In this document: piece after piece, positions 1 to 36,784 of the stretch
Numbering within the stretch: position 1 is the stretch's first letter
How the letters are laid out: each line of letters begins with the position of its first letter
Origin: Candidatus Binatia bacterium
GTDB lineage: Bacteria > Desulfobacterota > Binatia > Bin18
Direction: 5' to 3'
DNA length: 36,784 nucleotides
Assembly: GCA_041487975.1 (NCBI GenBank)
Contig: JBGPOI010000003.1
Location: 1 to 36,784 of the forward strand
Notes under the pieces: generated by a model
Seen by the model: only the letters and a program-made list of their open reading frames with translations
The model's database searches: none
What the model was told of the DNA's origin: nothing
Made by a program: the position numbers and the translations under genes

Positions 1-236
1 AACTTTTCGACCTCAGGGTCAGAGATCATGTCAGGCATATATGCACGCTGGCGAGCGGCAGATGTGGCGCGCGGGGCGGCGCCCGTCCACCTCATTGGGG
101 CCAGAGCTGGGTATCCTGCTCGGGCCAGTCCTCCCTGTCGAGAGGGATTATCAGATGCGCGGAAAAGACTAAACTGGGAAGCGAAACGCTTTGCCAGGAG
201 AGAACCTGGGGGAGGTTCGTCGAAGGTTTTTCCCAT
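1..236 (-). CDS. possible 5' part of a hypothetical protein running off the left edge
   Basis: ATG at 236 on the minus strand with GGAGG about 11 nt upstream; the frame stays open to position 1 (MGKTFDEPPPGSLLAKRF...MPDMISDPEVEK). No recognisable motif. Confidence 0.3.
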   Translation of the reverse strand, partial: MGKTFDEPPPGSLLAKRFASQFSLFRASDNPSRQGGLARAGYPALAPMRWTGAAPRATSAARQRAYMPDMISDPEVEK

Positions 237-496
237 AATGCTAATGACCTCCAGTGTATAGAGAAAAACACGCACCGAGGCAAGGAGTCGCGGCGCTTTC
301 CCTCCCTCCCCACTCGCTTTGTTACTAGGGCGTTACCCGCCACCGCTTGGAATGGATGGATTTTTCGTGTATTCTGTGTAGTCAAAACAGCAGCAGGACA
401 CAGCCGAACCAGAGGCTTATCCCTCCTCACGACCGAACATCTCGTTTTCCCATCGCACGCTTGTTCTCGTCAGGAGTCCTATTGACGGAGAGGAAT

Positions 497-2563
497 ATGT
501 CTATCCCGTTGGAAAGAATTCGTAACATCGGCATCGTGGCGCACGTAGATAGCGGTAAGACCACAGTGAGCGAGCGCGTCCTGTACTACACCGGCGTCTC
601 GCACAAGATCGGTGAAGTGCACGAAGGCACTACGGTCACCGATTGGATGCCCCAAGAACGTGAGCGCGGTATCACTATCACCGCCGCCGCGATTACCTGT
701 GATTGGCAAGGCCATCAAATCAACATCATCGACACCCCAGGACACGTCGATTTCACCACCGAGGTCGAGCGGAGCCTGCGGGTGCTGGACGGCGCAGTTG
801 TGGTCTTCTGTGGGGTCGGCGGAGTCGAACCGCAATCCGAGACCGTCTGGCACCAGGCCGACAAGTATCGGGTGCCGCGAGTGGTCTTCATCAATAAGCT
901 GGACCGGGTGGGCTCCGATTTTCACGGAGTCGTCAAACAGATCACGCACCGGCTCGGCGCCAAACCGTTGCTACTGCAACTGCCACTCGGCAAGGAGGAA
1001 ACCTTCCGTGGAGTGATCGACCTGCTGCGCCAGAAGGCCATCGTCTGGGAAGAGGACACTCTGGGTGCGCGGTTCCACGAGGAAGCGATCCCAGCCGAGA
1101 TGGCCGAAGAGGTCGCTCACTACCGCGAGCAATTGATTGAGACCGTAGCCGACGCCGACGATATCCTGCTCGAGCGCTATCTCGCCGGTGAAGTGTTGAG
1201 CGAGGAGGAAATTGCCGCGGCGATTCGCAAGAAGACGCAAGAGATGGACCTGTTTCCAGTCGTGTGTGGCACCGCCTTGCGCAACAAAGGCGTGCAGCCG
1301 TTACTTGACACCATCGTGGCCTACCTCCCACCGCCAACCAAACCTGTGAAAGGGACGACACCGGATGGAGAACCACGCGAGTGGCAGGTCACCGATGCGG
1401 TCCGCGCCGCCCTGGCGTTTAAGACCATGCACGATCCCTATTCCGGGCAATTGACTTTTCTCCGTCTCTACAGCGGCAGCCTGCGGACTGGAGACATGGT
1501 CTTCAACCCACGGACCAGACAAACTGAGCGGGTCGGCCGGCTGGTGCGCATGCACGCTAATAAGAAGGAAGACATCGAGGAGGCCACAGCGGGCGACATC
1601 GTCGCCGCCGTCGGGCTGCGGAACTTCACTACCGGGGACACGATCACCGACCGTGAGAAGCCCGTGCTGCTGGAGGCTATTACCTTCAAAGAACCGGTAA
1701 TCTCACTGGCGATCGAGCCGAAAACCAAGACCGACTCCGAGAAGCTGGGCTTGGCCCTGCAGCGCCTCGCTTCCGAAGACCCGACCTTAGTGATCAATAC
1801 CAATCCGGAGACGGCGCAGACGATCCTCTCCGGCATGGGCGAATTGCACCTGGAGATCATTATCGACCGCCTGGTGCGTGAGTTCAAAGTGGCGGTCAGC
1901 ACCGGCGTGCCACAAGTGGCGTACCGCGAAACCATCACTCGTCCGGCCGAAGCCGAAGGCAAATACATCCGCCAGTCCGGCGGTCGCGGCCAGTATGGGC
2001 ACGTCTATTTGAAAATCGAGCCCAACGAAAACAAGGGCCTAGTCTTCATTAACGAGATCAAAGGCGGTGCGATTCCCAGAGAGTATTTCACCCCGATCGA
2101 GAAAGGCGTCCGCGAAGCGGCGCAGAGTGGCGTAACGTACGGGTATCAGGTGCTCAACACCACGGTGACCCTGTATGACGGCAGCTACCACGAGGTCGAT
2201 TCGTCGGAAATAGCCTTCCACCTGGCCGGTTCGATCGGCTTCAAGGAAGCCGTGAAGAAAGCCAAACCCGTCCTGCTGGAGCCGGTGATGAAAGTCGAAG
2301 TCGTCGTCCTGGAAGAGTACATGGGAGTGGTGATGGGCGACCTGCAATCGCGACGCGGCAAGGTCACCGAACTCGGCGAGCGCAGCACCGGTCTGCGCAC
2401 CATTACCGCCCACGTCCCTCTCGCGACCATGTTCGGCTATGCCACCGTCATCCGCTCGCTTACCCAAGGGCGGGCAACCTACACCATGGAATTCGACCAC
2501 TACGCTCGCGTTCCCGAACACATGGTGGACGAAGCCCTGGGACGGAAAAAAGAAGAGTTCTGA
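497..2563 (+). CDS. fusA: elongation factor G (stand-alone copy)
   Basis: [66 protein letters not shown] and [10 protein letters not shown] motifs. ATG 497 follows a GGAGAGGA RBS; the ORF-track start at 347 is over-extended. Confidence 0.97.
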
Positions 2564-2605
2564 AGTTCGGCGTCCAACCGCTAATCAGCGGCTAGGGAGA
2601 GGAGA

Positions 2606-2636
2606 AGGGTGGGCAGTGCTCACCCTCTTTTTCTTT
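2606..2636 (+). terminator. intrinsic terminator after fusA
   Basis: AGGGTGGGC-AGT-GCTCACCCT hairpin followed by CTTTTTCTTT. Confidence 0.7.
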
Positions 2637-2711
2637 CACTGGGAACCACGTTTGCACCTCGAGGATACCGCAACAAGTTCACGCAAGCGGTGGCGCACGA
2701 GTTTGCCAGGA

Positions 2712-4370
2712 TCACTCGATGTATCCCAAATCTCTGAGGCGTTCTTCAATCTGACGCGCTTCCCCGGCATCAAGCCCTGTCGTCGCAGAGAGGCCGGTGC
2801 TGGTGGGCGACCCGAGCTGCACTGGCTGGGTGCTGAGGTGCTCCCCGGTAAAGAGGTCGGTTAGGACCTTGCCGTCCATATCGCTGGGAATGGGCTGACC
2901 TTGCAAGTACAGAATCGTCGGCGCGATATCGTAATGCGTCGCGTTGGCCACTGTCGCGCCCCGTTTGATGGACGGCCCGCACGCGATCAGGATGCCCTCT
3001 GAGCGATGAACGCCATACCACCCTTGCCCGAGTCCACCGCGAGGTGGTGGTTCGATCACGATGGACTGGCCGTTCGCGTGATAGCCTAATCCATTTCTCA
3101 TCACTGTCTCGTCCCACTCAATCACTAAATCAGCTGCCTGTTCCGCATACGGTCCACGATAGAGATCTTCGCGTCGATAGATACCGCGAATGAGACGGTC
3201 AGCGGAGAGCGGATCCGTCAAGCCCCATAAGATCTCCCGCACCTCTTCTCGCAGGCGCTCATAGTCCCGGTCTGGGACTATACCTTCCGGTTGCCGCCCC
3301 TGGAGATTGATATAAACTCGACCTCCAATTGGACTGGCGAATACTCGAGTTTGCGACCATTCGATTCCTCCATAGGTAGACTCAGTGACGGCCTGGAGGC
3401 GAATTTTCGGCAAGGCCTGAGCTAGATGGAGTTGCAGTCGGGGGGGAAGGTATCGTCGCCCGAAAAGCAAGAGGTGCTTGAGCACCTTGCCCGTCAAGCG
3501 ATTTCCCCCTTTGCGGTACCGGAGGAATCCCAAGCGTGCTAAGAGCGCGTTCAATCCACCCCAGTTTGAGCGTAGCGGTCCAAATCCGTGATCGGACAGC
3601 ACCAGCACCGTTGTGTTCGCATCAATATGTCTGAGCACCTCGCCCAGCTGCGCGTCAATGTGTTGATAGAGTTGGCGCAGAGGTATCCAGCCGGGATGCT
3701 CAGCAGAGACCGGCTCGTGTGGCCAGTAGTAATGCTGCATGCGGTCCGTGGCGACAAAGACAGCCATCACCGCGTCCCAGGGATAGCTCTCCATCAAGTA
3801 CAGGAGAGCGCGGGCACGGGCCTCCACCATCTGTTTCACTGACAGTGGCATCTGCCGAGGCGCCCGTTGGCTTACCTCTTTCAGGTTTGCGACATCAATG
3901 ACGTAGTCGATGCCAACGCGCCGTAGCTGGTCGTACAGGCCAGGAGGATGGGTAAAGCCAGGGCTGTGGATGCCAGGTGTGTCCATGCCGCTCAACATAA
4001 AACCATTGATGGGGTCGGCTGGGTAACTGATGGGGACGTTGATGACGCCGACTGTTTGCCCGGCTGCGCTGAGTAAGCGCCAGAATGGGTCTTTGCGGCG
4101 ATCGGCGGCCGTAATCGGGTGCCACGTCTGACCACGCTGGGACGGGGCGTCGCCAAAATCATAGACGCCGTGCTGGCCGGGGTTATAACCGGTAACGATG
4201 GAACTCCAGGCGGCAGCGCTGTTCATATTGGGCCAGGCCGGCAAGCGTCCGTGAACACCGTGTTCCATCAGCTTGGTCAAGTGGGGCAGATACCCCGCCT
4301 GCGCCCAGGGCGTGACGAGGTCAAACGTCGCGCCATCCAGACCAATAATAAGGGTGCGTGTTCTACTCAT
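2712..4370 (-). CDS. alkaline phosphatase superfamily protein (type I phosphodiesterase/nucleotide pyrophosphatase-like)
   Basis: IIGLDGATFD, SAAAWSSIVTGYNPGQHGVYDF, LSDHGFG, GVHRSEGILI, DIAPTIL and C-terminal ERLRDLGYIE. Start taken at MSRTRTLIIG. Confidence 0.88.
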   Translation of the reverse strand: MSRTRTLIIGLDGATFDLVTPWAQAGYLPHLTKLMEHGVHGRLPAWPNMNSAAAWSSIVTGYNPGQHGVYDFGDAPSQRGQTWHPITAADRRKDPFWRLLSAAGQTVGVINVPISYPADPINGFMLSGMDTPGIHSPGFTHPPGLYDQLRRVGIDYVIDVANLKEVSQRAPRQMPLSVKQMVEARARALLYLMESYPWDAVMAVFVATDRMQHYYWPHEPVSAEHPGWIPLRQLYQHIDAQLGEVLRHIDANTTVLVLSDHGFGPLRSNWGGLNALLARLGFLRYRKGGNRLTGKVLKHLLLFGRRYLPPRLQLHLAQALPKIRLQAVTESTYGGIEWSQTRVFASPIGGRVYINLQGRQPEGIVPDRDYERLREEVREILWGLTDPLSADRLIRGIYRREDLYRGPYAEQAADLVIEWDETVMRNGLGYHANGQSIVIEPPPRGGLGQGWYGVHRSEGILIACGPSIKRGATVANATHYDIAPTILYLQGQPIPSDMDGKVLTDLFTGEHLSTQPVQLGSPTSTGLSATTGLDAGEARQIEERLRDLGYIE

Positions 4371-4384
4371 AGAAGTGGGACCTT

Positions 4385-5269
4385 TCACCTGCGCAGCGGG
4401 CGAATCCCTAGCGATTCGGGATCCGGCAAATCCCGGGCCGCCGGCTCGAGCCGGCAATAGTCGGCGAAAGTCATCAGTTCAGGATTGGTCCAGAATTTAT
4501 CCACGATTTGCCGGTATGGCGAAGTTGGGTTTTTCTCTAACTGATAGACACCACTCCCCCGATCTTTTTTCATCCCCTTCACGTGAAAAAAGAGAAACCC
4601 AACGAATGAATGGATCAACCAGCGGGTGCGCAAGACTTCAACTCGGGGATGATGACGAAAGGTGTGTCGGCTGCCTACCGGCCAAAAGCCGATGTCTCGC
4701 TTCCCCCCAACGCTGGGTCTGGGCTTGAGCACATAAATCTTGCCATCCTCATCCCACAAATTAACACCGCTGAACCACCAATAGCCGCGCTTCCACGGTG
4801 ACCGCCACCAGGACAGCGTTCCAGGTTTGCTGCGCCGCAACCGATCCACTACTCGTCCCAGGGGCTCCGGTGCGGCGATCGTATCACCGTCCCACTTAAC
4901 ACACACTTGATACGAGGCCTTGCTCAAGGCAAAGTTGTAGTAATACACTAAACTGCTCAGGTGGTGAGCCGGAAGGGTGCGGTGTTGATCGCTGCCTTGC
5001 GGAAACACTTCAGGTACATAGTGAAAAGCCTTAACTCGCTGGGGTTCGCACTTGGCAAATTTCTCAACGATTTCCGGGGTGCGATCAGTGCACTGGTTAT
5101 ACACGATGACGAACTCGTCAAAGAAGGGCAGGATGGAGTTGAGAGCTGCTTCGACAAAGTCTTCCTCGTTCCTCAAGCGCAATATCGCAGAGATTCCACA
5201 CTTCTTTCTGCCGGGAGAGAAATCTTCTGGAGTGAAAGTTGGGTGCTGCACGGTTTCAATCATAGACAA
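4385..5269 (-). CDS. GT-A fold glycosyltransferase (GT2/CgtA-like)
   Basis: ISAILRLRNEEDFVEAALNSILPFFDEFVIVYNQCTDRT N-terminus and a KWDGD DxD motif. Confidence 0.75.
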   Translation of the reverse strand: MSMIETVQHPTFTPEDFSPGRKKCGISAILRLRNEEDFVEAALNSILPFFDEFVIVYNQCTDRTPEIVEKFAKCEPQRVKAFHYVPEVFPQGSDQHRTLPAHHLSSLVYYYNFALSKASYQVCVKWDGDTIAAPEPLGRVVDRLRRSKPGTLSWWRSPWKRGYWWFSGVNLWDEDGKIYVLKPRPSVGGKRDIGFWPVGSRHTFRHHPRVEVLRTRWLIHSFVGFLFFHVKGMKKDRGSGVYQLEKNPTSPYRQIVDKFWTNPELMTFADYCRLEPAARDLPDPESLGIRPLRR

Positions 5270-5340
5270 AGAATTCTTTCACACAGCTTGAGAGAAAGTG
5301 AGGCATGACAAGAAGTGATTCCTGTCAATAGACCGCGCCA

Positions 5341-6594
5341 TCAGGCCCTTCCCAATGCGAGACCGCGAGCCGTGGCGATCTCAGAGATCAGCGCAAAGTA
5401 CCGCGCCAAGTGAGCTTCCACCGTCCAGTGCTGTTGGGAAGCTTGGTAGCCCTGCTGGCCCAGTTCGCGTCGGGCTGACGGATTCGCCAACAGGCGCTCT
5501 ATCGCCGCTACCAGTTCCTCCTCTGTATCATAGGCGCATCCGCCGCCGCTGGCTGAGATCACCTCCGGCATCCCTCCCAAGTTCCTCGCTATGACCGGTG
5601 TTCCCTCGCTGAAGGCCTCAAGTATCACCAGAGGGAACACCTCGAAACAAAGCGACGGAACAATCACCGCCACGGCTTTTCGGTACAAGGTCTGCAGTTG
5701 TTCACCCGACTGGTAGCCGAGGAAGTGGATGTTGGGGCTGCCTTGGGCTAATTCTCGCAACCGGGACTCGTAGCTTCCCGTGCCAGCGATTAATAACCGA
5801 GCTTTGCCGTAGCGAGCGAAGACAGGGATGAGCGTCTGCAGGCCTTTGACCTTCTCCATTCTCCCCACAAACAGAAAATACGGCTCCCTGGTTGTGCCGT
5901 CCATTGCTGGCGCGGATGTTGGCGGCGCCGCCTGAGTCGATGGCATAAAACTCGGCAGATGTGCGACGCGGGCGTCGAACCCTCGCTGACGGTGTAGGTC
6001 TTGACTGAAGCGGCTCGGACTGAGAAAGGCATCCACATGTTTGACCGCGGCTTTCAGCAGGCCGGAGTACCGCCACCACTGCGGCGGACGCTTGTCGGTC
6101 AGTTGACAGGCGAAGCAATACGGCTGCACGCAGGGCGCTCGATTGAAGCGAAACAGCACATGCGTGGGGCAGATCAACCAGTACTCGTGCATGGTGTAGA
6201 GCTTGATCCCCTGCCCATATTCTAGGATTTTCGGCCCGCCGACCAGTGAGATGTTGTGATAGTGGATGACGTCAAAGCCCTTGGCGAGAATCTGCCGGAT
6301 ACGGGTCGCTTTGAAGAACGGGAAGCCCGTCTGTTGCGTGGCCAGCGGAGAAAGAAAGCCGAACGGGCTCTGCAGCCCGTGTACCGTCACCTTGGCATGA
6401 TCGTCATAAGTCCCGGCTGGTTCCTCGCGCGTCAACAGGCGGTAGGCATCGATGCAGTGGATCACCTCCACCTGATGCCCACGCTGCGCCAGCTCGTTGG
6501 ATAGCTGGTGCACAAAGATTCCATCCCCGCCAAAGTTGTAGGGAGGATAGAAGGTGGTGATCATACAAAAACGGAGAGGGCGATCCGTCATCAT
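5341..6594 (-). CDS. glycosyltransferase family 4 (GT-B)
   Basis: MITTFYPPYNFGGDG, FLFVGRMEKVKG and VPSLCFEVFPLVILEAF (EX7E). The ATG overlaps the upstream stop (ATGA at 6594-6591). Confidence 0.9.
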   Translation of the reverse strand: MMTDRPLRFCMITTFYPPYNFGGDGIFVHQLSNELAQRGHQVEVIHCIDAYRLLTREEPAGTYDDHAKVTVHGLQSPFGFLSPLATQQTGFPFFKATRIRQILAKGFDVIHYHNISLVGGPKILEYGQGIKLYTMHEYWLICPTHVLFRFNRAPCVQPYCFACQLTDKRPPQWWRYSGLLKAAVKHVDAFLSPSRFSQDLHRQRGFDARVAHLPSFMPSTQAAPPTSAPAMDGTTREPYFLFVGRMEKVKGLQTLIPVFARYGKARLLIAGTGSYESRLRELAQGSPNIHFLGYQSGEQLQTLYRKAVAVIVPSLCFEVFPLVILEAFSEGTPVIARNLGGMPEVISASGGGCAYDTEEELVAAIERLLANPSARRELGQQGYQASQQHWTVEAHLARYFALISEIATARGLALGRA

Positions 6595-7486
6595 GACCAA
6601 TCCGTTGTCAGGTTCTTCTGGGCCCAATTCTGCACCATTTGCAGCAGGTGGTCCTGCCCCCACAGCAACGTGAACGTGTGATTCACGCCAGCAACGACTT
6701 CCATCGGCAATAACCCAGATTCCTGCCATTTCCGCACTTCACCACCGAGAACTACAGAGAGGTAGTCCAGGCTCTCATCGCCCTCGGAATAGATATGGAG
6801 CAGACGAACGCCACGCTCAGCAAGTAACCGCAGCGCGTCTGTCGCAGCGGTAACCTCGCTCAACCTATTCTCTTTACGCCCCCACAGGCTTCTTAATCCG
6901 GAGCCAATCACCGTCGGTAAGATCCTGCGATAGTCAACTCTCCCGGTCAGTGCTTTCCAGCAGTTCTTCGCGCGAAATGAGCTAGAGAAGATGATTCGCC
7001 AATAATGACGGGCGAGAGTGCGAGTTTTCATCGAGGTCTGCAACCCATCCGTATCGTCATGGAGATGCCCGCGAGGATTGATTAGGATAGCGCCGACCAC
7101 GCGCGGATCGCTGCACGCAGTGTGAAACGAGATTGTGGCCCCTGAACAAATGCCCGTGAGCACGAATCGCTCGCTGCCTCTGGTGGCCCCCAAGTAGTCC
7201 ATAGCTTCTTGAGTCTCGCTGATGGCGCTCTGGCGGAACGGTAGCGTATCGTCACGCACGGGGCTATCCCCGATCCCGGAGAAGTCAAAGCGCAATACCA
7301 CGAACCCCATCGCCGCCAAAGTTCTCGCCATTTTGACGTACAGACGATTCGGACCGACGCGGTGGATGATGCCGGCATTCAAACAGACAATGGCCGGAAG
7401 CTGCGGTTTTTTTTTGCTTCTGGCGGGTCGCTGATGATCCCTACCAAATATCCCATTTTGCCAAACAGCACCGCCTCCTCTCTCAC
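6591..7486 (-). pseudogene. alpha/beta-hydrolase with Cys nucleophile (exosortase-associated 'hydrolase 1'-like); frameshifted at an A9 run
   Basis: GTG 7486 (GTGA overlap, GGAGG RBS) reads MREEAVLFGKMGYLVGIISDPPEAKK. The body, KPQLPAIVCLNAGIIHRVGPNRLYV..RFDFSGIGDS..TGICSGA..NHTFT, is in the -1 frame after the A9 tract (7407-7415). Confidence 0.75.
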
Positions 7487-8292
7487 GAGTACACCTCCGC
7501 GAGCCAAGCAACGACAGACTGGAGGACTTGATGTGGCACCAGGACCTCGCCCAAGTCTTCTCGCCAGACCCAGAACTGAGGATAGGGAAGATGCTGATAG
7601 CTCACGTAAGCGTCCAACTGCTGCAGATGCTCTAGCAATCGTCGCTCACCGGCCTTTTCCTGGCTTTCGATCACGAGGAGATGCTTGGCTGGTTTCTGCG
7701 GCAGGGTTGCAAGATCTATGCTCTCAAGTTCCGTCAGCAGGCCCTTCGTGAGAGGGAATCCCAGTATTTCCGTCTGTGTTTCATCGGCTTGGGGCTTCTG
7801 CTGCACATGCGCGCGTCGCAGCATTTCCTGATGCAAGAGTTTCAACTCCGCAACGTAGGCTTTGCCGCTGACCACCGGGTCCCAAAGAACCATCCCATCA
7901 ATGTCTCCTCGCCCACTTCCGACCATCAGCGACAGCGTCCCTCCTAAGCGCAGGCCAACCAAACAAATCCGCACCATACCGCTCCTGCGGCGGATTTCAG
8001 CAACAGCCGTGGCAATATCGGTCAGCCACTGCTGCACAGCTGTCTCTGCGCTGTCGCCGCTCGAATCGCCGCAGCCATAGAGGTCAAAGCGCAGAACAGG
8101 AAAGCCGATCTGAGAGAGGCGGACGGCCAACTGACGATAGGCACGGTGGAAGCGGATGTATTCGTCCCCCAGCGGATGGCAGAACACCACAGCGCAATCT
8201 CGAGGGGGTGCCGATTGTGGCCTATGGTAGCAACCAAAGAGGGGTCGGCTAGGCGTACCGAAGTAGAAGGGGGCTATTTTTTCTCTAGGCAT
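7483..8292 (-). CDS. alpha/beta-hydrolase fold protein lacking the nucleophile (exosortase-associated 'hydrolase 2'-like)
   Basis: PFYFGTPSRPLFGCYH, RFDLYGCGDSSGD, LVGLRLGG (Arg where the nucleophile normally sits) and LWDPVVSGKAY. Confidence 0.82.
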   Translation of the reverse strand: MPREKIAPFYFGTPSRPLFGCYHRPQSAPPRDCAVVFCHPLGDEYIRFHRAYRQLAVRLSQIGFPVLRFDLYGCGDSSGDSAETAVQQWLTDIATAVAEIRRRSGMVRICLVGLRLGGTLSLMVGSGRGDIDGMVLWDPVVSGKAYVAELKLLHQEMLRRAHVQQKPQADETQTEILGFPLTKGLLTELESIDLATLPQKPAKHLLVIESQEKAGERRLLEHLQQLDAYVSYQHLPYPQFWVWREDLGEVLVPHQVLQSVVAWLAEVYS

Positions 8293-8329
8293 GTGAAAAG
8301 GCGCCGAACCGCTCTGCCGATCGGCAGAT

Positions 8330-9157
8330 TTAGCGGGGACGAAAAACCAGCGTCGGACACCGCTCTGCCAGTTCATACTGGGCAACATGCACGGCGATGG
8401 CTTCGAAACGATCGGACAAAGTCGTCTGTACTTCCCCCAGCGTTGGAAACGAAAAGCGGGTATCATCATTCACAACTGTCGGGTGAATCGCCTCTGCCGG
8501 CCATCCGGTCTGCGCCGCTACCATGTCCCGGTCAATGTCAGCGTCCCTCCAGGCCTGCCAGAAACCGTCCGCGCGGACGCCCTCGCGCGGGTCCTCCTGC
8601 AGAGCCATCGTCAACCGCCACCTGAACACATGAAAAGATCCGATTCGTCCGGCTTTCAAGTCCCGGAAAACAGCTTGCGGCTTCTCACTGGCTTCGGGTC
8701 GCACGAAGAACCGCATGAGGAGCAGGCCCGGCTTCTGTAAAACCTGTTGCAGCGACGCCGCGAGGGTGCGATACCCGTCGGGATATGGCATGCAGCTAAA
8801 ACAACCATCTCCGACCACGAGATCAAACCAAACATCGGCCTGCGGCAGCCTCAGCCAATCGCCCCGCTCAGCCCTGCGCCGACCCGCAATATCACCCGGC
8901 CAGACCAAGTGTAGCATCGCTTCGTTCTGATCAATGGCCAAGAGTTCCGTTCCCTCCGGCCATGCCATATGCGCAATTTCAGGCGTAACCCCACACAGCA
9001 GGGCTTTGCGGCTCCCGCTTGAACCATTGACGTGCCAGGCAGCCACAACCTCTTCCATGATCTTGGTATCGTCCTGACCGGGACGCAAGGGCGAGCCTAT
9101 CCGCTGAAAGTTTCGTGCCTGTCGATCCCAGTGGACGCGCTCACTTTCCCTACACAT
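8330..9157 (-). CDS. class I SAM-dependent methyltransferase-like protein
   Basis: HW..GSPLRP, LLCGVTPE (degenerate motif I), LAIDQN, GDWLRLP, FDLVVGDG and LQKPGLLLMR. Start inferred at MCRESE. Confidence 0.7.
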   Translation of the reverse strand: MCRESERVHWDRQARNFQRIGSPLRPGQDDTKIMEEVVAAWHVNGSSGSRKALLCGVTPEIAHMAWPEGTELLAIDQNEAMLHLVWPGDIAGRRRAERGDWLRLPQADVWFDLVVGDGCFSCMPYPDGYRTLAASLQQVLQKPGLLLMRFFVRPEASEKPQAVFRDLKAGRIGSFHVFRWRLTMALQEDPREGVRADGFWQAWRDADIDRDMVAAQTGWPAEAIHPTVVNDDTRFSFPTLGEVQTTLSDRFEAIAVHVAQYELAERCPTLVFRPR

Positions 9158-9200
9158 ACAGCGCTCTTCCTTCTCTCCACGTATTCGAGCTGATTGGTAG

Positions 9201-12200
9201 TTATATCCGGTGCAATACCGCTCTCTTCGCGGCAGTCCACAGTCTCCGGGTAAAGCTCTGGGGTCTCGCTTGGAGCATACGATGTCTCCGTTCTTCACAA
9301 GTTGCCGCAAGTTGACCGAGGGTTTGGATGACCAGTTCCCTGGGATTAATTCGCAAACCTAATTCTTTCTCGACTCGGTGAACGACTTTTAAGGATAACA
9401 GTGAATGTCCTCCGAGATCAAAAAAATTGTCGTAGACGCTAACGCGGTCCACGCCGAGGACCCGCGCCCACATACCTGCCAGCATCATCTCGGTCGGGGT
9501 ACGCGGTGCGACGAAGGCGGCTTCCGGCCCAGGATTGGTCTGGTCGGGCTTGGGCAGCGCTTGCAGATCCACTTTCCCACTGGCAGTAAGCGGCAACGTG
9601 GGCAAAAACACGAACGCGGAAGGGATCATGTATTGAGGGAGTTTCTCCCGCAGGAAGCCGCGCAGTTCGTTCACCGGCGCAGCAACGTCCGGTTCGGCGA
9701 CCACATACGCCACCAAACGCTTGTCATGAGGCTCATCCTCCCGAGCCATCACCACGGCCTCGCGTACAAGCGGGTGCTGCCGCACCACGGTCTCGACCTC
9801 TCCCAGTTCGACGCGAAAGCCACGAATCTTCACCTGCAGGTCGGTGCGACCGATAAACTGGATGTTCCCATCAGGAAGGTAGCGGGCCAGGTCACCCGTG
9901 CGATACAGCCGCCCTTGGCGAGCGTCGCCAAACTTATCGGACACGAAGCTTGCAGCCGTCAGTTCCGGGCGGTTGAGGTATCCGCGCGCCACACCAGGGC
10001 CCCCAATATACAACTCACCCGGCACACCGATCGGCACCGGGTTGTCGTACCCATCAAGCAGATAGATTCGGGTATTGGCGAGAGGCCGCCCGATCGGAAC
10101 CGAAGGAAGTGGACCATGAGCCGAGCTCTCGGCTTCATAAACGGTGGCAACACATGTCGCTTCCGACGGCCCATAGGCATTAAACCAGCGGATGCGGCTG
10201 CCCACTTTTCGCTGCCACTCCGCCAACAGGTCTGGTCGCACCTTATCCATACCGGTGATGAAGCAGCGGAGCGAAGACGGGACCAGCACATCACCGTCGG
10301 ACATGGACGTTACCCACTCATGCCAGTAGACGTTGGGCAACGAGGACATGGTAATTTCGTTTTCCTCTAAGAAGCGCAAGAACTCGGCGATCGAAGCAAA
10401 ATCTTGCTGGGGCCGCAAAACCAGCGTCGCTCCCGAGACGAGGGAGAGACAGATCTCGGAGATAAACACTTCCGAGCCCACGGACGCGAATTGCAGTCGC
10501 CGGTCGGCAGTAGAAATACCGAACTTTTCGATCATGGCTAGCGCATAGTTCACAAAAGACCGGTGGGTCACAAGAATGCCCTTCGGGTTGCCGGTTGAAC
10601 CCGACGTATAAACGGCGTAGGCCAGGTTTTCTGGCCCAACGGAACTCTCGGGGGCGCTGGCGCGTTCCAGGGACACCTCATTCCATACCGAGTCAATGGG
10701 GACCACCTCTACGCCAGACTTCTCCAGTCGATCCACGAACGCGCGTTTGGTGATGACAATCTGCGCCCCGGTATCTTGTAACACGTAGTGCAGGCGTTCG
10801 CTGGGAAAGTGCGGATCCAGGGAGACCAGGGCGCCGCCGGTTTTGAGAATGGCCATCATCGCAACCGCCACTTCCGGTGATCGGTCCATGCACACGGCGA
10901 CCAGCGCTTCAGGTCCGACACCTTTTTTTTGCAGCACGCGCGCCAACCGATTGGCTTGATCATTCACTTCTTGATAGGTAACTTTTAGCTCGCCATGCAC
11001 GAGTGCGATCTGCTCGGGGACTGTGGCTGCCTGTCTCTCGAAGAGGTGGTGGACACACTGGTCTTGCGGGTACTCACGCCGGGTGTCGTTCCACTCATAC
11101 AGCACCCGCTGTCGCTCGGCTTCCGTTAAGAGTGGGAGTGTTCCCAGCGGCTGATCGGGATCAGCGACGATACCCGCGAGTAAGACCTGGAAATGGCCCA
11201 GCATGCGCTGGATGGTCGCCGCCTCGAACAGGTCGGTATTGTATGACAATCTTCCCTGAAGCCCTTCTGCCCGCTCAACCAGGGAGAGAATTAAATCAAA
11301 CGGCGTCGTTTCACTTTCGACCTCCAGGGGGCTCGCCGTCAGGCCCGGCAGTTCCACAGCCGGCCCCGGCTCCTTCTCGAGAACGAACATCACCTGAAAC
11401 AGAGGATGCTGAGCGCGCTCCGGCCGCAATTCCTCCACCAACTTCTCGAACGGCAGGTACTGGTGAGCATACGCTGCCAGGGCCATGTCCCGCACCTGTC
11501 TCAGCAACTCGCGAAAACTCAGCTTCCCTGAAAGTTTGCTGCGGAGGACCAAGGTGTTGGCGAAAAATCCAATCAACCCCTCGAGTTCGACCCGGTTGCG
11601 ATTGGCGATGGGAGTCCCGACCAGAATGTCGTCCTGGCCGGTGTAGCGGTAGAGCAACGTCGTGAAGGCTGCCAGCAGCGTCATGAACAGGGTCGCGTCT
11701 TCTTGACGCCCCAAGGCGTGCAGTGACTCAGACAGGCTCTTGGGGAGTTCCAGCGACTGCCGCGCGCCCTGGAAGGTCTGAACGAGCGGTCGTGGTCGGT
11801 CAGTGGGAAGCTCCAGCGCGGGGGGCGCGCCGTCAAGCTGCCGTTTCCAGTAGGCAAGCTGCGTGAGCAAAAGTTCGCCTTGCAACCACTGCCGTTGCCA
11901 AACCGCGAAGTCCGCATACTGGAGAGGCAGTTCAGGCAACGGCGACGGCGCCCCCCTGGAGAAAGCGCTATAGAGAACCGACAATTCCTGCAGGAGGATT
12001 CCCCTCGACCAACCATCGTAGACAATGTGGTGGATCGTCAGCAATAGGACATGCTCCTCCGGGCCCAGCCGCCACAGTGTAGCCCGCACGAGTGGGCCTC
12101 GGCTTAAGTCGAACGGCCGCTGAACCTCCGCGGCGGCCAAGCGGTGAGCTGCGGTTTCCCGCTTGCTCTCCGGCTGATCCTGCAGGTCCACCACCGGCAC

Positions 12201-14318
12201 CGCCAAGGTCAGAGGGGAGACGATGACCTGGCTTGGTTCTCCCTCTCTGGCAGGAAAGATCGTCCGCAAAACTTCGTGGCGACGGAGGATCTCATTAAGA
12301 CTTTGCTCCAGCACGGGTACATTCAGTCGGCCGGTGAAGCGAAAAATTACCGGGCGGTTGTAAACCGACTCACCAGGCTCCCAGCGATTGAAGAACCATA
12401 GCCGCTGCTGGGCATAGGACAAAGGCAAGGTGCGGTCCCGAGGAACAGTCTCGATCGACGGCAACGGTGAGTACCGGACCGTCTGACGCAGGCTCTCGAT
12501 GCGTTTGGCTATCCCAGCCACAGTGGCCGTCGCAAAGAAGTCAAGGAAAGAGAGTTCCACCTGCAGGGCTTGGCGCACCCGGGAAAGAACCTGGGAAACC
12601 AGAATGGAATCTCCACCCAACCGGAAAAAGTGATCGTGAATGCCCACCGACTCAACGCCGAGAACCTCAGCCCAGATCGCGGCCAGTTACTCTTCGACCA
12701 GCGTCCGCGGCGCGGTGTACTGGGCGTTCCCATTCGCTTCGCCGGACGCCGTAAGGCCCAGCTTTTCGGCCAGCCCTAGGCGTTGCACCTTGCCGGTCGG
12801 GCCTTTGGGAATCTCCTCCACGATGAGCACCTGACGCGGCACCTTAAAATCGGCCAAGCGCGCGGCAGCAAACTCCTGAATGTCTCTGGCAGTAATGGAG
12901 GTCCGCTCGCGCAGCACAACGGCCGCGGCGACCTCCTCACCCAGCACATCATGCGGGATGGCAAAAGTGACCGCCTCAGCCACCGCCGGATGATTCATGA
13001 GCATCTCGTCGACTTCACGAGGTGAAATTTTTTCCCCGCCACGATTGATGATTTCTTTGAGGCGGCCGGTGAGGAACAGATAGCCCTCAGCATCCAGGTA
13101 GCCCTGATCACCCGTCCGGAACCAGCCGTTGATAAAGGCGTTTTCGTTAGCCGCGGGATTGTTCTCGTAACCCTGGGTGACGTTCGCTCCGCGGATCACA
13201 ACCTCTCCCAATTCACGCGGTGGCAACAAGCGGCCCGCCTCATCCATGATGGCCACCTCCAGTCCTACCGCAACACCAACCGAACCAACCTTCCGCTGAC
13301 GCGGCGGTAACGGATTGCTCACTATCTGGAGGGATGCCTCTGTCATGCCATAAGCCTCAATGACAGGAGCGTGAAACACACGTTCTAACTCCGCTATCGC
13401 CTGCGGCGGCAAGGCTCCCGCAGAAGAGCGAATCAAGCGCAGCGGACAGCGCGCAATGATCTTATGATGGGCAGCCGCCCGGGCCAGAATCGCTTGGTGC
13501 ATAGTGGGGACGGCTGTATACCAAGTGGGATGAAACTCGTTCAGCCAGGCAAAGAATTCACGCGCGTGAAAACCCGGCGTGCAGACCACACTAGCGCCGG
13601 CCAGCAGCGACGATAGCACTGTTCCTATGAGGCCCAGGCCGTGAAACAGGGGCATCACGTTCAGGCAGCGGTCACCCTCACCGAGTGCGAGAGTCACTCG
13701 AAGGTTATGAGCCGCCGCACAGATATTCGTGTGGGTCAGTGGGACAATTTTCGGCCGCGAGGTCGTGCCTGACGTGTGCAGCACGAACGCCACCTCGTTA
13801 GGTTGAGCGAACCCACCCTGTGCCGGAGACGCAGGATCCCCACCGGTCAACGTGAAGATACCGGCCTCGGCGTCTAACACCGGCGAGAGTTCGATGATCG
13901 AGAGGCCGCGCGCTTGGGCAACGGCCCTGGCCGGCGAGTCGAGTCCGGCTTGAATGAGCAGCGCTTTCGCCCGCAAATCCGACAGATAAAAGTCAAACTC
14001 GTCGGCGCGATAGGCGGGATTGAGCGGAGCCGCCGTAGCGCCGGCGGCAACGGCTAAAAAGGCGACCGCCATCTCGGGCCCATTGGGGAGTACCAGTGCC
14101 ACACGATCGTGGCGTCCCAGGCCTATAGTATTGAGCATCTTCACCGTATCGCTGACGTGAGCGTGCAGGCGCCCATACGTCAGGGCTCTGCGCTCAGGAG
14201 CCAGGCTGGCGAGCGCCTGAGGCGCTCGCCAGCCTGGGTTGCTAGCAAATGAAAGACGCTCAAGTCCTGTTTCATATCGTTCTCCCAGCAGACACGAGCA
14301 AAGGGGGGAACCGGTCAT
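9201..14318 (-). pseudogene. NRPS with A(acyl-CoA-ligase-like)-T-C-A-T architecture, interrupted by an in-frame TAA
   Basis: ORFs 12687..14318 and 9201..12647 share one frame, joined by [37 protein letters not shown] (TAA 12687-12689). A1 HTSGTTSRPK/FRTGDQG, T1 GGDS, C HHIVYDGWS, A2 YTSGSTGNPKG/NAYGPSE/LYRTGDL, T2 GGHS; no TE or R domain. Confidence 0.9.
14201..14237. repeat. perfect 17-bp inverted repeat with 3-nt spacer in the NRPS 5' end
   Basis: CCAGGCTGGCGAGCGCC-TGA-GGCGCTCGCCAGCCTGG. Confidence 0.9.
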
Positions 14319-15076
14319 CCGCGGTTGATTTGCCCAGCACGCCGAATTCTCCGTGGCACACTACGGGCCCAGATGTACCAGGGCAACCAGCGGGTCAACA
14401 TCGTCGCAAACAACCGATCGGTCCGCAGGTAATACGCGTCTACGCGTTCGAGAGCATACAGATCGCTACGGGTCGTAGTCAGACCGAGCTTGTCGGAAAC
14501 TGCACAGGCGAAGTGTTGCTGCACAAGTTCACGGCTCCGCCGGTCATAACGACCATAGGGGTAAGCAAAGCTGGCGACCGCCGCACTCAGAGCATCTTGG
14601 ATAATCGCCTGCGAATCACAGACTTCAGTTTCCACCTGCGCCAAGGGCAGGCGGGTCAGATCTGGATGTGTGAGCGTGTGCGCGCCAAAGTTGAGCCCCC
14701 AGCGGTGCATCTCCTGGATCTCGCGCCAGGCCAACATCGGCCGATCTTCCATCGCCGGCAGCCGGCTCTCTACACACACCTTCCGGTTTTGGCCGACGGT
14801 GAGAAAGACCGTCGCTGACCACCCGTAGTGCTGCAGGACAGGAAACGCCTCGGTGTAGACACTCTGATAGCCATCATCAAACGTCAGCACGAAAGCCCGA
14901 TCCGGAAACGGCTCCCCGTGACGTAAGCCGTCCGCAGCTTCCAGCAAGCTCAGCGCCCGATACCCGCTTTCCTCTAACCTGGCCAGGCCGCGTTGGAACA
15001 CACGCGGCGCGAACGAGATGGCGGATGATCGGTCATCGAGAGCATGGAATGTCAAGATGGGCAGAGAAACCGCCAT
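14315..15076 (-). CDS. polysaccharide deacetylase (CE4/NodB family)
   Basis: PILTFH, VLTFDDGY, ATVFL, GAHTLTHPDL and FAYPYG. Confidence 0.92.
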   Translation of the reverse strand: MAVSLPILTFHALDDRSSAISFAPRVFQRGLARLEESGYRALSLLEAADGLRHGEPFPDRAFVLTFDDGYQSVYTEAFPVLQHYGWSATVFLTVGQNRKVCVESRLPAMEDRPMLAWREIQEMHRWGLNFGAHTLTHPDLTRLPLAQVETEVCDSQAIIQDALSAAVASFAYPYGRYDRRSRELVQQHFACAVSDKLGLTTTRSDLYALERVDAYYLRTDRLFATMLTRWLPWYIWARSVPRRIRRAGQINRG

Positions 15077-15113
15077 GCTCAGCAACCCCCTCCTCTACTA
15101 CTGGCTCCCGTCA

Positions 15114-15560
15114 CTATAGTTCTTCACCAGTAAAGCATTCCCAGAATCGCAGTCCGCAACGACCACCTTCCACGACGAGAGCTGCTGAGTAGCCACTAGC
15201 GGCAGGCACCTGGTACAGAGACCAGATGGAGGCTGATTCTCGATCTCTTATTTCACGCAAAAGCGTCACCACCGTACCCGAAGCTAATGGCACCTCGAAC
15301 CGGTCTAAAGGAAATGACAATCCTTCTCCTCTCGCTTTTACATATGCTTCCTTCCTCGTCCAGCAATGAAAGAAGGCTTCTCGCTACCGCTCTGGCGGCA
15401 GGCCGCAGATTTCACCAGCCTCCCGCGACGAAAAAAAGCGCCTGGCAATCTCTTGAGGTGCGATGTTGCTGTTCAGGGTCTCTACGTCAATCCCCACTTC
15501 GCGCTTGTCGCTAATCGCATACAGAGCCAGGTCTGCCGAGTGCGACAGATTGAATCGCAG
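15114..15560 (-). pseudogene. Sfp-type 4'-phosphopantetheinyl transferase, 5'-truncated and with an internal TAG
   Basis: Hand translation gives LRFNLSHSADLALYAISDKREVGIDVE...IARRFFS...[36 protein letters not shown]. TAG at 15384-15386; no N-terminal half and no start codon in frame. Confidence 0.9.
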
Positions 15561-15617
15561 CGAAGAATCTCATGATCGCGAGGAAAGACGAGACCCTTCG
15601 TTATACTCAGGGTGACA
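15551..15617. repeat. partial palindromic REP/MITE-like element
   Basis: CGCAGCGAAGAATCTC...GAGACCCTTCGTTATACTCAGGGTGACA, with imperfect inverted arms. It resembles a widespread TGTCA..GAG..GCGAAG..TCTC dispersed repeat; the left end is missing. Confidence 0.55.
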
Positions 15618-15641
15618 AGAAGACGGTTTCGTTAGCGGCCT

Positions 15642-15863
15642 TTAGTGTCCGATCTCTTTCTGATGATTTTCGGCGTCAGCTTCTTCGGCTTGGTCAAGTA
15701 GATAGCCCAATTCGCGTAGGGCTTCGCTAATATGGTACGCCACGGCAAGCAGCGACCCATAGGCTTCTTCGTCGGTCTCGTGCAGTTTCAGATGGTCGTT
15801 GATCGTTCCCAAAAGTTCGCGCAGCTGCTCTTCGGCGTTACACAGGTGATCACATGAGGCCAT
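15642..15863 (-). CDS. small acidic helical hypothetical protein (73 aa)
   Basis: GGAGGA RBS before the ATG; MASCDHLCNAEEQLRELLGTINDHLKLHETDEEAYGSLLAVAYHISEALRELG..., protein-like composition. Confidence 0.7.
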   Translation of the reverse strand: MASCDHLCNAEEQLRELLGTINDHLKLHETDEEAYGSLLAVAYHISEALRELGYLLDQAEEADAENHQKEIGH

Positions 15864-16031
15864 GAGGTCCTCCGTTCCGCCAGGCACGGCTATTTTCTTG
15901 CCAGCATTGTAACCAACAATCCGGCAGCCGCCTAGAGGCCGGACGCTTGCGGAATGTGGCATGCGGATTGCGGATTCCGCCAGATTTGGGTATCCAGGAG
16001 CCGAGACTGCCGAGCGAAAGAGGGACAGGTC

Positions 16032-16817
16032 ATGCCGCAAGAGTACCGGACCATCTTAGTAGACAGGGCTGACGGAATCGTCACGATCACGTTGAACCGA
16101 CCGGACGCGCTCAACGCGCTGGACTTGGTGATGCGCGAGGAGCTGGCCGAGACGCTGTCTACCGTCCGCGACGATCCGGAGATCAAAGTGTTAGTGCTGA
16201 CAGGCGCGGGCCGGGCGTTTTGTGCCGGCGGCGATATCAAAAGCATGGGTGGATACACAGTCGTGACCGGACGGGCGCGCATAAAAAAGGCTCATCGCTG
16301 GCTCCTCGAATTAGTCAACCTGGAGAAGCCGACGATCGCCGCGGTCAACGGAGTCACCGCCGGTATCGGCTGCAACCTGGCGCTGGCTTGCGACATCATC
16401 TATGCTTCGGACCAGGCTCGTTTTTCGCAGGCATTCGTCAAGATCGGGCTGGTGCCCGATGGCGGCGGCATGTACTTCCTGCCACGCGCCGTGGGCTTGC
16501 AGCGGGCCAAGGAGTTGGTGTTTACCGGTGACTTCATCGCGGCCCAGGAAGCCGAGCGTATCGGCTTGGTCGCCCGGGTGATGCCGCATGCGGAACTTCA
16601 CCCGCGCGTGTCCGATCTCGCACGCCGCATCACCCGGAACGCGCCGGTCGCGGTGAGCTTGGCCAAGAGCGTACTCAACAAGTCGCTCAACGTCGATCTT
16701 CCTACCCTGCTGGAGATGGAGGCGTTGGCTGCAGCCTCTTGCATAGCCACGGCGGATCATGAAGAAGGAGTGCGCGCGTTCGTCGAGAAGCGCCGTGCGC
16801 GTTTCACCGGGAAATAG
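16032..16817 (+). CDS. enoyl-CoA hydratase/isomerase (crotonase) family protein
   Basis: TITLNRPDALNAL, LTGAGRAFCAGGD, KPTIAAVNG, LALACDI, IGLVPDGG and EGVRAFVEKR. Confidence 0.93.
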   Translation: MPQEYRTILVDRADGIVTITLNRPDALNALDLVMREELAETLSTVRDDPEIKVLVLTGAGRAFCAGGDIKSMGGYTVVTGRARIKKAHRWLLELVNLEKPTIAAVNGVTAGIGCNLALACDIIYASDQARFSQAFVKIGLVPDGGGMYFLPRAVGLQRAKELVFTGDFIAAQEAERIGLVARVMPHAELHPRVSDLARRITRNAPVAVSLAKSVLNKSLNVDLPTLLEMEALAAASCIATADHEEGVRAFVEKRRARFTGK

Positions 16818-16829
16818 TCGGAGGAGCCA

Positions 16830-17627
16830 GTGAAAAGTAAACTGTTAGTGATCTCCGCATTCTGCCTGTGCGTCAGTGTCCTGCCAGCCTGGGCTGTCGA
16901 TATCCAAGCCCTCTTCACCAAGGCGCAAGGATTTGAGAACGAGCAGCGTTGGAGCGAGGCATTTTCCACCTACAGCGAAATTTTGAAGTTTGCACCAAAC
17001 AACGCCCTGGCCCATTATCGTCTGGGCACAATCAGTGAAAAGTTGGGCGCCATCGACAACGCGGTCCGCTCCTATCAGGAAGCCTTGCGTCTCAATCCTG
17101 GCCAGAGCGAGGCCCGGCAGGCGTTGGAAGGATACTACGCCAACCAGGGCGTCATGCTCCGTCGCAATAACCAGTTAGACGAGGCGGTCGGCATGTTCCA
17201 GCAGGCTATCAGCCTCAACCCTTCATCCGCCAATGCACATTTTGAGTTGGGACAAACGTTTGAACAACGCGGGCAGGCCAGCGAAGCCATCTCCGAGTAC
17301 CAGGAGGCGGTCAAGATCGACGCGGACAAGAGTACGGCCCACGCGCGTTTGGCGGCGCTCTACGCCAAGCAGGGCCAGAACGAGCGCGCGGTACAGGAAT
17401 ACCAAGAGGTGCTCCGTCTCAACCCCCAAGATCCCGCCGCCCATCATGGTCTGGGGGTTGCCTACAATGCCCTCGGCCAGAAGGATCAGGCGATTGCTTC
17501 CTTGCAACAAGCTGTCCGCTTCTATTTGATCGCCGGCCAGCGCGACAAGGCTCAGCCTGCCTACGACTTGCAAAAGAAACTCATGGCCGAGAAAGCTCCT
17601 CCGCCACCGCCTGCGCGTAAGAAATAA
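16830..17627 (+). CDS. secreted tetratricopeptide repeat protein
   Basis: Signal peptide (..LPAWA) and several TPR units (AHYRLG..YQEALRLNP, AHFELG, AHHGLGVAY); GGAG RBS before the GTG. Confidence 0.88.
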   Translation: MKSKLLVISAFCLCVSVLPAWAVDIQALFTKAQGFENEQRWSEAFSTYSEILKFAPNNALAHYRLGTISEKLGAIDNAVRSYQEALRLNPGQSEARQALEGYYANQGVMLRRNNQLDEAVGMFQQAISLNPSSANAHFELGQTFEQRGQASEAISEYQEAVKIDADKSTAHARLAALYAKQGQNERAVQEYQEVLRLNPQDPAAHHGLGVAYNALGQKDQAIASLQQAVRFYLIAGQRDKAQPAYDLQKKLMAEKAPPPPPARKK

Positions 17628-17630
17628 GGG

Positions 17631-18443
17631 TCACCCCTGACCACCGGGTCCTTGATTTTCCCCTCTCTCAAGCAAAGGAAAGAGCGCGTGGCACAGCCGT
17701 GACAGGGTCTGGGCGGCGGCAGCGCGTGACCGCTTCAGGGTGAGAAGTGCGGGAAGGTGATGAGGATGAGTCACCACATGGGTCATGGCCTTAAAGGGCC
17801 GGACCTCGCCGTCAGGCGTCGTTAAGCCCTTCATAACCGGGAGTGCCATACCGACCGGATCAAGAATCACACGTAGTGCGAGAAAAGGGAGACCGCGAGT
17901 GCTGGCAAAGGAGGCATGCACGCCACTCTCCATTTCCACCGCGATCGCCCCGGTTACCTCGCCGTGCCGGGCTTTGTCCTCGGGAGTAAAGAGCACTTTC
18001 ACACTGGTAAACAATGGCCCTTCGGCAACCGGCACAGCCGCCTGGGAGGCCGCTGTGCGCGCGTGCACGAGCAAGCGGGGATCTATGGGAAAACGCTCGA
18101 GTCGTGCGCCTGCTGACAGCATCCGCACATCGGGCGCCAGAATGAGCTGACCAGTGGTCAGACCTGCAACTAACGCACCGGCACAGCCAACCGATAAGAC
18201 CGCCGCGAAGGGAACGTCGGTAAACCGTTCCATAGTCTGTCGGGTTCGGCGCGGACCGATACCGCCGGTGACAACGAGCACTTCCCGCTTTCCCGTAGAC
18301 CCACGCCAGACCCGGTCTCCCTCGCGCTTGACCTGGCGCAGTACGGCTCGCACTGCCGCACTCTCCCAGGCAAGGGCGGTAAACACGGCAATTGGCGCGG
18401 AGTCGAACTCGGGAACTCCTGGATCGTCGAAAACGTTGCTCAT
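17631..18443 (-). CDS. hpnG: nucleoside phosphorylase family protein, HpnG-like
   Basis: AVFTALAWE, TGGIG, LSVGCAGAL, AVEMES and LRVILD; located downstream of hpnA/hpnB. Confidence 0.7.
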   Translation of the reverse strand: MSNVFDDPGVPEFDSAPIAVFTALAWESAAVRAVLRQVKREGDRVWRGSTGKREVLVVTGGIGPRRTRQTMERFTDVPFAAVLSVGCAGALVAGLTTGQLILAPDVRMLSAGARLERFPIDPRLLVHARTAASQAAVPVAEGPLFTSVKVLFTPEDKARHGEVTGAIAVEMESGVHASFASTRGLPFLALRVILDPVGMALPVMKGLTTPDGEVRPFKAMTHVVTHPHHLPALLTLKRSRAAAAQTLSRLCHALFPLLERGENQGPGGQG

Positions 18444-18462
18444 CCTGTCTGCTCCTCTTTCC

Positions 18463-19731
18463 TCAGTGGTCTCGCCAGCCGCTGCGCATGCCGGTGACAT
18501 GCCGCACGGCGGAATCGACGGTCATCGCTCCGTACAACATCCCGGCAAGCGGCAGTGTCCAACATCGTATGCCCGGCAAAGCAAAGAAGCGCATTGCCGG
18601 ACGGTAAATCACCGCCATGATTACCCAAGCGCACCAGCCTTCAACTACTAATGCGCTAGTCCAAGCGAAGGAGACCGCTGGCCAGCCCAGCATGCTGGCC
18701 AGCGCTGCGCTGATTCCGCCCATCACCCACAGTGGCGGCAGCAGAAACATCAGCAGCATCCCGATCACGGTCCCAACCAACCGCACCCACGAGTAGCGTA
18801 ACTCGGTAAATGCCGTGCGGCGGACCATCACCCAGATGGCCGCGAGCGAATCATACACGCGTAGGCTCTCGACTGCAGAACGGCTGAGGGCCAGTTGAAT
18901 GGGCTCATTCAGCGCTTTGATTTGCCGCGCCAGGTTCACATCGTCGATGATCTTATCCTTGATGCACGAGAAGCCGCCGGCCCGCTCAAGCGCGGAGGTT
19001 GCCAGCAAGACGCATCCGCCCGCCGCAGCCGCTACGGCACTGCGCCGTGTATTCACTTGCCGCATAGGATAGAGCAGGTTGAAGAAAAAGACGAACGGAG
19101 GAATAAGCAGACGCTCCGCGTGAGAGACACAGCGCAAACGCGCCATCCGGCTATTTAAGGCGAGGTGGTCTCGCTCGCTCTCAGCCACTAAACGTCTAAG
19201 CGATTCTGGTGCGTGGTGAATGTCGGCGTCAGTCAGCAAAAGATATTTTGGCTTGCCAGTGACCACTGAAGGACCTTCTCCCCTCGACAATCCGCAATCC
19301 GCTTCGGCCTGGCTTTTCCATTGGCCATGCAATCCGCAATGGGAAGCGCCTTGCGCAAGTGCCCATACTTTGCCCACCCAACCTTGCGGCAAAGCCGCGC
19401 CGGAGATCACTGTCAGTCGCTCGGCCGCGCCGGATTCCTCGGCCAACCTGCGGGCAATGTCGGCCGTACCGTCCGCGGAGCGATCGTCAATAACAATAAC
19501 GGCGAATTCGCCAGGGTAATCTTGCTGCAGGAGCGAGGGCAGGGTGCGCGGCAAAGATTCACTCTCGTTGCGCGCGGGGACCAGAATGCACACCGCAGGC
19601 CAAACCTGCGGCTCAGGGGGAAGCGCTTCATCGTCACCCACGGGTTGAAAATCCCACGGGCGCGCGGGGTGAAAGAGAACGCCCAACCAGATTAGCATAG
19701 AGATGAAACCGAGAGAAAACAGAATGATCAA
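18463..19731 (-). CDS. hpnB: hopanoid-associated glycosyltransferase HpnB-like
   Basis: VPARNE, DDRSADGT, LPQGWVGKVWA, LLTDADI, AERLLIPPFVFFFNLLYP, AAAAGGCVL, IIDDVNLA and MVRRTAFTEL. The TTG start overlaps the hpnA stop. Confidence 0.88.
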   Translation of the reverse strand: MIILFSLGFISMLIWLGVLFHPARPWDFQPVGDDEALPPEPQVWPAVCILVPARNESESLPRTLPSLLQQDYPGEFAVIVIDDRSADGTADIARRLAEESGAAERLTVISGAALPQGWVGKVWALAQGASHCGLHGQWKSQAEADCGLSRGEGPSVVTGKPKYLLLTDADIHHAPESLRRLVAESERDHLALNSRMARLRCVSHAERLLIPPFVFFFNLLYPMRQVNTRRSAVAAAAGGCVLLATSALERAGGFSCIKDKIIDDVNLARQIKALNEPIQLALSRSAVESLRVYDSLAAIWVMVRRTAFTELRYSWVRLVGTVIGMLLMFLLPPLWVMGGISAALASMLGWPAVSFAWTSALVVEGWCAWVIMAVIYRPAMRFFALPGIRCWTLPLAGMLYGAMTVDSAVRHVTGMRSGWRDH

Positions 19732-20765
19732 TCTTGCCGATCCCCGATCCCTGATGCTTGATCCCTGACCCCTTTCACGTACCCGTTTTCCGCAAACCAC
19801 CGCACCGCCTTGCGCAGTGCGTCGCGGACCGGCGTTTGCGTCCAACCTAATTCACGCACAGCCTTACTGGGGTCGAAGAACATCTTCTTCTTGCTGAGTT
19901 TCACGCCTACCGGGGGGGCAAACGGCTCGCGGCCAGGAATCAAGCGAGCCAAGGCCGCATCCATATAGGCCACGCCGAGAGCGAGAGCGTAGGGCACTTT
20001 GAAGCGCGGCGCCGATCGGCCGGTGAGTTCGGCGAGCAGCGACAGGATTTGCCGCAAGGTAAGGTTTTCATGGCCAAGAAGGTACTTCTCCCCCACCCGT
20101 CCCTTTTCGGCCGCCAGCAAGTGCCCACGGGCAACATCTTCCACGTCCACGAGATTGAGACCGGTATCGACGTAGCCAGGCATCCGGCCGTTGAGAAAAT
20201 CGACAATCAGCTTGCCGGTGGGAGTCGGCTTGAGATCGCCCGTGCCGACCGGGGTGCTGGGGTTCACGATCACTACCGGTAACCCTTCAGCCGCATAGCG
20301 CAGGGCGACCTGCTCAGCCAGAAACTTACTCCGTTTATAATGACCGACCATGTCAGAGAGTGACACCGGGGTCTCTTCGTTGCCAGGAGTACCGTCCTCA
20401 GGCAATCCCAGAGTCGCCACCGAGCTGGTATAGATGACTTTCTCGACTCCACCGTCCCGCGCCGCGGTGAGCACGTTTTCCGTCCCAGTGACGTTGCACT
20501 CGTACATCTCGTGTTTATGCCGCACCCAGAGCTTGTACAGCGCGGCGACGTGGTACACCTGCGCACATCCAGCGGTCGCCCGGCGGAGCGAATCGAGATC
20601 GCGTACATCCCCGTGATAAATCTCGACCGCCAGGTCGCGCAGGTTGCGGCGGTCGGCGGTCGGCCGCACGAGAAGCCGTACTTCATGGCCGGCGTGGACT
20701 AACTCACGCGCCACCCTGCCGCCGACAAAGCCCGTCGCGCCAGTGACCAGCACTCGCATAAGCAT
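19728..20765 (-). CDS. hpnA: hopanoid-associated NAD-dependent epimerase HpnA
   Basis: VTGATGFVG, HVAALY, YTSSVATLG, GHYKRSK and VNPSTPVG.GDLKPTPTGKLIVDFLNGRMPGYVDTGLN. Confidence 0.9.
   Translation of the reverse strand: MLMRVLVTGATGFVGGRVARELVHAGHEVRLLVRPTADRRNLRDLAVEIYHGDVRDLDSLRRATAGCAQVYHVAALYKLWVRHKHEMYECNVTGTENVLTAARDGGVEKVIYTSSVATLGLPEDGTPGNEETPVSLSDMVGHYKRSKFLAEQVALRYAAEGLPVVIVNPSTPVGTGDLKPTPTGKLIVDFLNGRMPGYVDTGLNLVDVEDVARGHLLAAEKGRVGEKYLLGHENLTLRQILSLLAELTGRSAPRFKVPYALALGVAYMDAALARLIPGREPFAPPVGVKLSKKKMFFDPSKAVRELGWTQTPVRDALRKAVRWFAENGYVKGVRDQASGIGDRQD
19737..19771. repeat. degenerate heptamer tandem repeat (5 copies) in the hpnA 3' tail
   Basis: CCGATCC CCGATCC CTGATGC TTGATCC CTGACCC. 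Confidence 0.7.
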
Positions 20766-20808
20766 CTCCCCCTAGAGAGGTTCACGGCGGGAGTCAAGGG
20801 GGCAGGAT

Positions 20809-20837
20809 TTGACTCTCTCTTGCTGGCTCCTTAAGGT
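20809..20837 (+). promoter_or_regulatory. candidate sigma70 promoter for the 20861 ORF
   Basis: TTGACT-N17-TAAGGT. The -35 is one arm of a GAGTCAA-N11-TTGACTC inverted repeat. Confidence 0.4.
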
Positions 20838-20860
20838 GCAAAAAAAGTCAGGAGGACGCC

Positions 20861-21106
20861 GTGGTCGCTACCGATTTGATCGGGCAGGATCTCGATAAAC
20901 AAATCATCGTCACGCAGAAGCGTTTCCAAAAGGCGATGAAAGTGCGCTTGGCGCGTATGAGCTTGGAGACCAAGGAGCGTTACTTTGCCGTTCTTTCCGT
21001 GCTGGTGGCAAAACTGGAAGACCCCGACAAGCCGTTGCGCGAAGTCCTGCAAGACGTTGTTATCGAGTCGGCACCCTATATCGCGCAAGAACTGACTGAA
21101 TCTTGA
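20861..21106 (+). CDS. small helical hypothetical protein (81 aa)
   Basis: Strong AGGAGG RBS before the GTG, amphipathic helical sequence, divergent from hpnA. Confidence 0.75.
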   Translation: MVATDLIGQDLDKQIIVTQKRFQKAMKVRLARMSLETKERYFAVLSVLVAKLEDPDKPLREVLQDVVIESAPYIAQELTES

Positions 21107-21107
21107 T

Positions 21108-21670
21108 ATGCTGAAGAAAAGCGCGAGGGCCGTCATGCATCGACTTGCTGACAGGTGGACCTGGCCACAGATACTGAAACGAGCCGCTGAAGTGCGGCGC
21201 GAGGAAGGACTCAAGAGTCTGTGGTTCAAAATCCTCGGTGAGACGGTGTACCGCCGGGCGTGCTGCTTGAGCGTCTTCTTCACGAACCCATCGTGGAGAT
21301 CACGCCTCGCCTGCGGGTAGAGATTGGCACACTCAAGGAAGCGGAGGTAAATGAATATATTGGCTTGCATCCCGAAGCCGACCCGTCTGATATCCGCCAT
21401 CGGATCAAGAGCGGACAGATGAATATTATGGCTACGAGGGGTTCACTGCTCCTAGCTTCCGCGGCCAGAACATCGCGCTGGCTCTTTACTCATATATGAT
21501 TCGCTATCTGCGAGATGCCGGCTACCAGCGATCGGTAGCAGTCATCATGCCTGAGAACAAACTGGCTTTCCGCCCCCTTGAAAGAATTGGCTACCGTCCT
21601 TTCGGTATGATGGGCTACGTCAAGATTGGTTCGTGGCGCTATGACTTTTGCCGAGTCAAGCCTAGCGCAC
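21108..21670 (+). pseudogene. fragmented GNAT-like acetyltransferase gene
   Basis: Three consecutive ORF pieces in different frames: EEGLKSLWFKILGETVYRR / LLERLLHEPI..DIRHRIKSGQ / MIRYLRDAGYQRSVAVIMPENKLAFRPLERIGY. The last piece resembles a GNAT C-terminal N..A...E..GY motif. Confidence 0.5.
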
Positions 21671-21928
21671 GCCTTGGTCGTCCTGGAAGATCTCCGCGCT
21701 GTTCCGGGAGTCGTGCAGGTACAGATCATTCAGGAAGACCTGCGCTGTTTCGTGCTCCGAGTCGTCTGTGCGGGCGACACCGATTGGGGGCAGGCAAACC
21801 AAAGACTGGACGCCGCCATGCGTATAGTGTTTGGGAATGACATTTCACTCGGAACAGAGCGGCTAGACTCCATTCCCTCCGAGCCAGGAGGCAAAGTCCG
21901 GGCAGTCATTTCACGATACCGTCAATAA
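21665..21928 (+). pseudogene. C-terminal fragment of a phenylacetate-CoA ligase/CapK-like protein
   Basis: VPGVVQVQIIQED..FVLRVV...LDSIPSEPGGKVRAVIS is typical of the family C-terminus; the rest of the gene is absent. Confidence 0.6.
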
Positions 21929-21972
21929 CCGCTTTTCTGTATTTTTCTTCCCGGCGAGGGGGATCTGCGTGA

Positions 21973-22038
21973 ATGGTATACACTCACGTGTTGACCTGTG
22001 GGGGTCGCGGGGTGTTCAGTCCAGCGGATCGGCTCTAG
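21973..22038 (+). pseudogene. intI: C-terminal remnant of integron integrase IntI
   Basis: Translates to MVYTHVLTCGGRGVFSPADRL*, matching the IntI tail (TTMIYTHVLNRGGxGVxSPLDxL) that carries the catalytic Tyr. The upstream sequence is not integrase-like. Confidence 0.85.
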
Positions 22039-22194
22039 GAATGCGATACGATATGAAGAGCGGATACGCTGCGGGCTGATATCGGGATATCCCGCCAAAA
22101 TAGCGGCCTTGGTCGGAGAGAAAAGGCTTGGCAAGATTGAGGTGACTAGTGGATACTGCTCAGGATTTTGATGTTTTCGCGTGTACCCGCTTGG

Positions 22195-22239
22195 CGAAAT
22201 ATCCCGCCGAGAGGGCAGCGGTATACTCAAGCGTTAGGT
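22195..22239 (+). mobile_element. probable attI site (core GTTAGGT at 22233-22239)
   Basis: GTTRRRY core complementary to the R'' (ACCTAAC) of attC-1. No AAC-containing inverse core within 150 bp upstream, so it is not an attC. It lies between the intI remnant and cassette 1. Confidence 0.65.
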
Positions 22240-22257
22240 AGAAAAGGAGATTCCCAA

Positions 22258-22863
22258 TTGTTAACGTGTTGCAGGGTTGCTGAACATCCGTGGGACCGAT
22301 TTAAGGTCGATCTTTTTTGGCGACCGCGGCAGCTTCGATGCCTCATCGTCGGAGAGAACCCTGGAGACGTTGAGTCAGCGTATTTCTATGAGGCTCCCGG
22401 AAGCTATGCTAACGACCCAGTAGTTGTACGACGTTGTCTACTTCGTGGTCTTCATAGCCAAAAGCTTCTTACAACAGCGACGCTCGAAGGATTTCGAGAT
22501 GCTGGATTCTTGTTCGATCATGCGCTCCGCTGTCCCTTATCGTCAGAAGACGTTAAGAAAGAACGCAGTGCAGCAATGCGATATGCCTCAAGTCGGGTTC
22601 AACACTCAGCCCATCTTCTTGCCCCGCTCTCCCAAGCTCCCATCGTATGGGTCATGGGACATCTTGCCAATAACGCTGTAGCGAACCTGACCGGAGATTT
22701 CCCAAAGGAAAAACGAAAAATTTCGTGTGATCCATTTCCAGGCGAAGCTGCTCCTGGATCACGGTTTTTCATATCTGAGTATTTCCACCGATGGAACAAA
22801 GAACATTGGACCGAAATTTGTGCAGCTTTCGCACGATTCGCTCGGGCGAGAGGTGCCTTTTGA
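22258..22863 (+). CDS. integron cassette 1: hypothetical protein, possibly uracil-DNA-glycosylase-like fold
   Basis: AAAAGGAG RBS and TTG just after the core site; RCLIVGENPG..YFY motif, FLFDHALRCP, IVWVMG. Stop 7 nt before attC-1. Confidence 0.7.
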   Translation: MLTCCRVAEHPWDRFKVDLFWRPRQLRCLIVGENPGDVESAYFYEAPGSYANDPVVVRRCLLRGLHSQKLLTTATLEGFRDAGFLFDHALRCPLSSEDVKKERSAAMRYASSRVQHSAHLLAPLSQAPIVWVMGHLANNAVANLTGDFPKEKRKISCDPFPGEAAPGSRFFISEYFHRWNKEHWTEICAAFARFARARGAF

Positions 22864-22870
22864 CGACTCC

Positions 22871-22969
22871 ACCTAACTCTCCGTTGCACCTGACCGCCGC
22901 CCGCTTGCGGATCTGAGTAAACGTGAGAGGACACAATTGGGCGGCGGCAGGTGATCGGTAGCGTTAGGT
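22871..22969 (+). mobile_element. attC site 1 (99 bp)
   Basis: R'' ACCTAAC, spacer, GTTGCACCTGACCGCCGCCC...GGGCGGCGGCAGGTGATC with extrahelical bases, R' GTTAGGT. Confidence 0.92.
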
Positions 22970-22982
22970 GCAACGAAGAACT

Positions 22983-23474
22983 ATGCATCATCCAACCTAT
23001 ATGCCTCGTCCGTCAGCGATCGGTATCATCCTGGCGGCGTCCGATATATCCGGCCTAACCGTCCTAGGCGAACTTCCTGAGTCGGTTGTACAGTGGTGGG
23101 CTCTACCTGAGCGCGTAACAATGGTTCAGGCGGACAACCAAGTCATGTTCCACTGGGCAGCCCATCCTGGTCCTGGGGGATTGCGGGCCGATACCGCGAC
23201 GTACCAATGGGTGGGAAGGTGTTGTCGCGCCATCGTCGCGAATCCATATGCACTATTGGCTGGGGATGAGTGTGAAAGGTGCCAGATCATTGGGAGGGTT
23301 GAACCACCCAGTCCTGAGTATTCGACTATTGAATATTTCAGACTTCCGCTGAAGTATGTTCCCAGCACCCGAGCGGCCTCTGGTAATCCAGAGATCTGGC
23401 TGGATACTTACATTCCACACTCACAGGACTCGATCGAGACTTATTTAAAAAAAGCGGTGATTGTGGGCACCTAA
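22983..23474 (+). CDS. integron cassette 2: hypothetical protein
   Basis: The ORF fills the inter-attC interval and its TAA stop lies inside R'' (ACCTAAC) of attC-2. No family recognised. Confidence 0.7.
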   Translation: MHHPTYMPRPSAIGIILAASDISGLTVLGELPESVVQWWALPERVTMVQADNQVMFHWAAHPGPGGLRADTATYQWVGRCCRAIVANPYALLAGDECERCQIIGRVEPPSPEYSTIEYFRLPLKYVPSTRAASGNPEIWLDTYIPHSQDSIETYLKKAVIVGT

Positions 23475-23532
23475 CCTGGCGCCGCACACGGACGCGCCGC
23501 AAGCGGCGCGCCGGTGAGCTTGGTCGTTAGGC
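23469..23532 (+). mobile_element. attC site 2 (64 bp)
   Basis: ACCTAAC-CTGGC-GCCGCACACGGACGCGCCGC-AA-GCGGCGCGCCGGTGAGC-TTGGTC-GTTAGGC. Confidence 0.92.
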
Positions 23533-23569
23533 ATCCCAAGAAACAAATCAATCAAAGGAGGGAGTTCCG

Positions 23570-24598
23570 ATGCGAGGCCAGCAGACACGTTTTATCCTCA
23601 TTATGTTAACGACCGTTGCCATTTTCGCGATTACGGTAGTGTCAGTCGCAACCGCAGGCAAGTCCAAGGCAGCCAAGATCGCAGATCTTGGCGCGGTGCA
23701 CCAGGGAAGCGACGGAGGAGCTCTTGGCATCAACAAGCACGGCAAGGTGGTGGGCGCAGTTGTCGCTCTCAACGGTACCCACGAGGCGTTCCTATATTCC
23801 CATGGGGTGGAAACAGACCTTGGTACGCTAGGCGGTAGCACTAGCTGCGCGTTCGGTATCAACGGGCGTGGTCACGTGGTGGGAACCGCTGGAACGAGCG
23901 CTGGCGGGTCCCATGCCTTTTTATACACGACCGGGGACATGCAAGACCTTGGCACGCTCGGTGGTTCGGTGAGCGGCGGATATGCAATCAATGACAGCGA
24001 TGAAGTCGTGGGTTACTCATCTCTGGCGGGAGACCAAGAGTTTCATCCGTTTCTGTACGCTAACGGCCATATGATTGATCTCGGCAGTCTTGGTGGCGAC
24101 GGGATGGCCCGTGGCATCAATAAACTAGGCCAAATTGTTGGATTCTCATTCCAGTCCGGTAACCAAAACTATCACGCATTTGTGTACCAGAACGGGATCA
24201 TGAGCGATCTTGGCACGCTCGGTGGCGTCTTCAGTTACGCTCGTGCGATCAACAACCGGGGTAAGATTGTCGGGTATGCAGACCCAGGCGACGGGACGGC
24301 GCATGCATTCTTGTATAGCAATGGGAGCATGACCGATATCGGCACTTTTGGATTTACAGGTAGTGACGCACATGCCATCAACGATCTTGGCCAAGTAGTG
24401 GGCACCGTGCGGCAAGTTTCAGGCGATACACTGGCATTTCTGTTTGATCGGGGTGAGGGCATATTGCTCAATAGTCTTCTGCCTGCAGACTCCGGTTGGA
24501 GTCTCACCGGTGCCTCCGGCATCAACAGCAGTGGCGTCATCGTCGGTGTCGGGTACCACAACGGCGAATTGAGAGCTTATTCCTTGACGCCGCCTTAG
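23570..24598 (+). CDS. integron cassette 3: secreted HAF-repeat protein
   Basis: Signal peptide, then about 7 repeats of HAFLY..G.M.DLGTLGG..S.A..IN..G.VVG; AAGGAG RBS. Confidence 0.9.
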   Translation: MRGQQTRFILIMLTTVAIFAITVVSVATAGKSKAAKIADLGAVHQGSDGGALGINKHGKVVGAVVALNGTHEAFLYSHGVETDLGTLGGSTSCAFGINGRGHVVGTAGTSAGGSHAFLYTTGDMQDLGTLGGSVSGGYAINDSDEVVGYSSLAGDQEFHPFLYANGHMIDLGSLGGDGMARGINKLGQIVGFSFQSGNQNYHAFVYQNGIMSDLGTLGGVFSYARAINNRGKIVGYADPGDGTAHAFLYSNGSMTDIGTFGFTGSDAHAINDLGQVVGTVRQVSGDTLAFLFDRGEGILLNSLLPADSGWSLTGASGINSSGVIVGVGYHNGELRAYSLTPP

Positions 24599-24703
24599 CG
24601 CGGGTCTGACCGGCCCGATCTTATTTAGTGCCAGGCACTCGTATTCATTCGGCGGGGAAAAGGTGTCAGGAACCGTTTCCCCAGACCCTGGCACCGGTGC
24701 AGG

Positions 24704-24791
24704 GCCTAACATCGCACTGGAGCCGACCGCTTCCAGCCTCCGCTCGTGCCTCGCTCCGGCTTCCAGCGGCGGCTCACCGCGGGCGTTAGAC
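24704..24791 (+). mobile_element. attC site 3 (88 bp)
   Basis: GCCTAAC-ATCGC-ACTGGAGCCGACCGCT...AGCGGCGGCTCACC-GCGGGC-GTTAGAC. Confidence 0.9.
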
Positions 24792-24923
24792 CCGGCCAAG
24801 CAAGAACCCAAGGGGAACGGTCACAAAGGGAAGAAACAAGAAACAGTGACGGTTCTAGCAGCGTCTGCAGAAGCGCGAGGAGGTTTGCCTGTTCGCCGAA
24901 AAAGGCAATGAAAGGAGAGCACA

Positions 24924-25796
24924 GTGGAGATCGGCAAGTTGGGAGCCTTTTGTTTTCTTGACGCCATGGGTGCGGAGGAGAGTGCGGCGTTCTGCCGCCG
25001 AGTCGAGCGGATGGGCTATAAGGTCCTGTGGTCGCCCGAAGCGTGGGGCCGCGACCCCTTCGCGCACGGCGGGTATCTGCTCGCCAAAACCGATCGGCTC
25101 ATCTACGCCACCGGCATCGCTAACATCTGGGTGCGCGATCCCATGACGATGGCGATGGCGGCCAAAACTCTGGCCGAAATCGCGGAGGACCGTTTCATCC
25201 TGGGGATCGGGGTCAGTCATCGCTCTCTGGTCGAGGATCTCCGCGGCCATAAATACACCAAGCCCTACAGCTACATGAGTGAGTACATCCTAAGGATGAA
25301 GTCGGCATTGTACCGGGCCGTAGCGCCTAAGACGGAGCCGCCGCTAGTGATCGCGGCGCTGCATCCCAAGATGCTGGCGCTGGCGGCGCGTGAAGCGCAT
25401 GGTACTCACACCTACCTCTGTTTGCCAGAGCATACCAAGCGCGCACGAGAGGTGATGGGACCCGACGCCTGGGTCTGTCCCAGTGTGATTGTTATTCTTG
25501 AGCATGATGCGGCCAAGGCGCGAGCGCGGGCGCGGCAACATCTGAGTTTCTACGCGTATCAAGAGAACTACCAGCGAATCCTGCTCGCGCAGGGATTTAC
25601 ACGAGCAGATTTCGAGAATGGCTGTAGCGACCGCCTGATCGACACGCTGGTCGCCTGGGGGAGTGAGGAGCAGATCCGCAAGCGGATCGACGCTCACTTG
25701 ACCGCCGGTGCCAACCACGTCTGCCTGATGCCGTTACGGTGCGATGAGAGCAATCTCCCCGACGAGCGGGCGCTAGAAGCTTTTTCCCCGCGGTGA
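24924..25796 (+). CDS. LLM-class (luciferase-like) oxidoreductase, probably F420-dependent
   Basis: ERMGYKVLWSPE, ATGIANIW.RD, RFILGIGVSH, AALHPKMLALA, GTHTY..PEHT..AR and SDRLIDTLVAWG. Confidence 0.9.
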   Translation: MEIGKLGAFCFLDAMGAEESAAFCRRVERMGYKVLWSPEAWGRDPFAHGGYLLAKTDRLIYATGIANIWVRDPMTMAMAAKTLAEIAEDRFILGIGVSHRSLVEDLRGHKYTKPYSYMSEYILRMKSALYRAVAPKTEPPLVIAALHPKMLALAAREAHGTHTYLCLPEHTKRAREVMGPDAWVCPSVIVILEHDAAKARARARQHLSFYAYQENYQRILLAQGFTRADFENGCSDRLIDTLVAWGSEEQIRKRIDAHLTAGANHVCLMPLRCDESNLPDERALEAFSPR

Positions 25797-26357
25797 AGGA
25801 GGCGAGACCTGGCAGGGGTCGTGCGGGTCTTTGAAGTCGATCACCCGGCTACTCAGCAATGGCAGCAGACAAGGAAGTAGGATTTGCGCAGGTCTGGGAC
25901 TTTGGGCCAGAAGCAGCGAACGCGCACTATTTTGCTGGTCGTGCAGACGGGTTGCGTGTCGCACCCCTGACGCATCTCATGAAAGCTCGGGTCGGTGATG
26001 TTTCCTAGCCACAGGGGGAAGAGACCAGCAGCTCGGTTAAGTGGCGCTGCTCTTATCGTGGAACCAACCGGGACGCCAACTCAGCCCGTCGCCCTCACGC
26101 GCGCAGGGACAAAGTACGCTCTGGTGATTCAGCACGAGGGAGAGGGGTTTTGTCGATTGAACAAGAGTTCGCGGTTCTGCACAGATATCAAGGGCGTACT
26201 CACCGAACCGGGCGTCCACCTAGCGCAGCATTTCCTGCCGGGCTCGTCAGGTCCTCAATTCTTCACTGATAATTCTTATCTGTTGTCATTCCCTACTAGG
26301 TTGCCCTTGGGCTTTTTGCTATTTACAGAGGACCATTTACAACAAGGAGGAAGACTC

Positions 26358-26684
26358 ATGGCAGACAATATTGTGCAGGTCTCCGACGACAGTTTTGACA
26401 GCGAAGTGCTCAAGTCGCCCGTGCCGGTGCTCATCGACTTCTGGGCGCCGTGGTGCGGGCCGTGCCGGGCGGTCGCGCCGATTGTCGACGAACTCGCGGG
26501 CGAGTATGCCGGCAAACTCAAGATCGTCAAGATGAACGTGGACGACAACCCGCGCACTCCCGCCCGCTACGGCGTGCGTGGCATTCCCAATTTGATTCTG
26601 TTCAAGAACGGTGAGGTGCAGCAACAGATCGTCGGCGCCGTACCCAAGGCGCATCTGGTCAAAGCCATTTCCACCGTGGTGTAA
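26358..26684 (+). CDS. trxA: thioredoxin
   Basis: [14 protein letters not shown] and GVRGIP; AAGGAGG RBS before ATG 26358. Confidence 0.97.
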
Positions 26685-27788
26685 TCAGAACAGCAGCCGC
26701 CTGGTGCTGACGTTCAGCGCCAGGCCCAGCGCAATCATCATGGTCAACAGCGACGACCCGCCGTAACTCAACAGCGGCAACGGCACTCCGACCACCGGGA
26801 GCATGCCAAGGTTCATGCCGATGTTGATCAGCATCTGCCAAAACACGATGCTGGCAGTGCCGGCGGCGATGAGAGCGCCGAAGCGGTCGCGTGCTTTCCC
26901 GGCAATGACCAGCAAGCGCAGCAGCAGGGCACAGTAGAGGGTCAGCAGCACGGTGGTGCCGATAAACCCCCATTCTTCGGCTATCACGGCGAAGACAAAG
27001 TCAGTGTGTTTCTCCGGCAGGAAATCGAGGCGGTTCTGCGTTCCCTGCAGAAACCCTTTGCCCCACAACATCCCCGAACCAACAGTGATCTTGGACTGGA
27101 TCATATGATAGCCGGTGCCAAGTGGGTCGCTATCAGGATTGAGGAACGATAACACCCGCTGCTTTTGATAGGATTTCATATGCCGCCACAGCACTGGCAG
27201 GACACTGCTCCCAGCAATCCCCGCCAGTGCGAACGAACGCAGGCGTATCCCGGCGGCGAAGACCAAGCTGAGGAAGAGCAGCCCGAGCACCATGGCGGTC
27301 CCAAGATTGGGCTCGGCCAAGACCAACCCTGTCGGGATCGCCGCTACAATTGCCGGATAGATTAAGTCCCGCAAGCCATATCCTTGAGGCGGAGCATAGC
27401 GGTGAAAGTCGCGGGCCAGCACTAACAGCAGCGTCACCTTCGCTAGCTCAGACGGCTGTACGGAAAAGAAGCCGAGAGCGATCCAACGACGCGCTCCTCC
27501 GCCGAACGACCCCAATACGGGCACAAGTACGAGCAGCAGGAGCGACAAGCCATACGGAATATACGCCCAGTTCTCCAGGCGCCGGTAATCAATCGCGAAG
27601 GCGGCAAACATGCCGAGCAGGCCCAGGACCGCCCAACTGATCTGACGGGTCGCCCAGGGACTGAGCCGGTGTCCGCTCTGGTAAGTTGCGCTGTACACGG
27701 CCATCATCCCGACGCCGAGCAACAGCAAGATCAACAGCAGCAACAACCAATCAAGATGAGATATCAGTCTTCGGTCGAACCTGAGCAT
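26685..27788 (-). CDS. rodA: rod shape-determining protein RodA
   Basis: GARRWI, QPSELAK, EPNLGTA, YQKQR, GYHMIQSKITVGSG, LPEKHTDFVF and GVPLPLLSYGGSS. Confidence 0.96.
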   Translation of the reverse strand: MLRFDRRLISHLDWLLLLLILLLLGVGMMAVYSATYQSGHRLSPWATRQISWAVLGLLGMFAAFAIDYRRLENWAYIPYGLSLLLLVLVPVLGSFGGGARRWIALGFFSVQPSELAKVTLLLVLARDFHRYAPPQGYGLRDLIYPAIVAAIPTGLVLAEPNLGTAMVLGLLFLSLVFAAGIRLRSFALAGIAGSSVLPVLWRHMKSYQKQRVLSFLNPDSDPLGTGYHMIQSKITVGSGMLWGKGFLQGTQNRLDFLPEKHTDFVFAVIAEEWGFIGTTVLLTLYCALLLRLLVIAGKARDRFGALIAAGTASIVFWQMLINIGMNLGMLPVVGVPLPLLSYGGSSLLTMMIALGLALNVSTRRLLF

Positions 27789-29625
27789 GCTCTCCCCTCT
27801 CTCCTCGGGTGAGGGCAAAGTAGTCGGCTAGCACCTTGCGCACGACTGGCGCCGCGGCTGCGCCCCCGCCCTCGCCAACATGCTCGAGCAGACAGGCTAC
27901 GGCCACCTCGGGGGCATCAGCCGGCGCGAACGCGATGAACCAGGCATGATCTCGGTATTGCCGGGGCAGCGTCTTTCCCTTGCCGCGGGTCCCGGCGATC
28001 ACCTGGGAAGTCCCCGTTTTGCCCGCCACGAGGATATCAGGTAACTGCGCTTTCTTGCCGGTTCCCTGAGGACTGTTGACCACGTCACGCATGCCGGCTT
28101 GGACCAACTGCACGGTCTGAGGCTTCAGGTCGATCTTATTGATCACCTCAGGCTCATACTCTCGCACCGTCCCGTTCTCATCATCAACCACCCGTTTGAC
28201 GACGTGCGGACGATAGACCGTGCCACCATTGGCGATCGTCGCAGCCACCACCGCCATCTGTAGCGGCGTGGCGGTGACATACCCCTGCCCGATCGCCACT
28301 GACAACGTCTCTCCGGCGAACCAAGGAGCGTTGAGGATTCGCTTTTTCCAGGTCGGATCGGGAATCACCCCACCTACCTCGTGATCAAGCGCAATGCCCA
28401 AGGGGTCACCTAAGCCAAAGCGCCGGGCATACTCGGCGATGGCGTTAATGCCGAGTCGCTGACCAACCTGGTAGAAATAGACGTCGCATGATTGAGCGAT
28501 GGCTTGCTGCAGATCAAGACTGCCATGCCCGCCCTTCTTCCAGCAATGAAACACGTGGCTGCCAAACGGTAAGCTACCGGAACAGGAGAAGCGCGTGGCG
28601 GGCGTGATGAGACCCTTTTCCAGGGCCGCCGTAGCCAGTATCACCTTAAAGGTCGAACCCGGCGGATACTGGCCTTGGATCGCGCGGTTACTCAAGGGAT
28701 GCAGTGGATCTGCAATCAGGGTGCGCCATTCATCGGTTTTGATGCCGCGCGCAAAGACGTTGGGATCAAACACCGGACGGCTCACCATAGCCAAGACGTC
28801 CCCCGTATGAACGTCAAGGACGACGATCGCGCCTTCTTTCCCTTCGAGTGCGGCTTCGGCTGTCTTTTGCAGGTCCTGATCCAAGGTCAGCGTCAAGCTT
28901 TTCCCGGCCTGCGCTTCCACTTCCCCCAACACGCGGAGCCGCTTACCGGTGGCGTCAACCTCGATTTGTTGCCCGCCGCCCTGGCCGCGCAACTCCGGCT
29001 CCCACTTTTTTTCTATGCCGAACTTGCCAATGAGATCCCCCAGGCGGTACCCGGGGAAAAGCGTCATTTCCTGCGAGTTGACTTCTCCTACATAACCGAG
29101 GAGGTGAGCCGCCAAGCCATCGGGGGGATACTGCCGTTTGGTGCCGACTTCAACGTCGACCCCGGGGATGTCTAATTGATGGGACTCCACGGCGACAAGC
29201 GTACCCCAGGTGATATCTTTCGCCAGCACTACTCCCTCATAGGAAGGGCGACGCGAACTGCGCGGCAGCGAGTCCCCGCTCAGGCTGGTGTTGTCGGTCA
29301 AATAGCCGGACAGCGCGTGCAGCGTCGCTTTCACATCCGGAGCATCCTCTGGCACCAGCACGACATTGAACGACGGACGGTTGTCAAGCAGGACTCGCCC
29401 CTGGCGGTCGTACACCACTCCGCGCAGAGGGGGAGTACGCTTGAGGCGCAGGCGATTGTTCTCGGAGAGCGAACGGAGATTCTCACCTTCTCTCACCTGC
29501 AAACGCCATAAGCGAGAGACGAGCAGGGAAAATGCCACGAGCATCAGTAAGGCGAGGACACCTAAACGGGGAGTGCAGGAAGGAGGAGATTCCCGTGGAC
29601 GGAGCACACTGTGTGGCTCAAGCAT
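27751..29625 (-). CDS. mrdA: penicillin-binding protein 2
   Basis: N-terminal TM, RGVVYDR, YPPGSTFK (SxxK), SCD, KTG; follows mreD. Confidence 0.96.
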   Translation of the reverse strand: MLEPHSVLRPRESPPSCTPRLGVLALLMLVAFSLLVSRLWRLQVREGENLRSLSENNRLRLKRTPPLRGVVYDRQGRVLLDNRPSFNVVLVPEDAPDVKATLHALSGYLTDNTSLSGDSLPRSSRRPSYEGVVLAKDITWGTLVAVESHQLDIPGVDVEVGTKRQYPPDGLAAHLLGYVGEVNSQEMTLFPGYRLGDLIGKFGIEKKWEPELRGQGGGQQIEVDATGKRLRVLGEVEAQAGKSLTLTLDQDLQKTAEAALEGKEGAIVVLDVHTGDVLAMVSRPVFDPNVFARGIKTDEWRTLIADPLHPLSNRAIQGQYPPGSTFKVILATAALEKGLITPATRFSCSGSLPFGSHVFHCWKKGGHGSLDLQQAIAQSCDVYFYQVGQRLGINAIAEYARRFGLGDPLGIALDHEVGGVIPDPTWKKRILNAPWFAGETLSVAIGQGYVTATPLQMAVVAATIANGGTVYRPHVVKRVVDDENGTVREYEPEVINKIDLKPQTVQLVQAGMRDVVNSPQGTGKKAQLPDILVAGKTGTSQVIAGTRGKGKTLPRQYRDHAWFIAFAPADAPEVAVACLLEHVGEGGGAAAAPVVRKVLADYFALTRGERGEHAQVRPKTDISS

Positions 29626-30141
29626 TTACATCCTGTAGTCGAACGGCTCGCCACGGTAGAGCAAGGCAAACACCAGCGGAGTGAGCACCATCGCCACCGT
29701 TGCGTCCCACATGACATACCGTGCCACCATGGGTTGCAACACCTCGGCGAGTTCGCCGAACTCGCCGAGAAACAAGAACGCACCAGTCTTGAGCACGACC
29801 GCGAGAAATACCATGGACAGGACGGACAGCGGGTTGTTCAGCCACAAGCACCGCGAGGCTGCCGTGACTCCGGCGAACACCAAGCTCATGGCAAAGGCGT
29901 TCATTCCCACCGGTACGCCCGAGCACGTGTCAAGTCCATAGCCGAGAAAGAAAGCCCCCGCAGCCCCTCCGGCAGAGCGATGGTAGATGCCGAGATAAAC
30001 ACAGAGAATCAAGAGCAGGTCGGGAACCCAGGGGAGATAATGAAAAACCGTAGTCTGCAAGAGAACGGCACTGACTCCGCTGCACGCCAGCAGCGGCAGC
30101 GTCCATCTGTTTTTCTCCCTGGAACCGTCACTCTCCCGCAC
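29626..30141 (-). CDS. mreD: rod shape-determining protein MreD
   Basis: Hydrophobic multi-TM protein with LQTT..PDLLLIL..G...AFFLG..LD, between mreC and mrdA. Start approximate. Confidence 0.88.
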   Translation of the reverse strand: MRESDGSREKNRWTLPLLACSGVSAVLLQTTVFHYLPWVPDLLLILCVYLGIYHRSAGGAAGAFFLGYGLDTCSGVPVGMNAFAMSLVFAGVTAASRCLWLNNPLSVLSMVFLAVVLKTGAFLFLGEFGELAEVLQPMVARYVMWDATVAMVLTPLVFALLYRGEPFDYRM

Positions 30142-30961
30142 GGACAACACCGGGAGTGACCACCAGGACCTCTTCCACTTTGGAGAGTTCGGCACTGAGC
30201 ATAACCTCCACATCTTGGAACATCCGGCTGTCTTTCGTCCCCACCCGCGCCACAGTTCCGATCATCTGGCCCTTGGGGAAGGTGCCATCAAGGCCCGAGG
30301 TCACAACCTGGTCTCCCACCTGCACCTCATCCCCACGCTGGACGTATTTCAGCGTACAACCACCCTCAATCGTTCCGGCCGCGATCCCATGCGTCCGGGT
30401 TCGTTGCACCAGAGCATCCACCCCGCTGTTAGGATCAGAAACCAGCAGTACGCGCGCCGTATGGGCGCTGACCGACAGAACTTTCCCCACCACACCCTCG
30501 GGCGTAAGCACTGCCATCCCCTTGGTGATGCCGTGCGTTTCCCCTTTATCGAGAATCACCGTCTGGACCCAGACGACGGGGCTGCGGCCGACCACGTGGG
30601 CGGCCACCGCCGTGACCCCGAGTTCGTCGCGTAGCGCCAGGAGTTTCTCCAGCCGCTGGTTGGTCAGATCGAGTTCCAGCGCCTGCTGCTCCATTCCTGC
30701 CAACGCTTCCAGCCGCTGGCGTAACGCCTCATTCTGTTCCCGGACAGACCACAGCGCGACGTAGCGCTCCCACAGCCGCTCGGCCCGCTGCCCCACGGCG
30801 GTCGCCCCAACTTGAAGCGGGTGCATCACTTCGAGCAACAGCACCCCGACCGGGTCGATGCGATATGGGGCTCGCGTATTCACCGCGGCCAGGAATAGAG
30901 AGAGCAGCAAAAAGAACCCACAGGACAAGATCACCCGGTATCGGCTGAGTAATCTCTGCAT
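30128..30961 (-). CDS. mreC: rod shape-determining protein MreC
   Basis: TM plus coiled coil (NQRLEKLL), ILDKG..GI..GMAV..EGVVGKV and VVTSGLDGTFPKG. Confidence 0.95.
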   Translation of the reverse strand: MQRLLSRYRVILSCGFFLLLSLFLAAVNTRAPYRIDPVGVLLLEVMHPLQVGATAVGQRAERLWERYVALWSVREQNEALRQRLEALAGMEQQALELDLTNQRLEKLLALRDELGVTAVAAHVVGRSPVVWVQTVILDKGETHGITKGMAVLTPEGVVGKVLSVSAHTARVLLVSDPNSGVDALVQRTRTHGIAAGTIEGGCTLKYVQRGDEVQVGDQVVTSGLDGTFPKGQMIGTVARVGTKDSRMFQDVEVMLSAELSKVEEVLVVTPGVVRAGE

Positions 30962-30989
30962 GAGTCTCGCTCAGATAGCGGTTTTTTCG

Positions 30990-32072
<1,083 letters not shown>

Positions 32073-32164
32073 TTAGCAGAATTCATTTCTCTGAGCAAGT
32101 CGCAGTAGGATGTTGATTTTTTCCCCTTGTTTATTATAGGCTGAAAAGGAGGAGGTTTAAACCA

Positions 32165-34084
32165 GTGCTTGAATTCATGCGCCGCCGCACGCGATCATCG
32201 GTAATTAAAGTTTTATTTTCTATTATCGTCCTGGTGTTCATTTTCTGGGGAGTGGGCGGACCCGTGAGCGGCAACCGGCCCGACGTGATTGCCAACATCA
32301 ATGGGCAACCGATTTCGTATAAAGAATTTCAACGCGCTTACGGAAACGTCAAGGCAACGTATCGCGACGCATACAAAGATCGTCTCACTCCCGAAATTTT
32401 GCAGATGTTGAACTTAAAAGAACAGACCCTCGACCAACTCGTCAATGCCAAACTCATGGAAGGAGAAGCACGACGGCTGAGATTCTCCGTCGATGACGAC
32501 GAAATACGACAGGCGATTGCCGCCATGCCGGTTTTTCAGACGGAGGGGAAATTCAATCAGACGCAATACGCCCGGGTCCTTCGCTTCTACCAGGCAACCC
32601 CAGGCGAATTTGAAGAGGAACAGCGCGCACAACTGTTGAGAAAGAAACTCGAGTCCTTAATGAGTAATGCCCCGCAGGTCACCGATGACGAGGCTCAGGA
32701 TCTTTTTCGCCTGGCTGCCGAGAAGGTAAACCTGTCTTTCGTCAGCGTGGCCTCGGCCGACTTGTTGCCTAAGGGCACGATCGAGAAAAAAGAAACCGAG
32801 GAATTTTACAACACACATCGTGAGTCTTTTCGTCAACCCGAACGGGTCCGTTTCGCGTACGTCGCCTACCCCGCGGCGCACTTTACCTCCCAGGTACAGA
32901 TTTCCGACGAGGCCATAGCCGAGGTCTACAACGACAACAAAGACACACGCTTTACAACCTCCGCCCGCGTCCAGGCTCGACACATTTTATTTTCCCTCTC
33001 TGCCGATGCTTCAGCGGAAGACAGAGAGAAAGCTCGCACCACTGCGAGTGAGGTCCTTCAGCGCGCGCGCGCTGGGGAGGACTTTGCCACCTTGGCCAAG
33101 GCATACTCCCAGGATACCGCGACCGCGGGCAAGGGAGGAGACCTGGGAACTTTCGCGCGCGGCCGCATGGTGAAACCGTTCGAAGAGGCCGCCTTCAATC
33201 TGCCCGCGGGCGGCATCAGCGACCCGGTCGAAACTCCCTTCGGCCTCCACCTCATCAAGGTCGAGGAAGTGCTGCCCGCGCAAGCGCGCCCACTCGACGA
33301 AGTCAAAGAAGAAATCCGCCAGGAACTCGTGCAAGCGCGCGCGCGCGACTTGGCTAGCGAGCGTGTCCGGGCAGACCGGAGCAAAATGCAGAACGGCACT
33401 TCCCTGGCTGAGGTCGCCCAGGCCGCAGGCCTCACTGTCGTGGAAACTCCGCTGGTGGCACGAGACGAGACCTTGCCTGACTTGGGGCGGCAACCGACCC
33501 TGATTGAGGCCGTTTTCGGCTTGTCGCCGCAACAAGTGAGCGAGCCTGTGCAAGTGCAAGACACGTGGTATCTGCTTTCCCTGCGTGAGAAGGTGCCCTC
33601 CGCAATTCCAGACTTTGCGACCGTTGCTGAAGAGGCAGAGAAACGCTGGAAGAGCGACAAAGCCGAACAGTTGGCGCAGGAAAAAGCTAATGCGCTGTTG
33701 GCGCGGGTGAAAGAAACTAAGGACTTGGCCGCCGTCGCGGCGCAAGAACATTTGAAGGTCGAAGAAACCGGCCCATTTACGCGGCAAGGCGGCTATATCC
33801 CCAAGATCGGCAGCTTGGCGGATTTGAAAAAAGCCGCGTTTCGTCTGACCAGCGAGGCGCCAGTTATCCCTCAGACATACCTGTGGGGAGGAAACGCATT
33901 TGTCGCAGTCCTGAAAGAGCGGGTCCCGCCCAGGCCGGAAGAGTTTGAGAAAAAGAAAGCCGCGCTACGAGAGGAATTCCTCAAACGCAAACAGGATATA
34001 GTAGTAGACGAATTCGTGCGCTACTTGAAGCAGCGCGCTACCATCACTTACAATCAGGACGTGTTGCAGAAAATCCCAGGCTAG
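32165..34084 (+). CDS. ppiD: PpiD/SurA-like membrane-anchored peptidyl-prolyl isomerase
   Basis: MLEFMRR..TM anchor, SurA-N-like region and parvulin motifs ARHIL, FATLAKAYSQD, GGDLG, MVKPFE, PVETPFGLHLIKV. Confidence 0.88.
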   Translation: MLEFMRRRTRSSVIKVLFSIIVLVFIFWGVGGPVSGNRPDVIANINGQPISYKEFQRAYGNVKATYRDAYKDRLTPEILQMLNLKEQTLDQLVNAKLMEGEARRLRFSVDDDEIRQAIAAMPVFQTEGKFNQTQYARVLRFYQATPGEFEEEQRAQLLRKKLESLMSNAPQVTDDEAQDLFRLAAEKVNLSFVSVASADLLPKGTIEKKETEEFYNTHRESFRQPERVRFAYVAYPAAHFTSQVQISDEAIAEVYNDNKDTRFTTSARVQARHILFSLSADASAEDREKARTTASEVLQRARAGEDFATLAKAYSQDTATAGKGGDLGTFARGRMVKPFEEAAFNLPAGGISDPVETPFGLHLIKVEEVLPAQARPLDEVKEEIRQELVQARARDLASERVRADRSKMQNGTSLAEVAQAAGLTVVETPLVARDETLPDLGRQPTLIEAVFGLSPQQVSEPVQVQDTWYLLSLREKVPSAIPDFATVAEEAEKRWKSDKAEQLAQEKANALLARVKETKDLAAVAAQEHLKVEETGPFTRQGGYIPKIGSLADLKKAAFRLTSEAPVIPQTYLWGGNAFVAVLKERVPPRPEEFEKKKAALREEFLKRKQDIVVDEFVRYLKQRATITYNQDVLQKIPG

Positions 34085-34095
34085 AGAGGAGGCCG

Positions 34096-34545
34096 ATGAC
34101 GATGCTGAAAGCTGGCGATACCGCCCCTGAATTCATCGTGCAAACGCACGACGGGAAAGATCTCTCGCTTGCAAGCCTGCGCGGGAAAAAGGTCCTGCTA
34201 TGGTTTTACCCCAAAGCGGACACCCCAGGCTGAACTACGGAAGGCCGCGGGTTCCGCGACCAGATTGCCGATTTTCGTGCGCAGAATGTAGAAGTACTCG
34301 GAGTGAGTTTCGATACGGTGGCGGAAAACGCCGCTTTCGCGCAAAAATTCAGCTTTCCCTTCCCCCTCTTGTGTGACACCACTCGCGCGGTCGGCCTCGC
34401 CTATGGCGCCTGCGACAATGCCAAGGCCGGCTACGCTAAACGGATCAGTTACCTCATCGACGAACAGGGACAGATCCTCAAGGCCTACGATGCGGTCACG
34501 CCCCGTAGCCATCCGGCGGAAGTGCTGGCGGATTTGCTGGCGTAA
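34096..34545 (+). CDS. bcp: peroxiredoxin BCP/PrxQ family, selenocysteine-containing (149 aa)
   Basis: GAGGAGG RBS; MTMLKAGDTAPEF..LRGKKVLLWFYPKADTPG-U(TGA 34231-34233)-TTEGRGFRD..VLGVSFD..FPFPLLCD..RISYLIDEQGQI, in one frame across the TGA. Confidence 0.9.
34243..34261 (+). promoter_or_regulatory. candidate bacterial SECIS hairpin
   Basis: GG-C-CGCGG-[GTT]-CCGCG-A-CC. The apical loop starts with G and has 17 nt between it and the TGA. Confidence 0.7.
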
Positions 34546-34549
34546 AATC

Positions 34550-34581
34550 CTGGAGGGGTGACCGGCCGGTCGCCTCTCCAG
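34550..34581. terminator. GC-rich hairpin between convergent bcp and larC
   Basis: CTGGAGGGGTGACC-GGCC-GGTCGCCTCTCCAG, a 14-bp stem with two G-T pairs and no U-tract. Confidence 0.5.
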
Positions 34582-34586
34582 TCCTC

Positions 34587-35750
34587 TCACAACTCCCGGG
34601 CGCTTTTCGTCGCCGCCTCATAGACCAGTTTGAGCGGCACGTCTTGGTCTCGCGCTAAACGTTTACAGTCTTCATACTCCGGCGCGACGTTAACCCGGCC
34701 GTCAGGGCCGTACGCGAGTTTCACCCGCACGCTGCCGTAGGGAGTGACAACTTCTCGGCTCTCGCGGCGCAAGGCGACACGCGCGACCGGATACGAACGA
34801 ATACCAAGCGTCGAGGTCTCGGCGAAAAGAATCGCACTTAATTTATCACTATTAGTGATTTCTCCCAGCACCCACAGCAGCACGCCCGGCCGGTTCTTTT
34901 TCATCTGGATCGGCGCGAGAAACACGTCGCGCGCACCGGCAGCGAACAACCGCTCCATCACATGCTCATATAACTCGGGGTTCAGGTCGTCAATATTCGT
35001 CTCCAGCACAAGCAGTTGTTCTTCTCGCGGGGTTTCACTCGTGCTGCCAAGGAGCACTCGCAGGAGATTAGGCCGGTCAGGTAAAGTGCGCTCACCCGCG
35101 CCGTAGCCGACCGCGGTTAATTGTAATTGCGGTACGGCCTCGTGCTGCGCTACGGCCACAACGATTGCTGCACCCGTCGGTGTGACCATCTCCGCACCGC
35201 CGTCTTCGAGGCGTACCGGCCACCCTCTCAGTAATTCCACGGTCGCCGGTCCTGGGATCGGCAGCACGCCATGGCGCGAGGGCACTAACCCCTTCCCCAT
35301 CGGCAAGGCCGAGGCATAGACTTTTTCAATCCCCAACGCGTGCAGACCAAAGGCAGCGCCGACGATATCTACGATCGAATCGACTGCGCCCACTTCATGA
35401 AAATGTACGGCCTCGACAGCAACGCCATGAACCCGGCCCTCAGCCTCGGCCAGGACCGTAAAGATACGCAGGGCAGTTTCCTTCACCCGGGGGATCAGGT
35501 CGCTCTCCCGCAGCATGCGCGCAATAGCGCGAAAGCTACGTTCCCCCAGTGGCTCGCTCACCTCGACATCAAACTTGGTAGCACGGATGCCGCTCAACTT
35601 CCGTTCCGTCTGACTCAATTGATAGCCTGAGAGCGGCAGCTTCGCGAGTTCTGCGCGTAAAGCATCCAGTGAAACCCCTAAGTGCAGCAACGCGCCAACT
35701 GTCATATCACCGCTCAAGCCCGAAAAGGCGTCAAAATAGGCGATTTTCAT
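34587..35750 (-). CDS. larC: nickel-pincer cofactor biosynthesis protein LarC
   Basis: MKIAYFDAFSGLSGDMTVGALL, AEGRVHG..VHFHEVGAVDSIVDIVG, HG.LP.P.PAT, TPTGAAI, ETNIDD, MKKNRPG and PEYED. Confidence 0.95.
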   Translation of the reverse strand: MKIAYFDAFSGLSGDMTVGALLHLGVSLDALRAELAKLPLSGYQLSQTERKLSGIRATKFDVEVSEPLGERSFRAIARMLRESDLIPRVKETALRIFTVLAEAEGRVHGVAVEAVHFHEVGAVDSIVDIVGAAFGLHALGIEKVYASALPMGKGLVPSRHGVLPIPGPATVELLRGWPVRLEDGGAEMVTPTGAAIVVAVAQHEAVPQLQLTAVGYGAGERTLPDRPNLLRVLLGSTSETPREEQLLVLETNIDDLNPELYEHVMERLFAAGARDVFLAPIQMKKNRPGVLLWVLGEITNSDKLSAILFAETSTLGIRSYPVARVALRRESREVVTPYGSVRVKLAYGPDGRVNVAPEYEDCKRLARDQDVPLKLVYEAATKSAREL

Positions 35751-35819
35751 GTCACCCCTCGCTGTCGTGTGGCTTTCTGCTGTGTTCCTAGGCACTTCTG
35801 CCACTTTGAGCAACGGCGG

Positions 35820-36473
35820 TCACGTCGCTGGTTGCGTCTGGGTTAGGGAGAGGTCAACGCGCCGGGTCTTCCCGCTCTTAGGCGTCGTCAGCCGGTGGTG
35901 CGCCAGGTTGCGCCGTGCCTCAAGGAACCGGCCGGTGAAGTCGCTGTCGCCCCACTGTACGGCGCAGGCCTCGCCAATGCGGAGGCCGGTACGGGCGAGG
36001 AGCGAAACGAACGGATACCGCTGTGGGAAATGCTCCTGGCACGTGCGCAGCAACACCCCGAGTTCTTCGCGGGTCAAGAAGGTGGCTTTTTGCTGTTGCG
36101 CTCCTTCCTCTTTGCGTGATCTCCGCATAATGCGGAGACAGGGGTTACGGTCCACATGCGCGTCTTCGACCGCATGGCTAAACATCGCCCGCAAGGGAGC
36201 GAGGGCATTATTGGCCGTGCTGCGACTCTTCCCCCTCGCCAAGATGCCGTAGATGAGGGTTTTTACCTCTTCCCGCGTCACCGTGCCGATATCCTTCCGC
36301 CGAAAGGTCGGCAGGAGGTAGAGCCGAAAAGCATCCTCATATACGTACACGGTTGACGGCTTGCAATGCGCCTTGACGTAGGTGTCCAGCCAGTGGCGAA
36401 AGTAGGCGTCAAACGGCCGCTGCGGCTTCTCGTCCAGGAGCGAGAAGTCCCCTAAGCCTAATACGTCTATCAA
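35820..36473 (-). pseudogene. truncated phage-type tyrosine recombinase
   Basis: SAM-like N-domain, LTREEL..LL, LARTGLRIGEACAVQWGD and TTPKSGKTRRVDL, then a stop. HxxR and the catalytic Tyr are absent, and the 5' end also looks clipped. Confidence 0.85.
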
Positions 36474-36621
36474 GCCAGCCAGCGCACGTTCACATATGTG
36501 AACGGATCAACAGACGTACAAGGGTGCAAGCCACCCACCGCTCTATTCGCCTTCTCTTCTCTTGTTTCCTGACAACCGCACACGGTAGAGTCCGCCAGTT
36601 TACCTAAAGAAAGGGAAGCGC

Positions 36622-36784
36622 ATGAGCAGGAACATGCTTCTTCTTACAGTGACCGGAGTATTCGTAATGGTCTACGCTTACACTGAGGCAGCAACAGTAA
36701 ATGTCTCGAATGCTGGCGTAGACAGCTCCACCTGTGGGGCCACAAGCTCCCCCTGTCGCTCAATTAGCCAAGCAATTGTAAACG
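36622..36784 (+). CDS. secreted protein, N-terminus only (runs off the right edge)
   Basis: MSRNMLLLTVTGVFVMVYAYTEA-ATVNVSNAGVDSSTCGATSSPCRSISQAIVN: a signal peptide plus the D..CG...PC..I..A cap typical of beta-helix/pectin-lyase-like proteins. Confidence 0.7.
   Translation, partial: MSRNMLLLTVTGVFVMVYAYTEAATVNVSNAGVDSSTCGATSSPCRSISQAIVN

Follow-up and report, generated by a model that had tools for sequence, protein, structure and literature searches.

What takes the product off an NRPS that has no thioesterase (TE), and do the sugar enzymes encoded beside it belong to the same system? The question is raised by the window studied here, a whole stretch of 36,784 nt from a Candidatus Binatia bacterium. 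Between positions 2712 and 15530 it holds ten co-oriented minus-strand reading frames, which make up nine genes when the NRPS is read through its stop codon. Genes in this row overlap or are separated by at most 72 nt, and stop and start codons overlap at two junctions, hyd1-GT4 and CE4-A1. Pfam and NCBIfam profiles matched no TE, R, transporter or regulator domain in the row, in agreement with an earlier sequence-only reading of this DNA. The nine tightly packed genes of that reading are present as a row, but the PPTase is truncated and the NRPS frame is split by a TAA codon.

The NRPS has the domain order A-T-C-A-T across two frames and lacks a TE or R domain, as had been described, but it is not a single open frame. 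The first frame (12687..14318, minus strand) codes for a loading adenylation domain of the acyl-CoA-ligase type, A1 (PF00501, PF13193), and the second (9201..12686, minus strand) for the rest, T1-C-A2-T2, recognized by two stretches of PF00550, by PF00668 (401.9 bits) and by PF00501 and PF13193. An in-frame TAA at 12687-12689 divides them where the first T domain begins. In contigs from two of the four sediment runs A>G at 12689 gives CAA (Gln), so the break is recent and polymorphic; the stop is a strain polymorphism. Apart from this codon the frame of 1706 codons is unbroken and carries the motifs HHIVYDG, GGDS and GGHS. The single-ORF ortholog P0121 has Gln in place of the TAA; aligned over 1672 aa with the window's NRPS, its stop read through, it shows 76% identity and a single gap.

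The PPTase gene noted before turned out to be a 5′-truncated remnant. The Sfp/HetI-type piece at 15114..15530 (minus strand; NCBIfam HetI, 81.6 bits) spans profile positions 113-235 of 235, that is, the C-terminal half, with an in-frame TAG at 15384-15386. The N-terminal half was absent from every frame of 15000-16300 in tblastn with two full-length PPTases as queries. An intact-looking paralog, an open frame of 287 aa, lies elsewhere in the genome, on contig C300. With its NRPS interrupted by the TAA and its PPTase truncated, the sequenced strain most likely has an inactive pathway, while near-identical strains have the open allele.

Is the row, then, a decaying relic, in which an NRPS pseudogene and a dead PPTase make nothing and the gene order has no present function in this strain? 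The stop at the start of T1 and the halved PPTase with its TAG favour this, and so does the distribution of hyd2, which was not found in 40 close relatives and gave only three other matches at E 1e-20 in 401 genomes of the phylum, G000 included, a pattern that fits a recent, dispensable acquisition. However, a single codon is all that interrupts an NRPS otherwise so close to its intact ortholog, and that codon is polymorphic. The other genes are all open with catalytic motifs present, and a full-length PPTase frame exists on C300. We consider decay possible, at rather less than even probability, and it bears on the state of one allele, not on the nature of the system.

What kind of system could this be? 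Two alpha/beta-fold proteins are encoded downstream of the NRPS, hyd2 (7483..8292, minus strand) and hyd1 (6591..7511, minus strand). The fold agrees with the two alpha/beta-hydrolases proposed earlier, but the Ser nucleophile is absent from both. In hyd2 the nucleophile elbow (GLRLGG) carries Arg, as it does in 78 of 79 homologs, and the homologs have no conserved late His; in the hyd2 model Arg146 stands between strand 140-145 and helix 147-156. Hyd1 has a Cys nucleophile (GxCSG) and a conserved His, with Cys122 and His278 each kept in 60 of 61 homologs, and its model places Cys122 between strand 116-121 and helix 123-134 (pLDDT 84). By fold, hyd1 is related to esterases, lipases and a PKS TE, the closest at a TM of only ~0.5. 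Probably hyd2 is a non-catalytic partner and hyd1 the acyl-accepting catalytic subunit, although an elbow Cys alone does not prove an acyl-enzyme.

Modelling of the hyd1-hyd2 complex gave a score of 0.89, against 0.23 for the best of three controls. Of 80 solved complexes, 58 attain the mark set for this score, as do 2 of 110 mismatched pairs; since self-made alignments were used here, these counts apply only roughly. The model runs share at least 61% of contacts with partner pLDDT of at least 80, and the predicted interface includes hyd1 residues 46-56, 121-123 and 274-279, the region of the Cys and His. The model supports the formation of a heterodimer by hyd1 and hyd2.

The arrangement of the two genes is retained far beyond this locus. 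Of 78 loci from many phyla, 61 have a T or ACP domain whose end lies -15 to +200 nt before hyd2. In 74 of 80 loci hyd1 is encoded 0.5-1.3 kb downstream of hyd2 in the same orientation. The pair is partnered with the carrier domain that closes a TE-less NRPS or PKS-NRPS, and those proteins upstream of hyd2 that were examined end in C-A-T without TE. Fusions join the same components: C-A-T-hyd2 (L020), C-A-T-hyd1 (P0445), single hyd2-hyd1 ORFs (L070, L076, L081, L093, L095, L096, P0489, P0497) and a triple hyd2-hyd1-CE4 protein (P0507). This position behind the last carrier domain, with fusion to it in places, strengthens the earlier proposal that the hydrolase pair is the NRPS partner, and the view that hyd1/hyd2 form a conserved pair dedicated to TE-less NRPSs is supported. 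A literature search found no earlier description of an NRPS with such paired hydrolases; the arrangement is widespread and unstudied.

Could the pair simply release the product in trans, by hydrolysis or cyclisation? The product would then be a free small acyl-amino-acid-like metabolite, and GT4, CE4, GT2 and AlkP would tailor it, for example with a sugar, or be part of a neighbouring sugar pathway. The fold relatives of hyd1 suit this explanation, and all products of the row look soluble in a hydrophobic-segment check. Near some loci lies a transporter (EamA or ABC) or a sulfotransferase, as in small-molecule clusters, and the pair also accompanies PKS-NRPS lines, where none of 28 loci has a GT4 gene beside it. 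Hydrolytic release, however, needs neither a Cys-for-Ser nucleophile, nor a dead partner, nor a composite interface. The P0507 fusion and the CE4 gene directly after hyd1 in L017 and L022 (window's clade) and L035 (other large clade) tie the de-N-acetylase to the pair and not to the NRPS, and a sister pair stands behind an ACP in an EPS locus. Moreover, a separate type II TE domain sits just after the pair in L028, L029 and L032 and in an L040 fusion, which shows the pair to be something other than the editing TE. We think simple release less likely than not.

The comparison with NRPS and PKS thioesterases is similarly two-sided. They share with the pair the alpha/beta-hydrolase fold and the place after the last carrier domain, to which some relatives are fused, and among TEs a Cys nucleophile is known from some that form beta-lactones or beta-lactams. 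In contrast to them, hyd1 and hyd2 have no PF00975 match, are two proteins and not one domain, and include one member with neither nucleophile nor His; type II TEs coexist with the pair as separate domains.

The window pair is the sister of the uncharacterised exosortase A-associated hydrolases 1 and 2 (TIGR03100 and TIGR03101). Hyd2 reaches 127 bits with TIGR03101 (cut-off 202.75) and hyd1 79.1 bits with TIGR03100 (cut-off 168.45), and all 45 hyd2 proteins tested from related loci are under the TIGR03101 cut-off (72-141 bits). In a Zoogloea genome, hydr2_PEP (270 bits, GLRSG) and hydr1_PEP (321 bits, GLCDG) come immediately after a PP-binding ORF of 100 aa and adjoin ligase_PEP_1 (TIGR03098), dCO2ase_PEP1 (TIGR03099) and a MOP flippase. 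As in the window, two unlike alpha/beta-fold proteins are encoded behind a carrier, hyd2 before hyd1, with Arg and Cys at the respective elbows (in this one Zoogloea pair) and an adenylating enzyme upstream; the exosortase-associated locus has its own MOP flippase and EPS context. The window pair differs in serving NRPS T domains and not a free ACP, and a search of the window's genome (89% complete) for an exosortase (PF09721) gave no match. For the two TIGR families the literature search gave one annotation table only. Excerpts of one paper (PMC3584217) place Bcam1334, listed in its table as a TIGR03100-type predicted hydrolase, in the EPS cluster Bcam1330-1341 of B. cenocepacia beside a group 1 glycosyltransferase and a polysaccharide flippase, and guess at a role in glycan quality control. 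These excerpts mention no NRPS or hyd2 partner (PMC3584217). The likeness of Bcam1334 to hyd1 is one of annotation.

Do the sugar genes belong to the unit? The CE4 polysaccharide/sugar N-deacetylase gene (14315..15085, minus strand; PF01522, 95.1 bits; TFDDG and HTLTHPD motifs) codes for a protein with neither signal peptide nor hydrophobic segment seen, whose PgaB, IcaB and NodB matches are weak and each under its NCBIfam cut-off; its counterparts in L017 and L022 are 70% and 52% identical. The GT4 gene (5341..6594, minus strand; PF00534, 110.9 bits; PF13439) starts with an ATG that overlaps the hyd1 stop. GT4 orthologs directly follow hyd1 in L017 (72% identity), L018 (58%), L022 (61%) and L034 (47%), in MAGs of Anaerolineae (2), Binatia and Longimicrobiaceae, and a further GT4-type gene is found in KSB1, Planctomycetaceae and ANGP1 MAGs.

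The window's clade comprises 32 rows. In this clade 8 of 31 loci have a GT4-type gene 1.7-2.5 kb downstream of the start of hyd2, Pfam bearing out 7 of the 8, and a MOP/MurJ flippase directly follows hyd1 in L021, L023 and L027. Of its 22 Pfam-annotated loci, 14 contain one or more genes for a GT, CE4, flippase, Bac_transf or sugar nucleotidyltransferase; in other members a sulfotransferase takes the place of GTs, accompanied by a type II TE in L028, L029 and L032 but alone in L026 and L033. The other large clade (28 rows, PKS-NRPS) has no adjacent GT4 in any locus, and a panel search there gave only one CE4 (L035) and one Bac_transf (L058). Hence the pair is not intrinsically glycan-directed, and since it works without adjacent GT4 in the PKS-NRPS clade, its generic function would be off-loading, where the acceptor may differ or be water.

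It may still be asked whether chance alone has put a glycan cassette next to an NRPS cluster to which it is unrelated. Glycosyltransferases are common genes, and the GT2 and AlkP genes are not kept beside the pair. Against this stand the orthologous or further GT4 genes in all the MAGs named, the codon overlaps hyd1/GT4 and CE4/A1 and the hyd2-hyd1-CE4 fusion, and we regard mere proximity as very improbable. The linkage of NRPS and glycan genes, on which the sequence-only reading had staked its idea, recurs across phyla, and that idea is not refuted. As GT4, MOP flippases and CE4 recur after hyd1 in the window's clade, transfer of the NRPS product to a deacetylated sugar is plausible but unproven.

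Three genes of the row are outside the conserved unit, with no counterpart in any of the 80 related loci. These are a methyltransferase-like gene between the NRPS and hyd2 (8330..9157, minus strand), a CgtA-like GT-A glycosyltransferase, GT2 (4385..5269, minus strand; PF00535, 33.2 bits, covering only residues 28-82, 55 residues; PF06306; Atlas 0.98), and a PF01663 protein of the AlkP superfamily (nucleotide pyrophosphatase/phosphodiesterase; 2712..4370, minus strand, ATG at 4370; 124.1 bits). The methyltransferase-like ORF of 275 aa has no Pfam or NCBIfam match; Atlas places it with class I SAM methyltransferases (0.99, Methyltransf_11 clusters), and it matches MitM at E 0.018. The PF01663 protein has no PDB relative at E 1e-5, and neither signal peptide nor hydrophobic segment was seen in it. 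A surface polysaccharide, suggested earlier as the target, is not indicated: the products look soluble, and a profile search found no flippase, polymerase, initiating transferase or exporter within the window. A small or lipid-linked glycoconjugate fits as well.

Our preferred reading, to which we give about an even chance, is a TE-less two-module NRPS operon in which a dedicated two-protein module off-loads the last carrier and is here coupled to sugar enzymes. A1 would load a small carboxylic acid on T1, and A2, which has Glu at the A4-motif position where other A domains have the amino-group-binding Asp, would load a second building block on T2; the C domain would join the two. The putative heterodimer, with its Cys-His site in hyd1 and an Arg replacing the nucleophile in hyd2, would then take the acyl chain from T2 as a thioester on the Cys and pass it to an acceptor. 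Our best guess for this acceptor is a sugar that GT4 makes and the cytoplasmic CE4 de-N-acetylates, acylated at its free amine or at a hydroxyl. GT4 could instead glycosylate the released product. The methyltransferase-like, GT-A and AlkP-family proteins may add lineage-specific tailoring steps.

Carrier-to-sugar acylation is known from Nod factor (NodC/NodB/NodA with NodF), lipid A (LpxC/LpxD) and D-alanylation (DltA-D), and mycothiol and bacillithiol (MshA/B/C, BshA/B/C) belong with these sugar-acylation systems. Their shared logic starts with an N-acetyl-sugar intermediate built by a glycosyltransferase; a deacetylase then exposes the amine, which receives an acyl or aminoacyl group in activated form, often from a carrier protein. 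By analogy, the proposed order of GT4, CE4 and acyl transfer would match that of Nod factor, lipid A and mycothiol. The weak matches of GT4 to BshA and MshA and of CE4 to NodB and PgaB are far below cut-offs and indicate no orthology. The proposed transferase would differ from NodA, LpxD, MshC and DltB/D in being a Cys enzyme of the alpha/beta fold paired with a dead protein, and its donor would be an NRPS product.

The nearest solved relatives of A1 are oxalate-CoA ligases, AtAAE3 (5ie0, 419 bits), LsOCS (6qjz, 407 bits) and a yeast enzyme (8aff, 375 bits), the next reaching 223 bits; in contrast to them, A1 is fused to a T domain. Is A1 oxalate-specific? According to excerpts of PMC8905533, Ser289 and His319 of AtAAE3 are conserved only in oxalyl-CoA synthetases; in A1 they align to Ala and Leu, so that the oxalate-specific residues are not kept. 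Further differences from AtAAE3 are Gly-Leu for Val215-His216 and Gly for Ala313. Loaders of the A1 type head many different NRPSs, with 2496 long proteins matched at E 1e-30.

Ten minus-strand frames, overlapping or at most 72 nt apart, run in the same direction from 15530 down to 2712. They encode a PPTase piece, a CE4 protein, the NRPS in two frames (A1; T1-C-A2-T2), a methyltransferase-like ORF, hyd2 (7483-8292), hyd1 (6591-7511), a GT4, a CgtA-like GT-A (GT2) and a PF01663 AlkP-superfamily protein. The direction and packing agree with the sequence-only reading, but its nine genes are obtained only if the NRPS stop is read through. Its statement that the row lacks TE, R, transporter and regulator domains was borne out by domain searches, and a crude hydropathy scan gave no signal peptide or membrane segment in the non-NRPS products. 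The methyltransferase-like gene is wedged between T2 and hyd2, which is unusual among related loci. EF-G borders the row at one end, enoyl-CoA hydratase and a TPR protein at the other (Pfam), and hopanoid-type genes and mreBCD-pbp2-rodA lie beyond. Operon limits were not indicated by a promoter/terminator scan (11 terminator-like sites, 12.9 expected). The window is an entire contig, C3, of the MAG G000 (5.1 Mb, 669 contigs, 89.4% complete).

The core motifs of A, T (GGxS) and C (HHxxxDG) domains occur in the NRPS in the order of its modules, and its frame is broken by one TAA (12687-12689) within the first T1 helix. As had been claimed, it is TE-less: the protein stops about 30 residues past T2 and has no release domain at its end, whether TE, R or terminal C. 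With X in place of the stop, the frame of 1706 codons shows 76% identity over 1672 residues, with one gap, to the ortholog P0121, a single 1692-aa A-T-C-A-T protein having Gln at the position of the stop. Contigs were compared from four sediment runs, each of a different study: plus-strand position 12689 is G (giving CAA) in X2 and X3 and A (giving TAA) in X1 and X4; depths are only 3.7-4.3, and one run carrying the place may be the source sample. Because two runs read CAA and two TAA, and the otherwise intact frame matches P0121, the stop is a real, recent strain polymorphism and not old decay.

The PPTase gene recognised from the sequence does have PPTase homology, but it is a remnant, matching only positions 113-235 of 235 of the HetI profile, its C-terminal half, with a TAG inside at 15384-15386. 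The N-terminal half was not found in any frame nearby, and the window gene therefore does not hold both pseudo-symmetric halves of an Sfp-type PPTase in one open frame. A full-length PPTase frame is present on another contig (C300) of the same genome. The assembly line is most likely inactive in the sequenced strain.

What might such a line activate? In a ranking of PDB sequences, A1 is nearest to oxalate-CoA ligases (419 bits; the next family reaches 223 bits). According to PMC8905533, Ser289 and His319 of AtAAE3 are specific to oxalate enzymes. Because these residues are replaced in A1, by Ala and Leu respectively (HMMER alignment to 5ie0), and the pocket gains two Gly, oxalate was rejected as its substrate despite the ranking. 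No description of an oxalyl-loading NRPS was found in the literature search. Loaders of the A1 type stand at the head of at least 2496 long NRPS-like proteins, whose second modules vary. Equal values for the longest contig, 221466 for P0136 and P0085 and 9692 for P0150 and P0083, hint that NRPSs of this loader type and hyd2 may lie on one contig in other genomes too. In A2 the A4-motif position (FDxS) reads SE, so that the Asp of amino-acid-activating A domains, present in 44 of the 45 terminal A domains of the loci and in 53 of 60 others, is missing. This Asp is said, from the work of Stachelhaus and Conti, to bind the alpha-amino group. The two closest A2 orthologs, P0121 and P0131, likewise have Glu there, and the residue therefore looks like a conserved, unusual specificity rather than decay.

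The two genes downstream had been read as alpha/beta-hydrolases. The alpha/beta fold was retained in our comparisons, but the Ser nucleophile was not: in place of the Gx-Ser-xG elbow with His (and acid) of serine hydrolases and thioesterases, hyd2 reads GLRLGG and hyd1 GICSG, and neither matched PF00975. The nucleophile position of hyd2 is Arg in 78 of 79 sequences, which share no conserved late His, while the GxCSG elbow of hyd1 keeps Cys in 60 of 61 sequences and His278 in the same proportion (60/61). In the AlphaFold models (pLDDT 84 and 83) Cys122 of hyd1 and Arg146 of hyd2 lie exactly between the elbow strand and helix. A fold search with hyd1 and PDB sequence searches yielded nothing closer than generic esterases and lipases, with a TM near 0.5. 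At least 690 relatives of hyd2 were found in the protein collection at E 1e-10; at E 1e-30 the hyd1 profile matches 3822 representative clusters, probably with members of the exosortase sister family among them.

The modelled complex of hyd1 and hyd2 scored 0.89, the best of three controls 0.23. Of 80 solved complexes, 58 attain the score mark, as do 2 of 110 mismatched pairs; these counts are only approximate because custom alignments were used. At least 61% of contacts agree between runs, the partner pLDDT is at least 80, and the modelled interface covers hyd1 residues 46-56, 121-123 and 274-279, which is the region of the Cys and His. These models support the view that the two proteins would bind each other. 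In six loci hyd2 and hyd1 form a single ORF (556-639 aa), and P0489 and P0497 are likewise hyd2-hyd1 single proteins. P0445 is a C-A-T-hyd1 protein, locus L020 encodes C-A-T-hyd2, and P0507 joins hyd2, hyd1 and CE4 in one chain. Such natural fusions support a putative joint function of the pair. Another protein, P0506 (1184 aa), contains several alpha/beta-hydrolase domains with the hyd1 profile in five stretches and may represent two tandem hyd2-hyd1 pairs.

A scan of one genome per species, covering MAGs and isolates, gave 162 confirmed relatives, of which the best 80 were compared; trees and counts drawn from them include non-independent kin, and the ORF calls are mechanical. Among these best 80 of 162, hyd2 is followed by hyd1 in 74, and in 61 of the 78 with enough upstream DNA the distance from the end of a T or ACP domain to hyd2 is -15 to +200 nt. 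The upstream proteins that were annotated have C-A-T ends with no TE. Labels in the same best 80 include Anaerolineae, Binatia, KSB1, Desulfobacterales, Acidobacteriota, Planctomycetota, Gemmatimonadota, Pseudomonadota, Actinomycetota, Bacteroidota and Fibrobacterota. The hyd2 tree, rooted on a canonical exosortase-type protein and made by a quick method that leaves many forks open, has two large groups. One, of 28 rows, is mostly Pseudomonadota and Gemmatimonadota with PKS plus a C-A-T module; the window falls in the other, of 32 rows. Across all loci the A code starts with DIL in 31 of 45 terminal modules, a DILQ.G..W code that we take to be of the Gly type. In one Binatia MAG (L023:5989-9969) two large radical-SAM proteins, one of them B12-binding, lie between the terminal C-A-T and hyd2.

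Within the lineage of the window the pair is rare. With the window's hyd2 as query, the gene was not found in 40 close relatives, and at E 1e-20 it occurs in 4 of 401 sampled genomes of the phylum, G000 included; this rarity fits horizontal acquisition. Scanning of metagenomes with hyd2 gave only six distant loci, at 28-37% identity, which were left out of the comparisons.

The nearest named families are those of the exosortase A system. Against TIGR03101 (hydr2_PEP, "hydrolase 2, exosortase A system-associated") hyd2 scores 127 bits, under the curated cut-off of 202.75, which none of 45 hyd2 proteins from related loci reaches. Its neighbour hyd1, which overlaps the hyd2 stop, is of the TIGR03100 type (hydr1_PEP, "hydrolase 1, exosortase A system-associated") at 79.1 bits, likewise under the cut-off of 168.45. 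In contrast, the Zoogloea genome with locus L036 has a true hydr2_PEP (270 bits) and hydr1_PEP (321 bits) directly behind a 100-aa PP-binding ORF and near ligase_PEP_1 (783 bits), dCO2ase_PEP1 (623 bits) and a MOP flippase. The exosortase domain PF09721 was not found in G000, which in a genome 89.4% complete is not proof of absence. Because the Zoogloea pair follows a PP-binding ORF and has the elbows GLRSG (hydr2_PEP) and GLCDG (hydr1_PEP), the EPS-linked exosortase cassette and the NRPS-linked pairs share one gene order: carrier protein, Arg-type partner, Cys-type enzyme.

Our literature search, with subscription journals and MIBiG outside it, found no paper on the function of either pair and no match to "exosortase A-associated hydrolase". 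The words hydrolase, ligase, acyl carrier and decarboxylase are not present in Haft et al. 2006 (PMC1569441). The one match for TIGR03100 or TIGR03101 was the EPS-cluster table within a B. cenocepacia paper (PMC3584217), where a TIGR03100-type protein stands beside a GT4 and a flippase.

How closely is the pair tied to glycan enzymes? The motifs TFDD and H(S/T)xxH are the metal and catalytic motifs of CE4 deacetylases, and the window protein has TFDDG and HTLTHPD, with a PF01522 score of 95.1 bits against a cut-off of 23.1. In 8 of the 31 loci of the window group (seven confirmed by Pfam) the start of a GT4-type gene lies 1.7-2.5 kb beyond that of hyd2; none of the 28 loci of the PKS-linked group has an adjacent GT4. 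Counterparts of the window GT4 lie directly downstream of hyd1 in L017 (72% identity), L018 (58%), L022 (61%) and L034 (47%); those of CE4 were found in L017 (70%) and L022 (52%), in both between hyd1 and GT4. A MOP/MurJ-type flippase immediately follows hyd1 in L021, L023 and L027, and lies at +5.6 kb in L017. Other glycan-related genes are an extra GT10 and two GT2 genes (L019) and Bac_transf (L024, L042), and at least one glycan-type gene occurs in 14 of the 22 Pfam-annotated loci of the window group. Sulfotransferases are present in L021, L026, L028, L029, L032 and L033. The linkage of NRPS and glycan genes that had been proposed thus holds for GT4 and CE4; for GT2, AlkP and the methyltransferase-like gene no counterpart was found in the best 80 of 162 related loci. 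The AlkP protein gave no PDB relative.

Three Planctomycetota loci (L028, L029, L032) combine a sulfotransferase with a type II TE, an ABC transporter and a PKS beside the pair, which suggests possible sulfated products in this branch. In L027:2065-4299 the 745-aa ORF after hyd1 has MurJ at residues 260-701 and a PPTase-like tblastn match in its N-terminal part; it may be a PPTase-flippase fusion. The 630-aa ORF after hyd1 in L040:11871-13760 has a type II-like thioesterase domain (399-612) and an N-terminal GT4 match by tblastn only.

The best supported reading is that hyd1/hyd2 form the off-loading module of TE-less lines and, in the clade of the window, are coupled to GT4 and CE4. Given this coupling, the pair would probably pass the acyl-X unit to a de-N-acetylated sugar. 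That the unit is transferred onto a sugar amine and not simply released, as the sequence-only reading already proposed, we infer from the fusion with CE4, the order of the genes, the Cys nucleophile and the sister pair linked to EPS; plain hydrolysis, with later glycosylation of the free product, is a serious rival. The acceptor suggested earlier, a surface polysaccharide, is not indicated here, as Pfam searches of the window found no initiating phosphoglycosyl transferase, flippase or ABC exporter, polymerase or export protein, such as an EPS- or O-antigen-type locus has. For the transfer reading, the acceptor may therefore be a small aglycone or lipid-linked sugar.

Tentatively, and with the odds in our estimate against it, hyd1/hyd2 could represent a new and very widespread class of carrier-protein-dependent transacylases. 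Its two subunits, a Cys-His alpha/beta-fold enzyme and a pseudo-hydrolase bearing Arg, would form an obligate heterodimer that moves acyl or peptidyl chains from NRPS/PKS T domains, or from the free ACP of the exosortase A cassette, onto de-N-acetylated sugars. If true, it would give bacteria a general route to peptidyl- or acyl-decorated glycoconjugates and exopolysaccharides; if the sugar acceptor holds, non-ribosomal synthesis would be linked to glycoconjugate and EPS decoration, and a new product class is predicted. Genome mining commonly turns up TE-less assembly lines, and how they release their product is often not understood; a candidate release/transfer module with clear sequence marks (GxRxG plus GxCSG/His) is now at hand in many phyla. 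It would also account for the paired "exosortase A-associated hydrolases", which have stood in annotation for years without a function. Being a matter of two small soluble proteins, the hypothesis is directly testable.

Several other features of the genome deserve mention. Additional condensation-domain genes lie on the short contigs C227 and C384. In the window, a PNP_UDP_1 phosphorylase, a GT2/Glyco_transf_21 protein and an NAD-dependent epimerase are consecutive at 17631-20765 on the minus strand (Pfam level), presumably the hopanoid-associated genes HpnG/HpnI/HpnA. A secreted-looking 342-aa protein (23570-24598, plus strand) is built of repeats, each some 40 residues long, in which a HAFLY-like motif recurs; it has a weak DUF3466 match and no PEP-CTERM tail. 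Near the contig end, a 217-aa ORF (35820-36473, minus strand) has phage-integrase N-terminal and central domains, the catalytic domain being represented only by profile positions 1-72 of 172. The rod-shape operon mreB-mreC-mreD-pbp2-rodA is complete (26685-32024, minus strand), and its PBP2 is most similar to proteins from MAGs labelled Deltaproteobacteria bacterium (88% identity) and Candidatus Binatia bacterium (86% and 74%).

Follow-up and report, generated by a model that had tools for sequence, protein, structure and literature searches.

The locus is very probably what remains of a chromosomal integron, its intI co-oriented with the cassettes, after loss of the integrase. In the window, by which we mean the whole 36,784-nt stretch that was analysed, 21 intI codons remain, together with a complete attI element, three complete cassettes and a fourth that has lost its attC. 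CALINs are defined in the account of Cury et al. 2016 (PMC4889954) as at least two attC sites, neighbouring sites being under 4 kb apart, that have no integron integrase close by. By this published definition the locus is already a CALIN: its three attC sites fit into 1.9 kb, and the 36.8-kb contig holds no IntI open reading frame (ORF) besides the 21-codon stub, so that the full integrase of a complete integron is missing. Integrase-less integron remnants are already known and are of a fairly ordinary kind; the locus adds to them a CALIN with an intI stub. It offers a clean, fully dissected example of an integron after integrase loss, retaining attI, a likely promoter and putatively excisable cassettes, and an intact integrase persists elsewhere in the same genome, on contig C55. 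The features are collected in Table 1.

Table 1 Features of the integron remnant and of the island that carries it (positions in the window; aa, amino acids)
Feature	Position	Strand	Description
Island	21108-26290		5.2 kb, between a conserved 81-aa ORF (20861-21106) and thioredoxin (about 26361-26684)
Left-flank debris	21108-21928	+	broken GNAT-like gene fused to an AMP-ligase-like 3' end
intI stub	21973-22038	+	last 21 codons and stop of an integron integrase; ATG 21973, TAG 22036-22038
attI element	22056-22239	+	about 180 nt; homology to the element behind full-length intI in relatives
Cassette 1	22234-22963	+	ORF 22258 (TTG, AAGGAG 8 nt upstream) to 22863, 201 aa; attC1
attC1	22871-22969	+	99 nt; 89.2 bits, E = 2.8e-25; - strand 28.1 bits
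Cassette 2	22964-23526	+	ORF 22983 (ATG) or 22968 (GTG) to 23474, about 163 aa; attC2
attC2	23469-23532	+	64 nt; 22.8 bits, E = 1.5e-4; - strand 12.6 bits
Cassette 3	23527-24785	+	ORF 23570-24598, 342 aa; attC3
attC3	24704-24791	+	88 nt; 31.6 bits, E = 2.7e-7; - strand 11.1 bits
R'' boxes	22871-22877, 23469-23475, 24704-24710	+	sequence match
R' boxes	22963-22969, 23526-23532, 24785-24791	+	sequence match
Cassette 4, truncated	24786-25812	+	ORF 24924-25796, 290 aa; own attC missing
Right-flank debris	25800-26022	+	two pieces of a leucine-carboxyl-methyltransferase-like gene, internal deletion

The stub translates as MVYTHVLTCGGRGVFSPADRL up to its stop codon, and an in-frame TGA (21970-21972) lies immediately 5' of it. 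It includes the conserved YTHVL motif, the tyrosine of which we take to occupy the catalytic position of tyrosine recombinases. Taken alone, the profile score is weak (TIGR02249, model positions 294-315 of 315, 13.8 bits, E = 0.095, cut-off 265), and the assignment is based on pairwise identity and on the position of the stub before the attI element. The C-terminus of a full-length IntI in a relative (G013:C33) is identical at 18 of 21 residues and stops at the same position; that protein scored 477.1 bits with TIGR02249 (cut-off 265) against 151 bits with XerC (cut-off 335). When its own genome was searched in six frames, the stub matched the intact IntI of C55 (15/21 identical, E = 7e-6). 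Apart from the stub itself, E < 1 was reached by two further matches, one to another stub, on C571 (11/21, E = 0.13), and one on C411 that spans 16 residues and contains a stop (E = 0.63), and no match fell on a contig carrying a non-IntI recombinase. Judged by these alignments, the peptide is a genuine IntI C-terminus, as an earlier note made from the sequence alone had claimed, and is not closer to Xer-type recombinases, the outcome that this note had named as speaking against it. The genome search for an intact intI that it proposed led to the copy on C55 (475.7 bits). DNA homology with the intI genes of relatives begins at about 21972; the sequence upstream could not be aligned, and no further intI homology was found upstream of the stub.

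At the head of the array, attI stands next to what is left of intI, the arrangement of a complete integron. Homology upholds the attI that had been proposed here. The element is about 70-75% identical to elements on two other contigs of the same genome (C16 and C282) and in 11 other genomes of the family, and in two relatives (G013:C33 and G015:C23) the stop of a full-length intI is followed on the same strand by the same element; in G002:C628, a partial IntI (residues 227-384) lies directly upstream of it, also on the same strand. An attC was found on the same strand within 1.5 kb downstream at 5 of 22 related attI loci, and upstream at none of the 22. Direct repeats of ATATCCCGCC at 22087-22096 and 22199-22208 are presumably IntI-binding sites, and the attI core, GTTAGGT (22233-22239), is also the start of cassette 1, with the crossover expected between G22233 and T22234. 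Between the repeats is a predicted sigma-70-like promoter directed into the array (TTGGCA at 22128-22133, an 18-nt spacer and GATACT at 22152-22157) that matches 9 of 12 consensus positions. Promoter-like sites of such quality numbered four in 5.4 kb, against 2.8 expected, and the hexamers are preserved in seven of eight aligned attI copies. From conservation and position, we infer that the element functions as attI and that its promoter is active.

Three attC sites follow on the + strand, each 3' of an ORF, with the termini ACCTAAC...GTTAGGT, ACCTAAC...GTTAGGC and GCCTAAC...GTTAGAC. On the coding strand of a cassette, the attC cores conform to the consensus RYYYAAC (R'') and then GTTRRRY (R'). 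We searched with a covariance model (R1) made from nine attC sites on other contigs of the same genome, none of them from the window; R1 has 30 base pairs, 10 of which show compensatory changes, is lineage-specific and distinct from IntegronFinder's general attC model, and yields E-values that are rough. Scoring by an attC model was a check that the earlier note had called for, and the three sites were the top three R1 matches in the window, the next best reaching 16.1 bits; the matches also reproduced the lengths of 99, 64 and 88 nt that had been read from the sequence. In a filter-free search of 158,913 nt, 16.1 bits (window 14204) was also the best match judged to lie outside any cassette array, and a match of 17.5 bits (L067 8347-8445) is on the array strand of G010:C22. 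Eight of the 13 GTTAGRY matches in the window fall within 22233-24791, which makes up 7% of it; seven are predicted cores and the eighth (23053-23059, - strand) lies within the cassette 2 ORF. For all three cassettes, the leading core is the complement of the cassette's own R'' box (GTTAGGT/ACCTAAC, GTTAGGTGC/GCACCTAAC and GTTAGGC/GCCTAAC), a pattern that had been pointed out before. At the two junctions that discriminate, the leading core agreed with the R'' of the cassette that it leads at 9/9 and 7/7 positions, against 8/9 and 6/7 for the R'' of the attC that it closes.

Bottom-strand folding, also suggested as a check, gave a divided answer. The fold energy of attC1 was significant (z = -6.19; 0/200 shuffles), whereas those of attC2 (z = -1.51; 15/200) and attC3 (z = -1.80; 9/200) were not. 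Single-base bulges on the 3' arm occurred in all three folds, and extra-helical bases on the R''-L'' arm correspond to unpaired columns 18 and 25 in the left arm of the family consensus. Differences among the attCs had been taken to suggest diverse donors, a view that is at odds with the distribution of the sites: attC1 and attC3 are both members of attC subfamilies frequent in this bacterial family, and attC3-like sites with 78-88% identity are present on C481 of the same genome and in G001, G002, G007 and G013. Judging by these likenesses, the cassettes seem to come from a local pool, not an exotic one.

Where three cassettes had been counted, three complete gene-attC units are indeed present, and a fourth cassette, its attC lost, comes after them. 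The cargo is environmental (UDG-like, unknown, secreted HAF-repeat and F420/LLM oxidoreductase); in agreement with the earlier statement that it includes no resistance gene, no antibiotic-resistance family was matched in the libraries scanned (Pfam and NCBIfam). The product of cassette 1 is a weak look-alike of the uracil-DNA-glycosylase superfamily (PF03167, E = 0.0081, 16.7 bits, under the cut-off of 24.3; Atlas lead 0.93-0.97). A copy in G013:C28 that is 73% identical over window 22231-22945, almost from core to attC, lies between attC matches of 16.1 bits upstream and 47.3 bits downstream. The cassette 2 ORF has its TAA stop inside the R'' box, and its product matched nothing in Pfam or NCBIfam; a diverged copy from run X3 (35 differences) matches window 22980-23532 only, in a contig that differs on both sides. 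Cassette 3 encodes a HAF-repeat protein (TIGR02913 HAF_rpt, 241.5 bits, six repeats) with a hydrophobic N-terminal stretch, and cassette 4 an F420-dependent LLM-class oxidoreductase (TIGR03620, 261.7 bits, cut-off 219.8). In G010:C22, a copy of cassette 4 that is 89% identical over window 24898-25812 has an attC (81.1 bits) in front of it and, behind it, a cut-off R''/L'' half-site; beside this half-site an ORF of 270 aa, a suspected IS, runs in the other direction. Homology with the window ends exactly where R'' is expected. Because cassettes 1 and 4 adjoin or sit between attC sites in other genera, both can be seen, in these comparisons, to behave as units; cassette 2 does so more weakly.

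The cassettes would have been inserted singly by an IntI at G/TT of attI, which would account for the pairing of the first six bases of each with its own R'', and the attI promoter would drive their transcription. Cassettes 1-3 may still be excisable by attC x attC recombination on folded bottom strands, given IntI in trans; cassette 4 would be fixed, as it lacks a downstream attC. The element itself catalyses nothing. Mobilisation in trans is plausible, and the intI of C55 is a candidate source since the attCs there belong to the same family, but the C55 integron has a different attI. Contigs of four runs, of which one possibly represents the sample of origin, showed no junction expected from an excised or rearranged cassette or from an empty attI.

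The remnant is set in an island with a GC content of 0.49-0.57, against 0.59-0.64 in the flanks, and with gene debris at either end. On the left, GNAT-like pieces in three frames (about 21108-21660) are followed by the last 87 or so codons of an AMP-ligase-like gene (21662-21928). The fragments themselves had no family match in Pfam or NCBIfam; their intact paralogues on C342 of the same genome, which match PF00583 and, weakly and under its cut-off, PF00501, are only 50-52% identical to them in protein (51% and 52% by tblastn), and the order of the pieces differs. On the right, window 25800-25871 and 25878-26022 align by blastn with L121 2476-2547 and 2909-3052, in a 317-aa ORF of G007:C370 (PF04072, E = 8.9e-44). 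In G001:C797, of the same genus, 99 nt replace window 21108-26312. Of the 30 relatives searched, at least 14, G001 among them, lack the island and have its flanks directly adjacent; none of the 30 carries an integron or any other insert at the orthologous site. The earlier picture of a complete chromosomal integron turning into a CALIN is not supported in that form, both because the locus already is a CALIN and because the island is absent from this site in relatives and has pieces of unrelated genes at either end. Nor is it a sedentary chromosomal integron, with a fixed locus and a long homogeneous array: the site is empty in G001 and at least 13 other relatives, and the array has only three attCs, all different in length and drawn from at least two subfamilies.

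That the contig is chimeric, an integron fragment having been joined to unrelated DNA at repeats, is a natural concern in a metagenome bin of 669 contigs with 2.24% estimated contamination, all the more as attC repeats are known to break or mis-join assemblies and in two runs the depth of attC3-like sequence rose to 96-211, compared with about 3-5 elsewhere. We consider this very improbable. Separately assembled contigs of other runs span 20500-21327, 21057-21572, 21919-22239, 22109-22341, 24749-25789, 24789-26065 and 25872-26463 with 0-11 differences, and between them cover the left junction, debris/stub/attI, attI/cassette 1, attC3/cassette 4, cassette 4/debris and the right junction; the debris, given its distance from the paralogues, does not represent mis-joined copies of their loci. 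It is scarcely credible that there is no integron here at all, only generic palindromic intergenic repeats beside a peptide that resembles IntI by chance. Two of the three hairpins are energetically unexceptional and the peptide scores poorly against the IntI profile (E = 0.095), but on C55 repeats of the same family come after a genuine, intact intI with its attI, the sites end in AAC/GTT cores with strand asymmetry, and the peptide shares its stop with real IntI proteins and precedes the same attI element as in the complete integrons of relatives.

The history of the remnant is harder to reconstruct: the island may have decayed in place after integron insertion or may have arrived as a broken fragment. 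In our estimate, it falls a little short of an even chance that a complete integron once stood at exactly this site and that its intI was later deleted to 21 codons. The sharp break, and a stub that keeps 86% protein identity to a working IntI with only about 71% DNA identity (our own count on the alignment), point to a recent loss of function, and in the survey of Cury et al. 2016 (PMC4889954), as it is reported there, 15 of 279 CALINs lie near (within 10 kb of) intI pseudogenes. However, no relative searched has an integron at the site, the DNA left of the stub consists of GNAT and ligase pieces rather than the upstream flank of an integron, and at its right end the array, broken there too, runs into part of a methyltransferase gene; the pattern would be explained just as well by repeated rearrangements or by a mosaic piece that was already broken on arrival. 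With the island missing in relatives and unrelated gene fragments on both sides, decay in situ is not established. A further reading, which we think unlikely, is that the locus is a maintained satellite platform instead of a decaying fossil: in this bacterial family, modules of stub, attI and promoter would be kept and spread without intI and would capture and express cassettes by means of an IntI encoded elsewhere, so that an attI head (sometimes with a stub), a promoter and a short array would form a self-standing, repeatedly copied module. The attI element occurs at 23 distinct places in 12 of 55 family genomes, mostly with no detectable IntI within 1.5 kb (four with full-length intI, one with a partial gene and two with stubs of 21 or 31 aa, by tblastn). 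At least three such heads are in this genome (in the window, on C16 and on C282), and G001:C674, of the same genus, has a stub and attI with nearly the same break point at 75% identity; the preserved hexamers and the co-oriented attCs downstream of some copies point the same way. Against this, several solo attI copies are at contig ends (L041, L042, L051 and L062), where intI could be unassembled, the debris on both sides and the loss of the last cassette's attC resemble erosion rather than maintenance, and the conservation of attI is not above that of neighbouring housekeeping genes (hpnB/hpnA against G001, 75%). If true, it would mean a 'distributed integron', in which a single IntI encoded elsewhere would serve to load, unload and express several attI platforms per genome that have no integrase of their own, and would account for part of the unexplained CALIN population.

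As a remnant without its integrase, the locus resembles the CALINs described in PMC4889954 in having three attCs on one strand at spacings below 4 kb with no functional intI nearby, in its small array of cassettes that match no antibiotic-resistance family and, like about half of the published CALINs, in having an IntI encoded elsewhere in the genome. It differs from them in still having an identifiable intI stub and the entire attI head. As described there, detection of intI pseudogenes required more than 50% profile coverage, a rule under which a 21-codon stub would count as 'no pseudogene'; some 'orphan' CALINs may therefore be similar remnants, and the locus bears on the origin of the many CALINs without a nearby intI pseudogene. 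With stub, attI, attCs and cassettes all on the + strand, it has the arrangement of the inverted-orientation integrons, of which Treponema is an example, but differs from them in having no working integrase; the group is paraphyletic in the account of Cury et al. 2016 (PMC4889954), and inverted orientation is thus an arrangement and not a clade. G013:C33 carries intI, attI and then two co-oriented attC matches (26 and 19.2 bits) on one strand, which makes it a complete integron of the same type. It shares with the window an attI with GGGCTGATATCGGGATAT-type repeats and a GTTAG core, and its promoter reads TTGACA / GATACT; it differs in its full 362-aa IntI, in having two copies of the first repeat block where the window has one, and in its cassettes, which by eye encode a toxin-antitoxin-like pair and an HU-like protein. 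The C55 integron has attCs of the same family (its attC, one of the nine training sites of R1, scored 109.9 bits) and an intI co-oriented with its cassettes. It differs from the window in an attI with four CATCTACnnATAGAA-like repeats and the core GTTAGGA, and in a small extra gene between intI and attI.

The window is one complete contig (C3, 36,784 nt) of a metagenome bin of 669 contigs and 5.12 Mb, whose completeness is 89% and contamination 2.24%. The earlier note had described a fossil integron with the tail of an integrase gene, an attI and three cassettes, and every feature that it described is present in the sequence. A 21-codon frame (MVYTHVLTCGGRGVFSPADRL) runs from ATG at 21973 to TAG at 22036-22038, and the codon preceding this ATG is an in-frame TGA (21970-21972). 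A GTTAGGT core follows at 22233-22239, and then three units of a gene and a palindrome; 8 of the 13 GTTAGRY matches in the window fall within the 2.6-kb array stretch. Integron cassettes are inserted as circles by a crossover between the G and TT of the core, and this predicts the complementarity, pointed out in the same note, between the leading core of each cassette and the R'' end box of its own attC. This observation was correct and also informative: the start of cassette 2 (GTTAGGTGC) pairs with its own R'' (GCACCTAAC) at 9/9 positions versus only 8/9 for the R'' context of the attC that it closes, and the start of cassette 3 (GTTAGGC) pairs at 7/7 with its own GCCTAAC versus 6/7 with the R'' of attC2.

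Features of the integron remnant and its flanks (bit scores of attC sites are from covariance model R1, for each strand)
Feature	Position	Strand	Remarks
hpnB	18463-19845	-	
hpnA	19728-20765	-	
Small conserved ORF, 81 aa	20861-21106	+	No family match
Cassette 1 ORF	22258 (TTG) to 22863		AAGGAG 8 nt upstream
attC1	22871-22969	+	R'' from 22871, R' from 22963; + 89.2 bits, E 2.8e-25; - 28.1 bits
Cassette 2 ORF	22983-23474		TAA stop inside R''
attC2	23469-23532	+	R'' from 23469, R' from 23526; + 22.8 bits, E 1.5e-4; - 12.6 bits
Cassette 3 ORF	23570-24598		HAF-repeat protein, TIGR02913 241.5 bits; hydrophobic N-terminal stretch
attC3	24704-24791	+	R'' from 24704, R' from 24785; + 31.6 bits, E 2.7e-7; - 11.1 bits
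Cassette 4 ORF	24924-25796		F420-dependent LLM oxidoreductase, TIGR03620 261.7 bits
Thioredoxin	about 26361-26684	+	
rodA-like and PBP2-type transpeptidase-like ORFs	near array		Resemblance judged by eye

Taken alone, the stub matches the intI model TIGR02249 weakly (model positions 294-315, 13.8 bits, E 0.095). The decisive evidence for its origin comes from the intI genes of relatives. A DNA search with 21973-22245 matched 12 of 55 family genomes; full-length IntI ORFs in two of them (G013:C33 and G015:C23) end exactly where the stub ends, and a third (G002:C628) holds a partial IntI. Two further full-length genes (G062:C83 and G063:C108) have the same end point, share only the tail and are followed by a gene of the type found on C55, another contig of the source genome. 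The 362-aa protein of G013:C33 reaches 477.1 bits with TIGR02249 but 151 bits with XerC (cut-off 335), and its last 21 residues are identical to the stub at 18/21 positions, with the same stop. Homology at the DNA level starts at about 21972, upstream of which the window and these genes cannot be aligned. When the source genome was searched in six frames with the stub peptide, four matches had E < 1: the window tail itself, the tail of the C55 IntI (15/21 identical in pairwise comparison), another stub on C571 (11/21) and, on C411, a stretch of 16 residues interrupted by a stop (E 0.63). None fell on the genome's contigs with non-IntI recombinases, and the peptide is assigned to IntI rather than to XerC/D.

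Further C-terminal stubs of intI were seen at C571:1189-1251 (-), in the same-genus relative G001 (C674; searched piece L029, about 3345-3400, -) and at G010:C39:41554-41615. Those of the window and of G001 start within a few bases of one codon (in the M-V/I-Y that precedes THVL); if their break point is indeed shared, the module would have been copied after truncation. The ligase fragment that precedes the stub in the window has no match among the about 250 nt present there in G001. A candidate stub before the attI element on contig C16 of the source genome was not supported: its local alignment score was 52, and shuffles averaged 38.6 (sd 6.3) and reached up to 63.

A preliminary attC screen, which combined regular expressions for the cores with arm complementarity, found attC-like palindromes on many contigs; in the window it returned only attC1 at a strict threshold and missed attC3 at a relaxed one. 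It was replaced by a covariance model (R1) trained on nine long sites from other contigs only (C23, C55, C96, C401 (two sites), C423, C383, C331 and C657), as a MAFFT alignment (A1) that mixed long and short sites was not structurally sensible and the alignment of the nine (A2) was used instead. The consensus structure of these nine has an R helix of 6 bp, a spacer without pairing, an L helix and, in the left arm, two bases that stay unpaired; 10/30 pairs show compensatory changes. After calibration, R1 was run on the window with filters off. This lineage-built model scored all three sites of the earlier note, and the next best match in the window had 16.1 bits, which was also the best match judged to lie outside any cassette array in all filter-off searches (158,913 nt); a 17.5-bit match at 8347-8445 of piece L067 lies on the array strand of G010:C22. 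Folded as bottom-strand DNA, attC1-3 all form the R helix and carry single-base bulges on the arm where these are expected. The fold energy of attC1 was significant against shuffles (z -6.19); those of attC2 (z -1.51, 15/200 shuffles as good) and attC3 (z -1.80, 9/200) were not significantly better. Genome-wide, R1 listed 36 entries, one being the reverse strand of a listed site; 33 further matches lie beyond the window and are spread over 24 other contigs, and the cassette complement of this genome is thus large and fragmented. A scan against Rfam at gathering thresholds gave no match in the window; an attC family is absent among the Rfam matches listed, so this result has no bearing on the attC sites.

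Between stub and first core lies the attI region, a conserved element of 180 nt (22056-22239) that ends with the core. It has direct repeats (ATATCCCGCC) at 22087 and 22199 and a promoter-like sequence at 22128-22157 (TTGGCA, an 18-nt spacer and GATACT) that points toward the cassettes; most copies have TTGACA as the first hexamer, and 7/8 aligned copies retain the hexamers. In G013:C33, G015:C23 (up to the contig end) and G002:C628, the element lies directly 3' of the intI stop on the same strand. Downstream in G013:C33 are co-oriented attC matches of 26 and 19.2 bits (R1), which make this locus a complete integron whose intI, attI and cassettes share one orientation. In the literature this arrangement goes by the name of the inverted integron-integrase group (PMC4889954). 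Across 22 related loci, an attC lay within 1.5 kb of the element on the same strand in five downstream and in none upstream.

Searching the source genome with TIGR02249 found one intact intI, C55:4655-5599 (-; 475.7 bits, cut-off 265), a pseudogene on C9 and a fragment on C282. The C55 locus (L001 280-2652, -) is a complete integron of a second type with an intact IntI of 384 aa; its core is followed by a 161-aa ORF, and it has attCs at C55:3466-3564 and 1252-1350. Unlike the element in the window, its attI has a GTTAGGA core preceded by four CATCTACnnATAGAA-like direct repeats, and a small gene separates intI from attI.

The three units of the earlier note stood; its count of the array did not, as a fourth cassette after attC3 had been overlooked. 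The product of cassette 1 has only a sub-threshold match to the UDG superfamily (PF03167, E 0.0081, 16.7 bits, cut-off 24.3) and an Atlas match that is a lead only. Cassette 1 recurs as a unit: a copy in G013:C28 (73%) covers window 22231-22945 and has an attC match on either side, the downstream one with 47.3 bits and the upstream one with only 16.1 bits. No family was found for cassette 2, whose Atlas matches score at most 0.85 and serve only as leads; a diverged copy in sediment-metagenome run X3 matches 22980-23532 only, and the contig differs beyond both ends. Cassette 4 has an 89% copy in G010:C22 (L067 about 4400-5260, -); an attC of 81.1 bits precedes this copy, and the attC that follows it is cut after the R''/L'' half. 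An ORF of 270 aa, a suspected insertion-sequence transposase, adjoins the cut on the opposite strand. In the window, homology to this copy (24898-25812) stops where R'' should begin, indicating that cassette 4 has lost its own attC.

The chromosomal genes surrounding the array are ordinary. With 18463-26684 as the DNA query against 30 relatives, the small conserved ORF (or hpnA) was seen to adjoin thioredoxin in at least 14, among them G001, which has 99 nt in place of window 21108-26312; none of the 30 carries a comparable insert there. The GC content of the island that holds the array is 0.49-0.57 versus 0.59-0.64 for the flanks. Neither a target-site duplication nor a core-like sequence was seen at its ends. 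The stub is preceded by a broken GNAT-like gene with pieces in three frames and by an AMP-ligase-like gene reduced to its last ~87 codons, in an order that differs from that of intact paralogues on C342; right of cassette 4 are two pieces of a leucine-carboxyl-methyltransferase-like gene. The array thus sits in a mosaic of broken genes, and may have decayed at its present site or arrived broken.

We checked the assembly against contigs from four sediment-metagenome runs (X1-X4), one of which is possibly the source sample. These bridge the left junction, the stretch of debris, stub and attI, the junction of attI and cassette 1, the passages from attC3 to cassette 4 and from cassette 4 to the debris, and the right junction. 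No cassette-excision joint or empty attI was seen in them; contigs drop rare variants, so missing joints are no evidence of inactivity. An extra T after 21258, within the broken GNAT-like gene, is present in contigs of X1, X2 and X3 (3/4 runs) and would join the first two frame pieces, leaving a further break near 21410-21500; it may be a strain difference or an assembly error in the window.

In the established integron model, IntI inserts cassettes at attI and these are driven by a promoter. Applied to the integron parts and homologies demonstrated here, the model would have IntI formerly insert cassettes at the G/TT of attI, newest first, with the attI promoter transcribing them. Cassettes 1-3 still have recombination sites on both sides, and an IntI acting in trans could excise and reinsert them; the C55 enzyme is a candidate for this role, since the attCs of its own integron belong to the same family. 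Cassette 4 would be fixed. By the definition of Cury et al. 2016 (PMC4889954) the locus is a CALIN, the state toward which the earlier note saw it turning, and it has two features that are less common: its attI head is intact, and a stub of intI can still be recognised. In the same survey, intI pseudogenes lay near only 15/279 CALINs and detection required > 50% profile coverage, so stubs like that of the window would be missed (PMC4889954). Of greater interest, attI heads that lack intI may be numerous in this bacterial family. Most of the 23 distinct places with a window-type head have no detectable IntI within 1.5 kb, and the source genome has at least three such heads; as seen in these fragmentary assemblies, they may be a maintained platform that is served in trans.

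Other remnants were observed in the source genome. C282 is another eroded integron head: an internal intI fragment (2067-2564, -), which covers model positions 196-292, is joined directly to part of a window-type attI, with the IntI tail and the first repeat block deleted, and an attC lies at C282:1-100. The third intI (C9:15176-16106, +) is a pseudogene with a tail unlike the other two types, one frameshift and four in-frame stops; every stop is TAG, and judged by eye they coincide with Y, F, Y and H positions of the C55 IntI; this looks like ordinary decay, not recoding.

In the window, the 81-aa ORF adjoins thioredoxin in many relatives at about 70% nucleotide identity and is a real, unnamed small gene. 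A perfect GC-rich hairpin of 31 nt at 14204-14234 (GGCTGGCGAGCGCCT/AGGCGCTCGCCAGCC) probably represents a terminator-like stem; it is the top non-attC match of R1, with 16.1 bits on either strand. Over attC3 (24640-24846), summed contig depth reached 96 in X2 and 211 in X3, compared with about 3-5 in neighbouring bins, and many loose contig ends lead from there into other sequences, which indicates that the attC3 subfamily is very abundant in these two sediment metagenomes.

Follow-up and report, generated by a model that had tools for sequence, protein, structure and literature searches.

Can a gene with TGA at the codon for the peroxidatic residue, which standard gene calling splits into two fragments, encode a peroxiredoxin (Prx), and how would such an enzyme be recycled where arginine occupies the position of the usual resolving cysteine? 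The question is raised by a locus of Candidatus Binatia bacterium found in the window, i.e., the whole stretch of 36,784 nucleotides that was analyzed (contig JBGPOI010000003.1). An earlier note, made from the letters of the window, had read positions 34096–34545 as a selenocysteine (Sec) peroxiredoxin of the BCP/PrxQ type, missed by the ORF caller and apparently lacking the usual resolving Cys. The best explanation of the locus, which we hold with high confidence, is a single gene for a BCP/PrxQ thiol/selenol peroxidase, in which a hairpin would direct the recoding of UGA to selenocysteine (U46) and an external thiol would recycle the oxidized Sec. The reading of the codon, the assignment of the protein, the recycling route, and the constraint that the hairpin may place on the protein are considered below together with the explanations that compete with them.

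The gene occupies positions 34096–34545 of the + strand, ends with a TAA stop codon (34543–34545, + strand), and encodes 149 amino acids from the ATG at 34096 or 147 amino acids from the ATG at 34102. A GGAGG ribosome-binding site (34088–34092, + strand) lies 3 nt 5′ of the first ATG and 9 nt 5′ of the second, and the second is the likelier start because of this 9-nt spacing and because most orthologues begin at the aligned Met (M3). Under translation table 11, the region yields two ORFs, one of 45 amino acids (34096–34233, ending in ..FYPKADTPG followed by TGA) and one of 80 amino acids (34303–34545), i.e., the gene is split by standard ORF calling. When TGA is translated as U, 34096–34545 gives 149 residues with a single U at position 46 (..WFYPKADTPG-U-TTEGRGFRDQ..), and the frame continues downstream as an AhpC/TSA-type peroxiredoxin, as the earlier note had described. 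The TGA (34231–34233, + strand) corresponds to the peroxidatic residue of the motif P39-x3-T43-x2-U46 and is aligned with the Cys of the Cys-form homologues. The three other residues singled out at the outset are likewise present in the translation: R51, encoded by CGC (34246–34248, + strand) at the +5 position that holds the resolving Cys of CxxxxC-type BCPs; C93 of LLCD, encoded by TGT (34372–34374, + strand); and C106 of GACD, encoded by TGC (34411–34413, + strand). The upstream neighbor is a SurA-N/rotamase (PpiD-like) gene (32165–34084, + strand) that ends 11 nt before the ATG at 34096, and the downstream neighbor is a convergent gene for the nickel-insertion protein LarC (PF01969; 34587–35813, – strand). 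Among the best 80 related loci, a SurA/PpiD-like gene is found upstream in 27 and LarC downstream in 24; a functional tie of the peroxiredoxin to these neighbors was considered and rejected, as the pattern resembles lineage synteny with no evident link.

The protein matches Pfam AhpC-TSA (PF00578) over profile positions 2–121 of 124 with 118 bits (cut-off, 26; E = 3.1e-34) and Redoxin with E = 6.1e-22. Within NCBIfam, the protein comes closest to Bcp (PRK09437), with 114.6 bits against a cut-off of 140, and to PrxQ-Dein, with 96.4 bits against 260, and no NCBIfam equivalog cut-off is reached; the protein is a member of the BCP class but not an orthologue of the modeled Escherichia coli or Deinococcus proteins. 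The two selenoprotein models also score below their cut-offs, i.e., PrxU (NF040737) with 55.3 bits against 270 and Prx-SUH (NF045827) with 27.7 bits against 298. With a 40-sequence alignment (A1) as input, AlphaFold2 gave a model that has a pLDDT of 96.5 and a pTM of 0.91 and places U46, R51, and R54 in helix α2 (residues 44–55), C93 at the end of strand β5, and C106 in the loop past helix α4. The top Foldseek matches of this model in the PDB are all peroxiredoxins, and by sequence as well as by fold the best are BCP/PrxQ structures, with AhpE and Prx1 ranking lower. These structures, namely Xanthomonas campestris PrxQ (5iiz/3gkk), Sulfolobus Bcp1 (3drn), Mycobacterium tuberculosis BcpB (5epf), and a Burkholderia protein (5enu), share with the window protein the fold (TM 0.86–0.92) and the PxxxTxxC/R residues (E, 1e-22 to 1e-16), whereas the window protein is 28–35% identical to them, has Sec in place of Cys, lacks the α2 and α3 Cys, and adds C93 and C106. 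The active site comprises P39, T43, and U46, and P39, T43, and R116 are invariant in the 40 sequences of alignment A1. On profile matches and predicted fold, the protein is thus assigned to the BCP/PrxQ subclass of AhpC/TSA peroxiredoxins.

According to the proposed mechanism, SelB and Sec-tRNA(Sec) would recognize the hairpin at 34243–34261 and insert Sec at U46; with activation by T43 and R116, Sec46 would then reduce peroxide and be converted to a selenenic acid; finally, the oxidized Sec46 would return to its reduced state through direct action of an external thiol (such as thioredoxin, glutaredoxin, or a small thiol), i.e., by a "1-Sec" mechanism. Sec insertion itself, peroxidase activity, and the recycling route are all inferred, and for the R51 form the 1-Sec cycle with an external thiol appears the most likely because neither of the intramolecular resolving positions known for this class has a Cys, α2 having R51 and α3 having A82. 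The latter residue is aligned with C84 of Xanthomonas PrxQ, and Cys is found at this position in none of the 225 rows of the family set. The earlier note was therefore right that the usual resolving Cys is missing at +5. Arg at +5 is nevertheless not unusual, since 59 of the 119 Cys forms in the 225-row set also lack the +5 Cys (52 of the 59 having Arg), and the approximately 50 CxxxxC forms among the Cys-form homologues in the 120 matches listed are accompanied by approximately 47 CxxxxR forms. According to the figures in PMC4749874, a resolving Cys is present in only approximately two thirds of the PrxQ class (approximately 60% in α2 and approximately 6% in α3) and is absent from about one third. 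The window protein resembles such 1-Cys PrxQ members in the absence of the α2/α3 resolving Cys and differs from them in having Sec as the peroxidatic residue.

Among the competing explanations, the one that survives best concerns this last step: after oxidation, Sec46 might become linked to C106 or C93 in an intramolecular selenenylsulfide, to be reduced in turn by thioredoxin. This route, which lies outside the five known resolving positions, is regarded as rather unlikely, though it has evidence to be weighed. Both residues are well conserved, with Cys at the C106 and C93 positions in 92% and 88% of the 225 family rows, respectively, and the general BCPs in the PDB alignments have Cys at neither. 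Furthermore, C106 is lost in six of the eight Sec forms with a +5 Cys (UxxxxC) as against 4 of the 98 Sec forms that lack it, as would be expected if C106 were dispensable where a +5 Cys is available. However, these losses are confined to a few related Acidobacteriota loci and amount to a hint only. The two residues are equally common in the CxxxxC Cys forms, of which 47 of 60 have both, so that they do not behave as a substitute for the +5 Cys, and a comparison of six supported independent pairs shows no coupling of the +5 Cys with C106 or C93 (median p = 1). In the AlphaFold2 model, moreover, the locations of C106 and C93 both fall outside α2, α3, α5, and the termini, i.e., the positions given in PMC4749874. 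Recycling of Sec46 by an external thiol accordingly remains the preferred reading. The presence of Sec itself was also compared with the state of the +5 position: a FastTree phylogeny of the 225 rows has approximately 20 Sec/Cys changes and 13 Cys/non-Cys changes at +5, and among nine supported independent pairs, a median of seven were unchanged, two changed in the expected direction, and none in the opposite direction (p ~0.5), so that coupling of Sec with loss of the +5 Cys was not shown in these pairs.

The hairpin on which the recoding would depend spans 34243–34261 on the + strand. It begins 9 nt past the UGA and comprises an 8-pair stem and a GUU loop (34251–34253) that begins 18 nt past the UGA. 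The consensus spacing and the loop rule for bacterial SECIS elements are those of the bSECISearch literature, and the placement of a G-loop hairpin at SECIS distance agrees with the original observation. The description of the stem as perfect needs to be narrowed: the hairpin is real and does include the CGC codon of R51, but only the 5-bp core (CGCGG, 34246–34250; CCGCG, 34254–34258) is perfect, and the full 8-pair stem contains one C·A mismatch (34245/34259), the window reading GGC at a codon that is GGT in most orthologues. A scan of 33900–34700 against Rfam at E <= 10 gave no matches, and a corresponding family of bacterial SECIS elements is absent from Rfam.

Folding of the single sequence was dropped as support for a SECIS element. 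The 66-nt fold has a z-score of –0.02, and when the peptide is recoded synonymously 2000 times, 7.7% of the variants form the 19-nt hairpin equally well or better and 67% fold equally well by the 54-nt minimum free energy; the stretch Gly-Arg-Gly-Phe-Arg-Asp in common GC-rich codons is self-complementary. Comparative support is used instead. A perfect 8-bp stem, GGUCGCGG-GUU-CCGCGACC, is found in 40 of the 77 distinct Sec sequences, and 61 of the 77 have at least seven of the eight pairs, with 15 sharing the pair-3 mismatch of the window; among 13 distinct Cys-form sequences, none has the perfect stem and one has seven of the eight pairs. Over all 77 Sec sequences, taken without selection, 88.3% of the cells pair, as against 28.6–50.5% in controls with the 3′ arm shifted by 1–3 columns. 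Variation within the stem is mostly of the G·U wobble kind and both sides change in only two of the eight pairs; this thin classical covariation is as expected because the stem falls inside conserved codons. The main stem is absent from those Sec forms in which +5 is K, N, S, or I, and these have a shifted hairpin (GGAUUC-7 nt-GAAUCC), for which compensatory GGGCUC/GAGCCC variants are seen among approximately 12–16 sequences without the main hairpin. As a general feature of the family, this shifted "type-2" hairpin (columns 19–24/32–37) was tried and rejected, since 62.1% of cells pair over the 77 Sec sequences as against 59.7% at a slide of –1.

A bacterial SECIS located within the coding region constrains the sequence downstream of the Sec codon. 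Codon use was counted over the 69 distinct sequences with the main hairpin, a set that was picked by pairing and is thus biased at the stem codons, the loop position lying outside that criterion. The loop position is the clearest case: the Gly codon at +6, which supplies the loop G with its third base, reads GGG in 69 of 69. Within the stem, Gly at +4 is encoded by GGT in 52 of 67 (giving a U-A pair), Arg at +5 by CGC/CGT in 60 of 60, Phe at +7 by TTC in 67 of 69, and Arg at +8 by CGC/CGT in 53 of 53, whereas the invariant residues just upstream (P–7, T–3, P–2, and G–1) each use all four codons. The synonymous sites within the conserved hairpin thus appear almost frozen. At the amino acid level, the +5 codon over the 69 hairpin-bearing orthologues is CGC/CGT in 60, TGC in eight, and CAT in one, giving Arg, Cys, and His, respectively, and +8 is Arg in 53 and Cys in 16; among relatives of the same family and in the closest sister genomes, +5 is Arg, with His in one. 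To judge from these counts, the hairpin limits codons +5 and +8 to YGY, i.e., to Arg or Cys only. A protein-level preference at +5 is inseparable from this RNA effect because the Cys-form homologues likewise mostly have Cys or Arg there.

The eight UxxxxC Sec orthologues, which come from other taxa (L105, L108, L111, L119, L121, L126, L127, and L128) have TGC at +5 and the same hairpin, in which the C-G pair becomes a U·G wobble, and the stem is thereby kept. The earlier proposal that RNA structure constrains the protein sequence is consequently borne out in part, by the synonymous freezing and the restriction to YGY at +5 and +8, although Arg itself is not imposed, as the UxxxxC orthologues demonstrate. 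As a separate observation, one Binatia group has Cys in place of Arg at +8 (UTIEGRGFCDQ; CGC to TGC), two helical turns from the Sec, with the hairpin kept through a G·U pair (loci L034, L035, L038, L055–L058, L060, L061, L063–L065, L067, L069, L070, L073, and L076). A broader and more speculative proposal, which we consider doubtful, is that the SECIS (codons +4 to +10) channels the evolution of the redox helix, so that +5 moves between Arg and Cys without loss of Sec, a new Cys is gained at +8, a change of +5 to K, N, S, or I requires the shifted hairpin, and in forms with Arg at +5 the conserved C106 (or C93) might serve as a sixth resolving position.

The TGA is widely conserved. Orthologues with an in-frame TGA at the Sec46 codon (66–89% identical) are present in 21 of 24 same-family genomes, no close orthologue being found in the remaining three; TGA is also present in one same-order and one same-class genome, and farther members of the class are Cys forms. 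Among the best 80 loci of other species, which were drawn from contigs with one genome per species, 72 have TGA and eight have TGC/TGT at the same codon, and by their record titles these other-species loci span Candidatus Binatia, several Acidobacteriota classes, Myxococcota, Krumholzibacteriia, and Eisenbacteria. Over all 109 parsed orthologous loci, 95 have TGA and 14 have TGC/TGT at this codon; in the Cys/Sec ortholog alignment, TGA is thus aligned with the Cys codon, and the orthologs are by no means all TGC/TGT, the case in which the earlier note would have seen a nonsense mutation or an error. Three sets of irregular loci were encountered. In locus L040 (G011:C4:163033–163476), another TGA occurs in frame at the site of R138 (..SVSTU SHPTEV..), which represents either an error or a truncation by roughly a dozen residues. 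Locus L045 (G014:C1:3055452–3055887) is matched in two pieces (residues 3–38 and 30–148) in different frames and looks frameshifted 5′ of the active site, with the TGA still kept. Furthermore, the MAG records of L050, L053, L090, L096, L102, and L124 are labeled Enterobacteriaceae, Klebsiella pneumoniae, or Clostridia; the orthologues in these records share 59–83% identity with the window protein, L050 and L053 have an upstream PpiD-like gene, and the labels look like wrong or placeholder taxonomy.

The machinery for Sec insertion is encoded in the host genome, whose assembly is 89% complete and comprises 669 contigs. A tRNA-Sec with anticodon UCA (ARAGORN; Rfam RF01852, 69.9 bits; cut-off, 47) adjoins selA, and selA (591.7 bits), selB (388.1 bits), and selD (374.6 bits) each score above their family cut-offs. 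The genes named in the earlier note as needed for Sec insertion, i.e., selA, selB, selD, and tRNA-Sec (selC), were accordingly all found. The selD gene, which lies outside the window (G000:C83:6348–7274, + strand) directly 3′ of selB (C83:4332–6221), itself contains one in-frame TGA, implying that selenophosphate synthetase is a selenoprotein in this genome. Elsewhere in the genome and likewise beyond the window, another AhpC/TSA-like frame containing a single in-frame TGA was observed (G000:C68:10176–10571, + strand); it is 37% identical to the window protein over residues 4–131, has TGA counterparts in many related genomes, and is probably another Prx-like selenoprotein. Many more Prx-like frames with TGA are present in relatives, and the host lineage looks selenoprotein-rich.

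Two further explanations of the TGA carry next to no weight. The first, a nonsense mutation or sequencing error in a decaying Cys-peroxiredoxin pseudogene, would account for the two fragments obtained with table 11, but is opposed by TGA at the same codon in those 95 of 109 parsed loci, which cover many genera and phyla, are 59–89% identical, and have an intact downstream frame, as well as by the complete Sec machinery and the conserved hairpin with its frozen synonymous sites. The second, a reading of TGA by the organism as a standard amino acid (Trp or Gly, as in codes 4/25), could draw on the W found at the active site in 11 of the 120 homologues listed, but most of these W entries come from short contigs and they resemble artefacts of gene calling, peroxiredoxin chemistry would be lost with Trp or Gly as the peroxidatic residue, and more long frames end in TGA than in either other stop codon, both within the window (16 of 26 frames) and genome-wide (974 of 2335), so that global reassignment is excluded and the recoding must be local. 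Recoding of the UGA at 34231–34233 to selenocysteine is hence the reading to which the comparative data point. Pfam profile, fold, conserved TGA, comparative hairpin, and Sec machinery all agree with a Sec-containing peroxiredoxin of the BCP/PrxQ type with a SECIS-type hairpin, as had been proposed.

How the protein relates to known selenoproteins can be stated from published descriptions. It shares with the Sec-Prx family (TxxU; PF00578/COG1225, the latter of which we take to be Bcp) the same Pfam family, the T-x-x-U motif, a coding-region SECIS, and widespread Cys homologues, and it differs in coming from Candidatus Binatia. PrxU of Eubacterium acidaminophilum, reportedly shown by biochemical means to be a Sec-peroxiredoxin (Sohling and coworkers, 2001), also has Sec at the peroxidatic position but belongs to a different Prx subclass, and the window protein is not a PrxU orthologue because its score falls so far below the NF040737 cut-off (55.3 bits against 270). 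For the Sec-Prx family, Table 1 of the Sargasso Sea survey gives 43 sequences under COG1225 (PMC1088965), Table 2 of the GOS survey gives 253 sequences under PF00578 (PMC2398784), and a bacterial genome survey reports 12 Prx members with five independent Cys-to-Sec events (PMC1794560); a 2026 review includes the Sec-Prx family with the motif PxxxTxxU and cites the work on PrxU (PMC13188914). A literature search on Binatia selenoproteins found no relevant paper, and a search on selenocysteine in bacterioferritin comigratory protein/PrxQ found nothing specific to Sec BCP. The window gene is an ordinary additional member of a Sec-peroxiredoxin family that has been known for approximately twenty years.

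The Binatia Sec-peroxiredoxin opens no new question, as coding constraint by a SECIS is textbook knowledge; it does provide a clean example of a coding-region SECIS that freezes synonymous sites and narrows two codons of the redox helix to Arg/Cys. Eleven public entries (P0002, P0010, and nine others) have W at the peroxidatic position, evidently because TGA was translated as Trp by the gene caller. With the soil/groundwater lineage Candidatus Binatia, a further host joins those of the Sec-peroxiredoxin family, and since standard callers split the gene and others write W, inventories of peroxide defence in Binatia and Acidobacteriota MAGs will be expected to undercount Sec-peroxiredoxin.
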